From positions 65,364 to 129,363 of the forward strand of contig CAYWQB010000002.1 of the NCBI GenBank assembly GCA_964460785.1: DNA of 64,000 bases, read 5' to 3'. Made by a program: the position numbers and the translations under genes. This document shows, in pieces, positions 1 through 64,000 of the stretch. Position 1 is the stretch's first letter, and each line of letters begins with the position of its first letter. A model generated the notes under the pieces. That model did no database searches, was not told the origin of the DNA, and worked only from the letters and a program-made list of their open reading frames with translations. Source of the DNA: an uncultured bacterium. Lineage in GTDB: Bacteria; Chlamydiota; Chlamydiia; Chlamydiales; CAYWQB01.

Positions 1-1
1 T

Positions 2-838
2 GGCAACCAACTGAACCTTTATGATTTAAAAAGCCCTCTATCACAAGATCTATTACTGCAAGCAAAAGCTGCAATAGCCGCTTCTCAGACAGGCATTACA
101 GCAGACAAAATTCTACAGTACATGCTGCAACGGTCAACTGATAGTGAATCAGGCAGGCTTAGCCCTGAAGAGGAGGAAAAACTCAACCCTATTTTAGATA
201 GACTTGACCTGACATCTGCAACGGAAAGAGACAGGCTAAAAAGCTCCATTGAAAGCTTGCCCCCACAAACAGATAGACAATGGACCTCCGAAGAGGCCGA
301 CCAAATAATCAAACATTTTTTAGATGGCACCTCTTTACCTGAAGAGATCTCCCTATCAGAAGAGCAAAAAGCATTGATTAAAGAAACAATCAACGCATTC
401 CATTTACAGGTATTAGGACGCCACCAAGAGGCAGGACCATTCACAACAGCTTTGATTGCAGAAGAGATGGCATTTTTCATCAAAGAAAAAAAAGGCTGTT
501 CTTTAGAAGAGTCTCGCCAAATAGCTAGACAAGAGCTCATGCCTCTTATGTGCAAAGAGTTTAGCCCTGTAGCACAGGTAGCCTTTTGCTGGGCTTCAGA
601 CTATAAAGGTTCTATTGGCTGGAGCGCCCAGCTGAATGGGTTCAATATTAGTGTAGATGGAGACTCTATCCAGATCAGTGGAGAAACGGAACCCGGCGGA
701 GCTGCAAATATCTTTCCCCCAAGTGGAAATCCAGAGTCCCTTCAAAGAGTCGGAATCCAAGCAGACTTCTCTCTCAAACGCACAGAAAGAGAAGGGAACA
801 CATTTTATGAAGGCTCTATAAAAACAAAATTTTCTTAA
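2..838 (+). CDS. hypothetical protein, 5' end cut by window edge
   Basis: Frame is open from nt 2 to the stop at 836-838. The first Met is at 122, so the true start probably lies upstream of the window. No family motif recognised. Confidence 0.5.
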   Translation, partial: GNQLNLYDLKSPLSQDLLLQAKAAIAASQTGITADKILQYMLQRSTDSESGRLSPEEEEKLNPILDRLDLTSATERDRLKSSIESLPPQTDRQWTSEEADQIIKHFLDGTSLPEEISLSEEQKALIKETINAFHLQVLGRHQEAGPFTTALIAEEMAFFIKEKKGCSLEESRQIARQELMPLMCKEFSPVAQVAFCWASDYKGSIGWSAQLNGFNISVDGDSIQISGETEPGGAANIFPPSGNPESLQRVGIQADFSLKRTEREGNTFYEGSIKTKFS

Positions 839-840
839 AG

Positions 841-2784
841 TTACCCCTTTAACTTAGGAAAAGCTGCCATAAGCGCCTCTACGCTATCAGATGGGCATAC
901 CCCCCCATCTAAACAAATTCCCTGCTGCTCTAGAGAAACAGTCATTGTCAGAATCTGTTCGTCTTCTTGGGCTAAAAACTGCTTTAGATCCTGACGGAAC
1001 GCCACATTCGCGCTTGCAACTATAAAGTAAAGCTGTTCATCCAAGCAGAATGTACAGCTTGATTCTTTTTTCCCCTGTAAAACATCTCCTAATACCTGTT
1101 TTGCCTGCTGGAAGAAAGAAACCAAGGACTCTTTTTCGAAAAGCCCCCTCATTAAATCTGGCGTGATAGAATAAAAAAAGCTCTCCATAAATGCTTCATC
1201 TTGAGGAGAAAGCTTAGCTAATCGCTTTGCCTGCTTCAGTAGCTGCTCCTGCTTTGCCATCATCCCTCCATTATAATCTCGGAAAGGGCCTATCACTCGC
1301 TCCACTTCTGCAGAAACAGCCTGTCTTGCTCGACCAATGTCTACAGCACGATTCTTTCGAAGGAAGGGATCTTTTCGGATCTTTAAACGAAAGATTGTCG
1401 CTTCTTTTGGCAAACTGCGGTCAATATGACCTACAACCTTCTCCCGGTCCAAGGTAAAGTCTAAAGGGGTCTCCGCCTGATAAAACAAGTCTTTCACAGG
1501 CTGCAAACCAGGCTTGCGCACGCGAAGGATAATCACATTAAAGGACAGCTGCGATGCTGTCTGATCTTCAAATGAAATCATTACCTGTGGCAAATCTTCT
1601 GGCCTAGAGAGCTCTCTCTTTAAAACCAGCAGATTTTTTAACACCTCTTCTTCATTTCTAGGCATAAATACAGCATGCACCAACTGCTCAATACGACTAT
1701 GCAGCTCTCCCTGTATTTGGTCTCTCAAAGCGGAGATTTGGGAAGGCGTAAATGAGCCTCCGGCTGCAGGCTCTACTTCCATATAAAGAGCACATGTGGA
1801 TCCCACTCGACTTTGGTAGGCAAAAAATGAGCCTTCTACATCCTTGGCTTGAGGAATAATACTTTGAATAGCTCCTAAAAGGTGCTCTTCTTCAAAGACC
1901 TCATTTTCTTCTAGGAAGTTTAGTAGCACTAAACAACCAAGAACGCGCCTAGAACTAGCTCCATCAACTAATGTCCGCAATAGTTTAACATGTATATGGC
2001 GCTCTTTAGGCCTTAAGCGCAAAGCTCTCTTGATTGACTGCTGAAAGACATAAAGGGAAATCACAATGCGACTCATGTGCCGATAGTCTCGATGCTGCTT
2101 AAAGTCATCACTAGTCACAACAAGGAAGCGTTGAAGCTCTAAAAAGATATCTTCCTGCAGCTCTTTTCGCCTTTGCATAAGAGAGTAAATATGTTCTCTT
2201 ACTAACGTTGTTTTTTCATCTCCTGATAGCCCCTTCGCTTCTAGGATGCGGCTTGCTTTGTAATGAGAGTCCGCCCCCATTTGTATTTCTGCTTCTAACA
2301 CCCACAAATTTCGCTTTACTGTTTGTAAGTCTTCTGCTGTTTCTATTCGGAAAATGATCTCAACAAGTGTGTACTGTTCCCCATCAATTTCATCAAAAGC
2401 AAAGTCTGCAGCAAAAAGAAGAGGAATAGGAGCTCGACGCTCAGGGATCAACCAGCGGCTGACCATGTCGTAGAAAAAGCGAAAGGCATCACTTCTTAAG
2501 CGACAAATCAAAAAAAAAGAAACTTCTCCAGGAGCCTTTTTTGGCAAATCTGTCCAAGTCAACAGAGGAAGGGCTTGACGAAAGAGCTGAAACTGCTCTT
2601 CTTTTGTCCGGGTGCCATCAAATATATAAGCTGGGACAGCTCTTCGCACTCCCTCCTCTACCCAAGCTTGATAATGAGCAACCGAGCGCCCATCTCTTTC
2701 CTTGCCACTCGATAAAAATGATGGCTTGATATGAGGAAAATCAGTCAATGAATCACCCGGTTTTTTGACATGAAGGCTGCTCAT
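841..2784 (-). CDS. large hypothetical protein (~647 aa)
   Basis: Uninterrupted 690-codon ORF. The longest form (start 2913) would overlap lysC by 160 nt. ATG at 2784 (MSSLHVKK...) is the last in-frame Met before a long Met-free stretch. No motif recognised. Confidence 0.6.
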   Translation of the reverse strand: MSSLHVKKPGDSLTDFPHIKPSFLSSGKERDGRSVAHYQAWVEEGVRRAVPAYIFDGTRTKEEQFQLFRQALPLLTWTDLPKKAPGEVSFFLICRLRSDAFRFFYDMVSRWLIPERRAPIPLLFAADFAFDEIDGEQYTLVEIIFRIETAEDLQTVKRNLWVLEAEIQMGADSHYKASRILEAKGLSGDEKTTLVREHIYSLMQRRKELQEDIFLELQRFLVVTSDDFKQHRDYRHMSRIVISLYVFQQSIKRALRLRPKERHIHVKLLRTLVDGASSRRVLGCLVLLNFLEENEVFEEEHLLGAIQSIIPQAKDVEGSFFAYQSRVGSTCALYMEVEPAAGGSFTPSQISALRDQIQGELHSRIEQLVHAVFMPRNEEEVLKNLLVLKRELSRPEDLPQVMISFEDQTASQLSFNVIILRVRKPGLQPVKDLFYQAETPLDFTLDREKVVGHIDRSLPKEATIFRLKIRKDPFLRKNRAVDIGRARQAVSAEVERVIGPFRDYNGGMMAKQEQLLKQAKRLAKLSPQDEAFMESFFYSITPDLMRGLFEKESLVSFFQQAKQVLGDVLQGKKESSCTFCLDEQLYFIVASANVAFRQDLKQFLAQEDEQILTMTVSLEQQGICLDGGVCPSDSVEALMAAFPKLKG

Positions 2785-3601
2785 ACGCGATAGGCTGTTT
2801 TCTACCAATACCTTTTTTATAAGAAATCCAGGTCCCCTCAAATCCCTTCTCATCAAAAAATGTTTGAAACGATCGGACACAGAGAGGCACGCTCTGCTTT
2901 GCAGCAAGCTCAAGGGCTCGCGGATGAATGACAGCTTTCCCTTCCTTAGAAATCACATCTAAAGCTTCTTCGTAAGTCAATGACTCAAACGGAGCGCTTT
3001 TTAGCCCTGTCTGCTTCGGATCTCTTGCATGCACCCCTGCAACATCTTTATAAAACTCGACTCCCTTTGCTCCAAGAGCAGCCGCAAGCGCCACAGCAGT
3101 CGTATCTGATCCTCCTCGCCCTAGGGTTGTTACCTCTTTTTCTCGACTCACACCTTGAAATCCAGCAACAATAACGATGTCATTTCTCTCTAAATAAGGA
3201 AGCAGTCGATAAGCTCTTACCTCTAAAATTTTTGCATTATGGTGATCAGAGGTTGTAATGATACCACTCTGGCTTCCCGTAAAAGAAGCCGCAGGCTTAC
3301 CAAGCTTCGCAAGAGCCATGGCAAGTAGAGACATACTGACTCTTTCACCTGCACTGACCAGCATATCAAGCTCTCGAGGAGGAGGGATTTCACTGACCTT
3401 CCTTGCTAGGTCTATCAGCTGATCCGTGACACCTGCCATTGCAGAGACCACTGTTACCACTCGGAAACCACTCTTCCTTCTTGAGGAAATGATTTTTGCA
3501 ACATGGGCAAAGCTTTCAGCAGATGCTAAAGATGCCCCTCCAAACTTGAGAACTAAAACTGGAGACACGCTTGTCATTCCCTTTGCAAATTTCCCACGCA
3601 A
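2753..3601 (-). CDS. lysC: aspartokinase, catalytic domain only (no ACT regulatory domains)
   Basis: Amino-acid-kinase motifs VLKFGGASL, VVSAMAGVTDQL, TTLGRGGSDTTAVALAAAL, KDVAGVHARDP. The ORF ends about 25 aa after the kinase fold. TTG start at 3601, alternative ATG at 3577. Confidence 0.85.
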   Translation of the reverse strand: MRGKFAKGMTSVSPVLVLKFGGASLASAESFAHVAKIISSRRKSGFRVVTVVSAMAGVTDQLIDLARKVSEIPPPRELDMLVSAGERVSMSLLAMALAKLGKPAASFTGSQSGIITTSDHHNAKILEVRAYRLLPYLERNDIVIVAGFQGVSREKEVTTLGRGGSDTTAVALAAALGAKGVEFYKDVAGVHARDPKQTGLKSAPFESLTYEEALDVISKEGKAVIHPRALELAAKQSVPLCVRSFQTFFDEKGFEGTWISYKKGIGRKQPIAYEQPSCQKTG

Positions 3602-3647
3602 CAGCTTAGAATATTCACTCTTTAAATGTCAGTCTAACACTTATTGC

Positions 3648-4019
3648 ATGTTTGAATTACAAAAAACCTTTCGCTTTGAAGCCAGCCATGTTCTCACACA
3701 TCACGATGGCAAATGCTCCCGCCTCCATGGTCACTCCTACGAAATGACTTTGATCTTTCGTGGCCAAGAGCTCCAAAAGGAAGGTCCTCAAAAGCATATG
3801 CTCATAGATTTTAATGACATCTCAAAAGCTGTCCACCCTCTGATCAAAAGCCACCTTGACCACCACTTTTTAAACGAAACACTCCAAACTGACTCTCCAA
3901 CAGCCGAGTTCATTGCTGTTTGGATTTATAACCAACTGCAGTCCAAATTCACCTCTTTATACGCTGTTTGTATCAAGGAAACATCTAGCTCCTCTGTAAC
4001 CTACTGCCCCTCTCTCTAA
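3648..4019 (+). CDS. queD: 6-carboxy-tetrahydropterin synthase / 6-pyruvoyl-tetrahydropterin synthase family
   Basis: FRFEASHVL ... CSRLHGHSY (Cys-x3-His-x-His) motif, ~123 aa. The longer ORF from 3426 runs antisense through lysC, so ATG 3648 is preferred. Confidence 0.8.
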   Translation: MFELQKTFRFEASHVLTHHDGKCSRLHGHSYEMTLIFRGQELQKEGPQKHMLIDFNDISKAVHPLIKSHLDHHFLNETLQTDSPTAEFIAVWIYNQLQSKFTSLYAVCIKETSSSSVTYCPSL

Positions 4020-4131
4020 AAAAGCTCTAGATAGAAAAACTTCAAACAACGTAAGATGTGTCCCCTTTGTAGGAAATTATTAACATCATTTAACCCTAGA
4101 AACATTCAGATTCTTCGGAGAACACTAAGTA

Positions 4132-5838
4132 ATGTCTAACAACCCTAATCTCAAGTGGAGTGATCAACCTGTACTCGACGGCGAAAGCTACAACGAAACA
4201 GACGCTGAGCTCTTTAGAAAAATGCTAGAAGCACCAGCAGAAGACAGTCCTGTCTCTCCTGTACCTCCTGTCGGAGTCATCCTTCAGGGAACAGTAGTCG
4301 ATATTGTTAAGGACTTTGTAGTCGTTGATGTAGGCCTCAAATCTGAGGGACTGATCCCTATCGCTGAGTTCCGCGAACCAGAAAACCTCCAAATCGGCGA
4401 ATCTATCGAAGTTCTCCTTGAAGAAGCAGAAGATGAAAGCGGCCAGATTGTCCTTTCTCGTGAAAAAGCTGAAAAACAGCGTCAGTGGGAATACATTCTT
4501 GAGCATTGTGAAGAAGGTTCTATCGTAACAGGTCGAGTCGTTCGCAAGGTAAAAGGCGGCCTTATGGTCGACATCGGAATGGAAGCTTTCCTTCCTGGCT
4601 CTCAAATTGACAACAAGCGCATCAAGAACCTTGATGAGTACCTTGGTCAGACATATGACTTCAAGATTCTAAAGATCAATGTTGAAAGAAAGAACGTTGT
4701 CGTCTCTAGAAGAGAGATCCTAGAAGCTGAGCGCATTGCTAAAAAAGCGACTCTACTAGAAACCATCCAAGAAGGCGACCTTCGCAAAGGTGTCGTAAAA
4801 AATATCACTGATTTCGGTGTCTTCTTAGATCTAGATGGCATTGATGGTCTTCTTCATATCACAGATATGACATGGAAGCGCATCAAGCACCCATCCGAAA
4901 TGGTAGAGCTTGGCCAAGAGCTAGAGGTCATGATCCTCAGCATCGACCATGAAAAAGGCCGTGTTGCTCTAGGACTTAAGCAAAAAGAATCAAACCCATG
5001 GGAAGAAATTGAACAAAAGTATCCTCCAGGAACTCGCGTTCAAGGAAAGATTGTAAATCTTCTTCCATATGGAGCCTTCATCGAAATTGAACCAGGCATT
5101 GAAGGGTTGATTCACGTCTCCGAAATGTCTTGGGTTAAAAATGTGACTGATCCAAGTGAAGTCGTCAATAAGGGCGATGAAGTTGATGCTGTTGTTCTTT
5201 CTGTACAGAAGGAAGAAGGTAAAATTTCTCTTGGAATCAAGCAAACAGAGCACAACCCATGGAATGATGCAGATGAAAAGTATCCTCCTGGAACAACTGT
5301 TGATGCAGAAGTTAAGAGCTTGACCAACTATGGTGCATTTGTTGAGCTAGAGCCAGGAATTGAAGGGCTTATCCACATTTCAGACCTTAGCTGGATCAAG
5401 AAAATTTCTCACCCATCAGAGCTTCTTGAAAAAGGCGACCGAGTCAAGGCAATGATCTTGTCTGTAGACAAGGAGAGTAAGAAAATTACTCTAGGCCTGA
5501 AGCAAGTTGATGAAAACCCATGGGAAAACATCGAAAAGATCATGCCTGCTGGCTCCCTCGTTAAAGGGGTCATCACAAAAATTGCTGCTTTTGGAGCTTT
5601 TGTTGAGCTAGAAAACGGCATCGAAGCTTTAATCCATGTAACAGAACTTTCTGACCAGCCATTTGGCAAGGTGGAAGATCTTGTTCAGCAAGGCGACCGT
5701 ATCACTGCTAAGGTTCTTCGCATTGACCCAGAGCAGAAGAAGATCGCTCTTTCCCTTAAAGAACATCTTATGGATGAAGGTAAAGAAGATCTGGACGATA
5801 TCGTCGTACATGAAGAGGAAGAGGAAGAAAACTCTTAA
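4132..5838 (+). CDS. rpsA: 30S ribosomal protein S1
   Basis: 568 aa with six tandem S1 OB-fold repeats (recurring G.V.....GAF(V/I)E(L/I)..GIEGLIH(I/V)S pattern). Sits upstream of nusA-infB as in chlamydiae. Confidence 0.95.
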
Positions 5839-5884
5839 TCTCTCCCTACCCAGCACTTGCATAAAGTGCTGGGGCTTCGACTCA

Positions 5885-5916
5885 AAACCGAAGGTTTATG
5901 CCTTCGGTTTTTTTTA
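5885..5916 (+). terminator. rho-independent terminator after rpsA
   Basis: Stem AACCGAAGG/CCTTCGGTT with a 6-nt loop, followed by a T8 run 47 nt after the rpsA stop. A separate perfect hairpin CCCAGCACT/AGTGCTGGG at 5849-5873 precedes it and has no T tract. Confidence 0.8.
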
Positions 5917-6044
5917 CAACTGGCCACCAGTTTAAATTTGAATTTTCCTAAGAGGGACATCTCTCCTACTTAGAAGAAATGAATGATGTAAAACAAATTC
6001 AACATTAGCTATAATTACGCCCTTTAAAATTGTAGGATGTCGGG

Positions 6045-7325
6045 ATGAATAAGGACTTGCTAGCAATCTTTGACTATATGGAACGTGAAAAAGGCATTAA
6101 TCGAGAGGTCCTTATTAGTGCTATCAAGGAATCTCTTCATGCCGCAGCCCGTAAGAGCATTCACAATGTAGAAAATATTTCCGTCGAAATCAGCCCCAAA
6201 TCGGGCCAAATCGACGTCTATACGGAGAAAGAGATCGTCGAGAAGGTAACTTCTCCTGACACTCAGATTTCTTATGAGGAAGCTACTGAGTTGGCTCCTG
6301 GCTGTCAGGTTGGGCAGATCCTCTCTGTTCTTATCACTCCTAAAGACTTTGGACGCATCGCAGCACAAACAGCAAAGCAAATGATCGCTCACAAGCTTCG
6401 CAATGCAGAAAGAGATGTGATTTATGAAGAATATCGCCACAGAGTTGGTGAAATTGTTTCAGGAACAATCAAGCGCTTCTCTCAAGCATCCAACTTAGTG
6501 ATCGACCTTGGCAAGGTAGAAGGAATTTTACCTAAAAACCACTTTCCTAAGACAGAAAGGTATAAGGTTGGAGAGCGCGTGCGCGCCCTTCTTTATGAAG
6601 TAAGAGACCTAGACAATGGAGGAGCTGAAGTGATTTTATCGCGCAGTGCTCCTGAATTTGTTGAGCAACTCTTCATTGAAGAGGTTCCTGAGATTAAAGA
6701 AGGCATTGTGACCGTTGAAAAAATTGTTCGTGAAGCAGGCTACCGCACAAAAATGATTGTCCGCAGCAGCGATGTACGCATTGATCCTGTAGGAACTTGT
6801 GTTGGGGTCCGTGGAAACCGCGTAAAAAACATCGTTCACGAACTGAACAATGAAAAAATTGATATCATTCCTTACTCTGAAGATGCTGTAGAGTTGCTAC
6901 AAAGCGCTCTATCTCCTGTTGAAATTCGTAAGATTCGAGCAAATGAAGATGAGTCTGCCCTACTTGTTGTAGTGGATGATGACCACTTCCCTACTGTCAT
7001 AGGAAAACGAGGAATGAATGCTCGACTCAACTCTCGATTAATTGATCGAGAACTCGACTTTCAAAAACTTACAGAGTTCAACCGCATTTCTGCTCTACAG
7101 CAGATGGAACTCGCTAGCTCAGAAGAAGCCTCTCTTGATGAGCCTATCGATTCAATTGAAGGGGTCAGCCCTCTCGTTGTTAGAGAGCTTGTCGATGCTG
7201 GCTATAACACACGTAGAAAGATTCTCTCATGCTCCATAGAAGACCTACTCTCACAGGTTCCAGGAATTGGTAGTCGAGAGCTTGCAGAATCTATTATGGA
7301 AAAAGTAAATAACCTTGGGGATTAG
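6045..7325 (+). CDS. nusA: transcription termination/antitermination factor NusA
   Basis: N-terminal NusA pattern MNKDLLAIFDYMEREKGI, S1 and KH regions (VGTCVGVRGNRVKNI), and conserved position directly before infB. Confidence 0.93.
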   Translation: MNKDLLAIFDYMEREKGINREVLISAIKESLHAAARKSIHNVENISVEISPKSGQIDVYTEKEIVEKVTSPDTQISYEEATELAPGCQVGQILSVLITPKDFGRIAAQTAKQMIAHKLRNAERDVIYEEYRHRVGEIVSGTIKRFSQASNLVIDLGKVEGILPKNHFPKTERYKVGERVRALLYEVRDLDNGGAEVILSRSAPEFVEQLFIEEVPEIKEGIVTVEKIVREAGYRTKMIVRSSDVRIDPVGTCVGVRGNRVKNIVHELNNEKIDIIPYSEDAVELLQSALSPVEIRKIRANEDESALLVVVDDDHFPTVIGKRGMNARLNSRLIDRELDFQKLTEFNRISALQQMELASSEEASLDEPIDSIEGVSPLVVRELVDAGYNTRRKILSCSIEDLLSQVPGIGSRELAESIMEKVNNLGD

Positions 7326-9868
7326 TGTTGGCCAAAAAGTTCAAACTAAACATTAAAAATACCCAGCTTGCTGAGGCCGTGAATATCGGCCAGCTTAAGA
7401 AACAGTTAAGCTCTAAAAAGAAAGAAAGCCAGCCTGAGAAAGAAGAAGCTCCAGCTGAGAAAAAAGAGAAAAAGCCTGAGGCTGCTGCAGCTCCTGCTGC
7501 GGAAACTCCTAAAGCGATCTCTAAGCCCAAAGAAGCTGCAGCCACTCCACCCCCAAAAAAGGTTGAGCCAGCTCCTGCTCCTAAAGTAGAGACCTCTGAA
7601 AGCAATGAGGAAGAGGCCGAAACACCCCCTCCTCCTCCTGCAGTTAAGGTTCGTTCAAAGACAGCTGAAGACATCGCTAAAAAGCAGCCAGCGAAAGCTC
7701 CTGCTCACAGGCCTGCTGCACGAGCTTCCTATACCATTGCTCCGAAAAAGAGCCTGCCTCTTGGAAAGCCTCCTGTACGCTTAGGACCTACAGGTAGACA
7801 TATCAATGATATTCTTCCTCAAAAGAAAAAAGCTCCTCCAAAAGAAGCCGCTGCTAAAACGACAAAAACGACTCCTCAGCAAGGCGCTGCTGCTAAGACT
7901 GAGAATAAGGAGTTTGATGACAAGCCGAAGAAGAAGTGGACAAAAGAATATAAAAATCTCCGTCCTCGCTCAACTCTGAAGCCAGCTCCTAAGCGCAAAC
8001 AAGACTTACGTGATGCTTCAGATGAAGGAAGCTGGCGTCGTCGCAGACCTTCTCGTCGACATGGCGGCTCTCATCAAGAAGAAGCTCCTATCATTCGACC
8101 TAAAGAGCTTTCTGTTCGCCTACCGATCACAGTCAAAAGCTTAGCTCAGCAGATGAAGCGAAAGGCTTCTGAGATTATCTCTAAGCTTTTCATGGAAGGA
8201 CTGACCGTTACACTGAATGACTTCTTAGATGATGAGACCACTATTCAGCTCATTGGTCATGAGTTCGATTGTAACATCTCCATCAACAATGAAGAAGAAG
8301 AGCGTATCCGCATCACTGAAAAGTCAATTCAAGAAGAGATCGAGTCTTCTGATGAGGGAGAACTTGCCCTTCGAGCTCCTGTTGTCACCTTCATGGGTCA
8401 TGTTGACCATGGTAAAACAAGCTTAATCGATAAAATCCGAGCAAGCAATGTTGCTGGGCAAGAAGCTGGGGCGATTACACAGCATATCGGTGCATTCCGT
8501 GTTGATACAAGCCACGGGCCTCTAACCTTTTTAGATACACCTGGACACGAAGCGTTCACTGCAATGCGAGCTCGTGGTGCTAAAGCAACAGATATCGTTG
8601 TTTTAGTGGTTGCTGGGGATGAAGGCTTCCGTCAACAGACAGAAGAAGCTTTACAACATGCGAAAGCTGCTGGCGTCATTATCCTTGTTGCAATTAACAA
8701 GAGTGATAAACCTGGTTTCAATGCAGATAACGTTTATCGTCAGCTCGCTGACCATGAACTCCTTCCTGAAGCTTGGGGTGGAACCACTATTACTGTTAAC
8801 TGCTCTGCGAAAACAGGTGATGGCCTCCCTGAATTACTAGAACTATTGGCTCTTCAAGCCGAGGTTCTTGAGCTAAAAGCGAATGCAAGCGTCCGAGCTA
8901 GAGGGACTGTGCTTGAATCAGAGATGCACAAAGGCCTTGGGGCTTCTGTGTCTCTTCTTATTCAAAATGGAACCCTGCGCAAGGGAGATGCTCTTGTCTT
9001 TGACCAACACTGGGCTCGTGTGAAAACGATGCGCAACTGCTCTGGTAAGTCCATTAAAGAGGCACCTCCTTCAACTCCTGTAGAAATTACAGGCCTATCT
9101 GGCCTTCCAGAGGCTGGAGAAGAGTTCATCGCTGTAAAGAGCGAAAGAGAAGCAAAGGAAATTGCTGATGTTCGCCAGGAAGAGCTCAGACAAAAGAGCT
9201 TACAAAAGCGCACACTACCTTCTATGGATAGCCTGCTTAAAGATGAGGGCGATCGCAAGAAGCTCCTTCTTGTTCTCCGTGCAGACGTGCAAGGCTCCTT
9301 GGAAGCGCTTAAAGCATCGATTGAAAATATCGAATCTGAAAAAGTTGACGTTGAAGTGGTCTTTTCTGGAGTTGGAGAGATTTCAGAGTCTGATGTCCGC
9401 CTAGCTGCAGCTTCCCAAGCTGTCATTATCGGCTTCCATACTCGGGTCGAAAATCATGCTGCCGAACTGATTAAAACATCAAAAATTGTCGTAAAGACAT
9501 ACGACGTTATCTATCATGCTCTTGAAGGCATCAAAGAAATTATGACAGGCCTTCTTGATACTGTTGAAGTTGAACACGAGCGTGGAGAAGCTTATGTCCA
9601 AGCAACTTTCAAAGCCTCTCAACTAGGGGTGATTGCTGGCTGTATCGTAAAAGATGGCATTATCAGCAGAAATCACTTTGCGCGACTTTATCGCGACAAT
9701 AAAGAGATTTGGAAGGGTGGAATTGCTTCTATTCGCCGTGATAGGGATGATGCGAAAGAGGTCAAGAAAGGCCTTGAATGTGGTATTCTCCTTGAAAACT
9801 TCCATGGTGTGGAAGAGGGAGACACCATTCGCTCCTTTGAAATTGAGCATGTATCACAGGAGCTATAG
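7325..9868 (+). CDS. infB: translation initiation factor IF-2
   Basis: GTG start overlapping the nusA stop. Lys/Pro/Ala-rich N-terminus, then GTPase motifs [22 protein letters not shown]. Confidence 0.95.
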
Positions 9869-9870
9869 TC

Positions 9871-10245
9871 ATGGATGCAACAAAGCCTTCTCGCAGAACA
9901 AACCGATTGAACTCTCTTCTTAAAGAAGTGATTTCTGATACGATCCATAAAGAAGTACAGGACCCTGACCTTCACCCCCTATTCACCATCACCAAGGTGG
10001 AGGTCACGAAAGACCTAAAGCATGCAAAGGTCTTTGTGAGTGTCATTGGCTCTGATTCTGAGAAGAAAGCTTCTGTTGCAGCTCTAAACAGAAGTGCTGG
10101 CTATATTGGTGTTCATGCAGCTAAGCAAATTGTCATTCGCTACTTCCCACAACTAACTTTTAAACTTGATAACTCTGTAGAGAGCTATGCCCGCATCTCA
10201 ACTCTTGTGGAACAAATCCAACACGAACGCTCTCATAGACAGTAA
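9871..10245 (+). CDS. rbfA: ribosome-binding factor A
   Basis: 124 aa, RbfA-like core (FTITKVEVTKDLKHAKVFVSV), conserved infB-rbfA-truB position. Confidence 0.9.
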   Translation: MDATKPSRRTNRLNSLLKEVISDTIHKEVQDPDLHPLFTITKVEVTKDLKHAKVFVSVIGSDSEKKASVAALNRSAGYIGVHAAKQIVIRYFPQLTFKLDNSVESYARISTLVEQIQHERSHRQ

Positions 10246-10960
10246 CTCCCCTCCTCCCTCTCAAGAAGGGTTTATTCTGATTGATAAGAGCCCTGGGAAG
10301 AGCTCTTTTTATGTAGTGAAGCAGTTGCGACGCATCACTGGAGTCAAAAAAATTGGACACGCTGGTACCCTAGACCCTTTTGCCTCTGGCTTACTGATCT
10401 TACTTATTGGTAAAAACTATACACGCCAGTCTGACTCTTTTCTCAACCTGTCAAAAGAGTACCATGCGACCTTGTTCTTGGGGAAATCTACAGATACTTA
10501 TGATATTGAGGGTCAAGTTACTACAGAATCGTCTGATCAACCAAGTCTAGAAGCTCTTAAAGAAGCTCTTTCTCAGTTTCAAGGCTATGTATGGCAAACG
10601 CCTCCCATGTATAGTGCAAAGAAGATGAAAGGGAAAAAACTATATGAGCTTGCTCGGCAAGGCATTGTTGTTGAGCGACCTCCTGTACAAGTGTTCATGC
10701 ATGTAGAGCTACTGCGCTATGAGTACCCATGGGTAGAACTACAAGTCAGCTGCTCGAAAGGAACATATATTCGCTCCCTTGCAAATGACCTTGGTGTTGT
10801 GCTAGGGTGTGGAGCCTTCCTCCAAGGGCTACGCAGGACAAAAATCGGTCCTTACACGGTTGAAAACTGTCCTGAGAGCCAAAATCTGGATAAGGAAGGG
10901 GCTAACATTCAGCCCTACATACAAAGGCTCTTAACGCACAACGATGATGAAAATCTATAA
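10187..10960 (+). CDS. truB: tRNA pseudouridine-55 synthase
   Basis: GFILIDKSPGKSSFYVV and catalytic-Asp motif GHAGTLDPFASGLLILLIG. ATG 10187 overlaps rbfA by 59 nt; TTG 10205 is an alternative start. Confidence 0.9.
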   Translation: MPASQLLWNKSNTNALIDSNSPPPSQEGFILIDKSPGKSSFYVVKQLRRITGVKKIGHAGTLDPFASGLLILLIGKNYTRQSDSFLNLSKEYHATLFLGKSTDTYDIEGQVTTESSDQPSLEALKEALSQFQGYVWQTPPMYSAKKMKGKKLYELARQGIVVERPPVQVFMHVELLRYEYPWVELQVSCSKGTYIRSLANDLGVVLGCGAFLQGLRRTKIGPYTVENCPESQNLDKEGANIQPYIQRLLTHNDDENL

Positions 10961-11867
10961 TCAGCTTGAAGCGCTTCCTTCCAACCAACAGTTAACTGCA
11001 TTTACGCTGGGAAATTTTGATGGTGTACATATAGGACACCAGTTCCTGATCAAAAAACTCTGTATGGCAGCAAAAGAAAGAGATGCGCAGGCTGTAGCAC
11101 TTACCTTTTCAAACCACCCCTCATGGGTTTTGCATCCAGAGCAGAAAAAACCTTTGATTTGCTCCATTGAGCAGAAAGTGGAGCTTTTAGCCTCCTTAGG
11201 GCTTGATGCATTAGTTTGTATTCCTTTTAAACATTCCCTCTCCAAGCTAGGCCCAGAAGATTTCTTAAACCAAATACAAGCAAAGCTAAACCTTTGCTAC
11301 TGCCTATTTGGTTCTGAAGCTTCATTTGGCTATCAACGGTCGGGCACTCCTGAACGCATTCTCAAATTTGCAAAGAAGAATGGTATCACGCTAGAGTACC
11401 TGAACAAACTGCCAAAAGCATCGAGCACGGAGATTCGCAACCTAATCAAAAAAGGGAGCTTGCAGCAAGCTTCTGCGCTGCTTGGACGCCCATATAGTCT
11501 GAGAGGGTTGGTTATTCAAGGAAAAGGTCTTGGCAGAAAGCTTGGGTTTCCAACACTGAATATCTGCTGCGAAAATCTCTGTCTGCCCCCGCTTGGCGTC
11601 TACTTAAGCCAAACAGTCATCAATGGAAAAAGTTACCCCTCTCTCTCCAACCTTGGCACTGCGCCTACAGTGAGTGAGGCCAAGACTCCTCAACTAGAAA
11701 GCTATCTACTAACAGCTGCTCCTTTTGAGGAAGCACAAACGATTGACGTTCAGCTGAAGGAATACCTCCGCCCTGAAAAGCGCTTTGCATCTCAGGAAGC
11801 ATTGAGTATGCAGATTCAAAAGGATGTTAGGCAGGCAAAAGCCGCTTTTAACCTTGTGCCAAGTTAG
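10944..11867 (+). CDS. ribF: bifunctional riboflavin kinase / FMN adenylyltransferase
   Basis: N-terminal FTLGNFDGVHIGHQ nucleotidyltransferase motif and C-terminal riboflavin-kinase part (LGFPTLN ... ESYLL). 307 aa. Confidence 0.9.
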   Translation: MMKIYNQLEALPSNQQLTAFTLGNFDGVHIGHQFLIKKLCMAAKERDAQAVALTFSNHPSWVLHPEQKKPLICSIEQKVELLASLGLDALVCIPFKHSLSKLGPEDFLNQIQAKLNLCYCLFGSEASFGYQRSGTPERILKFAKKNGITLEYLNKLPKASSTEIRNLIKKGSLQQASALLGRPYSLRGLVIQGKGLGRKLGFPTLNICCENLCLPPLGVYLSQTVINGKSYPSLSNLGTAPTVSEAKTPQLESYLLTAAPFEEAQTIDVQLKEYLRPEKRFASQEALSMQIQKDVRQAKAAFNLVPS

Positions 11868-12336
11868 CTATGGCGCTTTCTTCCAAGCGGAAAACGGTCC
11901 ACTCATCCATAGCTTTGGCTCCAATTGAGAGGTAGAAATCAATAGCTGATTGGTTCCAATCAAGCACCCACCACTCCACTCTTCCACACTCCCGCTCTTT
12001 AGCTACCTGGCAAAGTTTTTGAAATAGTCGTTTGCCAACCCCATTTCCACGAGAGCTTGGTGAGACATACAAATCTTCAAGGTATAAACCTGGTTTTGCA
12101 AGGAAGGTGGAGTAGTTATGAAAGAAAAGAGCAAAGCCAACAGGTTGTCCATGTAGCTCTGCAAGGAGTACCTCTGCGTATTTACGCTCTCCAAAAAGCG
12201 TTTGAGCAAGTTTTTCCTCACTCGCGACTACCTCATGCTCAAGCTTTTCATACTTAGCAAGTTCCACAATAAAATGTAAAACAGTCTTGAGATCTTTTTC
12301 CTCAGCAAACCGAATTGTAACAGATTTATCCTTCAT
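11848..12336 (-). CDS. GNAT N-acetyltransferase, diamine/spermidine acetyltransferase-like
   Basis: IRFAEEKDL...ELAKYEKL...GLYLEDLYVSPSSRGNGVGKRLF...VLDWNQSAIDFY matches the SSAT-like GNAT pattern, including the acetyl-CoA loop R-G-x-G-x-G. Confidence 0.8.
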   Translation of the reverse strand: MKDKSVTIRFAEEKDLKTVLHFIVELAKYEKLEHEVVASEEKLAQTLFGERKYAEVLLAELHGQPVGFALFFHNYSTFLAKPGLYLEDLYVSPSSRGNGVGKRLFQKLCQVAKERECGRVEWWVLDWNQSAIDFYLSIGAKAMDEWTVFRLEESAIANLAQG

Positions 12337-12455
12337 AACACATTCACAGTCATTGCATTATCTAAAAATCTGGGTAAGTATTACACAAAGTAGGAAGTTT
12401 GCAACTAAAATAATTTCTGATAAAAGGTCTGTGATCGCTGAGAAAAGGATCCTAT

Positions 12456-14540
12456 ATGAAAATCACCTACCGCCCTCGTATCCGAGTCACCCTGCTGACC
12501 CTCTTCCTCCTACTTGTGATCACCTCTACGGGTTGTATTATTTTCATCAATCACCGTATCTCCACAGAGGCATATCGAGAGGATGCCATCCGTGATATTG
12601 GCCATACACATGACTTTATTGAGTCTAGGATTACAACCTTTTTATACCCTGTCAATAACCTTCTCCACTACTTTCAAAAGCACTTTAATGAGCTCGACCC
12701 AGAGAAAAATAGTATTGATTCATTCAAAAAGAAGTACTTGAGTGTCTTACTCGCTCTTCCACAGTTTCGAGGCATTGGCATAGGAACCCCTTCTGGGGAT
12801 ATTTACTATGTATCAAAAGTTCCTCCCCATACGAAAGGGGCACCAAAAGAGGCTGTTTTTTACCTTTATGGCTGCTCTCAAGGCCTTACTTGTACAGAAG
12901 AATATTTAGATATCAATGGAGGAACAATCCCCCCCTACCCCAAAAGTAAAATCGATATTATCGATGCTCGAACAAGACCATGGTTTGAAGAAGCAAGAGA
13001 GAAGAGAGAGCAAATTTGGACAGAGCCCTACACATATACAAATGGAGACCGTGGCATTTCATCCGCTATGCCATTATTTACTGAAGGAAAGCTAAAAGGC
13101 GTGGCTTTTATTGACCTTACTCTTGATGAGCTTGCAGGGTTTTTAGCAGAAATTCCACTGGGGACTCATAGTTTTGCAGCGATTTTAGATAGCGAAGGAA
13201 ACTATGTCGTTAAGGGCCCTTCAAGTAACTCAGCACGCTACTACCAGCAAACACAAAACAGAGAGCTTCTACCCACTCTCTCACAAGCCCTTCTTAACCT
13301 GGGACACCTAGAGCAAGCGAAAACAATCAACCACAAAAACCTTCTCATTAACTTTTCCTCTATTCAAAAGCTTTTCGAGAATAACTGGTATTTTTGTTTG
13401 GCAATTCCAGAAACAGATTTTATTGGAAATGTTAAAGAGGCCAGTACAAAGGTGATTGGCTTTTCTTTAATCTTTGTTGCTATCGCCATCATCCTAAGCG
13501 TTGTCTTCGCTCGTTCCCTAGCGAGGCCCATCCTAGGACTTTCTGAAGAAATGCTTTTAATCAAGGATTTCAATTTAGAGAGTTCCAGGCATATTAACTC
13601 CTGGGTTTATGAAATCGATCTCATGAGCCAAGCCTTAGACTCTATGAAAAAAGGACTGACGGCCTTTGGGAGCTATGTCCCCAAAAGGCTTGTTCGCAAA
13701 TTACTGATCAATGGGGAGCAGGCAAAAATAGGGGGCAGAAAAAAAGCTCTGACGATTCTATTTACAGATGTATACGACTTTACCTCTATTTCAGAGAAAA
13801 GGCCCATCGATGAGGTGTTTCCCCTACTCTCTGAGTACCTTGCTCTAATTACTGATGAAATTGAAGAAAGTAAAGGAACCATTGATAAATTCATGGGAGA
13901 TGGGGTGCTTGCATTTTGGGGAGCTCCTGACCAGATCAAAAATTCGACAAAGACAGCCTGTCATTCCGTTTTGAAGTGCAAAGCAAAAGTTCAACAGCTC
14001 AATGAAGAGTGGCAAAAAAAGGGACTTCCTCCCTTCCATACTCGTTTTGCCTTGAACTATGGAGAAAGCTTAGTAGGAAATGTGGGCTCTCCATCTAGGA
14101 TGAATTATACGGTCATGGGAGATACCGTAAACACCTGTGCACGCCTAGAAAGCTTAAATAAAAACTTCCAGACAACCATCATTGTGAGCCAGCCTGTCTA
14201 TGAGAGAACAAAAGATCAGTTTTTATACCGAACCATCGACTTTGTTGCCCTAAAGGGGAAAAAAGAAGGAACAAAAGTCTATGAGTTACTAGCGGGATAT
14301 GAGGCAGAAGCAGCAATCCAGCCCTCTGAGGAAGATAAAAAGCTTTCTGCATTATCAGAGACTGGGTTTGAGGCCTATCTTCAAAAAGATTGGCAGGGAG
14401 CAAAAGCTGCCTACCAGGAAATCAAAACACTATTTCCTACAGATGTAACGGCTGAGATCTTCCTAGCAAGAATTGAGCAATTCGAAAAAGAGCCCCCTCC
14501 AGAAGATTGGCAGGGACTCTTCATCCTACACACGAAGTAG
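12456..14540 (+). CDS. membrane sensor adenylate/guanylate cyclase (Cache-like ectodomain, HAMP, class III cyclase, TPR-like tail)
   Basis: N-terminal TM, then a periplasmic Cache-like region (TRPWFEEA...WTEPYTYTNGDRGISSAMPLF) and a second TM. HAMP region (ARSLARPILGLSEEM). Cyclase motifs ILFTDVYDFTSISE, KFMGDGVLAFWGAP, MGDTVNTCARLES. Confidence 0.85.
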   Translation: MKITYRPRIRVTLLTLFLLLVITSTGCIIFINHRISTEAYREDAIRDIGHTHDFIESRITTFLYPVNNLLHYFQKHFNELDPEKNSIDSFKKKYLSVLLALPQFRGIGIGTPSGDIYYVSKVPPHTKGAPKEAVFYLYGCSQGLTCTEEYLDINGGTIPPYPKSKIDIIDARTRPWFEEAREKREQIWTEPYTYTNGDRGISSAMPLFTEGKLKGVAFIDLTLDELAGFLAEIPLGTHSFAAILDSEGNYVVKGPSSNSARYYQQTQNRELLPTLSQALLNLGHLEQAKTINHKNLLINFSSIQKLFENNWYFCLAIPETDFIGNVKEASTKVIGFSLIFVAIAIILSVVFARSLARPILGLSEEMLLIKDFNLESSRHINSWVYEIDLMSQALDSMKKGLTAFGSYVPKRLVRKLLINGEQAKIGGRKKALTILFTDVYDFTSISEKRPIDEVFPLLSEYLALITDEIEESKGTIDKFMGDGVLAFWGAPDQIKNSTKTACHSVLKCKAKVQQLNEEWQKKGLPPFHTRFALNYGESLVGNVGSPSRMNYTVMGDTVNTCARLESLNKNFQTTIIVSQPVYERTKDQFLYRTIDFVALKGKKEGTKVYELLAGYEAEAAIQPSEEDKKLSALSETGFEAYLQKDWQGAKAAYQEIKTLFPTDVTAEIFLARIEQFEKEPPPEDWQGLFILHTK

Positions 14541-15635
14541 TTAGTTATGGAGGAAAAGGATGACATCTCCATCTTGGACAAGATACTCTTTCCCTTCAGT
14601 GCGCATCTTGCCAGCCTCTTTAGCTGCAGCGCGCCCCCCACAATCAATAAAATCCTGAAATGGAATAACCTCAGCCCGGATAAAGCCACGCTCGATATCA
14701 GAGTGAATTTTTCCAGCAGCTTGTGGAGCTGTAGCTCCTTGGGGGCATACCCAAGCACGCGTTTCCACTTCGCCTGTCGTTAAAAATGACTGAAGGCCTA
14801 GTAACTTAAAAGACGAGCGGATCAAACGATGCAAGCCGGGTTCATCCATCCCCATCCCTTCAAGCATCTCTGCCCTTTCTTCTTTAGGGAGGGTCGAAAT
14901 TTCATATTCCATCGCTACACAGAGAGGCAAGACTTCTCCTCCCTCTTTTGCAGCATAGTCTTCAAGGGTCTTGACTCGCTCTTGCTCGACTCCTGTCGGT
15001 TGCGCTTCAGAGACATTTGCCACATATAAGGTCGGCTTAAACGTTAGAAAGGTATAGATTGCTAAGGCCTGGCGCTCTTCTTCTGTGAAGCTGCAGCTTC
15101 GTAAAGAAAGCCCATCATTGAGGTAGGCAGCTGCTTTTTCTAAAGCGAGCTTTAAGCCTTTAGCTTTTGGATCTGCTTTTGCCTGACGCTCCACCTTTTG
15201 CAAAGCTTTCTCACACATTTGTAAATCGGCCAAAGAGAGTTCTGTTTGGATGACCTCGATATCTGCCAAAGGGTCTACCTTTCCAGCAACGTGTACAACA
15301 TCGGCATCATCAAAACAGCGCACTACTTGGATAATGGCATCCGTTTCACGAATATTGGCTAAGAATTGGTTGCCTAGCCCTTCCCCTTGAGAAGCTCCTG
15401 CCACAAGGCCTGCAATATCTGTAAAGCGCATGGAAGCTGGAATAATTTTTTGGCTTTTTGAAATTTTGGATAGAGGCGGCAGCCGAGGATCTGGAACCTC
15501 AACAACGCCTACATTTGGATCAATTGTACAAAAGGGATAGTTTTCAGCATCCACTGCATTTTCAGTTAGGGCAGAAAATAGGGTCGATTTTCCAACATTT
15601 GGCAAACCGACAATACCACAGGATAAACTACTCAC
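14541..15635 (-). CDS. ychF: ribosome-binding ATPase YchF
   Basis: P-loop [14 protein letters not shown], 364 aa, YchF/OLA1 C-terminal FIRAEV...[11 protein letters not shown]. Confidence 0.93.
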
Positions 15636-15706
15636 AGCGACCTCAACTTTTTTGGCGTGAAGGGATTATAGGTAATCCAGTGAAGAAATGTCTATAGAAA
15701 AATTTC

Positions 15707-15735
15707 TTGACCCTCCTGAGGTTCCCTACTATAAG
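15707..15735 (+). promoter_or_regulatory. candidate sigma-66/70-type promoter of the sctU operon
   Basis: TTGACC (15707-15712), a 17-nt spacer, then TATAAG (15730-15735). Lies 20 nt upstream of the sctU ATG, with AAGAGG as a possible SD. Motif match only. Confidence 0.35.
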
Positions 15736-15755
15736 TTTCACAAAGAAGAGGCGCT

Positions 15756-16808
15756 ATGGGCGAAAAAACCGAAGAAGCAACCCCGAAGAAGCTGCGCGAT
15801 GCGCGCAAGAAAGGGCAAGTTGCTAAGTCTCAAGATTTTCCATCTGCCTTCACCTTTATGGTCTCGCTTTTTACTACCGTGTATTTAGGTGGGTATATCT
15901 ATGACCAATTTAGTGAGTTCTTTTTAACTTGCTTTTCAGCCATGGGCCAGTCCAATGCAAATACAGTGCTCGGGTTGATCAAGCATGGCCTGCATGTGAT
16001 TTTGATCTCGTCTCTTCCTGTTCTTGTGGCTACAGTGTCCATGGGGGTTTTAATCAATTTTTTGATTGTGGGGCCCCTTATCACTTTTGAAGTCTTCAAA
16101 CCTGATATCAAAAAGTTCGATGTCGTAGCGAACCTGCGTAACAAGTTTAAAATGAAAACGTTATTTGAACTTGTCAAATCGCTTTTCAAGATTGCTGGGG
16201 CTAGTGTCATCATCTACCTTTCTGTCGCTGATAAAATTGGTGAGGTTTCTTCCACTGCGACTCTCCCTGTGATAGCAAGCGTGATGGTCGCAAAAGGTTT
16301 TCTTTTAGATGTCGCATTCAAAGTTGGGATTTTTTTCCTTGCAGTTGCTCTTGCTGACCTCGTCTACCAAAAGAACAACTTCCGAAATGAAATGAAGATG
16401 GAAAAATTTGAGGTCAAGCAAGAGTATAAAGACTCTGAAGGAAACCCTGAAATCAAAGGGAAGCGAAAAGAGGTAGCGAGAGAGATCGCGTATGATAGCT
16501 CCCCATCCAAAGCTAGAAAAGCAAAAGCTGTGATTACCAACCCAACACATATTGCTGTGGGTATTGATTATATCCCTGAGTTGAGCCCCGCCCCTTTCAT
16601 CTTAGTGATGGGGAAAGGCCATATTGCGGAGAGAATTATTGAAGAAGCTGCAAAACATAGTGTCCCAATCATGAGAAATGTTGCTCTTGCGAGAACCTTA
16701 TACTATAAGGGGCGTGTGAATGAGATGATTCCTGAAGAGACCTTTGAAGCGATAGCTGATGTCATTATCTGGGTCCGATCGCTGGAAAAACAGAAGGAGT
16801 CCAAATGA
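15756..16808 (+). CDS. sctU: type III secretion export-apparatus switch protein SctU (CdsU/YscU)
   Basis: MGEKTEEATPKKLRDARKKGQVAKSQD N-terminus, four TM segments, NPTH autocleavage motif (VITNPTHIAVGIDY). Confidence 0.93.
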   Translation: MGEKTEEATPKKLRDARKKGQVAKSQDFPSAFTFMVSLFTTVYLGGYIYDQFSEFFLTCFSAMGQSNANTVLGLIKHGLHVILISSLPVLVATVSMGVLINFLIVGPLITFEVFKPDIKKFDVVANLRNKFKMKTLFELVKSLFKIAGASVIIYLSVADKIGEVSSTATLPVIASVMVAKGFLLDVAFKVGIFFLAVALADLVYQKNNFRNEMKMEKFEVKQEYKDSEGNPEIKGKRKEVAREIAYDSSPSKARKAKAVITNPTHIAVGIDYIPELSPAPFILVMGKGHIAERIIEEAAKHSVPIMRNVALARTLYYKGRVNEMIPEETFEAIADVIIWVRSLEKQKESK

Positions 16809-18943
16809 GTGGACCATTAAACAAGTTACTCAACTTCTTTGGAAACCCTAAGATCCTACAGGCGATCCTAAGGCAAAGTGACATCATTTTAGCGATTGTC
16901 TTGGTTGGGATTGTCTCCCTCTTGATTATCCCTGTTCCTCCTCCGATCATTGATATCTTGATCGCCTTTAACTTAACTGCGGCCATTTCCCTTCTTCTTG
17001 TTGCTGTCTATATCCCTTCGGCACTGCAACTCTCTATCTTTCCCTCCCTTTTGTTAGTTACCACTCTCTTTCGTCTGGGTGTGAATATCTCCTCCACACG
17101 CCAAATTCTCCTTCATATGGATGCAGGGGATATCATTTTTGCGTTTGGCAACTTCGTGGTTGGAGGAAACTACGTGGTGGGTGGTGTGATCTTTTTGATC
17201 ATTACACTTGTCCAGTTCATTGTTATTACCAAAGGGGCAGAACGTGTTGCTGAAGTAGCAGCTCGTTTCCGATTGGATGCGATGCCTGGTAAGCAAATGA
17301 GTATTGATGCGGATATGCGCGCTGGAGTCCTGGACCAAGATCAAGCCCGGTTAAAGCGTCTCGAGATCCAAAAAGAGAGTGAGATGTATGGTGCCATGGA
17401 TGGTGCTATGAAATTCGTAAAAGGGGATGCCATTGCCGGGATTGTCATCACATTGATCAACGTCATTGGGGGCTTGATTATTGGGGTTGCGATGCATGGC
17501 TTAACGATGGGGCAATCTGCACAAACCTACTCCTTATTATCAATTGGTGATGGCTTGGTCTCACAGATCCCAGCCCTGCTTATCTCTATCACAGCGGGTG
17601 TGGTTACCACTCGAGTTTCAAGTGATGATACAGACTCCAACTTAGGATCTGAGATCTCTGGCCAGCTCCTCAAGCAGCCAAAAGCTCTTTTGATTTCATC
17701 TGGGGTATTAATCGCTATGGGGGTCCTTGTCCCAGGCTTTCCTGCAGCTGTCTTCCTTCCGCTTGGTGCTGGTGTTGGCGCAATTGGCTATATGCTACTC
17801 CGTGCAAAAAAAACAGCTCCACAGGGAGTAGGAGCAAGTACAACAAGCTCTGCAAGCTCTGACACTAGTGTCGAAGGACACTCTGTGGTTCAGGGTGGAG
17901 GAATTGATGATTATGCACTCACTCTACCTATCATTTTAGAGCTTGGGGATCACCTATCTAACCTTATCAAGAAAGGAGGAGGGGTTGAGTTTGTCGAAGG
18001 GAAAATCCCACGTATGCGGCAAGCTCTCTACCATGACCTAGGTGTGCGCTTTCCTGGAGTACATGTGCGTACAGACACTCCTGGACTAGAAAGTACAGAG
18101 TACTCTATCCAGCTCAATGAAGTGCCTGTGATCCGTGGAAAGGTTCTTAAAGATTACCTCCTCACAAATGAGACAGAAGAACATCTCAACCGCTTCAACC
18201 TCCCTTATGCAAGCTATAAAAACTCTCTAGGTCTCCCCTCTCTCTGGGTAGAAAGGAAATACCAGGACCTTTTAACTAAGGCAGGCATCAAGTTTTGGGG
18301 AGAACTAGAAGTAGTCATTCTTCACATTTCCTACTTTCTCCGCTCACATGCTTCGGAGTTTTTGGGGATTCAGGAAGTGCGCTCTATGCTTGAGTTCATG
18401 GAAAAAACCTATCCAGACTTAGTCAAAGAGGTTACCCGCCTTGTCCCTCTTCAGAAGCTAACGGAAATTTTTAAGCGACTGGTGCAAGAGCAAATTTCTG
18501 TAAAAGACTTGCGCACGATCCTTGAATCCCTTAGTGAGTGGGCACAAAGTGAAAAGGACACCGTTCTTCTTACAGAATACGTACGCTCTTCACTAAAGCG
18601 CTATATCAGTTATAAGTACTCTCAGGGGCAGTCTGTGCTCTCTGTTTACTTACTTGATCCTGAAATTGAGGATATGATTCGTGGTGCGATTAAGCAGACC
18701 TCTGCGGGTTCTTACCTTGCTCTTGATCCAGACTCCGTACAAATGATTTTACAAGCTGTTCGTGCAACAGTGGGTCCTACCCCAGCGGGAGGGCAACCTC
18801 CAGTCCTGTTAGCTGCAATTGATGTGCGCCGCTTTGCGAGAAAGTTGGTAGAAGGAGAGTTTCCCGATATGTCTGTTGTATCTTATCAAGAGGTGATTCC
18901 TGAAATCCGTATCCAGCCCCTTGGGCGCATTCAACTCAGCTGA
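16805..18943 (+). CDS. sctV: type III secretion export gate SctV (CdsV/LcrD)
   Basis: FRLGVNISSTRQIL, AERVAEVAARFRLDAMPGKQMSIDADMRAG, MDGAMKFVKGDAIAG. 712 aa. 4-nt overlap with sctU. Confidence 0.95.
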   Translation: MSGPLNKLLNFFGNPKILQAILRQSDIILAIVLVGIVSLLIIPVPPPIIDILIAFNLTAAISLLLVAVYIPSALQLSIFPSLLLVTTLFRLGVNISSTRQILLHMDAGDIIFAFGNFVVGGNYVVGGVIFLIITLVQFIVITKGAERVAEVAARFRLDAMPGKQMSIDADMRAGVLDQDQARLKRLEIQKESEMYGAMDGAMKFVKGDAIAGIVITLINVIGGLIIGVAMHGLTMGQSAQTYSLLSIGDGLVSQIPALLISITAGVVTTRVSSDDTDSNLGSEISGQLLKQPKALLISSGVLIAMGVLVPGFPAAVFLPLGAGVGAIGYMLLRAKKTAPQGVGASTTSSASSDTSVEGHSVVQGGGIDDYALTLPIILELGDHLSNLIKKGGGVEFVEGKIPRMRQALYHDLGVRFPGVHVRTDTPGLESTEYSIQLNEVPVIRGKVLKDYLLTNETEEHLNRFNLPYASYKNSLGLPSLWVERKYQDLLTKAGIKFWGELEVVILHISYFLRSHASEFLGIQEVRSMLEFMEKTYPDLVKEVTRLVPLQKLTEIFKRLVQEQISVKDLRTILESLSEWAQSEKDTVLLTEYVRSSLKRYISYKYSQGQSVLSVYLLDPEIEDMIRGAIKQTSAGSYLALDPDSVQMILQAVRATVGPTPAGGQPPVLLAAIDVRRFARKLVEGEFPDMSVVSYQEVIPEIRIQPLGRIQLS

Positions 18944-18957
18944 TTTAGGATGGTGTT

Positions 18958-20151
18958 ATGACTCTTGACCCAAGCTTAGGCGCTCAATATATCCCCCCTC
19001 AGGGGCAAACAGATGTTAGCAAAGAGCTACAGGCTGCCAAGGCGAAAGCAAAGGAAATGCAAGCCGAGCAAGTTGATCTTAAGGAAGATATTTTTGATGA
19101 TCAGCAGGAAGCCTTCAACCCTTGGGCAGCAAATCGTGGCATCAAAGAGAAGATGAAAGAGCTCAAGCAACGAGTACCTGTAAAAGCTGAAACACCTAAA
19201 CAAGCCAAGCAAGTTGAGAGCAAAGAAGCAGCCTTAAAGCAGGGCCAAGACTCCGCAAAAGAATTTGTCAAGTCTAACCCAGAGTTAAAAGAAGAGGGGC
19301 TAACCAAGCTTTTGCAGCAGCTGCTTGAAGGAGACCACTCTCCTGAAGACATTTTGAAGATGGCACAAGATCTCCATGAAGATCCTTCTATGGTAGATCA
19401 AGTGCTGGAGTTTTTGAAGGAAAATAGCCCTCATGAGCTAGAGAAAAAGATCCGTAAAGCGCAAGACGACTTTCGAGCGCGCAAAAGAAGAGAGATTTCT
19501 GCAGGAAAAAATATCCAAGAACAAGCTCTTGAGTTTGCAGCACAGGGACTGGGCTCACCAACTTTTCTACGTAACCTCTACCGCAAGATTACCGGAGAGG
19601 AGATGCAGGAGCATGAACTCTTTGATGAGCTCTCTGGAAATTTTACCTACTCACAGTTACTAGAAGCGGTTCGCTTTTTGTTACATGCTCTAGGTGATGA
19701 CATTAAATCTAAAGGTCCTTCTATCCCTCGCGCCGAGCTACAAACCCTATTTGTAGAGGTGCGCAAGTTACAACTAGTTCTTGGTGTTTACCGATTTTTC
19801 CAAAGCCGCATGGACTTGCTTTACGATTACTTTGACCGCTATGATCTTGATTATCCAGAAGGACTTACTTTCCAAATTATTGCTCGCAGCTATGTCAAAC
19901 TCAGCAAAGATCACTACCCAAATAGCCAAAAGATGCTCGCTCTGGGTGCAGACTTTGGGTTAGAAGAAAATGTGCCTGGCCTCATGATTGTGCTCACGCA
20001 AATGAGAGATGCCGTAAGAAATACTTCCCAGCGGCTTTTCTACTCACCTAAGCATCGTCAGGACATGTTATCAGCGTATATTGAGGCTATTGAACAACTT
20101 GATGTCCTGCTTGATGAGGAAGAAGAAGAGGAAGAGGAGGAGGAAAGTTAA
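18958..20151 (+). CDS. copN: type III secretion gatekeeper, CopN/SctW-like
   Basis: 397 aa helical protein with an unstructured N-terminus and a poly-Glu tail. It occupies the sctV-copN-scc1-malQ position known from Chlamydia. The call rests mainly on synteny. Confidence 0.7.
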   Translation: MTLDPSLGAQYIPPQGQTDVSKELQAAKAKAKEMQAEQVDLKEDIFDDQQEAFNPWAANRGIKEKMKELKQRVPVKAETPKQAKQVESKEAALKQGQDSAKEFVKSNPELKEEGLTKLLQQLLEGDHSPEDILKMAQDLHEDPSMVDQVLEFLKENSPHELEKKIRKAQDDFRARKRREISAGKNIQEQALEFAAQGLGSPTFLRNLYRKITGEEMQEHELFDELSGNFTYSQLLEAVRFLLHALGDDIKSKGPSIPRAELQTLFVEVRKLQLVLGVYRFFQSRMDLLYDYFDRYDLDYPEGLTFQIIARSYVKLSKDHYPNSQKMLALGADFGLEENVPGLMIVLTQMRDAVRNTSQRLFYSPKHRQDMLSAYIEAIEQLDVLLDEEEEEEEEEES

Positions 20152-20619
20152 TTGATCCAGAATCCATTTGAACAGCTCATGGAAGAGTTAGGGCAAGGGC
20201 TTGAAATTGACCTCACTTCTCCTAAAAATGGGATTTATACTTTTCAACTAGAAGACAGGTACACAATACAAGTTCGCCCAGACCAATCAGGGCACTACGT
20301 ACTCTTCCTTTCAAAAGTTGCAGAGCTTCCCCCTGGAGCTTTTGCAACCCGTGTATTTAAGCGTGCTCTCCTTTATAATGGATCTGATCAAGTCCAACAT
20401 ACCATGCTGGGATATAGCTTAAAGACACACTGCCTCATTATGCATAATATGATTCCTCTTAAGGATACAACAGGTGAAGAGCTGACAAGCCTTTTTGCAA
20501 CTTTTTATGATGAGTTAAAGAAATGGTCTGAAGCGATTGCCAATGGGCAACCTGGCCCAGCAGAAATCGGCCTAGATTCAGACAGCAAAAATCCACCGCC
20601 ATTTGGCTTAAAGTTGTGA
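20152..20619 (+). CDS. scc1: class I type III secretion chaperone (Scc1/SycE-like)
   Basis: 155 aa, CesT/SycE-like size and pattern. TTG start abuts the copN stop. Synteny with chlamydial scc1. Confidence 0.6.
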   Translation: MIQNPFEQLMEELGQGLEIDLTSPKNGIYTFQLEDRYTIQVRPDQSGHYVLFLSKVAELPPGAFATRVFKRALLYNGSDQVQHTMLGYSLKTHCLIMHNMIPLKDTTGEELTSLFATFYDELKKWSEAIANGQPGPAEIGLDSDSKNPPPFGLKL

Positions 20620-20626
20620 TGGGCAT

Positions 20627-22201
20627 ATGCAAGACTTAGAAAAGTTTCTTCAGAATACCCCTGCAGGCGAGCATTGGCAAAAGATTACACCTAAGCATCA
20701 CCATGGGATCAACCTCTCTTTACTTTCTGTCCACTCTGAGCAAAGTGAGGGTTGTGGAGATTTTTATGACCTCCTTTCCCTTATTGACTTCTGCAAATCC
20801 ATCGGGTTTAGCACCATCCAGCTCCTTCCTCTGTATGACAGTGGGCTAGACCCCAGTCCTTATAACGGGATTTCGGCCTTTGCCTTGAACCCCGTTTACT
20901 TAAGACTCTCCTCCCTTCCAAATATCCGCTCCTCTGCAAAACTACAGCAACAAATCCAAGAGCTGAGTGAATACAATAAAGCATCGAGAGTAGCCTACCA
21001 AAAAGTCCGCGAGCAAAAAATTGCCATTTTTAAAGAGTATATCCAGTCACAGCAACCTGAAGCATCGGCTCTCTACCAGCAGTTTTTAAAAGAAAATTCC
21101 TGGGTAATAAAGTATGCTCAATTTGCTGCACTCAAACAGCATTTCCAAGGAGATAGTTGGGAAAAGTGGCCTGCGGACGAGAGAATGATTGATCAAGCTC
21201 TGCGGGAGCTATCGCAAGAAATTGAAACGTACTCTCTCCTACAATACTTCTGTTACAAACAACTCAAAGAGGTTAAGCAACATGCGGATCGTCATGGGAT
21301 CCTGCTTATGGGAGATGTTCCTATTTTGCTTTCTAGAGATAGTAGTGATGTATGGGCAAACCCAGAGCTCTTTCTTCTTGATCGGTCTTGTGGCGCTCCT
21401 CCTGATATGTACAACCCTGATGGGCAAAACTGGGGGTTCCCTATCTATAACTGGGAAGCTCATGAAAAAACAGGATTTGCTTGGTGGACACAGAAGCTAC
21501 AGTTTGCAGAGAACTTCTTTCACCTATACCGCTTAGACCATGTTGTGGGCTTTTTCCGCTTCTGGAGCTACTCTGTAGAAACGCCCGACTTGCCAGCCTG
21601 CTTTCTTCCTAGAGAAAAAGCCGAGTGGCTGCCTCTTGGATCCAAACTACTTCAAATACTTCTTGAAAAAACCTCTATGCTTCCTATTGGGGAAGACCTT
21701 GGAAAAATCCCCAAGGGAGTAAGAGAAACACTGCAGCAGCTAGGGATTCCAGGAACAAGGGTATGCCGGTGGGAATATACGAATAAAGAGTTTATCGACC
21801 CTGCTTCCTACCCTCCTCTAACTCTTACAACGCTATCTACCCACGACTCTGAGACTTTGCGAACCTGGTGGGAGCGGATAGCTATTGACTCTAGGAAATG
21901 GGCCTACCAGTTCCATATCCCTTATAGTCGCTTTTTATCTCCTGAAACCATTGACCATCTACTCCTTCAAAGCCACCGAAGTAGTAGCCTGTTTCACATC
22001 AACTTACTCCAAGAGTATTTTTCTCTATTTCCTGAGCTTATTCATTCACTGGCATCGGAAGAGCGTATTAATACTCCTGGAACAATGAGTGAGAAAAACT
22101 GGACATATCGCATGAAGCCCTCTATTGAGACGTTCTGCACACATAACGACCTCAAAAAGGCGATGCAGCGCTATAGTCAAGCACCGTGTGCATCACCTTA
22201 A
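20627..22201 (+). CDS. malQ: 4-alpha-glucanotransferase (amylomaltase)
   Basis: GH77 pattern: GDFYDLLSLIDF, LLPLYDSG...SPYNGISAFALNP, YRLDHVVGFFRFW, GEDLGKIP, STHDSE. Confidence 0.9.
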   Translation: MQDLEKFLQNTPAGEHWQKITPKHHHGINLSLLSVHSEQSEGCGDFYDLLSLIDFCKSIGFSTIQLLPLYDSGLDPSPYNGISAFALNPVYLRLSSLPNIRSSAKLQQQIQELSEYNKASRVAYQKVREQKIAIFKEYIQSQQPEASALYQQFLKENSWVIKYAQFAALKQHFQGDSWEKWPADERMIDQALRELSQEIETYSLLQYFCYKQLKEVKQHADRHGILLMGDVPILLSRDSSDVWANPELFLLDRSCGAPPDMYNPDGQNWGFPIYNWEAHEKTGFAWWTQKLQFAENFFHLYRLDHVVGFFRFWSYSVETPDLPACFLPREKAEWLPLGSKLLQILLEKTSMLPIGEDLGKIPKGVRETLQQLGIPGTRVCRWEYTNKEFIDPASYPPLTLTTLSTHDSETLRTWWERIAIDSRKWAYQFHIPYSRFLSPETIDHLLLQSHRSSSLFHINLLQEYFSLFPELIHSLASEERINTPGTMSEKNWTYRMKPSIETFCTHNDLKKAMQRYSQAPCASP

Positions 22202-23354
22202 AAAAATCTGCAGCAAAATCTTTCGGTTTTCTCTCAAAGATTGGAAAGGACTCGGTTGAAGGAGGAGGTTTTCCTACATTATCGAGAATAGCTTGACGAA
22301 TCCCTCCAATATCAAGGGGCTTGACAGGGTGCAATCCATGCGGAGGTAAAGGCCCTTCTCTGCCATATTCCACGTATTCCTGCCAGCAGCCCCACTCCCC
22401 TACCACAGCACGAGCTCCTGCATGCCAGGCTTCAAAATGTACGAGCCCTGGGAGCTCATAGTAAGAGGGCAGTACGTGCAAGGCACAGTGAGTGAACGCA
22501 CTGTGAATCAACCCTGTATCCATCATTTGCTTACTTGCATGAATCAAATGGACTTTCCCTACACTAAGGGTTCTAACCATAGGGCTAACGAGATATACAT
22601 CAGCCTTACGACTGCGCTGGGCATATTTCAAAAACAGATCTTTATACTCTGTTTGGTTTGAGCCGCTTGCAAGAAAGACAAGAGGAATATCCACATCCTC
22701 TGTAGCGAGCAGTGTCAGGATATTATTTTTCCTAGACTCTAGACGCCCGACCTGTAAAAGGTAGGATTTTGATCCAAGGCCTGTCAGCTGTAAAAAAGCC
22801 TTTTCATCAAAGGATCTAGGATAAATTACCGGCCAGAATAGCTTGAAAGGGTTACTTTCCCAGAAGTCTTGGACAAAAAGGTTCTTTTCAAGGTTCGAGC
22901 TATGAATCGAGAGTTTGGCTCGGTTCATTGCAAATAGGTCTACAACTGCCAGTCTTGACTTTGGTAACCCTTGATGGGACCTCAATAGGTTCGGTTTCTC
23001 TTTGAGCAGCTCAATGATCCAGTTTCTAACGCCTATAGGTTGCTTTGATAAGAACTCCAGCAAGCCATGTATTCCTAATGAAAGGCAAAAAGGGGCAGTA
23101 TAATCCTCATAAAACGGGACCCATCCCCAGGGAATTTTTTGATGATCTAAAAATAGTGCTGATTCATAAAGCCTAGCATGTAGCCCACTGAGAAAAGCAA
23201 AATCCGCCTTTTCTTTTAATGCGAATACAGATGGCACAATAGAAATGCGCCAATCACCTCCTAGCTCTTGGACTCCAGACTGCAAAGCTTTTAAAACTTG
23301 AAGGTCCCCACCCCAACACCCAAGGGGGCGATCTAGAATAAATACTATATGCAT
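22152..23354 (-). CDS. glycosyltransferase, GT-B fold, family 4-like
   Basis: VGRLESRKN and HVLPSYYELPGLVHFEAWHAGARAVV resemble the GRL..KG / PS..E..G....EA.A.G.PVV signature of GT4 enzymes. The 3' end overlaps malQ by 50 nt. Confidence 0.65.
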   Translation of the reverse strand: MHIVFILDRPLGCWGGDLQVLKALQSGVQELGGDWRISIVPSVFALKEKADFAFLSGLHARLYESALFLDHQKIPWGWVPFYEDYTAPFCLSLGIHGLLEFLSKQPIGVRNWIIELLKEKPNLLRSHQGLPKSRLAVVDLFAMNRAKLSIHSSNLEKNLFVQDFWESNPFKLFWPVIYPRSFDEKAFLQLTGLGSKSYLLQVGRLESRKNNILTLLATEDVDIPLVFLASGSNQTEYKDLFLKYAQRSRKADVYLVSPMVRTLSVGKVHLIHASKQMMDTGLIHSAFTHCALHVLPSYYELPGLVHFEAWHAGARAVVGEWGCWQEYVEYGREGPLPPHGLHPVKPLDIGGIRQAILDNVGKPPPSTESFPIFERKPKDFAADFFKVMHTVLDYSAASPF

Positions 23355-23445
23355 ATAGGTATGCTATAATAAACGTCTTAAAACTCCAGCTCTTTTCTAA
23401 AAGTCATGATTGATTCAGAATTAGAAAAGTTACGAGAAGGAATTT

Positions 23446-24984
23446 ATGCTCTATCGCTATTTACTTTTACTTTTTTCCCTTAGCTCTTGTCTATTCTCTA
23501 GTCCAAAGGAAGATCGGCAAGCGCTCTTTTATCAGCTAGCTCCTAAAGACATAAGAAAAAATCTGGCTTTTTACCAGCTCTACCCTCATTCAAAAGAGGG
23601 TAAGGTCGCTTTCAGACGGGCCATGCAAGCTCTTTTTCCCCACCAAAAGGATTTAATCGATACTCTACTTACGTCTCTCAGTGCAGATGGGGTTAACTCT
23701 TTTGTCAACTTGATGTTTGCCAAAGGGAACCAATCTTTTGACCAAGAAACGCTTCATCTTGCTCAAAAAGTTTCTTCTTTATCAGGGCACCTTAAGAACC
23801 GTGTATTACCTGGTTATCAAGCAAAAAACCTCTCTGCAGTACTTTCTCTACCATCCGAAGAGGTTGACCTTGCTCGAGGGCTACTTCTTGATCAGTTTGA
23901 AGGCTCCCCTTCCATGTGGGAGACCATTTCTGTATATGAAGGAATTTTAGACCTCATGGCTTTACAGGTACTTGCCAGGCTACCGGACTCCCCATCTCCT
24001 GCCCAAAAGTTACAAGCGCTAAGCAATTTTATTTTTTATGAAATGGAGTATCGCTTCCCTCCTTACTCAGTCCATGCACAAGAGATCGATACTTATACCT
24101 TTCTTTCCTCTGTCATTGATCAACGACGCGGGGTTTGCCTTGGTGTTTCTATTCTATACCTTTGCCTCGCGCAGAGGATTGGCTTGACATTAGAGATCGT
24201 GACTCCTCCGGGGCACATCTATATACGTCTTCCTAGCCCTAGTGGCGTCACAAATGTTGAAACAACAGCTAGAGGTATTCATCTTCCCTCTGATAGCTAT
24301 TTAGGGATTAATACCCACAAGCTACAAACCCGAACAATCAAAGAGGTTATTGGGCTTGCTAGATTCAACCAAGCCTCTGTTTTTTGGCAGCAGAAGGACT
24401 ATGAAAAAGCCATCCAAGCGTATAAAAAGGCAGAACTCTACTTAGGGAAGGACCCCCTCTTACAAGAGTTCCTAGGGTATATGCTCTGCTTCTCAGGTAA
24501 TGAGCGTGAAGGTAAGCAATACTTAAAGTCTCTTCCCCCCTTACCAGATGCGATTTATCGAAGCCCAACAGCTCACCAACTGCTTTCTGGAGATATAGAC
24601 ATAGAGGCTGTTCAAGCTGCTTACTTAATGGTGGATGAGACAAGAGAATCTATTCTTTCCAAGCAAGAAGCTTTAAAAAAGCAACTTGAGCGATTTCCTC
24701 ACTTCCTTGAAGGATGGCTACATTTGGGAACGACCTATTTGCAACTGGGGCAATATAAAAATGCCCTAAAAGCCTTTGAAGAACACCACCGATTAGACTC
24801 TTCCAACCCTACTATTGAGTACTATTTAGCAGAACTTAAGCTACAAAGACTCGATTTAAAGGGTGCTTGGAAGCACTTCTTACAAGCAAAAAAGATAACA
24901 GAAGCATTTGGCCATTCCCCAAAGGGCTTAAAAGACCTCTTTTTACACCTGCAGACCTATGCAGCGATGCCTAGCGCAAAGTAG
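23446..24984 (+). CDS. lipoprotein with transglutaminase-like (SirB1/UPF0162-type) core and C-terminal TPR repeats
   Basis: Signal peptide with lipobox LFSLSSC. RRGVCLGVSILYLCLAQRIGLTLEIVTPPGHIYIRL matches the transglutaminase-like regulator pattern. TPR-like helices follow (WQQKDYEKAIQAYKKA, GQYKNALKAFEEH). Confidence 0.6.
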   Translation: MLYRYLLLLFSLSSCLFSSPKEDRQALFYQLAPKDIRKNLAFYQLYPHSKEGKVAFRRAMQALFPHQKDLIDTLLTSLSADGVNSFVNLMFAKGNQSFDQETLHLAQKVSSLSGHLKNRVLPGYQAKNLSAVLSLPSEEVDLARGLLLDQFEGSPSMWETISVYEGILDLMALQVLARLPDSPSPAQKLQALSNFIFYEMEYRFPPYSVHAQEIDTYTFLSSVIDQRRGVCLGVSILYLCLAQRIGLTLEIVTPPGHIYIRLPSPSGVTNVETTARGIHLPSDSYLGINTHKLQTRTIKEVIGLARFNQASVFWQQKDYEKAIQAYKKAELYLGKDPLLQEFLGYMLCFSGNEREGKQYLKSLPPLPDAIYRSPTAHQLLSGDIDIEAVQAAYLMVDETRESILSKQEALKKQLERFPHFLEGWLHLGTTYLQLGQYKNALKAFEEHHRLDSSNPTIEYYLAELKLQRLDLKGAWKHFLQAKKITEAFGHSPKGLKDLFLHLQTYAAMPSAK

Positions 24985-25867
24985 GATAGGAAAAAAGGAT
25001 AAAGTGGAATAAATTGACCATAATGTGAGGAATTGAACTCAAGTACACACTGCGAGTTCGAAGGTAGGTCCATCCATAAAATGCCCCTGCAATACACGCC
25101 AGCACCATATAGGTCCACCCTAACCGGTAGTGGTAAAGGGCAAACAACACAGTAGAAACCACAAATCCTATACGAAGACGTTCTTTCTTACTGACAAAGA
25201 AAAAACAACGCTCTGTGAAGTAGTCTAAAATAAACCCTCTAAAGAAAATCTCTTCCGCGAAGCAGACAAATAAGCTGTTTATTACAATCCAAACAACTGT
25301 AAAGTCCTTCCACTTGATATCCCACTCCACAAATTGCCAGTAGAAAGCAAGAGGATAAAGAACAAGACAAGCTAAGGCTCCCAGTCCTAAAGACAATAGG
25401 AAGCTCTTTTTCTTATTTTTTAGACCTGTATAAGGCAACAAGCCAAGGAAAATCAGAGCACAAACGAATGCCTTATCAAAATTATAGAAAAGGGTATAGG
25501 GATAGGATTTAGGGCTCACTTGCACTCCTCCTAGAAGGCGAAAGTTCCCATAGAAGGGAATCAAGTGCAAAACACCAACCCAAGAGACAACAAAAAAGCC
25601 ATATAACGCAGCAAGACGGATCAAGCGACTTTTATTATACTTAGCCCCCCATAAAAGCAGAGCAATTGCGACCATCCAGGCAGCTAAAAAAGGGCCTCCA
25701 AAGGCCCACCGACTCACTAGCATGAGAAGAGATGAGCTTCCTAATAGAGAAAAAAGCAGCTTTTTTTGACCTGGAAAAACGAGCATCCCCAGATAGGTTA
25801 AAACCATAAAAAGAAGGGACCATCCCTGTATCGGAGAGATGCGTATTTGATCAATAATCTCTAGCAA
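24971..25867 (-). CDS. CPBP (CAAX/Abi) family intramembrane metalloprotease
   Basis: Polytopic membrane protein with FAEEIFFRGF (EE..FRG), FALYH and HIMVNLFHF motifs. Confidence 0.8.
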   Translation of the reverse strand: MLEIIDQIRISPIQGWSLLFMVLTYLGMLVFPGQKKLLFSLLGSSSLLMLVSRWAFGGPFLAAWMVAIALLLWGAKYNKSRLIRLAALYGFFVVSWVGVLHLIPFYGNFRLLGGVQVSPKSYPYTLFYNFDKAFVCALIFLGLLPYTGLKNKKKSFLLSLGLGALACLVLYPLAFYWQFVEWDIKWKDFTVVWIVINSLFVCFAEEIFFRGFILDYFTERCFFFVSKKERLRIGFVVSTVLFALYHYRLGWTYMVLACIAGAFYGWTYLRTRSVYLSSIPHIMVNLFHFILFSYPTLR

Positions 25868-25882
25868 AAAAGCCCTCCTTCC

Positions 25883-26815
25883 TCAGGTGATCAATGCCAA
25901 CATGTAGGCAACATATCCCCCAAATAGAATTGAAGCACTGAGTCTACTGACGCTTTTTTTAACTTGCAAAAGGTAAAACAAGAAGAGAGTAAATCCTAGA
26001 AGAACAGGTAAGTCAATAGTCAAAAGCTTGTGGGAGAACTCAATAGGACGAATAAGAGAGGCCCCACCTACAATAAATGTTAAATTGAAGATATTGCTAC
26101 CAATGATGTTGCCTATAGCAATATCGGTTTCTTTACGCAAAGCCGCTACAAGGGAGGTGAACAGCTCTGGACTGGAGGTCCCTATAGCAACCACTGTCAC
26201 TCCAATGACTCTTTCTGAAATACCAAGAAACCTTGCTAAATCAGAACTTCCATCAACGAGTAGGTACCCCCCCAATAAAAGCAGTACCACACCGATGCCC
26301 AGTTTCACAGCTCCAAATGAGCTCACTGACAAATCCTCTGTATTCCCCTCTACTTCCAGTGGGCGATTTTTAGCCAAATACATTTGAAAGAGAATATAAC
26401 CAACAAAAAAGCCGAGTAAAACAGCTCCTGCAATAGCTGTCACAGCCCCAAATAACATCACAACAAGAAAAGCAAGAGTGGCAAGCAAGCAAAGCCAGCT
26501 CTCTCTTCTCTTTATAGACCCACTAATAGGCAAGGGACAAACTAGACTACAAAGCCCAAGTATAAGGCCGATGTTCGCAATATTCGACCCAAGGGCATTT
26601 CCCAAACACAAGTCTCCTCTGCCTCCAAATAGCTGGGCAAAAAAGCTTGTGATAGCCTCTGGTAAAGAGGTTGCCACTGAAACCACTGTCACACCAAAAA
26701 TTAAAGGGTGGATGCGGAATTTTGTTGCCAGGTGAGAAGCTCCCACAACAATAAGTTCGGCTCCTACATACAAAAGTAGGATCCCTATTACAATGAAACA
26801 GATAGCTAGGGTCAT
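25883..26815 (-). CDS. Ca2+/Na+ antiporter, CaCA (YrbG) family
   Basis: Two alpha-repeats, GNALGSNIANIGLILG and GNIIGSNIFNLTFIVG. About 10 TM, 310 aa. Confidence 0.85.
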   Translation of the reverse strand: MTLAICFIVIGILLLYVGAELIVVGASHLATKFRIHPLIFGVTVVSVATSLPEAITSFFAQLFGGRGDLCLGNALGSNIANIGLILGLCSLVCPLPISGSIKRRESWLCLLATLAFLVVMLFGAVTAIAGAVLLGFFVGYILFQMYLAKNRPLEVEGNTEDLSVSSFGAVKLGIGVVLLLLGGYLLVDGSSDLARFLGISERVIGVTVVAIGTSSPELFTSLVAALRKETDIAIGNIIGSNIFNLTFIVGGASLIRPIEFSHKLLTIDLPVLLGFTLFLFYLLQVKKSVSRLSASILFGGYVAYMLALIT

Positions 26816-26880
26816 AGCGCTTTAAAAAAATATTAAACAACAATAGAGTCTTTCATAATCAACTAGGAGGAAAAGTTGAA

Positions 26881-28080
26881 GTGAAAAAGATCTCTCTTCT
26901 TGCAAGCCTTCTCATAAGCCTTTCCCTACAAGGGACGGAGCTTTCAGAGATTTTTTCCAGCGAGCAAATGAAAAAGCTTGGTTTAGAAAAGCTCTCTAAA
27001 GAGGAGCAAAGCGATCTCCTCCAGTGGATTGAGTCAGAAAAGCAATCAAAAAACTCCCCAGAACCTACCCCACAATCGCTCCCTCAAACGATCCGTAGTG
27101 TCAACTCTCAGACAGGACAGCTCCACCTTCTCGATGCCTCCATATGGGAGGTCTCTAAAGAGGATCTTGACACAGTCACTTATTGGTACCCTGGGCAAAA
27201 AGTCTATATTTCTCCAAGCCAAAACGGAGAATATCCTTTTCTCCTTCTCAATCATCAAAATAGACAAACAGTTGCTGCAGTGAAGATAGAGGGGTCCATT
27301 GACCAAAGGCAACCACAACTCTCCCCTAGTCTCTCCTTACACTTCCCTATTGAGCAAGCAACAATCATCAAAGTGAATGAAGAAAAGGGCTCATTTTTAC
27401 TTAGCAACCAAACCTCTTGGTTAATTGCTCCGTTAGACCGAGAAATTTTCTCTCATTTATCTCCTCAACAAGCCATCCAGTTTCAAAAGAGTGATCGACG
27501 CAGCTACCCTTTCACCTTTAAACTTGAAGAAAGCGGCCAAACCTTTATGGCAAAACGAATCGCCTCTTCTCCCGTCGAATCAAAATCCCTGCATAATACA
27601 GAAAATTTTAAGAAGATTTCTGACATGGAGAATTTTGGAGAGATCATCATCTTAGATGATACAAGCAGACTAACCATTGCTAATTCAGACCTAGACATCA
27701 CCTACAACTGGAAGGAAGGCGACCAAATAGAAACAAGGTTTAGTGAACGCTCCGATTACCCTATAGAAATCATTAACCGGACAAGAGATCAGTCTGCTAA
27801 AGCTCGTTTGATCCGAGCTGAGGAAAGGGAGCAAATCACCTCATCTTCTCCTTTACAAGATCCTACTGTTGAGACAGTTCAATCTCATGGCCGCTATTTA
27901 TATACCGATCATGGCGAGCTATATGAAGTTGCCCCCATTGACCGGGGACGTGTTGATTTTTGGATTCCCCAACAACGAATCACTGTGGATGAAGGTTTTC
28001 AGGCTGACAATCGCTACCCGATCAAAGTTACCAACCTCAATCGTAAAGAGTCTGCTCGAGTAAGGAAGGTAGAGCCTTGA
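26881..28080 (+). CDS. secreted hypothetical protein with four internal ~75-aa repeats
   Basis: GTG start preceded by AGGAGG. Signal peptide KKISLLASLLISLSLQG. Each repeat ends in (E/S/D/R)YP(F/I)...N...(Q/E)(T/S)..A(K/R). Confidence 0.6.
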   Translation: MKKISLLASLLISLSLQGTELSEIFSSEQMKKLGLEKLSKEEQSDLLQWIESEKQSKNSPEPTPQSLPQTIRSVNSQTGQLHLLDASIWEVSKEDLDTVTYWYPGQKVYISPSQNGEYPFLLLNHQNRQTVAAVKIEGSIDQRQPQLSPSLSLHFPIEQATIIKVNEEKGSFLLSNQTSWLIAPLDREIFSHLSPQQAIQFQKSDRRSYPFTFKLEESGQTFMAKRIASSPVESKSLHNTENFKKISDMENFGEIIILDDTSRLTIANSDLDITYNWKEGDQIETRFSERSDYPIEIINRTRDQSAKARLIRAEEREQITSSSPLQDPTVETVQSHGRYLYTDHGELYEVAPIDRGRVDFWIPQQRITVDEGFQADNRYPIKVTNLNRKESARVRKVEP

Positions 28081-28175
28081 AACAAATGACTCTCTTTGCT
28101 CCAAGCCACCTGTCGAGTTATTGACCATATTCTCCACTAGGAGATAAAATACCTTCTTAAAAACAGGAGGTTGGT

Positions 28176-30779
28176 ATGCAATATGCGTTTACAGAGCCAG
28201 TTGCTCAAGCTTTTCAAAAAGGTATCCAGCAAGCTTCATTGCAAAAACATACCATAATCACAGAAAACCATCTCATGTGGGGGCTTGTACAGGAGTCTAA
28301 GGGTTATTTCTGTTCTCTTTTGCAAGGGCTTGGCATCAACCACCAACTTCTTGCGTCTGACCTCTCAAAAAGCCTTAAGCAAGTGAGCACATTCAGCGGA
28401 ACTCCAGGGCAGCCCTCGCCTTCTTCTGGACTGGACCAGTGGCTCCGCCAGTCTTTTCAAATTGCTCAAGAATGGGGTGATGAGTACATCAGTGCAGACC
28501 ACCTACTTCTTGCTCTTTTTGAGCACCCTGTTTCTCCTTTTGAGGAGCACCGCAAACAAGCGGCTTTAACCAAAGCAAAAGCTTTGGAAACAGTAAAGAA
28601 CATCCGAGGAAGTAAAAAAATGTCTAGTCCTACTGCAGAAAGCCAACTCCAGAGCTTGGAAAAGTATGCTAAAAACCTTACTTCTCTTGCAAAGGAAGGA
28701 AAAATTGATCCCGTCATTGGCCGTGATGATGAAATTCGCCGTGTGATTCAAGTATTGAGCCGCAGAACAAAAAACAACCCCATGTTAGTTGGAGACCCAG
28801 GCGTAGGGAAAACAGCCATTGCAGAAGGACTCGCGCAGAGAATTATCCAAAAGGATGTACCAGAGGCTCTCCATGATAAAGAGCTTGTGGCTCTTGATAT
28901 GGGGTCTCTTGTAGCTGGAACTAAGTACCGTGGAGAGTTTGAAGAGCGCTTGAAAGGCCTTTTAGAAGACATTGAGCAAGGAGAGGGAAAGTATATTCTC
29001 TTTATTGATGAAGTTCATACCTTAGTGGGCGCTGGCGCTACCGATGGTGCGATGGATGCAGCCAACCTCCTTAAGCCCTCACTAGCGAGAGGAACGTTAC
29101 ACTGTATTGGGGCCACGACACTCAATGAGTACAAAAAGTATATAGAGAAAGATGCAGCTCTTGAAAGGCGCTTCCAACTTGTGCGCGTTGAAGAGCCCTC
29201 TTTAGAGGATGCGATTACTATCTTAAGAGGTCTTCGTGAACGATATGAAAACTTCCATGGGGTACGCATCACAGAAAAAGCAATCCAAGCAGCAGCGACT
29301 CTTTCTCAAAGATATATTACAGATAGACAGCTTCCTGATAAAGCGATCGATCTCATTGATGAGGCTGCAAGTCTAATCCGCATGCAAATTGGTTCTCGCC
29401 CTATTCCTATCGACCGTTTAGAGAGAAAGCTTTCCTCGATGATTGTGAAGCAAGAAGCGCTTAAAAAAGAGGGCTCGGAATCTAGCAAAGTGGAACTAGA
29501 CAAGCTAGAGAAAGAGATAGCTTCGATTAAAGAAGAACTCAACGCTCTAAAAAACCGCTGGGAGCAGGAAAAAAGCTCTTTACAAGAGATCCGTAGCCTC
29601 AAGGAAAAGCTTGAACAACTCCGCTTTGAAGAAGAAGAGGCGGAAAGGAAAGCAGACTACAACCATGTTGCAGAAATCCGCTACAGCCAGCGCCCTGAAA
29701 TAGAACGAGAGCTTGCAAGCCGAGAAGAGACCCTAAAGTCCAATGAGGAACGTCTCCTTCAAGAAGAAGTTGATGAAGAGCTCATTGCTCAAATTGTATC
29801 TAAGTGGACGCGCATTCCTGTACAAAAAATGCTACAAACAGAAGCTGACAAACTGTTACAGCTTGAGCAGCACCTAGAAAAACGCGTTGTTGGTCAACCT
29901 CTTGCTGTTAGTGCAGTATCTGAAGCAATCCGCCGCTCAAGGGCTGGTCTTCAAGAGCCTCAGCGTCCATTAGGAGTCTTCCTATTTGTGGGGCCTACAG
30001 GTGTCGGGAAAACAGAGCTAACCAAAGCTTTAAGCACAGAGCTTTTTGATCGTGAAGAGGCCATCATCCGGTTTGACATGTCAGAGTATATGGAAAAGCA
30101 TAGTGTAGCAAGGCTGATTGGAGCGCCTCCGGGGTATGTTGGCTATGATGAAGGGGGGCAATTAACCGACCGCCTACGTCAGGCGCCTTACTCTCTTGTT
30201 CTTTTTGATGAGATAGAAAAAGCGCACCCTGATGTTTTCAATGTCCTATTACAAATCTTTGATGATGGCAGAATCACAGATGGTAAGGGACGAGTTGTTA
30301 ACTGTAAAAATGCCCTATTCGTTATGACCTCAAATCTAGGTGCTGAAAAGCTCCTAGAGACAATTGAACAAGGACAAGAGCTTTCCAATCAAGAAGTGAT
30401 GGCAACGGTAGAACCAATTCTCCGTAACCATTTCCGGCCTGAGTTCTTAAACCGTTTAGATGAGGTCCTCCCCTTCTTACCCTTAAGACAAGAAGAGATG
30501 GGTCGCATTGTCAATATTCAGCTTAATCGCGTAGGAAAAAGGCTTGCTTCTCGCAATATTGAGCTTTCCTGGGATGAGGCAGTTGTGAATCACCTTGCCA
30601 CCAAAGGATATGAGCCTGCATTTGGAGCTCGACCACTAAAAAGACTCATTGAAAAAGAAGTGGTTAATATGCTTTCAAAAAACCTTCTTGAGGGGTTTGT
30701 GACTCCAAATGCGAAGCTTCACTTGGTGCTTGAAGGAGGAGGTGTCATCGCGTTCACTCTCACGCCGAAAGACGCTTAA
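28176..30779 (+). CDS. clpB: ATP-dependent chaperone ClpB
   Basis: Two AAA+ modules ([29 protein letters not shown]) separated by a long coiled-coil M domain. 867 aa. Confidence 0.97.
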
Positions 30780-31176
30780 CTTTATCGATCAGCTCATCTA
30801 GGATAATTCCTTCCTTCTGAAATTCATCGGAGAAAACACCGAAGTAAGCAAGAAGGAAGGAAAGTCCCATATAAGGACTAAATGTTGCTAGCAAACAGCC
30901 TAAAAAAGAGATTGAGGTAAGATGCAAACTTTTTGTGTAGTGCGCTTGCTTTTTCTTTGCTAAAAAGCACTTTCTACTTCGAGACCAGCCAACCAGGGTC
31001 CAGCCAGCTAAAGCTCCGCAAACCCAGAAGAACCACATCATACAAAAGCAAACAGCAAATAAGAAAGCAAATCGAAGCCCCATAGAGCGCCAAAATGAAG
31101 GCCTAGAGACTTCCTCTCCTACCTCTTCTTCTTCATTTTGTTCATTCTCATCTGTGTATAAACGATAGATCGCCAT
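30760..31176 (-). CDS. small membrane protein with acidic N-terminus and paired hydrophobic segments
   Basis: 138 aa: NEQNEEEEVGEE, then FAFLFAVCFCMMWFFWVCGALAGWTLVGW, then a second hydrophobic segment. The 3' end overlaps clpB by 20 nt. Confidence 0.5.
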   Translation of the reverse strand: MAIYRLYTDENEQNEEEEVGEEVSRPSFWRSMGLRFAFLFAVCFCMMWFFWVCGALAGWTLVGWSRSRKCFLAKKKQAHYTKSLHLTSISFLGCLLATFSPYMGLSFLLAYFGVFSDEFQKEGIILDELIDKVKRLSA

Positions 31177-31190
31177 GCGCTTTTCCCCTC

Positions 31191-40549: not shown

Positions 40550-41127
40550 AGGCCGACAATCGCAGGAAATACATGCTGTAAAATATCTGAAGAAAGAGAA
40601 CCTCTACGTAAAACCTTATGAGACTGCCCATCCGTATATACAATCGTTGAAGGTTCTGCATGGGAAGGGATTGCCCCTTCTAAAACAGGAAAATTCTCTC
40701 CAAAGCAAGCTTCCACTTGCTGTGCACTTTGCAAAGCAGGCTCCCCTGAAAGGTTAGCACTCGTCACAAAAAGGGGTCCTGTACGGGAGAGCAGCTCTAA
40801 TGTTTTGGCATGTGCAGGGACACGAAAGCCAATAGTAGGGAGACTTGTGAATGGGTTATCTTTCTTCACATGTGTGACTAAAGAAAATGCTCCAGGCCAC
40901 AGTGTTTGGACTCGTTCCCAAAGATCTTGGGGAAGGGGCTCTAGCCACTTGGCCACCTCTTGAGCTGTTGCACAGAGCAGTAAAATTTGCTTGCTTTCCG
41001 GCCGCCTTTTGATTTCATACAGTACGTCAGGGTTTTGGCAAGCTAAGCCATAAACTGTATCCGTCGGCACGGCGATTGCTTGTCCTTTTTGAAGAGATGC
41101 CTCTCCTTCAGCAAGAGTGATGAGCAT
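40546..41127 (-). CDS. tsaC: L-threonylcarbamoyladenylate synthase (YrdC/TsaC family)
   Basis: AIAVPTDTVYGLAC, RVP, TSANLSGEP motifs. 193 aa. Confidence 0.85.
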   Translation of the reverse strand: MLITLAEGEASLQKGQAIAVPTDTVYGLACQNPDVLYEIKRRPESKQILLLCATAQEVAKWLEPLPQDLWERVQTLWPGAFSLVTHVKKDNPFTSLPTIGFRVPAHAKTLELLSRTGPLFVTSANLSGEPALQSAQQVEACFGENFPVLEGAIPSHAEPSTIVYTDGQSHKVLRRGSLSSDILQHVFPAIVGL

Positions 41128-41132
41128 AATAA

Positions 41133-41915
41133 TTAAAATAGGTTGGTAAACTCTCCAACATGGGGACGCAAGCGTGCACGAAGACGAATCAAAGCTTTAG
41201 TATGAATTTGTGAGATCCTTGATTCAGTCACTCCCATGATCTGGCCAATTTCTTTTAACATGAGGTTTTCATAGTAATAAAGAACAAGAACTGTTTTCTC
41301 TTGTTCGGGAAGATTATAGACCGCATCTTCTATAAAATCAGCTATTTCCCGCCGGTCGGCAACCTCAAAACTTGTCTTGGCATTCTCATCAGGAATCCGC
41401 TCACTAATGTGGACTCCTGCTGCATCCTCATCAGAGGAACGATCTAAAGAGAGCAGGATAGCAGGACGCACACGGAGCACAAGCTCATCATAACGCTCAA
41501 TTGTTACTCCAAGATCCTTTGCCATCTCTTCATCTGTCGGCTCTCGCCCTAGCTTCTGCTGTAGGCGATGTGTTGCCTCTTCAATCTCATTTGCTTTTTG
41601 ATGGACACTTCTAGGCACCCAATCCAAGGAGCGCATCTCATCGATGATGCTTCCTTTAATCAAAAGTTGTGCATAGGTTTCAAACTTTGCTTTTCGGGAG
41701 GGATCAAATCGTTCTACTGCTTTAATGAGCCCTAAAACTCCCGTAGAATAAAGATCATCTCGCTGTACATGTTTAGGCAATGTGACGGCAAGCCTACCCA
41801 CAACGATCTTCACTAAGTAAAGATAGTGAGTAATGAGGTGGTCTCTTAAGCTCTCTTTTTTTGTACGGAGGTACTCTTTCCACACTTTTTTTATCTTGCC
41901 AGCATCTTCAGCCAT
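41133..41915 (-). CDS. fliA: RNA polymerase sigma-28 factor (FliA/WhiG family)
   Basis: Region 2 (DLYSTGVLGLIKAVERFDPSRKAKFETYAQLLIKGSIIDEMR), region 3 and region 4 (LPEQEKTVLVLYYYENLMLKEIGQIMGVTESRISQIHTKAL). 260 aa. Downstream of flhA, as in chlamydiae. Confidence 0.9.
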   Translation of the reverse strand: MAEDAGKIKKVWKEYLRTKKESLRDHLITHYLYLVKIVVGRLAVTLPKHVQRDDLYSTGVLGLIKAVERFDPSRKAKFETYAQLLIKGSIIDEMRSLDWVPRSVHQKANEIEEATHRLQQKLGREPTDEEMAKDLGVTIERYDELVLRVRPAILLSLDRSSDEDAAGVHISERIPDENAKTSFEVADRREIADFIEDAVYNLPEQEKTVLVLYYYENLMLKEIGQIMGVTESRISQIHTKALIRLRARLRPHVGEFTNLF

Positions 41916-41921
41916 CTCTTA

Positions 41922-42251
41922 CTACCCCCGCATGCCATCTTGCTCTGCTTCACTCTGTTCTATCACCCTTACTGCATCATCGATCGCTTCTACCTCTTCT
42001 AACTCATCTGACCGTGAATAGCCTTTTTTCAATTCTTCTTTTGTGCGCTGCACTTCGGTGGGGAAAACAACCTGCAGATAGAGGTGGCGAAAAATGACTT
42101 GGGATAAGATCCCAACAATCCACATCGTAGCAAGAGCATAAAGCACAGTCACTAACCACCCCTGTCCTGTAAACAAGCTGACTGCTGCCACCAAGCATGT
42201 ACTGATTAGGGTAAATAAAAAGACTAAGATAAAGATGTGCCTTTGATCCAT
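41922..42251 (-). CDS. small membrane protein (2-3 TM, acidic C-terminal tail)
   Basis: 109-aa ORF packed between flhF-like (1-nt gap) and fliA (6-nt gap). No family recognised. Confidence 0.5.
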   Translation of the reverse strand: MDQRHIFILVFLFTLISTCLVAAVSLFTGQGWLVTVLYALATMWIVGILSQVIFRHLYLQVVFPTEVQRTKEELKKGYSRSDELEEVEAIDDAVRVIEQSEAEQDGMRG

Positions 42252-42252
42252 C

Positions 42253-43602
42253 TTATCCTCTCATTTGTACTGTTTGGGAGAGCTCTTGCTTTGCTTCTAA
42301 CCTTTCTTCGAGCAAGATCTTTTTTGCGACCTCTTGACTATCGGCTATTTTCAGTCCTCGATCCAATGAAGAACTAGAAGTTAAATAGCTGAGAGGGAGC
42401 TTTGTCTGATGGCAAAGGTTTGCTAAAATTCCCACTGTCTCCGCACGGTCCATATGAGAAACCATTAAGCTATCTAGAGAGCTTGTCGCTAGCCCTCTCA
42501 GTTGCTGATTTAGATGGTGAAAAGGAGCTGATCCATGCACAACAAAATGACTTGTTACTTCAGGTAAGAGCTTTTGGATTCCTTTTTGTACCTCATGAAA
42601 GGACAGGTCTCCGATGCTTTGGCTTTCCACAGAGATAAAGACAAGGTCTGACACTGCTGCCGCATCGAGCTTCTGGTTCAGCTCTTTTAAGGTTGAGGCT
42701 TGAGAAATGCGAATCCCTTCCTTTGCCAGTTGCTCAACAAAGTGCATGGGCTTTTGGGAGGTGAGCTCCCCCTCTCCGAAGAGGATAATCTCTACTCTTT
42801 TACCTAGAGCCTGGACGTATTGCCTAGCAATGCGTGAGCACAGCATAAACTTTCCAGCCCCGCGCTCTCCATAAACCGCATGAAAGGAGGCTCGATAACG
42901 ATCTAAGCAAATGGGCCCATAGCAGGGAATTAACCGAGCAATTTCCCTCTTAAGAAACTGAAAGCAAGCTGTTCTCTTACTACTTGGTTTTGTTAAGTCA
43001 ATCGCTGGGAACTCTTGACTCATTTTATACTGCAAAGAAATCGCGAGTGGTTGTGAAAAGCCTTTGCGCTGTAAAAACCCCATAAAAGGAGCATCTGGGT
43101 TTTGAGGAGGAGCTCCCATCTCTCGAGCCTCCAAAGTCTCTTCATGTACACGCCGACGCACTTGCTCTTCATAACTACTTGGCTTTGCTAGTTGGGGCCG
43201 CACCTCTTCTACTTGCTCTTTAACCTCAAGCTTCCCTGCACAACGCTGCCGAAGGGCTTCTAAGGCTTTTCTAGAAGCCTCATCATCATTTTCCTGGCTC
43301 TTGTTGTTAGATGCATAAGTTGGTGGTACTGGAGCTATTTTTTCTCGTGCAGCAGAGCTTAAACTCAGTACATCTTCAGTATCCCTAGAGGGAGGCTTGC
43401 TTGCCTGAGGTTTCTCCATACTAGTTTCCTCCGCCTCCTCCTTGGCTGCGGTCACTTCAATCTCCATTCCCTTAGAGAACAATCCTTCTTTCTTCACAGG
43501 GCGTGATAAGAGAATCATCACCTCTTCGCCCATAGCTTGGCGAGCTTTTTCTGTCGCTTCTTGCTCTGTTTTTCCGCGAAATTTCTGTACTTTCATTCTC
43601 AC
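42253..43602 (-). CDS. flhF: FlhF-like SRP-type GTPase homologue with degenerate nucleotide-binding motifs
   Basis: N-terminus MKVQKFRGKTEQEATEKARQAMGEEVMILLSRPVKKEG....EIEVTAA parallels the FlhF B-domain. The C-terminal NG-like domain has GERGAGKF in place of GPTGVGKT. Position is flhA-flhF-...-fliA. Confidence 0.65.
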   Translation of the reverse strand: MRMKVQKFRGKTEQEATEKARQAMGEEVMILLSRPVKKEGLFSKGMEIEVTAAKEEAEETSMEKPQASKPPSRDTEDVLSLSSAAREKIAPVPPTYASNNKSQENDDEASRKALEALRQRCAGKLEVKEQVEEVRPQLAKPSSYEEQVRRRVHEETLEAREMGAPPQNPDAPFMGFLQRKGFSQPLAISLQYKMSQEFPAIDLTKPSSKRTACFQFLKREIARLIPCYGPICLDRYRASFHAVYGERGAGKFMLCSRIARQYVQALGKRVEIILFGEGELTSQKPMHFVEQLAKEGIRISQASTLKELNQKLDAAAVSDLVFISVESQSIGDLSFHEVQKGIQKLLPEVTSHFVVHGSAPFHHLNQQLRGLATSSLDSLMVSHMDRAETVGILANLCHQTKLPLSYLTSSSSLDRGLKIADSQEVAKKILLEERLEAKQELSQTVQMRG

Positions 43603-43612
43603 TTATCCCCAA

Positions 43613-45709
43613 TTAGGACATTAACACATCTGGGGCAATCACCCCGATAGAAACCACTTCCATGTCTGGAACAACCTCACTAAATGAAAGGACCGGCAGT
43701 TTTGGTAAGCTTCTCTCAACCAGCCGCCGAAAGGGTAAACGCAAGCTTGTACTCAGCAAGATGACAGGCTGAACCCCCTCTTGGATTCCCTTTTCTACAA
43801 ATGAGCGGATCGCAGCTGTAACCTTTTTTGTTGTTTCTGGCCGCATAACAATTCTCGAACCAAAGTCACTTTTTTGGATGCTTTCAGAAAGCATTTGTTC
43901 AACCTTTGGGTCAATGGCAATGATATGAAGTGTCCGTTCATCACCACCATACTGCTTAGAGATTGTCCGTGCAAGCCCATGGCGCACATATTCTGTTAAG
44001 AGATCAGAGTCTTGCGTCTGCACGGCATGATCAGCGAGCACCTCTAAGATGGAAGCTATATCCCGAATTGGGATTCGCTCACGCAGTAAATTTTGTAATA
44101 CTTTCAGAATTTGACCAAGAGTCATTTGGTTTGGAATCAATTCTTCGATAACAGCTGACGCATATTCTTTCGCATTTTCGATAAGGCGAGAGACTTCTTG
44201 TCGATTTAACAACTCATAAGCATGAGCATGAATCACTTCCGTAAGGTGTGTTGCTAAAACAGAGAGGGTATCCACTACCGTGTAGCCAGCAGCCTCTGCT
44301 TTTTCCTTATGTGCAGCAGAAATCCACAGAGCTTGCAGGCCAAAAGCAGGTTCAATGGTCTGAATCCCAGGGACGGATACCTCAACACTTCCGGGGTTCA
44401 TTGCTAAAAAGCTATCAAGCTGCAAACTCCCTGCAGCAACCTCTATCCCTTTGATTTTGATGACATAATGGTTTGAATCTAAAACCATATTATCACGGAT
44501 ACGTATGGGAGGCACAACAAGCCCTAACTCTGAGGCTATTTGTCGACGAATCACAGAGATTCTAGAGAGTAGGTCGCCTCCTTGCGCTTGATCCACAAGA
44601 GGAATTAAGCCATAGCCGAGCTCTATCTCCATGGGGTCTACATAGAGAACTTTTTCTACTTCATCATTTGTTGAAGGAGAGCTTTGGGCAGCTTCTGCTC
44701 CAACACCTTCCCTTTCCATCTCTTCAACTTTCTCTGCATTCACCTTCCACAAGAAAAATCCATAAGCACCAATTGCTAAAGACATCGGAATCATGACCAC
44801 CATGGGCATCCCTGGCACAAAGCTAAGGAAAAGCAAAATGGCTGCTGTGATCATGAGAACACGTGGATTATTGAGGAGCTGGTGGTGAAAGGTCTCCCCT
44901 AAAGACTCTTTTGAAGAGGCTCGCGTGACAATAATACCTGCTCCCACAGAGATGAGAAGGGCAGGGATCTGGGACACAAGTCCATCCCCTACTGTAAGAG
45001 TGGTATAGGTTTCCAGCGCTTCATCCCAAGCCATGCCCTTCACAGCCATGCCGATGATGAACCCTCCAAGGAGGTTTACAATCGTAATGATGATCCCAGC
45101 AATGGCATCACCACGCACAAACTTTGAGGCACCATCCATGCTTCCGTAAAAGTCAGCCTCAGCAGTGATTTTATTTCTTCGGTGCTTTGCCTCTTGCTCA
45201 TCAATGATGCCAGCATTTAAATCCGCATCAATACTCATCTGCTTACCTGGCATAGCATCCAGTGTAAAACGTGCGGAGACCTCTGCTATACGCCCTGACC
45301 CCTTGGTAATAACCACGAAGTTAATCACTGTGAGCAGGATAAAAATAATAATCCCGACAACTAAGTTCCCTCCAGTAACGAACTCTCCAAAGGTGCGAAT
45401 GATTTCCCCTGCGCGTGCTTCTGAAAGAATCATTCTCGTTGAGGCGATATTCAAGCCGAGCCGAAAAAGAGTAAGGAACAGTAAGAGCGAGGGAAATGAG
45501 TTAAACTCTAAGCTTTCTTCCACATACATTGTGATGAGTAGAGTTGCCACCGCAAGGACGATATTCACGGAGAGCAGCGAGTCGAGCAAAATAGGAGGTA
45601 GAGGGATAACCAGTAGCAGGATGATACTGACCACAGAAACGGCTAGTATGACATCGCTGTGTCTTTGGAACTTAGAAAATAGGCGGCCTGCGCCTACGGA
45701 GGTGGCCAT
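43613..45709 (-). CDS. flhA: flagellar-type export gate protein FlhA
   Basis: [78 protein letters not shown]. These are FlhA-type signatures, distinct from the SctV copy at 16805. Confidence 0.92.
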   Translation of the reverse strand: [698 protein letters not shown]

Positions 45710-45795
45710 AAGAAATTCCTACTGAGTTTCCAACAGTTCTTAGTGGCATATTATACAAATTTTGAAAAAACGCACGCTTAAAATAGCAAAAATCC

Positions 45796-46917
45796 TTAAG
45801 GCGTTGGTCCTTGCATTTGAGAGGCTGGGGATTCCTTCTGATTTAAGCGGTAGACATAGGCTAAGACTTCAGCCACAGAGTGATAGAAGTCAGGGGGAAC
45901 ATACATCCCCACATCAATTGTACGGTAAAGTCCTCGTGCCAACGGAGGGTTTTCAACGATGGGAATGTCATGCTCACGAGCCAGTTCTTTGATGGACTCT
46001 GCTAATTTCCTAGCTCCTTTGGCAACACACATAGGCGCACTCATTTTTTGTGCATCATACTTAATAGCAACAGCATAGTGAATTGGATTTGTCACCACAA
46101 CATCTGCATGCTCCACATTTGACTTCATTCTGCTTTGGATAAAAGAGACCATTGCTGAACGAAGGCGGGACTTCACCAAGGGGTCCCCTTCAGACTGCTT
46201 GGACTCATCCTTCACTTCTTGCTTAGTCATTTTCATCTCTTGACGAAAGCGGAACTTTTGAAAAACAAAATCCAACACCCCCACAACATTAAAAATCGCC
46301 GCCACGATGAGGGCCATCCAAAAGACTTCCCACATCAAGTAGTCATAAATTTTCTCTGGGTTGGTCTCCATTAAGCGTGAGATTGTAGGAAGCGAAAAGT
46401 GGATAAACAGGTAAAGAACAACAGCAACGATGAGTAACTTTGCCACCCCAAAGAGCGTTTTCATGACAACTCTTGAGTCAAAAAAACGCTTATAATTCTT
46501 CACATCAAAGATATTGAGCTTATCTAGCTTGGGCTTGAACTTTTCAAAAGTAATAAGCCATCCCATTTGCAGGACATTGGAAAAGATCCCCATAATAAAA
46601 AGGCAAACAAGCAAAGGGGCCATTAAAAGGGCCAAAGCATAGATCCCCTCTCTTCCCCAGTACACAATAGATTCGAAATCACCAAAAGGCTCCATGAGGT
46701 GATTGAAAATCCCTAAAATCAGGTCCCTCAATCGGTCAAAGAAAAACCCTGCTACAAGCAAAAAAAACAGCACGCCAGCAGAAAGCATTAGCCCCATGAT
46801 TAAATCTTGGGACTTCGATACATTTCCTTTCTTACGCGCTTCTTGTAATTTCCGCGGCGTAGCTTCTTCTGTTTTATCTTGCCAATCATCAGCCATAGCT
46901 CGTACAATAGTAGCCAA
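45796..46917 (-). CDS. flhB: flagellar-type export switch protein FlhB
   Basis: DKTEEATPRKLQEARKKGNVSKSQDL N-terminus, four TM, KMTKQEVKDESKQSEGDPLVKSR, cleavage-site region VVTNPIHYAVAIKY. Confidence 0.9.
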   Translation of the reverse strand: MATIVRAMADDWQDKTEEATPRKLQEARKKGNVSKSQDLIMGLMLSAGVLFFLLVAGFFFDRLRDLILGIFNHLMEPFGDFESIVYWGREGIYALALLMAPLLVCLFIMGIFSNVLQMGWLITFEKFKPKLDKLNIFDVKNYKRFFDSRVVMKTLFGVAKLLIVAVVLYLFIHFSLPTISRLMETNPEKIYDYLMWEVFWMALIVAAIFNVVGVLDFVFQKFRFRQEMKMTKQEVKDESKQSEGDPLVKSRLRSAMVSFIQSRMKSNVEHADVVVTNPIHYAVAIKYDAQKMSAPMCVAKGARKLAESIKELAREHDIPIVENPPLARGLYRTIDVGMYVPPDFYHSVAEVLAYVYRLNQKESPASQMQGPTP

Positions 46918-46948
46918 CTGCTATTAAATTCTATCTTGATTCTACTCT

Positions 46949-47737
46949 TTGACGAACGACTTTTCCTCTAATACCCTTCTTAAGCTTTGTTATGATGGTG
47001 CGCCATTTGATGGATGGCAAGACAACCACACCAATCAATCTATTGAGGGTCATCTATCTACAGCTCTTGCAAGAGTTCTTGGTGTTCGCCCCAAACTGCA
47101 GGCTGCAAGTCGCACAGATAAAGGTGTACATGCACTGGATCAGGCTGTAAATTTTCACTTACCAAAGCCCTTCCCTTTAGAACGCCTCCCCTTCGCATTA
47201 AACCGCTATCTGCCTGCAGAAATACGCGTCCTACATGCTACAGCTGTTTCACCAACCTTTCACCCTTCCTTACACGCAAAAGAAAAGCACTACTGCTACT
47301 ACACTTGCTTAGGGCCCACCCAGCTTCCTTGGTTTGCTCCTACCTCATGGCATGTTCCTCACCAGCTAGACCTTGGAGCCATGCGTAGAGCAAGCCTTTG
47401 TCTGATTGGAAAGCATGACTTTCGCTCCTTTTGCAACCTCCACCAAAATCAAGTAGTCGACGATGCCACTTGTCACCTACACTCTATAGAGATTGAGTCC
47501 CTGCATGCAAATCGACTCTGCTTTCATATTCGAGGCAACCGCTTTTTATACAAAATGGTGCGAACATTAGTTGGAACATTAGTGGATGTGGGACGTCACC
47601 GTACCTCTTTTGAAGAGATCCCTAAAATTCTCAGCCAGCGAGATCGCAAAACAGCCGGACAAGCGGCTCCTGCTCACGGCCTATTTTTAGCTAACATACA
47701 GTGGTTAGACACTTCTTATCGAGCAGGTGATTCCTAA
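46949..47737 (+). CDS. truA: tRNA pseudouridine(38-40) synthase
   Basis: LKLCYDGAPFDGWQ and catalytic RTDKGVHA. TTG start. Confidence 0.9.
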   Translation: MTNDFSSNTLLKLCYDGAPFDGWQDNHTNQSIEGHLSTALARVLGVRPKLQAASRTDKGVHALDQAVNFHLPKPFPLERLPFALNRYLPAEIRVLHATAVSPTFHPSLHAKEKHYCYYTCLGPTQLPWFAPTSWHVPHQLDLGAMRRASLCLIGKHDFRSFCNLHQNQVVDDATCHLHSIEIESLHANRLCFHIRGNRFLYKMVRTLVGTLVDVGRHRTSFEEIPKILSQRDRKTAGQAAPAHGLFLANIQWLDTSYRAGDS

Positions 47738-48659
47738 AAAAAGAACCAAAGAAGAAAATGCGCTCATCCCCTGTCTCTTGTATCATTTGTATCTCCCCTG
47801 AGACAACCTCTTGCACCGCTTTTCCCAAGTACTCCTCAAAAGTCGTCATACGCACATTGCCTGTGATGCTTGTTGCTTCAAGGAGCTTGCCCTTTCCAGC
47901 ATAAAGTAACACATGGACCATCCGCTTCGGAGTATTTGGGTGAGCAAAAAAGACAAGGTCTCCAGGCTGCAAACACTCCACTTTTAATGAGTGCTGATAG
48001 AGGTCCGTTGCATCTCTTGGCACGGCAATACCAAATGCTCTGTGCAATAGATAGACCATTCCTGAGCAATCAATCCCCCAGGGCTCTCCTTTCTTTCTTT
48101 CAAATGTCGAAAGACCTCCCCATGCATAGGGGATACCAAGGAAAATCTTAGCAAAGTCAACCATCTCTCGATCGACGACCTGCTGGTCTTGCAGTAAATA
48201 TGCTTCTGCTTTAGCAACACTTGCTTCTTCGCCGCTTGGTAGAGACACAATAAAGTGAGATTTTTCTTCCCTTATCATAGGAAGGCGCACACCAAGGCCA
48301 AGCTTTAAAGCCTTTCCTTTAGAGGGTGTTACGGAGCTTTCTAGAGTACGCAATAAAACAAATTGAGAATGAGATGTGTCTTTAACTTCTACAAGACTTG
48401 AGGCAGGGATCCAACCTCGGTAGCCTTCCCACTGCTCTCCCAAATAACGCTCTTGGTCTGGCACGGAAACGTATAACCACTCATCTTTCGTTCCCAATAC
48501 ATCAACCCGGTCCCCATAAAGAATTTGGGAAAGTTGTGCCCGGTCTTTTCCCCTTGTCCCTTTTTTGACAGACCGAGTGGAACGAAGATCCACATAAGGC
48601 TCAGCTACACGAAAAACCACAGGTATTGCCCTCCTTTCTATATCTATAGAATAAACCAT
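47691..48659 (-). CDS. NlpC/P60 family cell-wall peptidase with N-terminal SH3-like region
   Basis: GIDCSGMVYLLHRAFGIAVPRDA ... GDLVFFA ... HVLLYAG (Cys-His core). ATG 48659 is preferred over 48695. The 3' end overlaps truA by 47 nt. Confidence 0.85.
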   Translation of the reverse strand: MVYSIDIERRAIPVVFRVAEPYVDLRSTRSVKKGTRGKDRAQLSQILYGDRVDVLGTKDEWLYVSVPDQERYLGEQWEGYRGWIPASSLVEVKDTSHSQFVLLRTLESSVTPSKGKALKLGLGVRLPMIREEKSHFIVSLPSGEEASVAKAEAYLLQDQQVVDREMVDFAKIFLGIPYAWGGLSTFERKKGEPWGIDCSGMVYLLHRAFGIAVPRDATDLYQHSLKVECLQPGDLVFFAHPNTPKRMVHVLLYAGKGKLLEATSITGNVRMTTFEEYLGKAVQEVVSGEIQMIQETGDERIFFFGSFFRNHLLDKKCLTTVC

Positions 48660-48752
48660 TAAAAACTTTCTTAAAAGAATTACAAAAAATTTCACTCCTA
48701 CAAAATAATCAAAAATCTATCTATACTCCCCTTTTTGAACTAAGGAGTACAA

Positions 48753-49628
48753 ATGATTTCTAGAAATGACCCCTGCTGGTGCGGCAGCAATAAAAAATGG
48801 AAAAAGTGCCATGCACCAGACCCTGGCCCAGAGCAAAGCCAACAGAACCTCAAAAAGCAGTACAAGAAAAAGTACCAGATCCTTCTTAAAACTCCTGAGC
48901 AAATTGAAGGAATCAAGCGCGCATGTAAGCTAACGGCAAAGATCCTTGATGCCTTGTGCAACTATGCAAAGGCGGGGGTAACAACCGAAGAACTCGACCA
49001 GTACAGCAGAAAGCTACACAAAGAAGCGGGAGCGATTCCTGCTCCTCTTGGTTATGGAGAGCCCCCATTTCCATGCAGTATTTGTACCTCTCTGAACGAG
49101 GTTGTTTGCCATGGCATCCCTAACAAGACGCCTCTAAAAGAGGGGGATATTTTAAATATCGATGTCTCTTCGATCTTAGATGGTTACTATGGGGACTGTA
49201 GCCGCATGGTCGTTATTGGAAAGACTACAGCTGAACGCCAGCTTGTTGTGGATGTTGCCCACGAGTCTTTAGAGCGCTCTATACGCATTCTGAAACCGGG
49301 AGTCCCCTTAAATGCAATAGGTAAAGAGATTGAGGACTATGCGACCAGCCAAGGCTGCTCGGTGGTTTACCAGTTTGTCGGGCATGGTGTGGGCTTAGAC
49401 TTTCATGAAGCGCCTCAAGTCATGCATTGTAAAAACAAGTCAGCAATCCCTTTGGTACCCGGCATGACCTTTACCATTGAACCAATGATCAATGCAGGGC
49501 ACCCAGATGCTGAAATCAACCCCCTCAATGAATGGGAAGCCGTAACAGTTGACCGCCGTGCAAGTGCCCAGTGGGAGCACACTGTCCTCATCACAGAAAC
49601 AGGGTATGAAATCCTTACCCTTCCTTAG
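48753..49628 (+). CDS. map: type I methionine aminopeptidase with N-terminal SEC-C zinc motif
   Basis: DPCWCGSNKKWKKCH, then MetAP motifs (VCHGIP, DVSSILDGYYGD, GHGVG, FTIEP, QWEHT). Confidence 0.93.
   Translation: MISRNDPCWCGSNKKWKKCHAPDPGPEQSQQNLKKQYKKKYQILLKTPEQIEGIKRACKLTAKILDALCNYAKAGVTTEELDQYSRKLHKEAGAIPAPLGYGEPPFPCSICTSLNEVVCHGIPNKTPLKEGDILNIDVSSILDGYYGDCSRMVVIGKTTAERQLVVDVAHESLERSIRILKPGVPLNAIGKEIEDYATSQGCSVVYQFVGHGVGLDFHEAPQVMHCKNKSAIPLVPGMTFTIEPMINAGHPDAEINPLNEWEAVTVDRRASAQWEHTVLITETGYEILTLP

Positions 49629-64000: not shown

Follow-up and report, generated by a model that had tools for sequence, protein, structure and literature searches.

In marine and environmental chlamydiae, near-complete flagellar gene sets were described alongside an injectisome in reports published since 2017 (PMC5604735; PMC8242063 supplement). 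Up to 28 flagellar genes were found in the SAG of the marine chlamydia SCGC AB-751-O23 (Collingro et al., 2017, ISME J, PMC5604735), and further chlamydial flagellar gene sets were reported by Dharamshi et al. (bioRxiv 10.1101/577767), by Koestlbacher et al. (2021, PMC8242063) and for Ca. Sororchlamydiaceae (PMC9666466), the sets in published chlamydial MAGs being described as 'semicomplete to complete'. In C. trachomatis, CT060 is flhA and CT061 is fliA (PMC10597470). The statement in an earlier, sequence-only reading of the DNA analysed here that flhA (CT060) adjoins the sigma-28 gene (CT061) in this species was thus right, and the locus is reduced to flhA-fliA there (PMC10597470). FlhA of the Chlamydiaceae is thought to work with the injectisome (PMC2830194, PMC5604735), and in C. 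pneumoniae FlhA and FliI were shown to bind injectisome proteins (PMC2830194).

The locus analysed here lies in a 64-kb window, by which the whole stretch of DNA that was analysed is meant. As in the marine and environmental chlamydiae, a flagellar operon coexists in the window with a full chlamydial injectisome cluster; the window represents a different lineage, however, since no database entry exceeds 83% identity to its FlhA. The FlhF proteins of its clade also have degenerate GTPase motifs. As in the Chlamydiaceae, flhA adjoins fliA on the same strand, and the window FliA has PRK05911 among its two best matches. The Chlamydiaceae possess cryptic flhA, fliA, fliI and fliF genes and, in contrast to the window, are without flhB, flhF, orf109 and flagellin. 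Their FlhA is of a shorter, divergent type: PRK05910, a model of 584 positions, gives the window FlhA only 318 bits at a cut-off of 670. Polar flagellates (Vibrio, Pseudomonas, Campylobacter and Shewanella) have flhA-flhF-flhG-fliA operons, and the resemblance to these that was proposed earlier holds for the order flhA-flhF-(one gene)-fliA. However, polar flagellates encode the MinD-type ATPase FlhG where the window has an unrelated 109-residue membrane protein, the window FlhF is without GTPase motifs, and the window flhB is located directly upstream of flhA with no fliPQR.

The claim that the window carries two export-gate pairs was borne out by the open reading frames of the sct pair and of flhB/flhA, which are listed here together with the genes that accompany them:

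sctU, 15756-16808, plus strand: export-switch protein (NF004950 461 bits, cut-off 434; TIGR01404 359 bits, cut-off 358)
sctV, 16805-18943, plus strand: export-gate protein (TIGR01399 917 bits, cut-off 692)
copN/sctW, 18958-20151, plus strand: gatekeeper (HrpJ; T3SS_CopN_3rd; TIGR02568 LcrE 95.7 bits, cut-off 89.5)
CesT-type chaperone, 20152-20619, plus strand (CesT 42 bits)
flagellin, 33854-35533, minus strand: 559 residues from the likely start, the ATG at 35533 with a GGAGG ribosome-binding site (open reading frame 33854-35557)
candidate sigma-28-type promoter of flagellin, 35590-35617, minus strand: CTCAAG-N17-CGATA, 84 nt upstream of the ATG
tsaC, 40546-41127, minus strand: housekeeping gene, 5 nt downstream of fliA (Pfam Sua5_yciO_yrdC 130 bits)
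fliA, 41133-41915, minus strand: sigma-28 RNA polymerase sigma factor
orf109, 41922-42251, minus strand: small membrane protein with two helices and an acidic tail, at the flhG position of polar flagellates
flhF-like, 42253-43602, minus strand: SRP-type NG domain with degenerate GTPase motifs
flhA, 43613-45709, minus strand: flagellar export-gate protein
flhB, 45796-46896, minus strand: flagellar export-switch protein, likely from the ATG at 46896 (the open reading frame itself extends to a TTG at 46917)

The start of FlhB at the ATG 46896 is the likely one as MADDWQDKTEEAT is common to its homologues. From flhB to tsaC the genes form a compact run on the minus strand with intergenic gaps of 86, 10, 1, 6 and 5 nt, in agreement with the same-strand operon with gaps of 1-86 nt that had been proposed. 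The range of the sequence-only reading, 41133-46917, stops at fliA, and tsaC lies just beyond it; tsaC is a non-flagellar gene that is possibly co-transcribed with flhB-flhA-flhF-orf109-fliA. The G+C content of the operon (0.458) is similar to that of its surroundings and uniform along the window. Scans of the operon for sigma-70 promoters and terminators gave sites no more numerous than in shuffled sequence. The operon is without flhG, and neither fliPQR, fliF/G/M/N, fliI, rod, hook and motAB genes nor fliH/J, fliE, flgB/C/F/G, flgE, flgK/L and fliD were found in the 64-kb window or in the 10 kb past its 3' end (74 kb of contig), these 10 kb being occupied by housekeeping genes and a CT021-family gene. 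The product of orf517 (49615-51168), a gene whose presence near the operon is conserved, might have been an overlooked flagellar protein; this was rejected, since the product rather resembles a membrane-anchored coiled-coil protein.

The two pairs are distinguished by the equivalog models of NCBI. The window FlhA scores above the cut-off of the flagellar model TIGR01398 (866 bits, cut-off 772) and below that of the SctV model TIGR01399 (663 bits, cut-off 692), and FlhB, which matches Pfam Bac_export_2 with 393 bits, scores above the cut-off of TIGR00328 (368 bits, cut-off 349) and below that of the SctU model TIGR01404 (312 bits, cut-off 358). In PDB searches FlhA matched FlhA chains (587, 542 and 492 bits) better than SctV chains (463 and 356 bits), while the window SctV matched the full-length 'low calcium response protein' chain 7alw (724 bits) and the 'LcrD' chain 6wa6 (560 bits) better than FlhA chains (394 bits); sctU-sctV-copN-scc1 is the canonical chlamydial injectisome cluster. 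FlhA is 37% identical to the window SctV and FlhB 34% to the window SctU, compared to 45-55% identity between the window FlhA and FlhAs of free-living bacteria. The earlier claim that the flagellar pair is distinct from the injectisome pair is confirmed by the model cut-offs and by these identities, and all four motif strings that had been quoted for it were found. A phylogeny of the second pair had been called for: in a neighbour-joining tree of 34 sequences, in which the window SctV was the single SctV taken in as outgroup and other SctVs were covered by the reciprocal PDB matches, FlhA groups with flagellar FlhAs and not with the window SctV. It is placed inside a chlamydial FlhA clade with 100% bootstrap support and within an inner clade with SCGC AB-751-O23 (96%), the chlamydial clade being nested among FlhAs from free-living bacteria. 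A scan of genome contigs for FlhA returned at least 80 non-chlamydial loci, in which the DAMPGKQM pattern is universal.

For flagellar export, FlhA was reported to depend on charged residues in transmembrane and loop regions (R147, R154, D158, K203 and D208), on the GYXLI motif and on F459 and T490 of the hydrophobic dimple (PMC9431611). In the alignment to Salmonella FlhA the equivalents of R147, R154, D158, K203, D208, F459 and T490 are identical in the window FlhA, the D456 equivalent is a glutamate and the GYXLI motif reads GYGLI; the window SctV possesses neither GYXLI nor the dimple residues. As judged by this alignment, the residues needed in Salmonella flagellar export are kept by the window FlhA. 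Asn, Pro and His of the NPTH motif are all kept at the autocleavage site of FlhB: this site reads NPIH in the window as well as in L083 and L088, while L085 has NPTH there, as does the window SctU.

The gene directly downstream of flhA, a position conserved across the chlamydial loci, encodes a protein matching TIGR03499 with 68.6 bits over residues 3-273 (cut-off 174) and SRP54 with 22.4 bits. A profile built from six chlamydial homologues matched PDB entries of FlhF (123 and 113 bits) better than those of SRP54/FtsY (at most 77 bits), in keeping with an N-terminal B domain and an NG domain nearer to FlhF than to Ffh or FtsY. Intact GTPase motifs were taken as G1 GxxGxGK[ST], G2 DxxR, G3 DTxG and G4 TKxD; in the window G1 reads GERGAGKF, G2 is absent, G3 reads ISVES and G4 reads SHMD. 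Because all four motifs are degenerate the protein is named FlhF-like, and it is probably a pseudo-GTPase as far as its motifs tell. Of its relatives, L083 is likewise degenerate, and L085, L086, L088 and L091 have canonical motifs in the parts that are covered. The small protein encoded by orf109 has no Pfam or NCBIfam match and is predicted to form a helical hairpin and a long helix. All five further chlamydial loci in which the flhF-fliA interval is covered have a homologue there, and a metagenome scan with the orf109 alignment found it beside fliA in three short contigs. The family comprises about 40 clusters, all those naming an organism being chlamydial, and a set of 1.84 billion proteins yielded just 33 representatives. 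FliA passes the cut-off of TIGR02479 FliA/WhiG (258 bits, cut-off 190) and those of Pfam for Sigma70 regions 2, 3 and 4. To our knowledge, all chlamydiae retain sigma-28 for developmental gene control, and fliA alone is therefore uninformative on flagella.

The flagellin-like gene that had been noticed about 6 kb away is real: it lies 5.6 kb from fliA, and its product passes the Pfam cut-offs of Flagellin_N (74.7 bits) and Flagellin_C (42.1 bits). Among the NCBIfam models, those for flagellin gave at most 113 bits and FlgL 72.7 bits (cut-off 127), all below their own cut-offs. The AlphaFold model (pLDDT 69) shows N- and C-terminal helices and a beta-propeller-like central domain, and the best Foldseek matches are flagellar filaments, with 9au6 at the top, and beta-propellers, the insert giving TolB, LRP4 and YVTN-type matches. 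Flagellinolysins and filament 9au6 of Geovibrio thiophilus are examples of flagellins whose outer domain is large or unusual; conserved helical termini flank a big insert in them, as they do in the window; the window insert differs from these in being predicted, with moderate confidence, as a beta-propeller. We know of no flagellin with such an insert. The helical D0/D1-type termini of the flagellin are kept between genera. A search for homologues returned 18 matches only; one of the loci considered, P0137, proved to be Firmicute-like, with CsrA and HPr kinase.

Upstream of the flagellin gene no exact sigma-28 consensus was detected: TAAA-N14-16-GCCGATAA, including TAAA-N15-GCCGATAA, and TAAAG-N17-CGAWA have no match in the window. 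The -35 element reads TCAAG, compared to TAAAG in the consensus, a variant found only through comparison of orthologous upstream regions, and TCAAG-N17-CGAWA has a single match in 64 kb on both strands at 0.30 expected. The motif is found with the same spacing in L085 and L088 and with a spacer one nucleotide shorter in L095, so that CTCAAG-N16/17-CGA(T/A)A precedes flagellin by 83-97 nt in four of five chlamydial genomes.

The order flhB-flhA-flhF-small ORF-fliA is found in four further chlamydial lineages including SCGC AB-751-O23 (GCA_900093645.1; L086 and the JGI contig), whose operon is identical in order to that of the window and whose FlhA is 67% identical and falls into the same well-supported clade. 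A PLD gene with adjoining flagellin follows downstream in the three lineages with sufficient contig (L085, L088 and L083/L095), tsaC follows fliA in L083, L085, L088 and L089 and not in SCGC AB-751-O23, and L087 has flhA-flhF only. Distant chlamydial lineages share the chromosomal neighbourhood, which consists of the genes map, truA and tsaC, the dap genes and PLD, and contigs assembled independently from SRR15635848 and SRR15635857 show the same arrangement. For 20 syntenic proteins compared with the closest relative, identity is highest for FlhA (82.8%), followed by FliA (76.9%), with FlhB at 65.6% and the other 17 at 38-69%. The idea that FlhF is fast-evolving was dismissed, as its 38% identity lies at the low end of what is ordinary for the housekeeping proteins nearby, the outlier being FlhA.

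We consider it likely that the ancestral chlamydial flagellar system has its export-gate operon here, at a native chromosomal site, in an environmental chlamydia that also has a standard injectisome. That the second pair is a duplicated injectisome gate could be thought of since both pairs share the Pfam families FHIPEP and Bac_export_2, yet it is vanishingly improbable and can be taken as refuted: the pair fails the SctV and SctU cut-offs and passes the flagellar ones, the best PDB matches of FlhA are FlhA chains, identity to the sct paralogues of the window is 34-37% compared to about 50% to foreign FlhAs, and flhF, fliA and flagellin flank the pair. Recent horizontal transfer from a flagellated bacterium, or a chimeric mis-assembled contig, would be in keeping with the lack of these flagellar genes in most chlamydiae and with one study that questioned the age of the chlamydial flagellum (PMC5826181). 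The uniform G+C content of the window, the monophyly of the chlamydial FlhA clade with 100% support, the neighbourhood of map, truA, tsaC, dap genes and PLD shared by distant chlamydial lineages and the recurrence of the arrangement in the assemblies from SRR15635848 and SRR15635857 argue against this, as do the chlamydial injectisome cluster on the same contig and the CT021-family gene in its 3' extension; we regard such an origin as very improbable and close to refuted.

It is also conceivable that the locus is a relic or repurposed module and that most structural flagellar genes were lost from the genome. FlhA and FlhB would then have no part in motility and would serve the secretion of the beta-propeller 'flagellin' or of other substrates, either by joining parts of the injectisome or by forming an alternative gate, an extension of the model proposed for FlhA, FliI and FliF of the Chlamydiaceae. 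The absence of structural flagellar genes from 74 kb of contig would fit; flagellar genes are normally scattered over several clusters, however, and this absence is therefore weak evidence. Losses are also seen in the FlhF GTPase motifs, which are all gone in the clade, in the missing flhG and in the graded reduction met with in L087 (flhA-flhF only) and C. trachomatis (flhA-fliA only), and the unusual outer domain of the flagellin and the binding of C. pneumoniae FlhA and FliI to injectisome proteins (PMC2830194) point the same way. Against it, the window FlhA is far nearer to FlhAs of flagellated bacteria than to the divergent Chlamydiaceae type (PRK05910) and retains the flagellar chaperone-substrate docking residues missing from the window SctV, the D0/D1-type termini and the sigma-28-type promoter of flagellin are kept across genera, and the syntenic operon of SCGC AB-751-O23 is part of a near-complete set (PMC5604735). 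On balance this explanation appears unlikely, and the locus, as far as conserved residues and synteny indicate, most likely serves a working flagellar system as its export gate and is no orphan module. The sequence-only reading had suggested a partly retained module of unknown substrate and function. In this form the suggestion finds no support: orthologous, syntenic operons belong to the near-complete chlamydial sets that were published, and the flagellin gene with its conserved sigma-28-type promoter is the obvious candidate for a substrate, FlhA keeping the export residues.

In the ancestral flagellar system that we favour, the flagellar type III export apparatus would have a ring-shaped gate made of FlhA, which would also be its docking platform, as the family and conserved residues of FlhA suggest, and FlhB would act as substrate-specificity switch. 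Their close spacing makes it probable that both are co-transcribed with the FlhF-type placement factor, the small membrane protein and FliA. Late genes would then be under the control of FliA, among them the flagellin gene, which lies at a distance of 5.6 kb and has the conserved upstream motif, and the flagellin would be exported through the FlhA/FlhB gate to build a filament, while the injectisome pair would handle effector secretion separately. The flhA-fliA pair of C. trachomatis (CT060-CT061) would be an eroded remnant of the same operon. For the clade of the window and L083/L095, it is possible, albeit distinctly improbable, that the gate was freed from polar-flagellum control, with a GTPase-dead FlhF as scaffold, orf109 replacing FlhG and a beta-propeller flagellin serving host attachment or another non-swimming role beside or instead of motility.

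The operon and the flagellin match the ancestral chlamydial flagellar system described in 2017, and the locus is therefore a new example of a known system that leaves the current picture of chlamydial biology unchanged. New, if lesser, points are the FlhF with all GTPase motifs degenerate, the chlamydia-restricted two-helix membrane protein at the flhG site and the predicted beta-propeller flagellin. The long contiguous contig adds one more lineage in favour of flagella that were ancestral in the Chlamydiota and lost stepwise, and erosion is visible at a single locus, from the full operon with flagellin (here and in SCGC AB-751-O23) to flhA-flhF (L087) and flhA-fliA (C. trachomatis). The sigma-28-type flagellin promoter, the orphan membrane protein at the flhG position and the degenerate FlhF are targets for studies of flagellar assembly and regulation in chlamydiae.

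Six tightly packed open reading frames (ORFs) occupy 40546-46917 on the minus strand of the window, as placed by the ORF map, and the gaps in the order flhB, flhA, flhF-like gene, orf109, fliA and tsaC are 86, 10, 1, 6 and 5 nt. Alignment with homologues places the likely start of flhB at the ATG at 46896. The sequence-only reading had described two export-gate pairs and a flagellin-like gene; the ORF map and the Pfam and NCBI models confirm all of them at their loci, and every motif string it had cited for FlhA and SctV is found in the window proteins.

Features of the window
45796-46917, minus strand: flhB, ORF
43613-45709, minus strand: flhA, ORF
42253-43602, minus strand: flhF-like gene, ORF
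41922-42251, minus strand: orf109, 109-codon ORF
41133-41915, minus strand: fliA, ORF
40546-41127, minus strand: tsaC, ORF
15756-16808, plus strand: sctU
16805-18943, plus strand: sctV
18958-20151, plus strand: copN/sctW
20152-20619, plus strand: CesT-type chaperone gene
33854-35557 (likely start 35533), minus strand: flagellin gene, both flagellin Pfam domains above their cut-offs
35590-35617, minus strand: sigma-28-type promoter candidate of the flagellin gene, CTCAAG-N17-CGATA

The sctU-sctV-copN/sctW-chaperone cluster is flanked by ychF and malQ, and its gene order is presumably that of CT092 to CT087 in C. trachomatis. In this species CT089 is copN and CT090 is lcrD (PMC10597470). Two genes upstream of the cluster, the product of 12456-14540 (plus strand) has 694 residues and combines a dCache sensor domain, a catalytic domain of the adenylate/guanylate cyclase type and a TPR. 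Genes for M20 peptidase, class III aminotransferase, AstA and aldehyde dehydrogenase at 52270-57260 (plus strand) look like a catabolic cluster of the arginine succinyltransferase type, which is unusual in an intracellular bacterium; the first three are also present in the closest relative (L083), where the locus ends inside AstA. The 517-residue protein encoded at 49615-51168 (minus strand) is hydrophobic in its N-terminal part and contains a long coiled coil; it is without family match and may be a membrane-anchored, Inc-like protein. ORFs of like size and position, also without Pfam match, are located near the flagellar operon in the closest relative (44% identical), in the 2.86 Mb genome L085 and in SCGC AB-751-O23. 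Two eukaryotic-type Ser/Thr kinase-domain proteins are encoded around a 157-residue ORF at 57388-60147 (minus strand), and a nearby gene (62367-63203, minus strand) specifies 278 residues with an Ion_trans domain, resembling a voltage-gated channel.

The NCBI curated equivalog models were scored on both gate pairs and split them cleanly, which marks flhB-flhA and sctU-sctV as different kinds of export gate at the sequence level.

Equivalog scores in bits, each with the cut-off of the model
FlhA: flagellar model 866 (cut-off 772); injectisome model 663 (692)
FlhB: flagellar model 368 (349); injectisome model 312 (358)
SctV: flagellar model 649 (772); injectisome model 917 (692)
SctU: flagellar model 298 (349); injectisome model NF004950, which we take to be Chlamydia-derived, 461 (434)

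Comparison with solved structures gave reciprocal best PDB matches: FlhA scores higher against FlhA chains (587, 542 and 492 bits) than against SctV chains (463 and 356), and SctV scores higher against the full-length 'low calcium response protein' 7alw (724 bits) and 'LcrD' 6wa6 (560) than against FlhA chains (394). Within the window the paralogues share 37% (FlhA/SctV) and 34% (FlhB/SctU) identity, while FlhA shares 45-55% with its counterparts in Bacillota, Fibrobacterota, Planctomycetota and others. In a bootstrapped neighbor-joining tree of 34 sequences with the window SctV as outgroup, the chlamydial FlhAs including that of the window form a clade (100% bootstrap) nested among the FlhAs of free-living bacteria, with an inner clade that takes in SCGC AB-751-O23 (96%). 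The distinctness claimed for the second pair thus holds, as equivalogs, PDB matches and the FlhA tree place it outside the injectisome models and clade. A duplicated sct gate is ruled out, as FlhA groups with flagellar FlhAs and the injectisome cut-offs are failed.

The locus is a native part of the genome of an environmental Chlamydiota member, since all organism-naming matches among the 90 best FlhA matches are chlamydial (Chlamydiia, Chlamydiales, a Waddliaceae MAG, a 'Simkania negevensis' MAG and SCGC AB-751-O23), the same contig carries the chlamydial injectisome cluster and, just past the window, a CT021-family gene, and G+C is flat (0.41-0.47 across the window, 0.458 in the operon). Recent import and assembly chimera were rejected on these grounds. 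Among those 90 matches, the closest FlhA outside the source genome is 83% identical; identical proteins occur in a 331,527-nt NCBI contig and in Logan assemblies of SRR15635848, SRR15635857 and SRR15635858.

The DNA surrounding six homologous FlhAs was compared.

Gene content of homologous chlamydial loci
L083, closest relative: map, nlpC, truA, flhB, flhA, flhF, small ORF, fliA, tsaC, dap genes, PLD
L085, 2.86 Mb genome: same run as L083, then flagellin
L088, TARA Waddliaceae MAG: same core as L083, PLD and flagellin closer
L086 plus JGI contig, SCGC AB-751-O23: flhB, flhA, flhF, small ORF, fliA
L087, 2.26 Mb genome, ctg182834, 10001-13377: flhA and flhF only

The L087 locus has no flhB upstream of flhA and no orf109 or fliA downstream of flhF, and C. 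trachomatis has only flhA and fliA at this locus (PMC10597470). Judged from this graded gene content, the locus has eroded to varying degrees among lineages and is most complete in the window, which fits the differential gene loss of chlamydial flagellar genes described by Collingro et al. (PMC5604735). In this erosion L087 stands midway, with the full operon on one side and the flhA-fliA pair left in Chlamydiaceae on the other. In L084 and L085, two long-read assemblies with identical FlhA and apparently one organism, flhB is split (76 + 286 and 76 + 293 residues, respectively); many neighbors in L084 (truA, dapB, flhF) are split too, and long-read indel error is the most likely cause rather than pseudogenisation.

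By its profile, the chlamydial flhF-like protein family is FlhF, matching PDB FlhF entries with 123 and 113 bits versus at most 77 for SRP54/FtsY. All four SRP-GTPase motifs are degenerate in the window and in the closest relative (L083, 12113-13447): in the window, G1 reads GERGAGKF instead of GxxGxGKT, the DxxR of G2 is absent, G3 is ISVES instead of DTxG and G4 SHMD instead of TKxD. Four other chlamydial FlhFs show canonical motifs where covered. As the ORF is unbroken in both genomes, the window protein is probably a pseudo-GTPase. In polar flagellates flhG sits between flhF and fliA, and this position is filled by orf109, a predicted helical-hairpin membrane protein with an acidic tail, in every chlamydial locus covering the interval. 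No family match was found for orf109, and its family comprises about 40 clusters, in which every organism-naming cluster is chlamydial, with only 33 representatives among 1.84 billion proteins; for 10 of these clusters the length of the longest contig equals that of a chlamydial FlhA match, which suggests that both lie on the same contigs. On sequence criteria orf109 is an orphan family.

Among 20 syntenic proteins compared with the closest relative, FlhA is the most conserved (82.8% identity), FliA reaches 76.9% and FlhB 65.6%, and the remaining 17 lie between 38% and 69%. An alignment with Salmonella FlhA shows that R147, R154, D158, K203 and D208 are retained in the window protein, along with the GYXLI motif (here GYGLI) and two residues of the hydrophobic dimple, F459 and T490, the latter with a role assigned to it in the Salmonella literature; D456 is replaced by Glu. 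The GYXLI motif and F459 are needed for flagellar export and substrate recognition (PMC9431611). In the window SctV these C-terminal features (GYXLI, F459, T490) are all missing. The FlhB autocleavage site has kept Asn, Pro and His but is NPIH, a form shared with two further chlamydial FlhBs.

In the model of the flagellin (pLDDT 69), an all-beta core lies between long helices at the N and C termini, and the best Foldseek matches in the PDB comprise flagellar filaments (9au6 and Salmonella FliC) as well as beta-propellers. The outer domain is predicted to be a beta-propeller, which, if modeled correctly, is unusual for a flagellin. The central domain of about 300 residues is all-beta with repeated YYxD and VYLD-like motifs and matches TolB, LRP4 and YVTN in Foldseek; Pfam PF08450 (SGL) is present in one homologue. 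The DNA preceding flagellin was compared between the window, L085 and L088, and all three share CTCAAG-N17-CGA(T/A)A, preceded by an A-rich tract, 83-97 nt before the start codon (about 21315 in L085 and 17528 in L088). The sigma-28 consensus is TAAAGTTT-N11-GCCGATAA, with which the spacing presumably agrees, TCAAG replacing TAAAG. The closest relative (L095, about 2912) has CTCAAG-N16-CGATAA at the same place and a fifth genome (L096) lacks the motif upstream of flagellin, so that four of the five chlamydial genomes have it. Across both strands of the 64-kb window, the copy upstream of flagellin is the sole occurrence (0.30 expected from shuffles), and a relaxed form occurs about once per 30 kb in the other chlamydial loci; to find the motif placed exactly before flagellin three times is far more than chance would give. 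The conserved motif suggests that flagellin would be transcribed by FliA of the operon, following the normal flagellar hierarchy.

No other flagellar genes were found in the window or within 10 kb past its 3' end (74 kb), which is weak evidence of their absence because flagellar genes are normally scattered over several clusters. A functional flagellar system is the reading that we regard as likely: FlhA and FlhB are under strong constraint, FlhA keeps its docking residues, flagellin and its promoter are conserved, and for the single-cell genome with the orthologous operon as many as 28 flagellar genes have been published (PMC5604735). A reduced or repurposed flagellar module we consider unlikely.

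Flagellar gene sets alongside the injectisome in chlamydiae were reported in 2017, when marine-chlamydial FlhA was found to group with FlhAs of flagellated bacteria and concluded to work in a flagellum (PMC5604735), and further lineages followed (bioRxiv 10.1101/577767; PMC8242063 supplement; PMC9666466). The window locus resembles these sets in combining flagellar genes and an injectisome in one genome. The sequence-only reading is thus correct, but the kind of system was already known, and the locus is a new member of it with minor clade-specific features.

Follow-up and report, generated by a model that had tools for sequence, protein, structure and literature searches.

Can an FlhF whose nucleotide-binding motifs have worn away still serve a flagellar system? 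The question is posed by one gene in a 64,000-nt stretch of contig CAYWQB010000002.1 (positions 65,364 to 129,363 of the forward strand; assembly GCA_964460785.1), here called the window, whose source is an uncultured bacterium assigned by GTDB to Chlamydiota; Chlamydiia; Chlamydiales; CAYWQB01. Textbooks list FlhF as the third SRP-type GTPase, and in model bacteria its GTP binding, its GTP-dependent dimerisation and its FlhG-stimulated hydrolysis are considered central to the site and number of flagella. In Shewanella the rotor protein FliG is the binding partner of the FliG-interacting domain (FID) of FlhF, and both the function of this domain and the need for GTP have been described in model species (PMC11236974, PMC12713375, PMC6092412, PMC12826062). 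With altered G motifs in FlhF, localisation, flagellation or FliG regulation is lost in Vibrio and Pseudomonas (PMC6092412, PMC12713375).

The gene and its operon

The gene belongs to a minus-strand operon with the order flhB-flhA-flhF-(109-aa ORF with two TM segments)-fliA (Table 1). An earlier note on this DNA had placed it after flhA and before fliA; the order stands, while direct adjacency to fliA does not, as the small membrane-protein gene intervenes. This synteny is common to the present locus and eight other chlamydial loci, and the small TM gene separates flhF from fliA in every one of the others examined (8/8). Its ATG lies 1 nt past the flhF stop, a spacing suggestive of translational coupling. 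The slot that it occupies is the place of flhG in other bacteria. FipA was considered as an identity for the 109-aa protein and rejected: the protein has no family match in Pfam and TIGR profile searches, and DUF2802 was not found in the genome.

Two in-frame starts are available for flhF. A GTG at 43602 would give 449 aa (open frame 42253-43602), whereas the ATG at 43596, which we consider the likely start, gives 447. The ATG is preceded by a GGGGA Shine-Dalgarno-like run about 9 nt upstream, relatives begin with MI(I/V)KK, and the database copy of the protein (P0002) has 447 aa. The reading frame is intact, as had been claimed, but on the minus strand and with 447 codons more likely than the 449 first counted.

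By descent the gene is an FlhF orthologue. The TIGR03499 FlhF profile matches it with an E-value of 8.8e-19 but with 68.6 bits, below the cut-off of 174.15, and Pfam SRP54 (PF00448) gives 22.4 bits, just under the gathering score of 22.7; for a canonical chlamydial FlhF the SRP54 score is 136.8 bits. Falling under both cut-offs sets the protein apart from canonical FlhF, with which it shares its place in the fliA operon, immediately behind flhA, and which provides its best sequence and fold matches. An exhaustive homologue search returned 119 proteins at E <= 1e-10 and, among the best 150 matches listed, those with source names are all annotated as FlhF. A word-indexed search returned nothing beyond the protein itself, and a profile search yielded few proteins and no further eroded members. 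When a second, canonical FlhF paralogue was sought in the genome, only Ffh and FtsY were found besides this gene; both are canonical, with GxxGSGKT, DTFR, DTAGR and TKxD kept.

The remaining flagellar genes are intact: the genome has FliF, FliG (contig C3, about 115.8-116.6 kb), FliM, MotB, FliD, flagellin and five rod/hook genes, none of them interrupted by an internal stop, and with so complete-looking a gene set the flagellum is plausibly functional. The FlhG side of the switch differs from that accompanying canonical FlhF, as there is no flhG downstream and the DQAxxLR activator motif is absent from all MinD-type ORFs of the genome. The sole FlhG/FleN-like ATPase is encoded at a distance of about 170 kb, where it follows a sigma-54 response regulator, and no more than 21 residues precede its P-loop. 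Five relatives likewise have no flhG after flhF and no DQAxxLR activator helix. The idea that motif erosion is tied to the loss of FlhG was rejected, since an FlhG/FleN-like ATPase exists and the activator helix is also absent in relatives whose FlhF keeps G1, G3 and G4.

Table 1. The flhF operon in the window, the domains of the FlhF orthologue and the positions of its five G motifs.
Feature	Position	Strand	Basis or remark
flhB	45796..46917	(-)	TIGR00328 368.4 bits (cut-off 349)
flhA (flagellar export gate)	43613..45709	(-)	TIGR01398 865.8 bits (cut-off 772); 16-nt gap upstream of flhF
flhF orthologue, 447 aa	42253..43596	(-)	likely start ATG at 43596; TAA stop 42253-42255; TIGR03499, PDB sequence and fold matches
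109-aa two-TM protein gene	41922..42251	(-)	between flhF and fliA
fliA (sigma-28)	41133..41915	(-)	TIGR02479 (FliA_WhiG) 258.2 bits (cut-off 189.6)
FID, residues 1-52, strand-helix-strand-strand	43441..43596	(-)	pLDDT; Foldseek 9EN1
Linker, residues 53-165, mostly disordered	43102..43440	(-)	pLDDT <50 at 57-104, 121-139, 159-165
N (helical) subdomain of NG, residues 166-235	42892..43101	(-)	helices 170-177, 182-195, 206-222; pLDDT 83-94
G subdomain, residues 236-430, SRP-type GTPase fold, eroded motifs	42307..42891	(-)	Foldseek FlhF; Pfam SRP54 at residues 242-430
G1/P-loop remnant GERGAGKF (norm GxTGVGKT)	42847..42870	(-)	Gly-x-x-Gly-x-Gly-Lys kept; Mg-binding Thr/Ser replaced by Phe
G2 position LFGEGELTSQKP	42748..42783	(-)	no Asp, no Arg/Lys; multiple alignments
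G3 position DLVFISVESQS (norm DLxLIDTAGRS)	42616..42648	(-)	Asp and Gly of DTAG both lost
G4 position SHMDRA (norm TKLDET)	42442..42459	(-)	Lys lost, Asp383 kept
G5 position TSSSSLDRGLKIAD	42340..42381	(-)	Gly and Pro of GQxxPxD lost; following LKIAD kept

Domain architecture and predicted fold

The protein has the same B(FID)-linker-NG architecture as canonical FlhF (B. subtilis 2PX0/2PX3; S. putrefaciens 8R9R for NG and 9EN1 for the FID; TIGR03499). In the AF2 model the FID has a pLDDT above 90 (89.8 when modelled alone) and is built of a strand (2-8), a helix (11-22) and two further strands (27-37 and 42-52). Foldseek against the PDB placed six chains of 9EN1 ('FliG interacting domain of SpFlhF', S. 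putrefaciens) at the top, with a probability of 0.97-0.99 and a TM-score of 0.68-0.75; the small size of the domain accounts for the weak E-values (0.07-0.24). A PDB sequence search with the FID alone as query gave no match, whereas the fold search did. The FlhF-like character of the N-terminal ~55 aa, first recognised from the sequence, is thereby confirmed. A metagenome scan with this protein and its nearest relative, which is also eroded (see below), gave matches through the FID only, at four high-GC non-chlamydial loci with the order flhA-flhF-flhG-fliA; the FID is 44-48% identical to the FIDs from these canonical flhF-flhG loci.

Within the linker, a helix at approximately residues 103-125 (43222-43290) bears the block KALEALRQRCAGKLEV, which in a pairwise alignment is nearly conserved in the 39%-identical orthologue. 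The N subdomain ends in the clade-specific block GPICLDRYR. The NG domain as a whole is modelled by AF2 with a pLDDT of about 90, and its best Foldseek matches in the PDB are the FlhF structures 2PX0 (E 3.2e-15) and 8R9R (E 4.1e-14), both with a target TM-score of 0.80 and ahead of Ffh/FtsY. The structure prediction that the earlier note had called for thus returned a confident NG fold closest to FlhF, and with these fold matches and the TIGR03499 E-value, homology to SRP-type NG domains, whose absence would have spoken against the note, is detected.

Erosion of the G motifs

The motif register was set by pairwise HMMER alignments to the FlhF structures 8R9R and 2PX0 and by multiple alignments with 7, 160 and 30 homologues, and the coordinates were re-translated. 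No other register restores any G motif, so that the apparent erosion does not come from mis-registration. The alignments to both structures and to the homologues agree with the first reading of G1 as GERGAGKF with its Mg-binding Thr lost. They also bear out the absence of a DTxR-like G2: LFGEGELTSQKP, which has neither Asp nor Arg, aligns where SLDxxKxGAxEQ or TxDTYRIAAxEQ is the norm. DLVFISVESQS indeed stands in place of G3, and SHMDR in place of G4, with the Lys lost though the Asp is kept. The closing GQ..PeD motif is missing as reported, TSSSSLDRGLKIAD lying at G5 and reading TSSSSLDRG against TxGQxxPxD. Canonical FlhF thus differs from this protein at all five G motifs.

The nearest relative is P0003 (locus L016), a syntenic metagenome gene whose product is 39% identical (E 5e-73). 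Its G1 reads GDQGSGKF, sharing 'GKF' with the present protein, and it has neither G2 nor G3, the G3 position being occupied by LCYER. G1, G2 and G3 are lost in both eroded proteins, and the G4 Lys and G5 additionally in the present one. A Glu at the third G3 position is common to the two (SVES / CYER), and GxxGxGK and the G4 Asp are conserved between them across 60% divergence. Gly243, Gly246, Gly248, Lys249 and Asp383 are invariant in the alignments that include both eroded proteins (Asp383 in alignment A2).

Among the residues that have gone, the Thr of G1, the Asp and Arg of G2 and the Asp and Gly of G3 are those that coordinate Mg2+ and the gamma-phosphate, and the Lys of G4 belongs to the guanine clamp. 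Judged from its sequence, the protein should therefore be hydrolysis-dead, and the GTP-dependent head-to-tail homodimer is probably unable to form. Phosphate or nucleotide binding may persist through the GxxGxGK and the G4 Asp that both eroded proteins conserve, and the shared Glu could be a catalytic or Mg-binding residue that has migrated.

These remnants lend some weight to a rival reading, that of a working nucleotide-dependent switch in which the remnant P-loop and the G4 Asp bind nucleotide and hydrolysis is either carried out by migrated residues or dispensed with, in a permanently bound, 'always on' FlhF. The five invariant residues, the Glu found in both eroded proteins and the confidently predicted NG fold are consistent with it. 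We nevertheless regard it as unlikely: both proteins carry a bulky Phe in place of the Mg-coordinating Thr, G2, the Asp and Gly of G3 and the Lys of G4 have been lost, the composite site of SRP-type dimers surrounds two Mg-GTP molecules (PMC12826062), and the genome is without the activator helix.

Selection and comparison with other chlamydiae

Both eroded orthologues are intact ORFs of 425-447 codons. Identity between them is 49% in the FID, 46% in the N subdomain and 37% in the G domain, with conserved blocks in the FID, the linker helix and the NG domain. The lower figure for the G domain relative to the FID is, from these identities, also what relaxed constraint would be expected to produce. 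Non-synonymous sites differ less than synonymous ones (pN 0.45 vs pS ~0.75, range 0.71-0.81, saturated). The dN/dS check for purifying selection proposed earlier could be carried this far and no further: with dS saturated, a proper ratio is not calculable and only a pN well below pS is stated, and the test is a coarse one, the eroded clade consisting of two known members. The shared erosion in P0003 and the saturated synonymous sites together indicate that the dead site has long been kept under selection. The orthologue comparison thus upholds the earlier view of an FlhF kept intact with eroded motifs, a syntenic gene sharing the erosion at this distance and the fold being predicted at a pLDDT of about 90.

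We compared the protein with about 30 FlhF-like ORFs drawn from 400 genomes within its order. G1 (GxxGxGK[ST]) is kept in all of them and a TKxDE G4 in nearly all, and the G3 Gly is lost in several; joint loss of G1, G3 and G4 is confined to the present genome. Other flagellated environmental chlamydiae share with it the flhA-flhF-small TM gene-fliA operon, the FID and the clade in the NG tree, where the eroded pair nests inside chlamydial FlhF. Unlike it, they keep G1 (GxxGVGKT), G3 (DTxG), G4 (TKLDET) and mostly G5, and only their G2 is off the norm, with Lys for Arg. Between this genome and other chlamydial families, FliA identity is 55-60%, which is those families' mutual range, whereas the FlhF NG domain of this genome is 21-27% identical to theirs against 32-54% among themselves. 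On these sequence comparisons, accelerated evolution is specific to FlhF, by contrast with FliA.

The fate of flhF varies among chlamydiae. The gene is split into two ORFs in one genome (G044), carries an in-frame TAA in another (G292) and is entirely lost from many. One family (f30) has an NG-only FlhF without a FID, encoded between flhA and fliA. The eroded FlhF homologues P0025 and P0061 lie in truA-divergent flhB-flhA-flhF loci without fliA and the small TM gene, which indicates that FlhA and FlhF stay paired when the rest of the operon is lost.

Could the eroded gene be a decaying relic, its function lost or dispensable and its ORF intact by chance or for the sake of translational coupling in the operon? 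An NG domain evolving faster than in other chlamydial families would fit decay, as would the split or stop-containing flhF of other lineages and the many chlamydiae without any flhF. We think this very unlikely, as both orthologues have remained intact despite saturated synonymous sites, their 39% identity far exceeds the expectation from neutral decay, the fold is predicted with high confidence, conserved blocks run through the FID, linker helix and NG domain, and the remaining flagellar gene set is intact. Likewise very unlikely, in our judgement, is redeployment away from flagellar placement, for instance as an accessory of the FlhA/FlhB gate or in a non-flagellar type III system, with the name FlhF denoting descent and not function: the loci of P0025 and P0061 and the FID-less FlhF of family f30 are in keeping with it, but this genome keeps the FID and a complete-looking flagellar gene set that includes FliG and FliF, and the gene sits in the fliA operon.

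Discussion

An FlhF that is intact, folded and under selection despite its eroded motifs probably works here without the textbook GTP switch. We consider it fairly likely that it is a pseudo-GTPase acting as a constitutive FliG-binding scaffold with no nucleotide cycle. In such a scaffold the FID would keep FliG ready to be handed to FliF where the basal body is forming, at a site adjoining the FlhA/FlhB export gate, and the NG domain would be a structural or docking module only. A possible partner for the NG domain would be the co-translated product of the small membrane-protein gene that follows flhF.

The features by which pseudoGTPases are recognised, a kept fold, lost motifs and a selected sequence, are found together in this protein, the selection test being coarse with two sequences. 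Known pseudoGTPases, such as the p190RhoGAP domains, AAGAB and some septins (PMC5593906, PMC12490416, PMC10731463), likewise keep a GTPase fold with degenerate motifs, are conserved and presumably make protein-protein contacts; unlike this FlhF, they are not members of the SRP family. Our literature searches found no work joining FlhF with the term pseudoGTPase, and none linking FlhF with chlamydiae apart from one general review. The founding paper on the flagellar gene sets of environmental chlamydiae, Collingro et al. 2017 (PMC5604735), does not name FlhF in its main text.

A broader proposal, which we hold to be doubtful and put forward tentatively, is that chlamydiae dismantled the FlhF/FlhG switch stepwise. 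On this view, in all flagellated chlamydiae examined a small two-TM protein fills the place of flhG behind flhF, the FlhG/FleN-like ATPase of these genomes is devoid of the activator helix and adjoins a sigma-54 regulator, and their FlhF has Lys for the G2 Arg. These changes would have been followed by the death of the nucleotide pocket in this lineage, leaving FlhF to recruit FliG constitutively while anchored in the membrane via its TM partner. If this were true, chlamydiae would have a protein-only replacement for a GTP-timed placement system.

The scaffold reading itself has a wider bearing. A natural FlhF with a FliG-binding head and an NG fold, predicted to be without nucleotide chemistry, would mean that the scaffold role is separable from the switch role. 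The rest of the flagellar gene set around it is intact, the protein is conserved over a long divergence, and it lends itself directly to studies of the roles of the NG domain beyond GTP hydrolysis. It also adds to the scant knowledge of the flagella of environmental chlamydiae.

Identity of the Gene and Register of Its Motifs

The gene is an FlhF orthologue. TIGR03499, the NCBIfam FlhF model, matched residues 3–273 (E 8.8e-19) at 68.6 bits, far under its 174-bit cut-off, and Pfam SRP54 matched residues 242–430 at 22.4 bits, narrowly missing the gathering score of 22.7. The sole PDB sequence matches were FlhF proteins, S. putrefaciens 8R9R (E 0.002) and B. subtilis 2PX0 (E 0.017). Their alignments placed GERGAGKF at G1, the G3 segment on IDTAG and SHMDR on TKLDE, and an identical register was obtained from MAFFT or HMM alignments with seven same-order relatives, 160 proteins from an exhaustive search and 30 order-wide FlhF-like ORFs. 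The earlier note had described G1 to G5 of the SRP-type GTPase (NG) domain as eroded, and all its motif statements hold in this register. None of the residues with a known role in Mg2+ or gamma-phosphate binding is left, and the G4 Lys is lost as well.

GTP-binding motifs of the studied FlhF and of its nearest relative, the metagenome protein P0003
Motif	Canonical	Studied FlhF	P0003
G1	GxxGxGK[ST]	GERGAGKF, Thr to Phe	GDQGSGKF, Thr to Phe
G2	Asp and Arg	Neither present	Absent
G3	DxxG	Asp and Gly both lost	LCYER
G4	[TN]KxD	Lys to His, Asp retained	TRLD
G5	GQxxPxD	Gly and Pro gone	GYSVPED, still present

Gene Start and Flagellar Context

The frame is open on the minus strand, with the 449 codons of the earlier note when counted from GTG; the flhA–flhF junction reads TAA(flhA)-ttGGGGAtaagtgagaATGAAAGTACAG. 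We prefer the start at ATG 43596 (447 aa), because a Shine-Dalgarno-like run lies ~9 nt upstream of it, the FlhF of relatives begins with MI(I/V)KK and the database copy of the protein has 447 aa. The proposed order, after flhA and before fliA, was right, except that a small two-TM ORF stands between flhF and fliA.

The set of flagellar genes appears to be complete, with no interrupted members. It includes a cluster of FliF (557 aa), FliG (354 aa) and a FliI-like ATPase on contig C3, FliM (306 aa) adjoining MotB on contig C2, five rod/hook-family genes, one encoding a 955-aa hook-like protein, FliD (628 aa) and, 7 kb from the flhF locus, flagellin.

Features of the flhF locus and related genes (window positions unless a contig is named)
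Feature	Position	Strand	Remarks
flhB		minus	TIGR00328, 368 bits, above cut-off
flhA		minus	TIGR01398, 866 bits, above cut-off
flhF	42253–43596	minus	Between flhA and the two-TM ORF
Linker-helix block of FlhF	43222–43290	minus	KALEALRQRCAGKLEV
Two-TM ORF, 109 aa	41922–42251	minus	ATG 1 nt past flhF stop
fliA		minus	TIGR02479, 258 bits
Sua5/YrdC-like gene		minus	After fliA
Flagellin, 567 aa	33854–35557	minus	Ordinary N- and C-terminal helical regions, long central insert
Acidic ORF, 190 aa	33174–33746	minus	After flagellin; no family match
FlhG/FleN-like ATPase	C2:276305–277366	plus	Outside the window, ~170 kb from flhF

Predicted Structure

An AlphaFold2 model built from a 15-sequence alignment comprises a compact N-terminal strand-helix-strand-strand domain (residues 1–52, pLDDT > 90), a largely disordered linker (residues 57–165) and an NG domain (residues 166–430, pLDDT ~90). 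Foldseek against the PDB ranked FlhF 2PX0 (E 3e-15) and 8R9R (E 4e-14) at the top, each with a target TM of 0.80, and Ffh and FtsY lower. When the N-terminal 56 residues were modelled alone (pLDDT 89.8), the six best PDB matches were chains of 9EN1, the "FliG interacting domain of SpFlhF (FID)", with probability 0.97–0.99 and TM 0.68–0.75; their E-values were weak, as expected for a domain of only ~50 residues. The studied FID is 44–48% identical to those of ordinary flhF-flhG loci. These results bear out the FlhF-like N-terminus recognised earlier, and both the FID and NG folds are retained in the models.

Specificity of the Erosion

The genome encodes exactly three SRP-type GTPase ORFs, and the other two are canonical: Ffh (GLQGSGKT, LDTAGR) and FtsY (GINGSGKT, DTFR, IDTAGR, TKTD). 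A profile search of 400 same-order genomes gave FlhF-level matches in 14, in addition to short NG-only versions in one family, f30. All 30 extracted FlhF-like ORFs keep G1 as GxxGxGK[ST] and have a G4 of TKxDE or a near variant; the G3 Gly is already missing in several, and in this order-wide search the joint loss of G1, G3 and G4 occurred only in the studied genome. SRP54 scores fall from 136.8 bits for a canonical chlamydial FlhF to 49.5, 45.2 and 30.1 for other eroded proteins and 22.4 here. FliA is 55–60% identical to that of seven other families, which among themselves share 52–68%, whereas the FlhF NG domain shares 21–27% with the same families (32–54% among themselves); the lineage is therefore not fast-evolving overall, but its FlhF NG domain is.

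Flagellated chlamydiae share an FlhF G2 of the form LDxxKxGAxEQ, with Lys replacing the Arg that other FlhFs have in DTYRIAA (loci L002–L008 and L025–L033; proteins P0004–P0053). Many members of this clade have no G2 at all, yet retain G1, G3 and G4. In the NG tree the studied FlhF and P0003 are nested within this presumed chlamydial clade, grouping with other long-branched, partly eroded proteins. Two of the eroded proteins, P0025 (L059; GLSGSEKT/IDFA/TKWYES) and P0061 (L060/L061; SSSRTDKK/TGFNET), come from flhB-flhA-flhF loci without fliA and the TM gene and with a divergent truA neighbour, as in the window; FlhA and FlhF apparently stay paired there even though the operon has lost its other members. 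In f30 (L038–L054), ~23 genomes carry an FlhF homologue of ~275 aa, NG only and without FID, with canonical G1, G3 and G4; its gene sits between flhA and fliA, and the small TM gene is missing there. In two other genomes flhF is apparently broken, split into ORFs of 364 and 168 aa (L036, G044) or interrupted by an in-frame TAA (L048, G292). As these partly eroded, FID-less and broken versions show, chlamydial FlhF is evolutionarily labile, and the studied genome is the extreme case still in full flagellar context.

Retention Versus Decay

An exhaustive HMMER search recovered a single protein that is far more similar than the rest, P0003 (425 aa, E 5e-73, 39–40% identity), from a 3.7-kb metagenome contig (L016, GCA_041294365.1) that matches the studied locus in order: flhA end, flhF, a 109-aa gene, fliA (260 aa) and Sua5. 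Between the two loci, identity is 73% for FliA, 65% for the FlhA C-terminus, 50% for the TM gene and 35% for Sua5; within FlhF it is 49% for the FID, 46% for the N subdomain, 37% for the G subdomain and 32% for the linker. For the two flhF genes, pN is 0.45 against a saturated pS of 0.75, and both ORFs are intact. Judged from these sequences, two intact eroded ORFs after saturating synonymous change are not a case of neutral decay, and the eroded FlhF has been retained over the long term. The constraint on the G subdomain is nevertheless weaker than in canonical relatives: NG identity is 40% where FliA identity is 72%, versus 46–54% in canonical pairs with FliA at 64–68%.

Blocks common to both proteins include KALEALRxRxAGKLEV (linker), GPICLDRYR (before strand 1), G..G.GKF, SLDSL.V, LC.QTK.PLSYL and LKIAD.QE..KKILL. 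Although P0003 is only 39% identical overall, it carries nearly the same linker-helix block in an otherwise disordered linker, which suggests a clade-specific interaction site.

The flhG Position

According to a review, wherever the pair occurs flhG lies directly downstream of flhF, and the N-terminal DQAxxLR helix of FlhG supplies the co-catalytic Gln (PMC12826062). In contrast, flhF is followed here and in 8/8 other chlamydial loci examined by a gene for a small two-TM protein; the homologues, 107–134 aa and 34–50% identical, all lie between flhF and fliA. In the 109-aa protein, whose tail is acidic, two TM helices are predicted. Neither Pfam nor NCBIfam gave a family match, and the protein is not DUF2802/FipA; we regard it as a candidate membrane partner of FlhF.

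The single FlhG/FleN-like MinD-type ATPase of the genome best matched FlhG 4RZ2/4RZ3 (2e-25) and FleN 5J1J in the PDB, with MinD at only 7e-13. At most 21 residues precede its P-loop, it has no activator helix, and DQAxxLR was found in no MinD-type ORF of the genome. Its gene directly follows those of a sensor kinase and of a sigma-54-type response regulator, as in five relatives (L017–L021), an arrangement that recalls the FleN–FleQ pairing; the target of the ATPase may be sigma-54-dependent transcription and not FlhF. Because the two-TM gene fills the flhG slot and the ATPase lacks the DQAxxLR helix here, with the same arrangement in five relatives, the canonical FlhG activator is missing from flagellated chlamydiae in general.

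Proposed Function and Significance

From the motif loss we infer that this FlhF does not hydrolyse GTP, and the GTP-dependent homodimer is probably absent. The earlier suggestion of a hydrolysis-dead FlhF kept as an intact ORF agrees with the verified register and the intact P0003 orthologue. The remnant P-loop and the G4 Asp may still bind a nucleotide; the Glu conserved at the third position of G3 might be a partner of the P-loop Lys or a ligand that has migrated. The FID of Shewanella FlhF binds FliG-MC, lets FliG engage FliF and blocks FliM/N (Dornes et al., PMC11236974). The studied FlhF probably acts as a constitutive scaffold, its FID handing FliG over to FliF close to the FlhA/FlhB gate and its NG domain serving as a docking module to which the translationally coupled small membrane protein perhaps binds.

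Collingro et al. 2017 (PMC5604735) make no mention of FlhF in their main text. Our literature search returned no paper linking FlhF with pseudoGTPase terms, and FlhF with chlamydiae in only one general review, which is not proof of novelty. In Vibrio, mutating the FlhF motifs abolishes polar localisation and flagellation (PMC6092412), and in P. aeruginosa the FliG interaction of FlhF is regulated by GTP binding (PMC12713375); from model organisms one would therefore not expect a flagellated organism to carry a naturally dead FlhF site. Because the activator is missing clade-wide and chlamydial FlhFs share the G2 Lys in place of Arg, the erosion appears to be the end of a trend and not an isolated accident.
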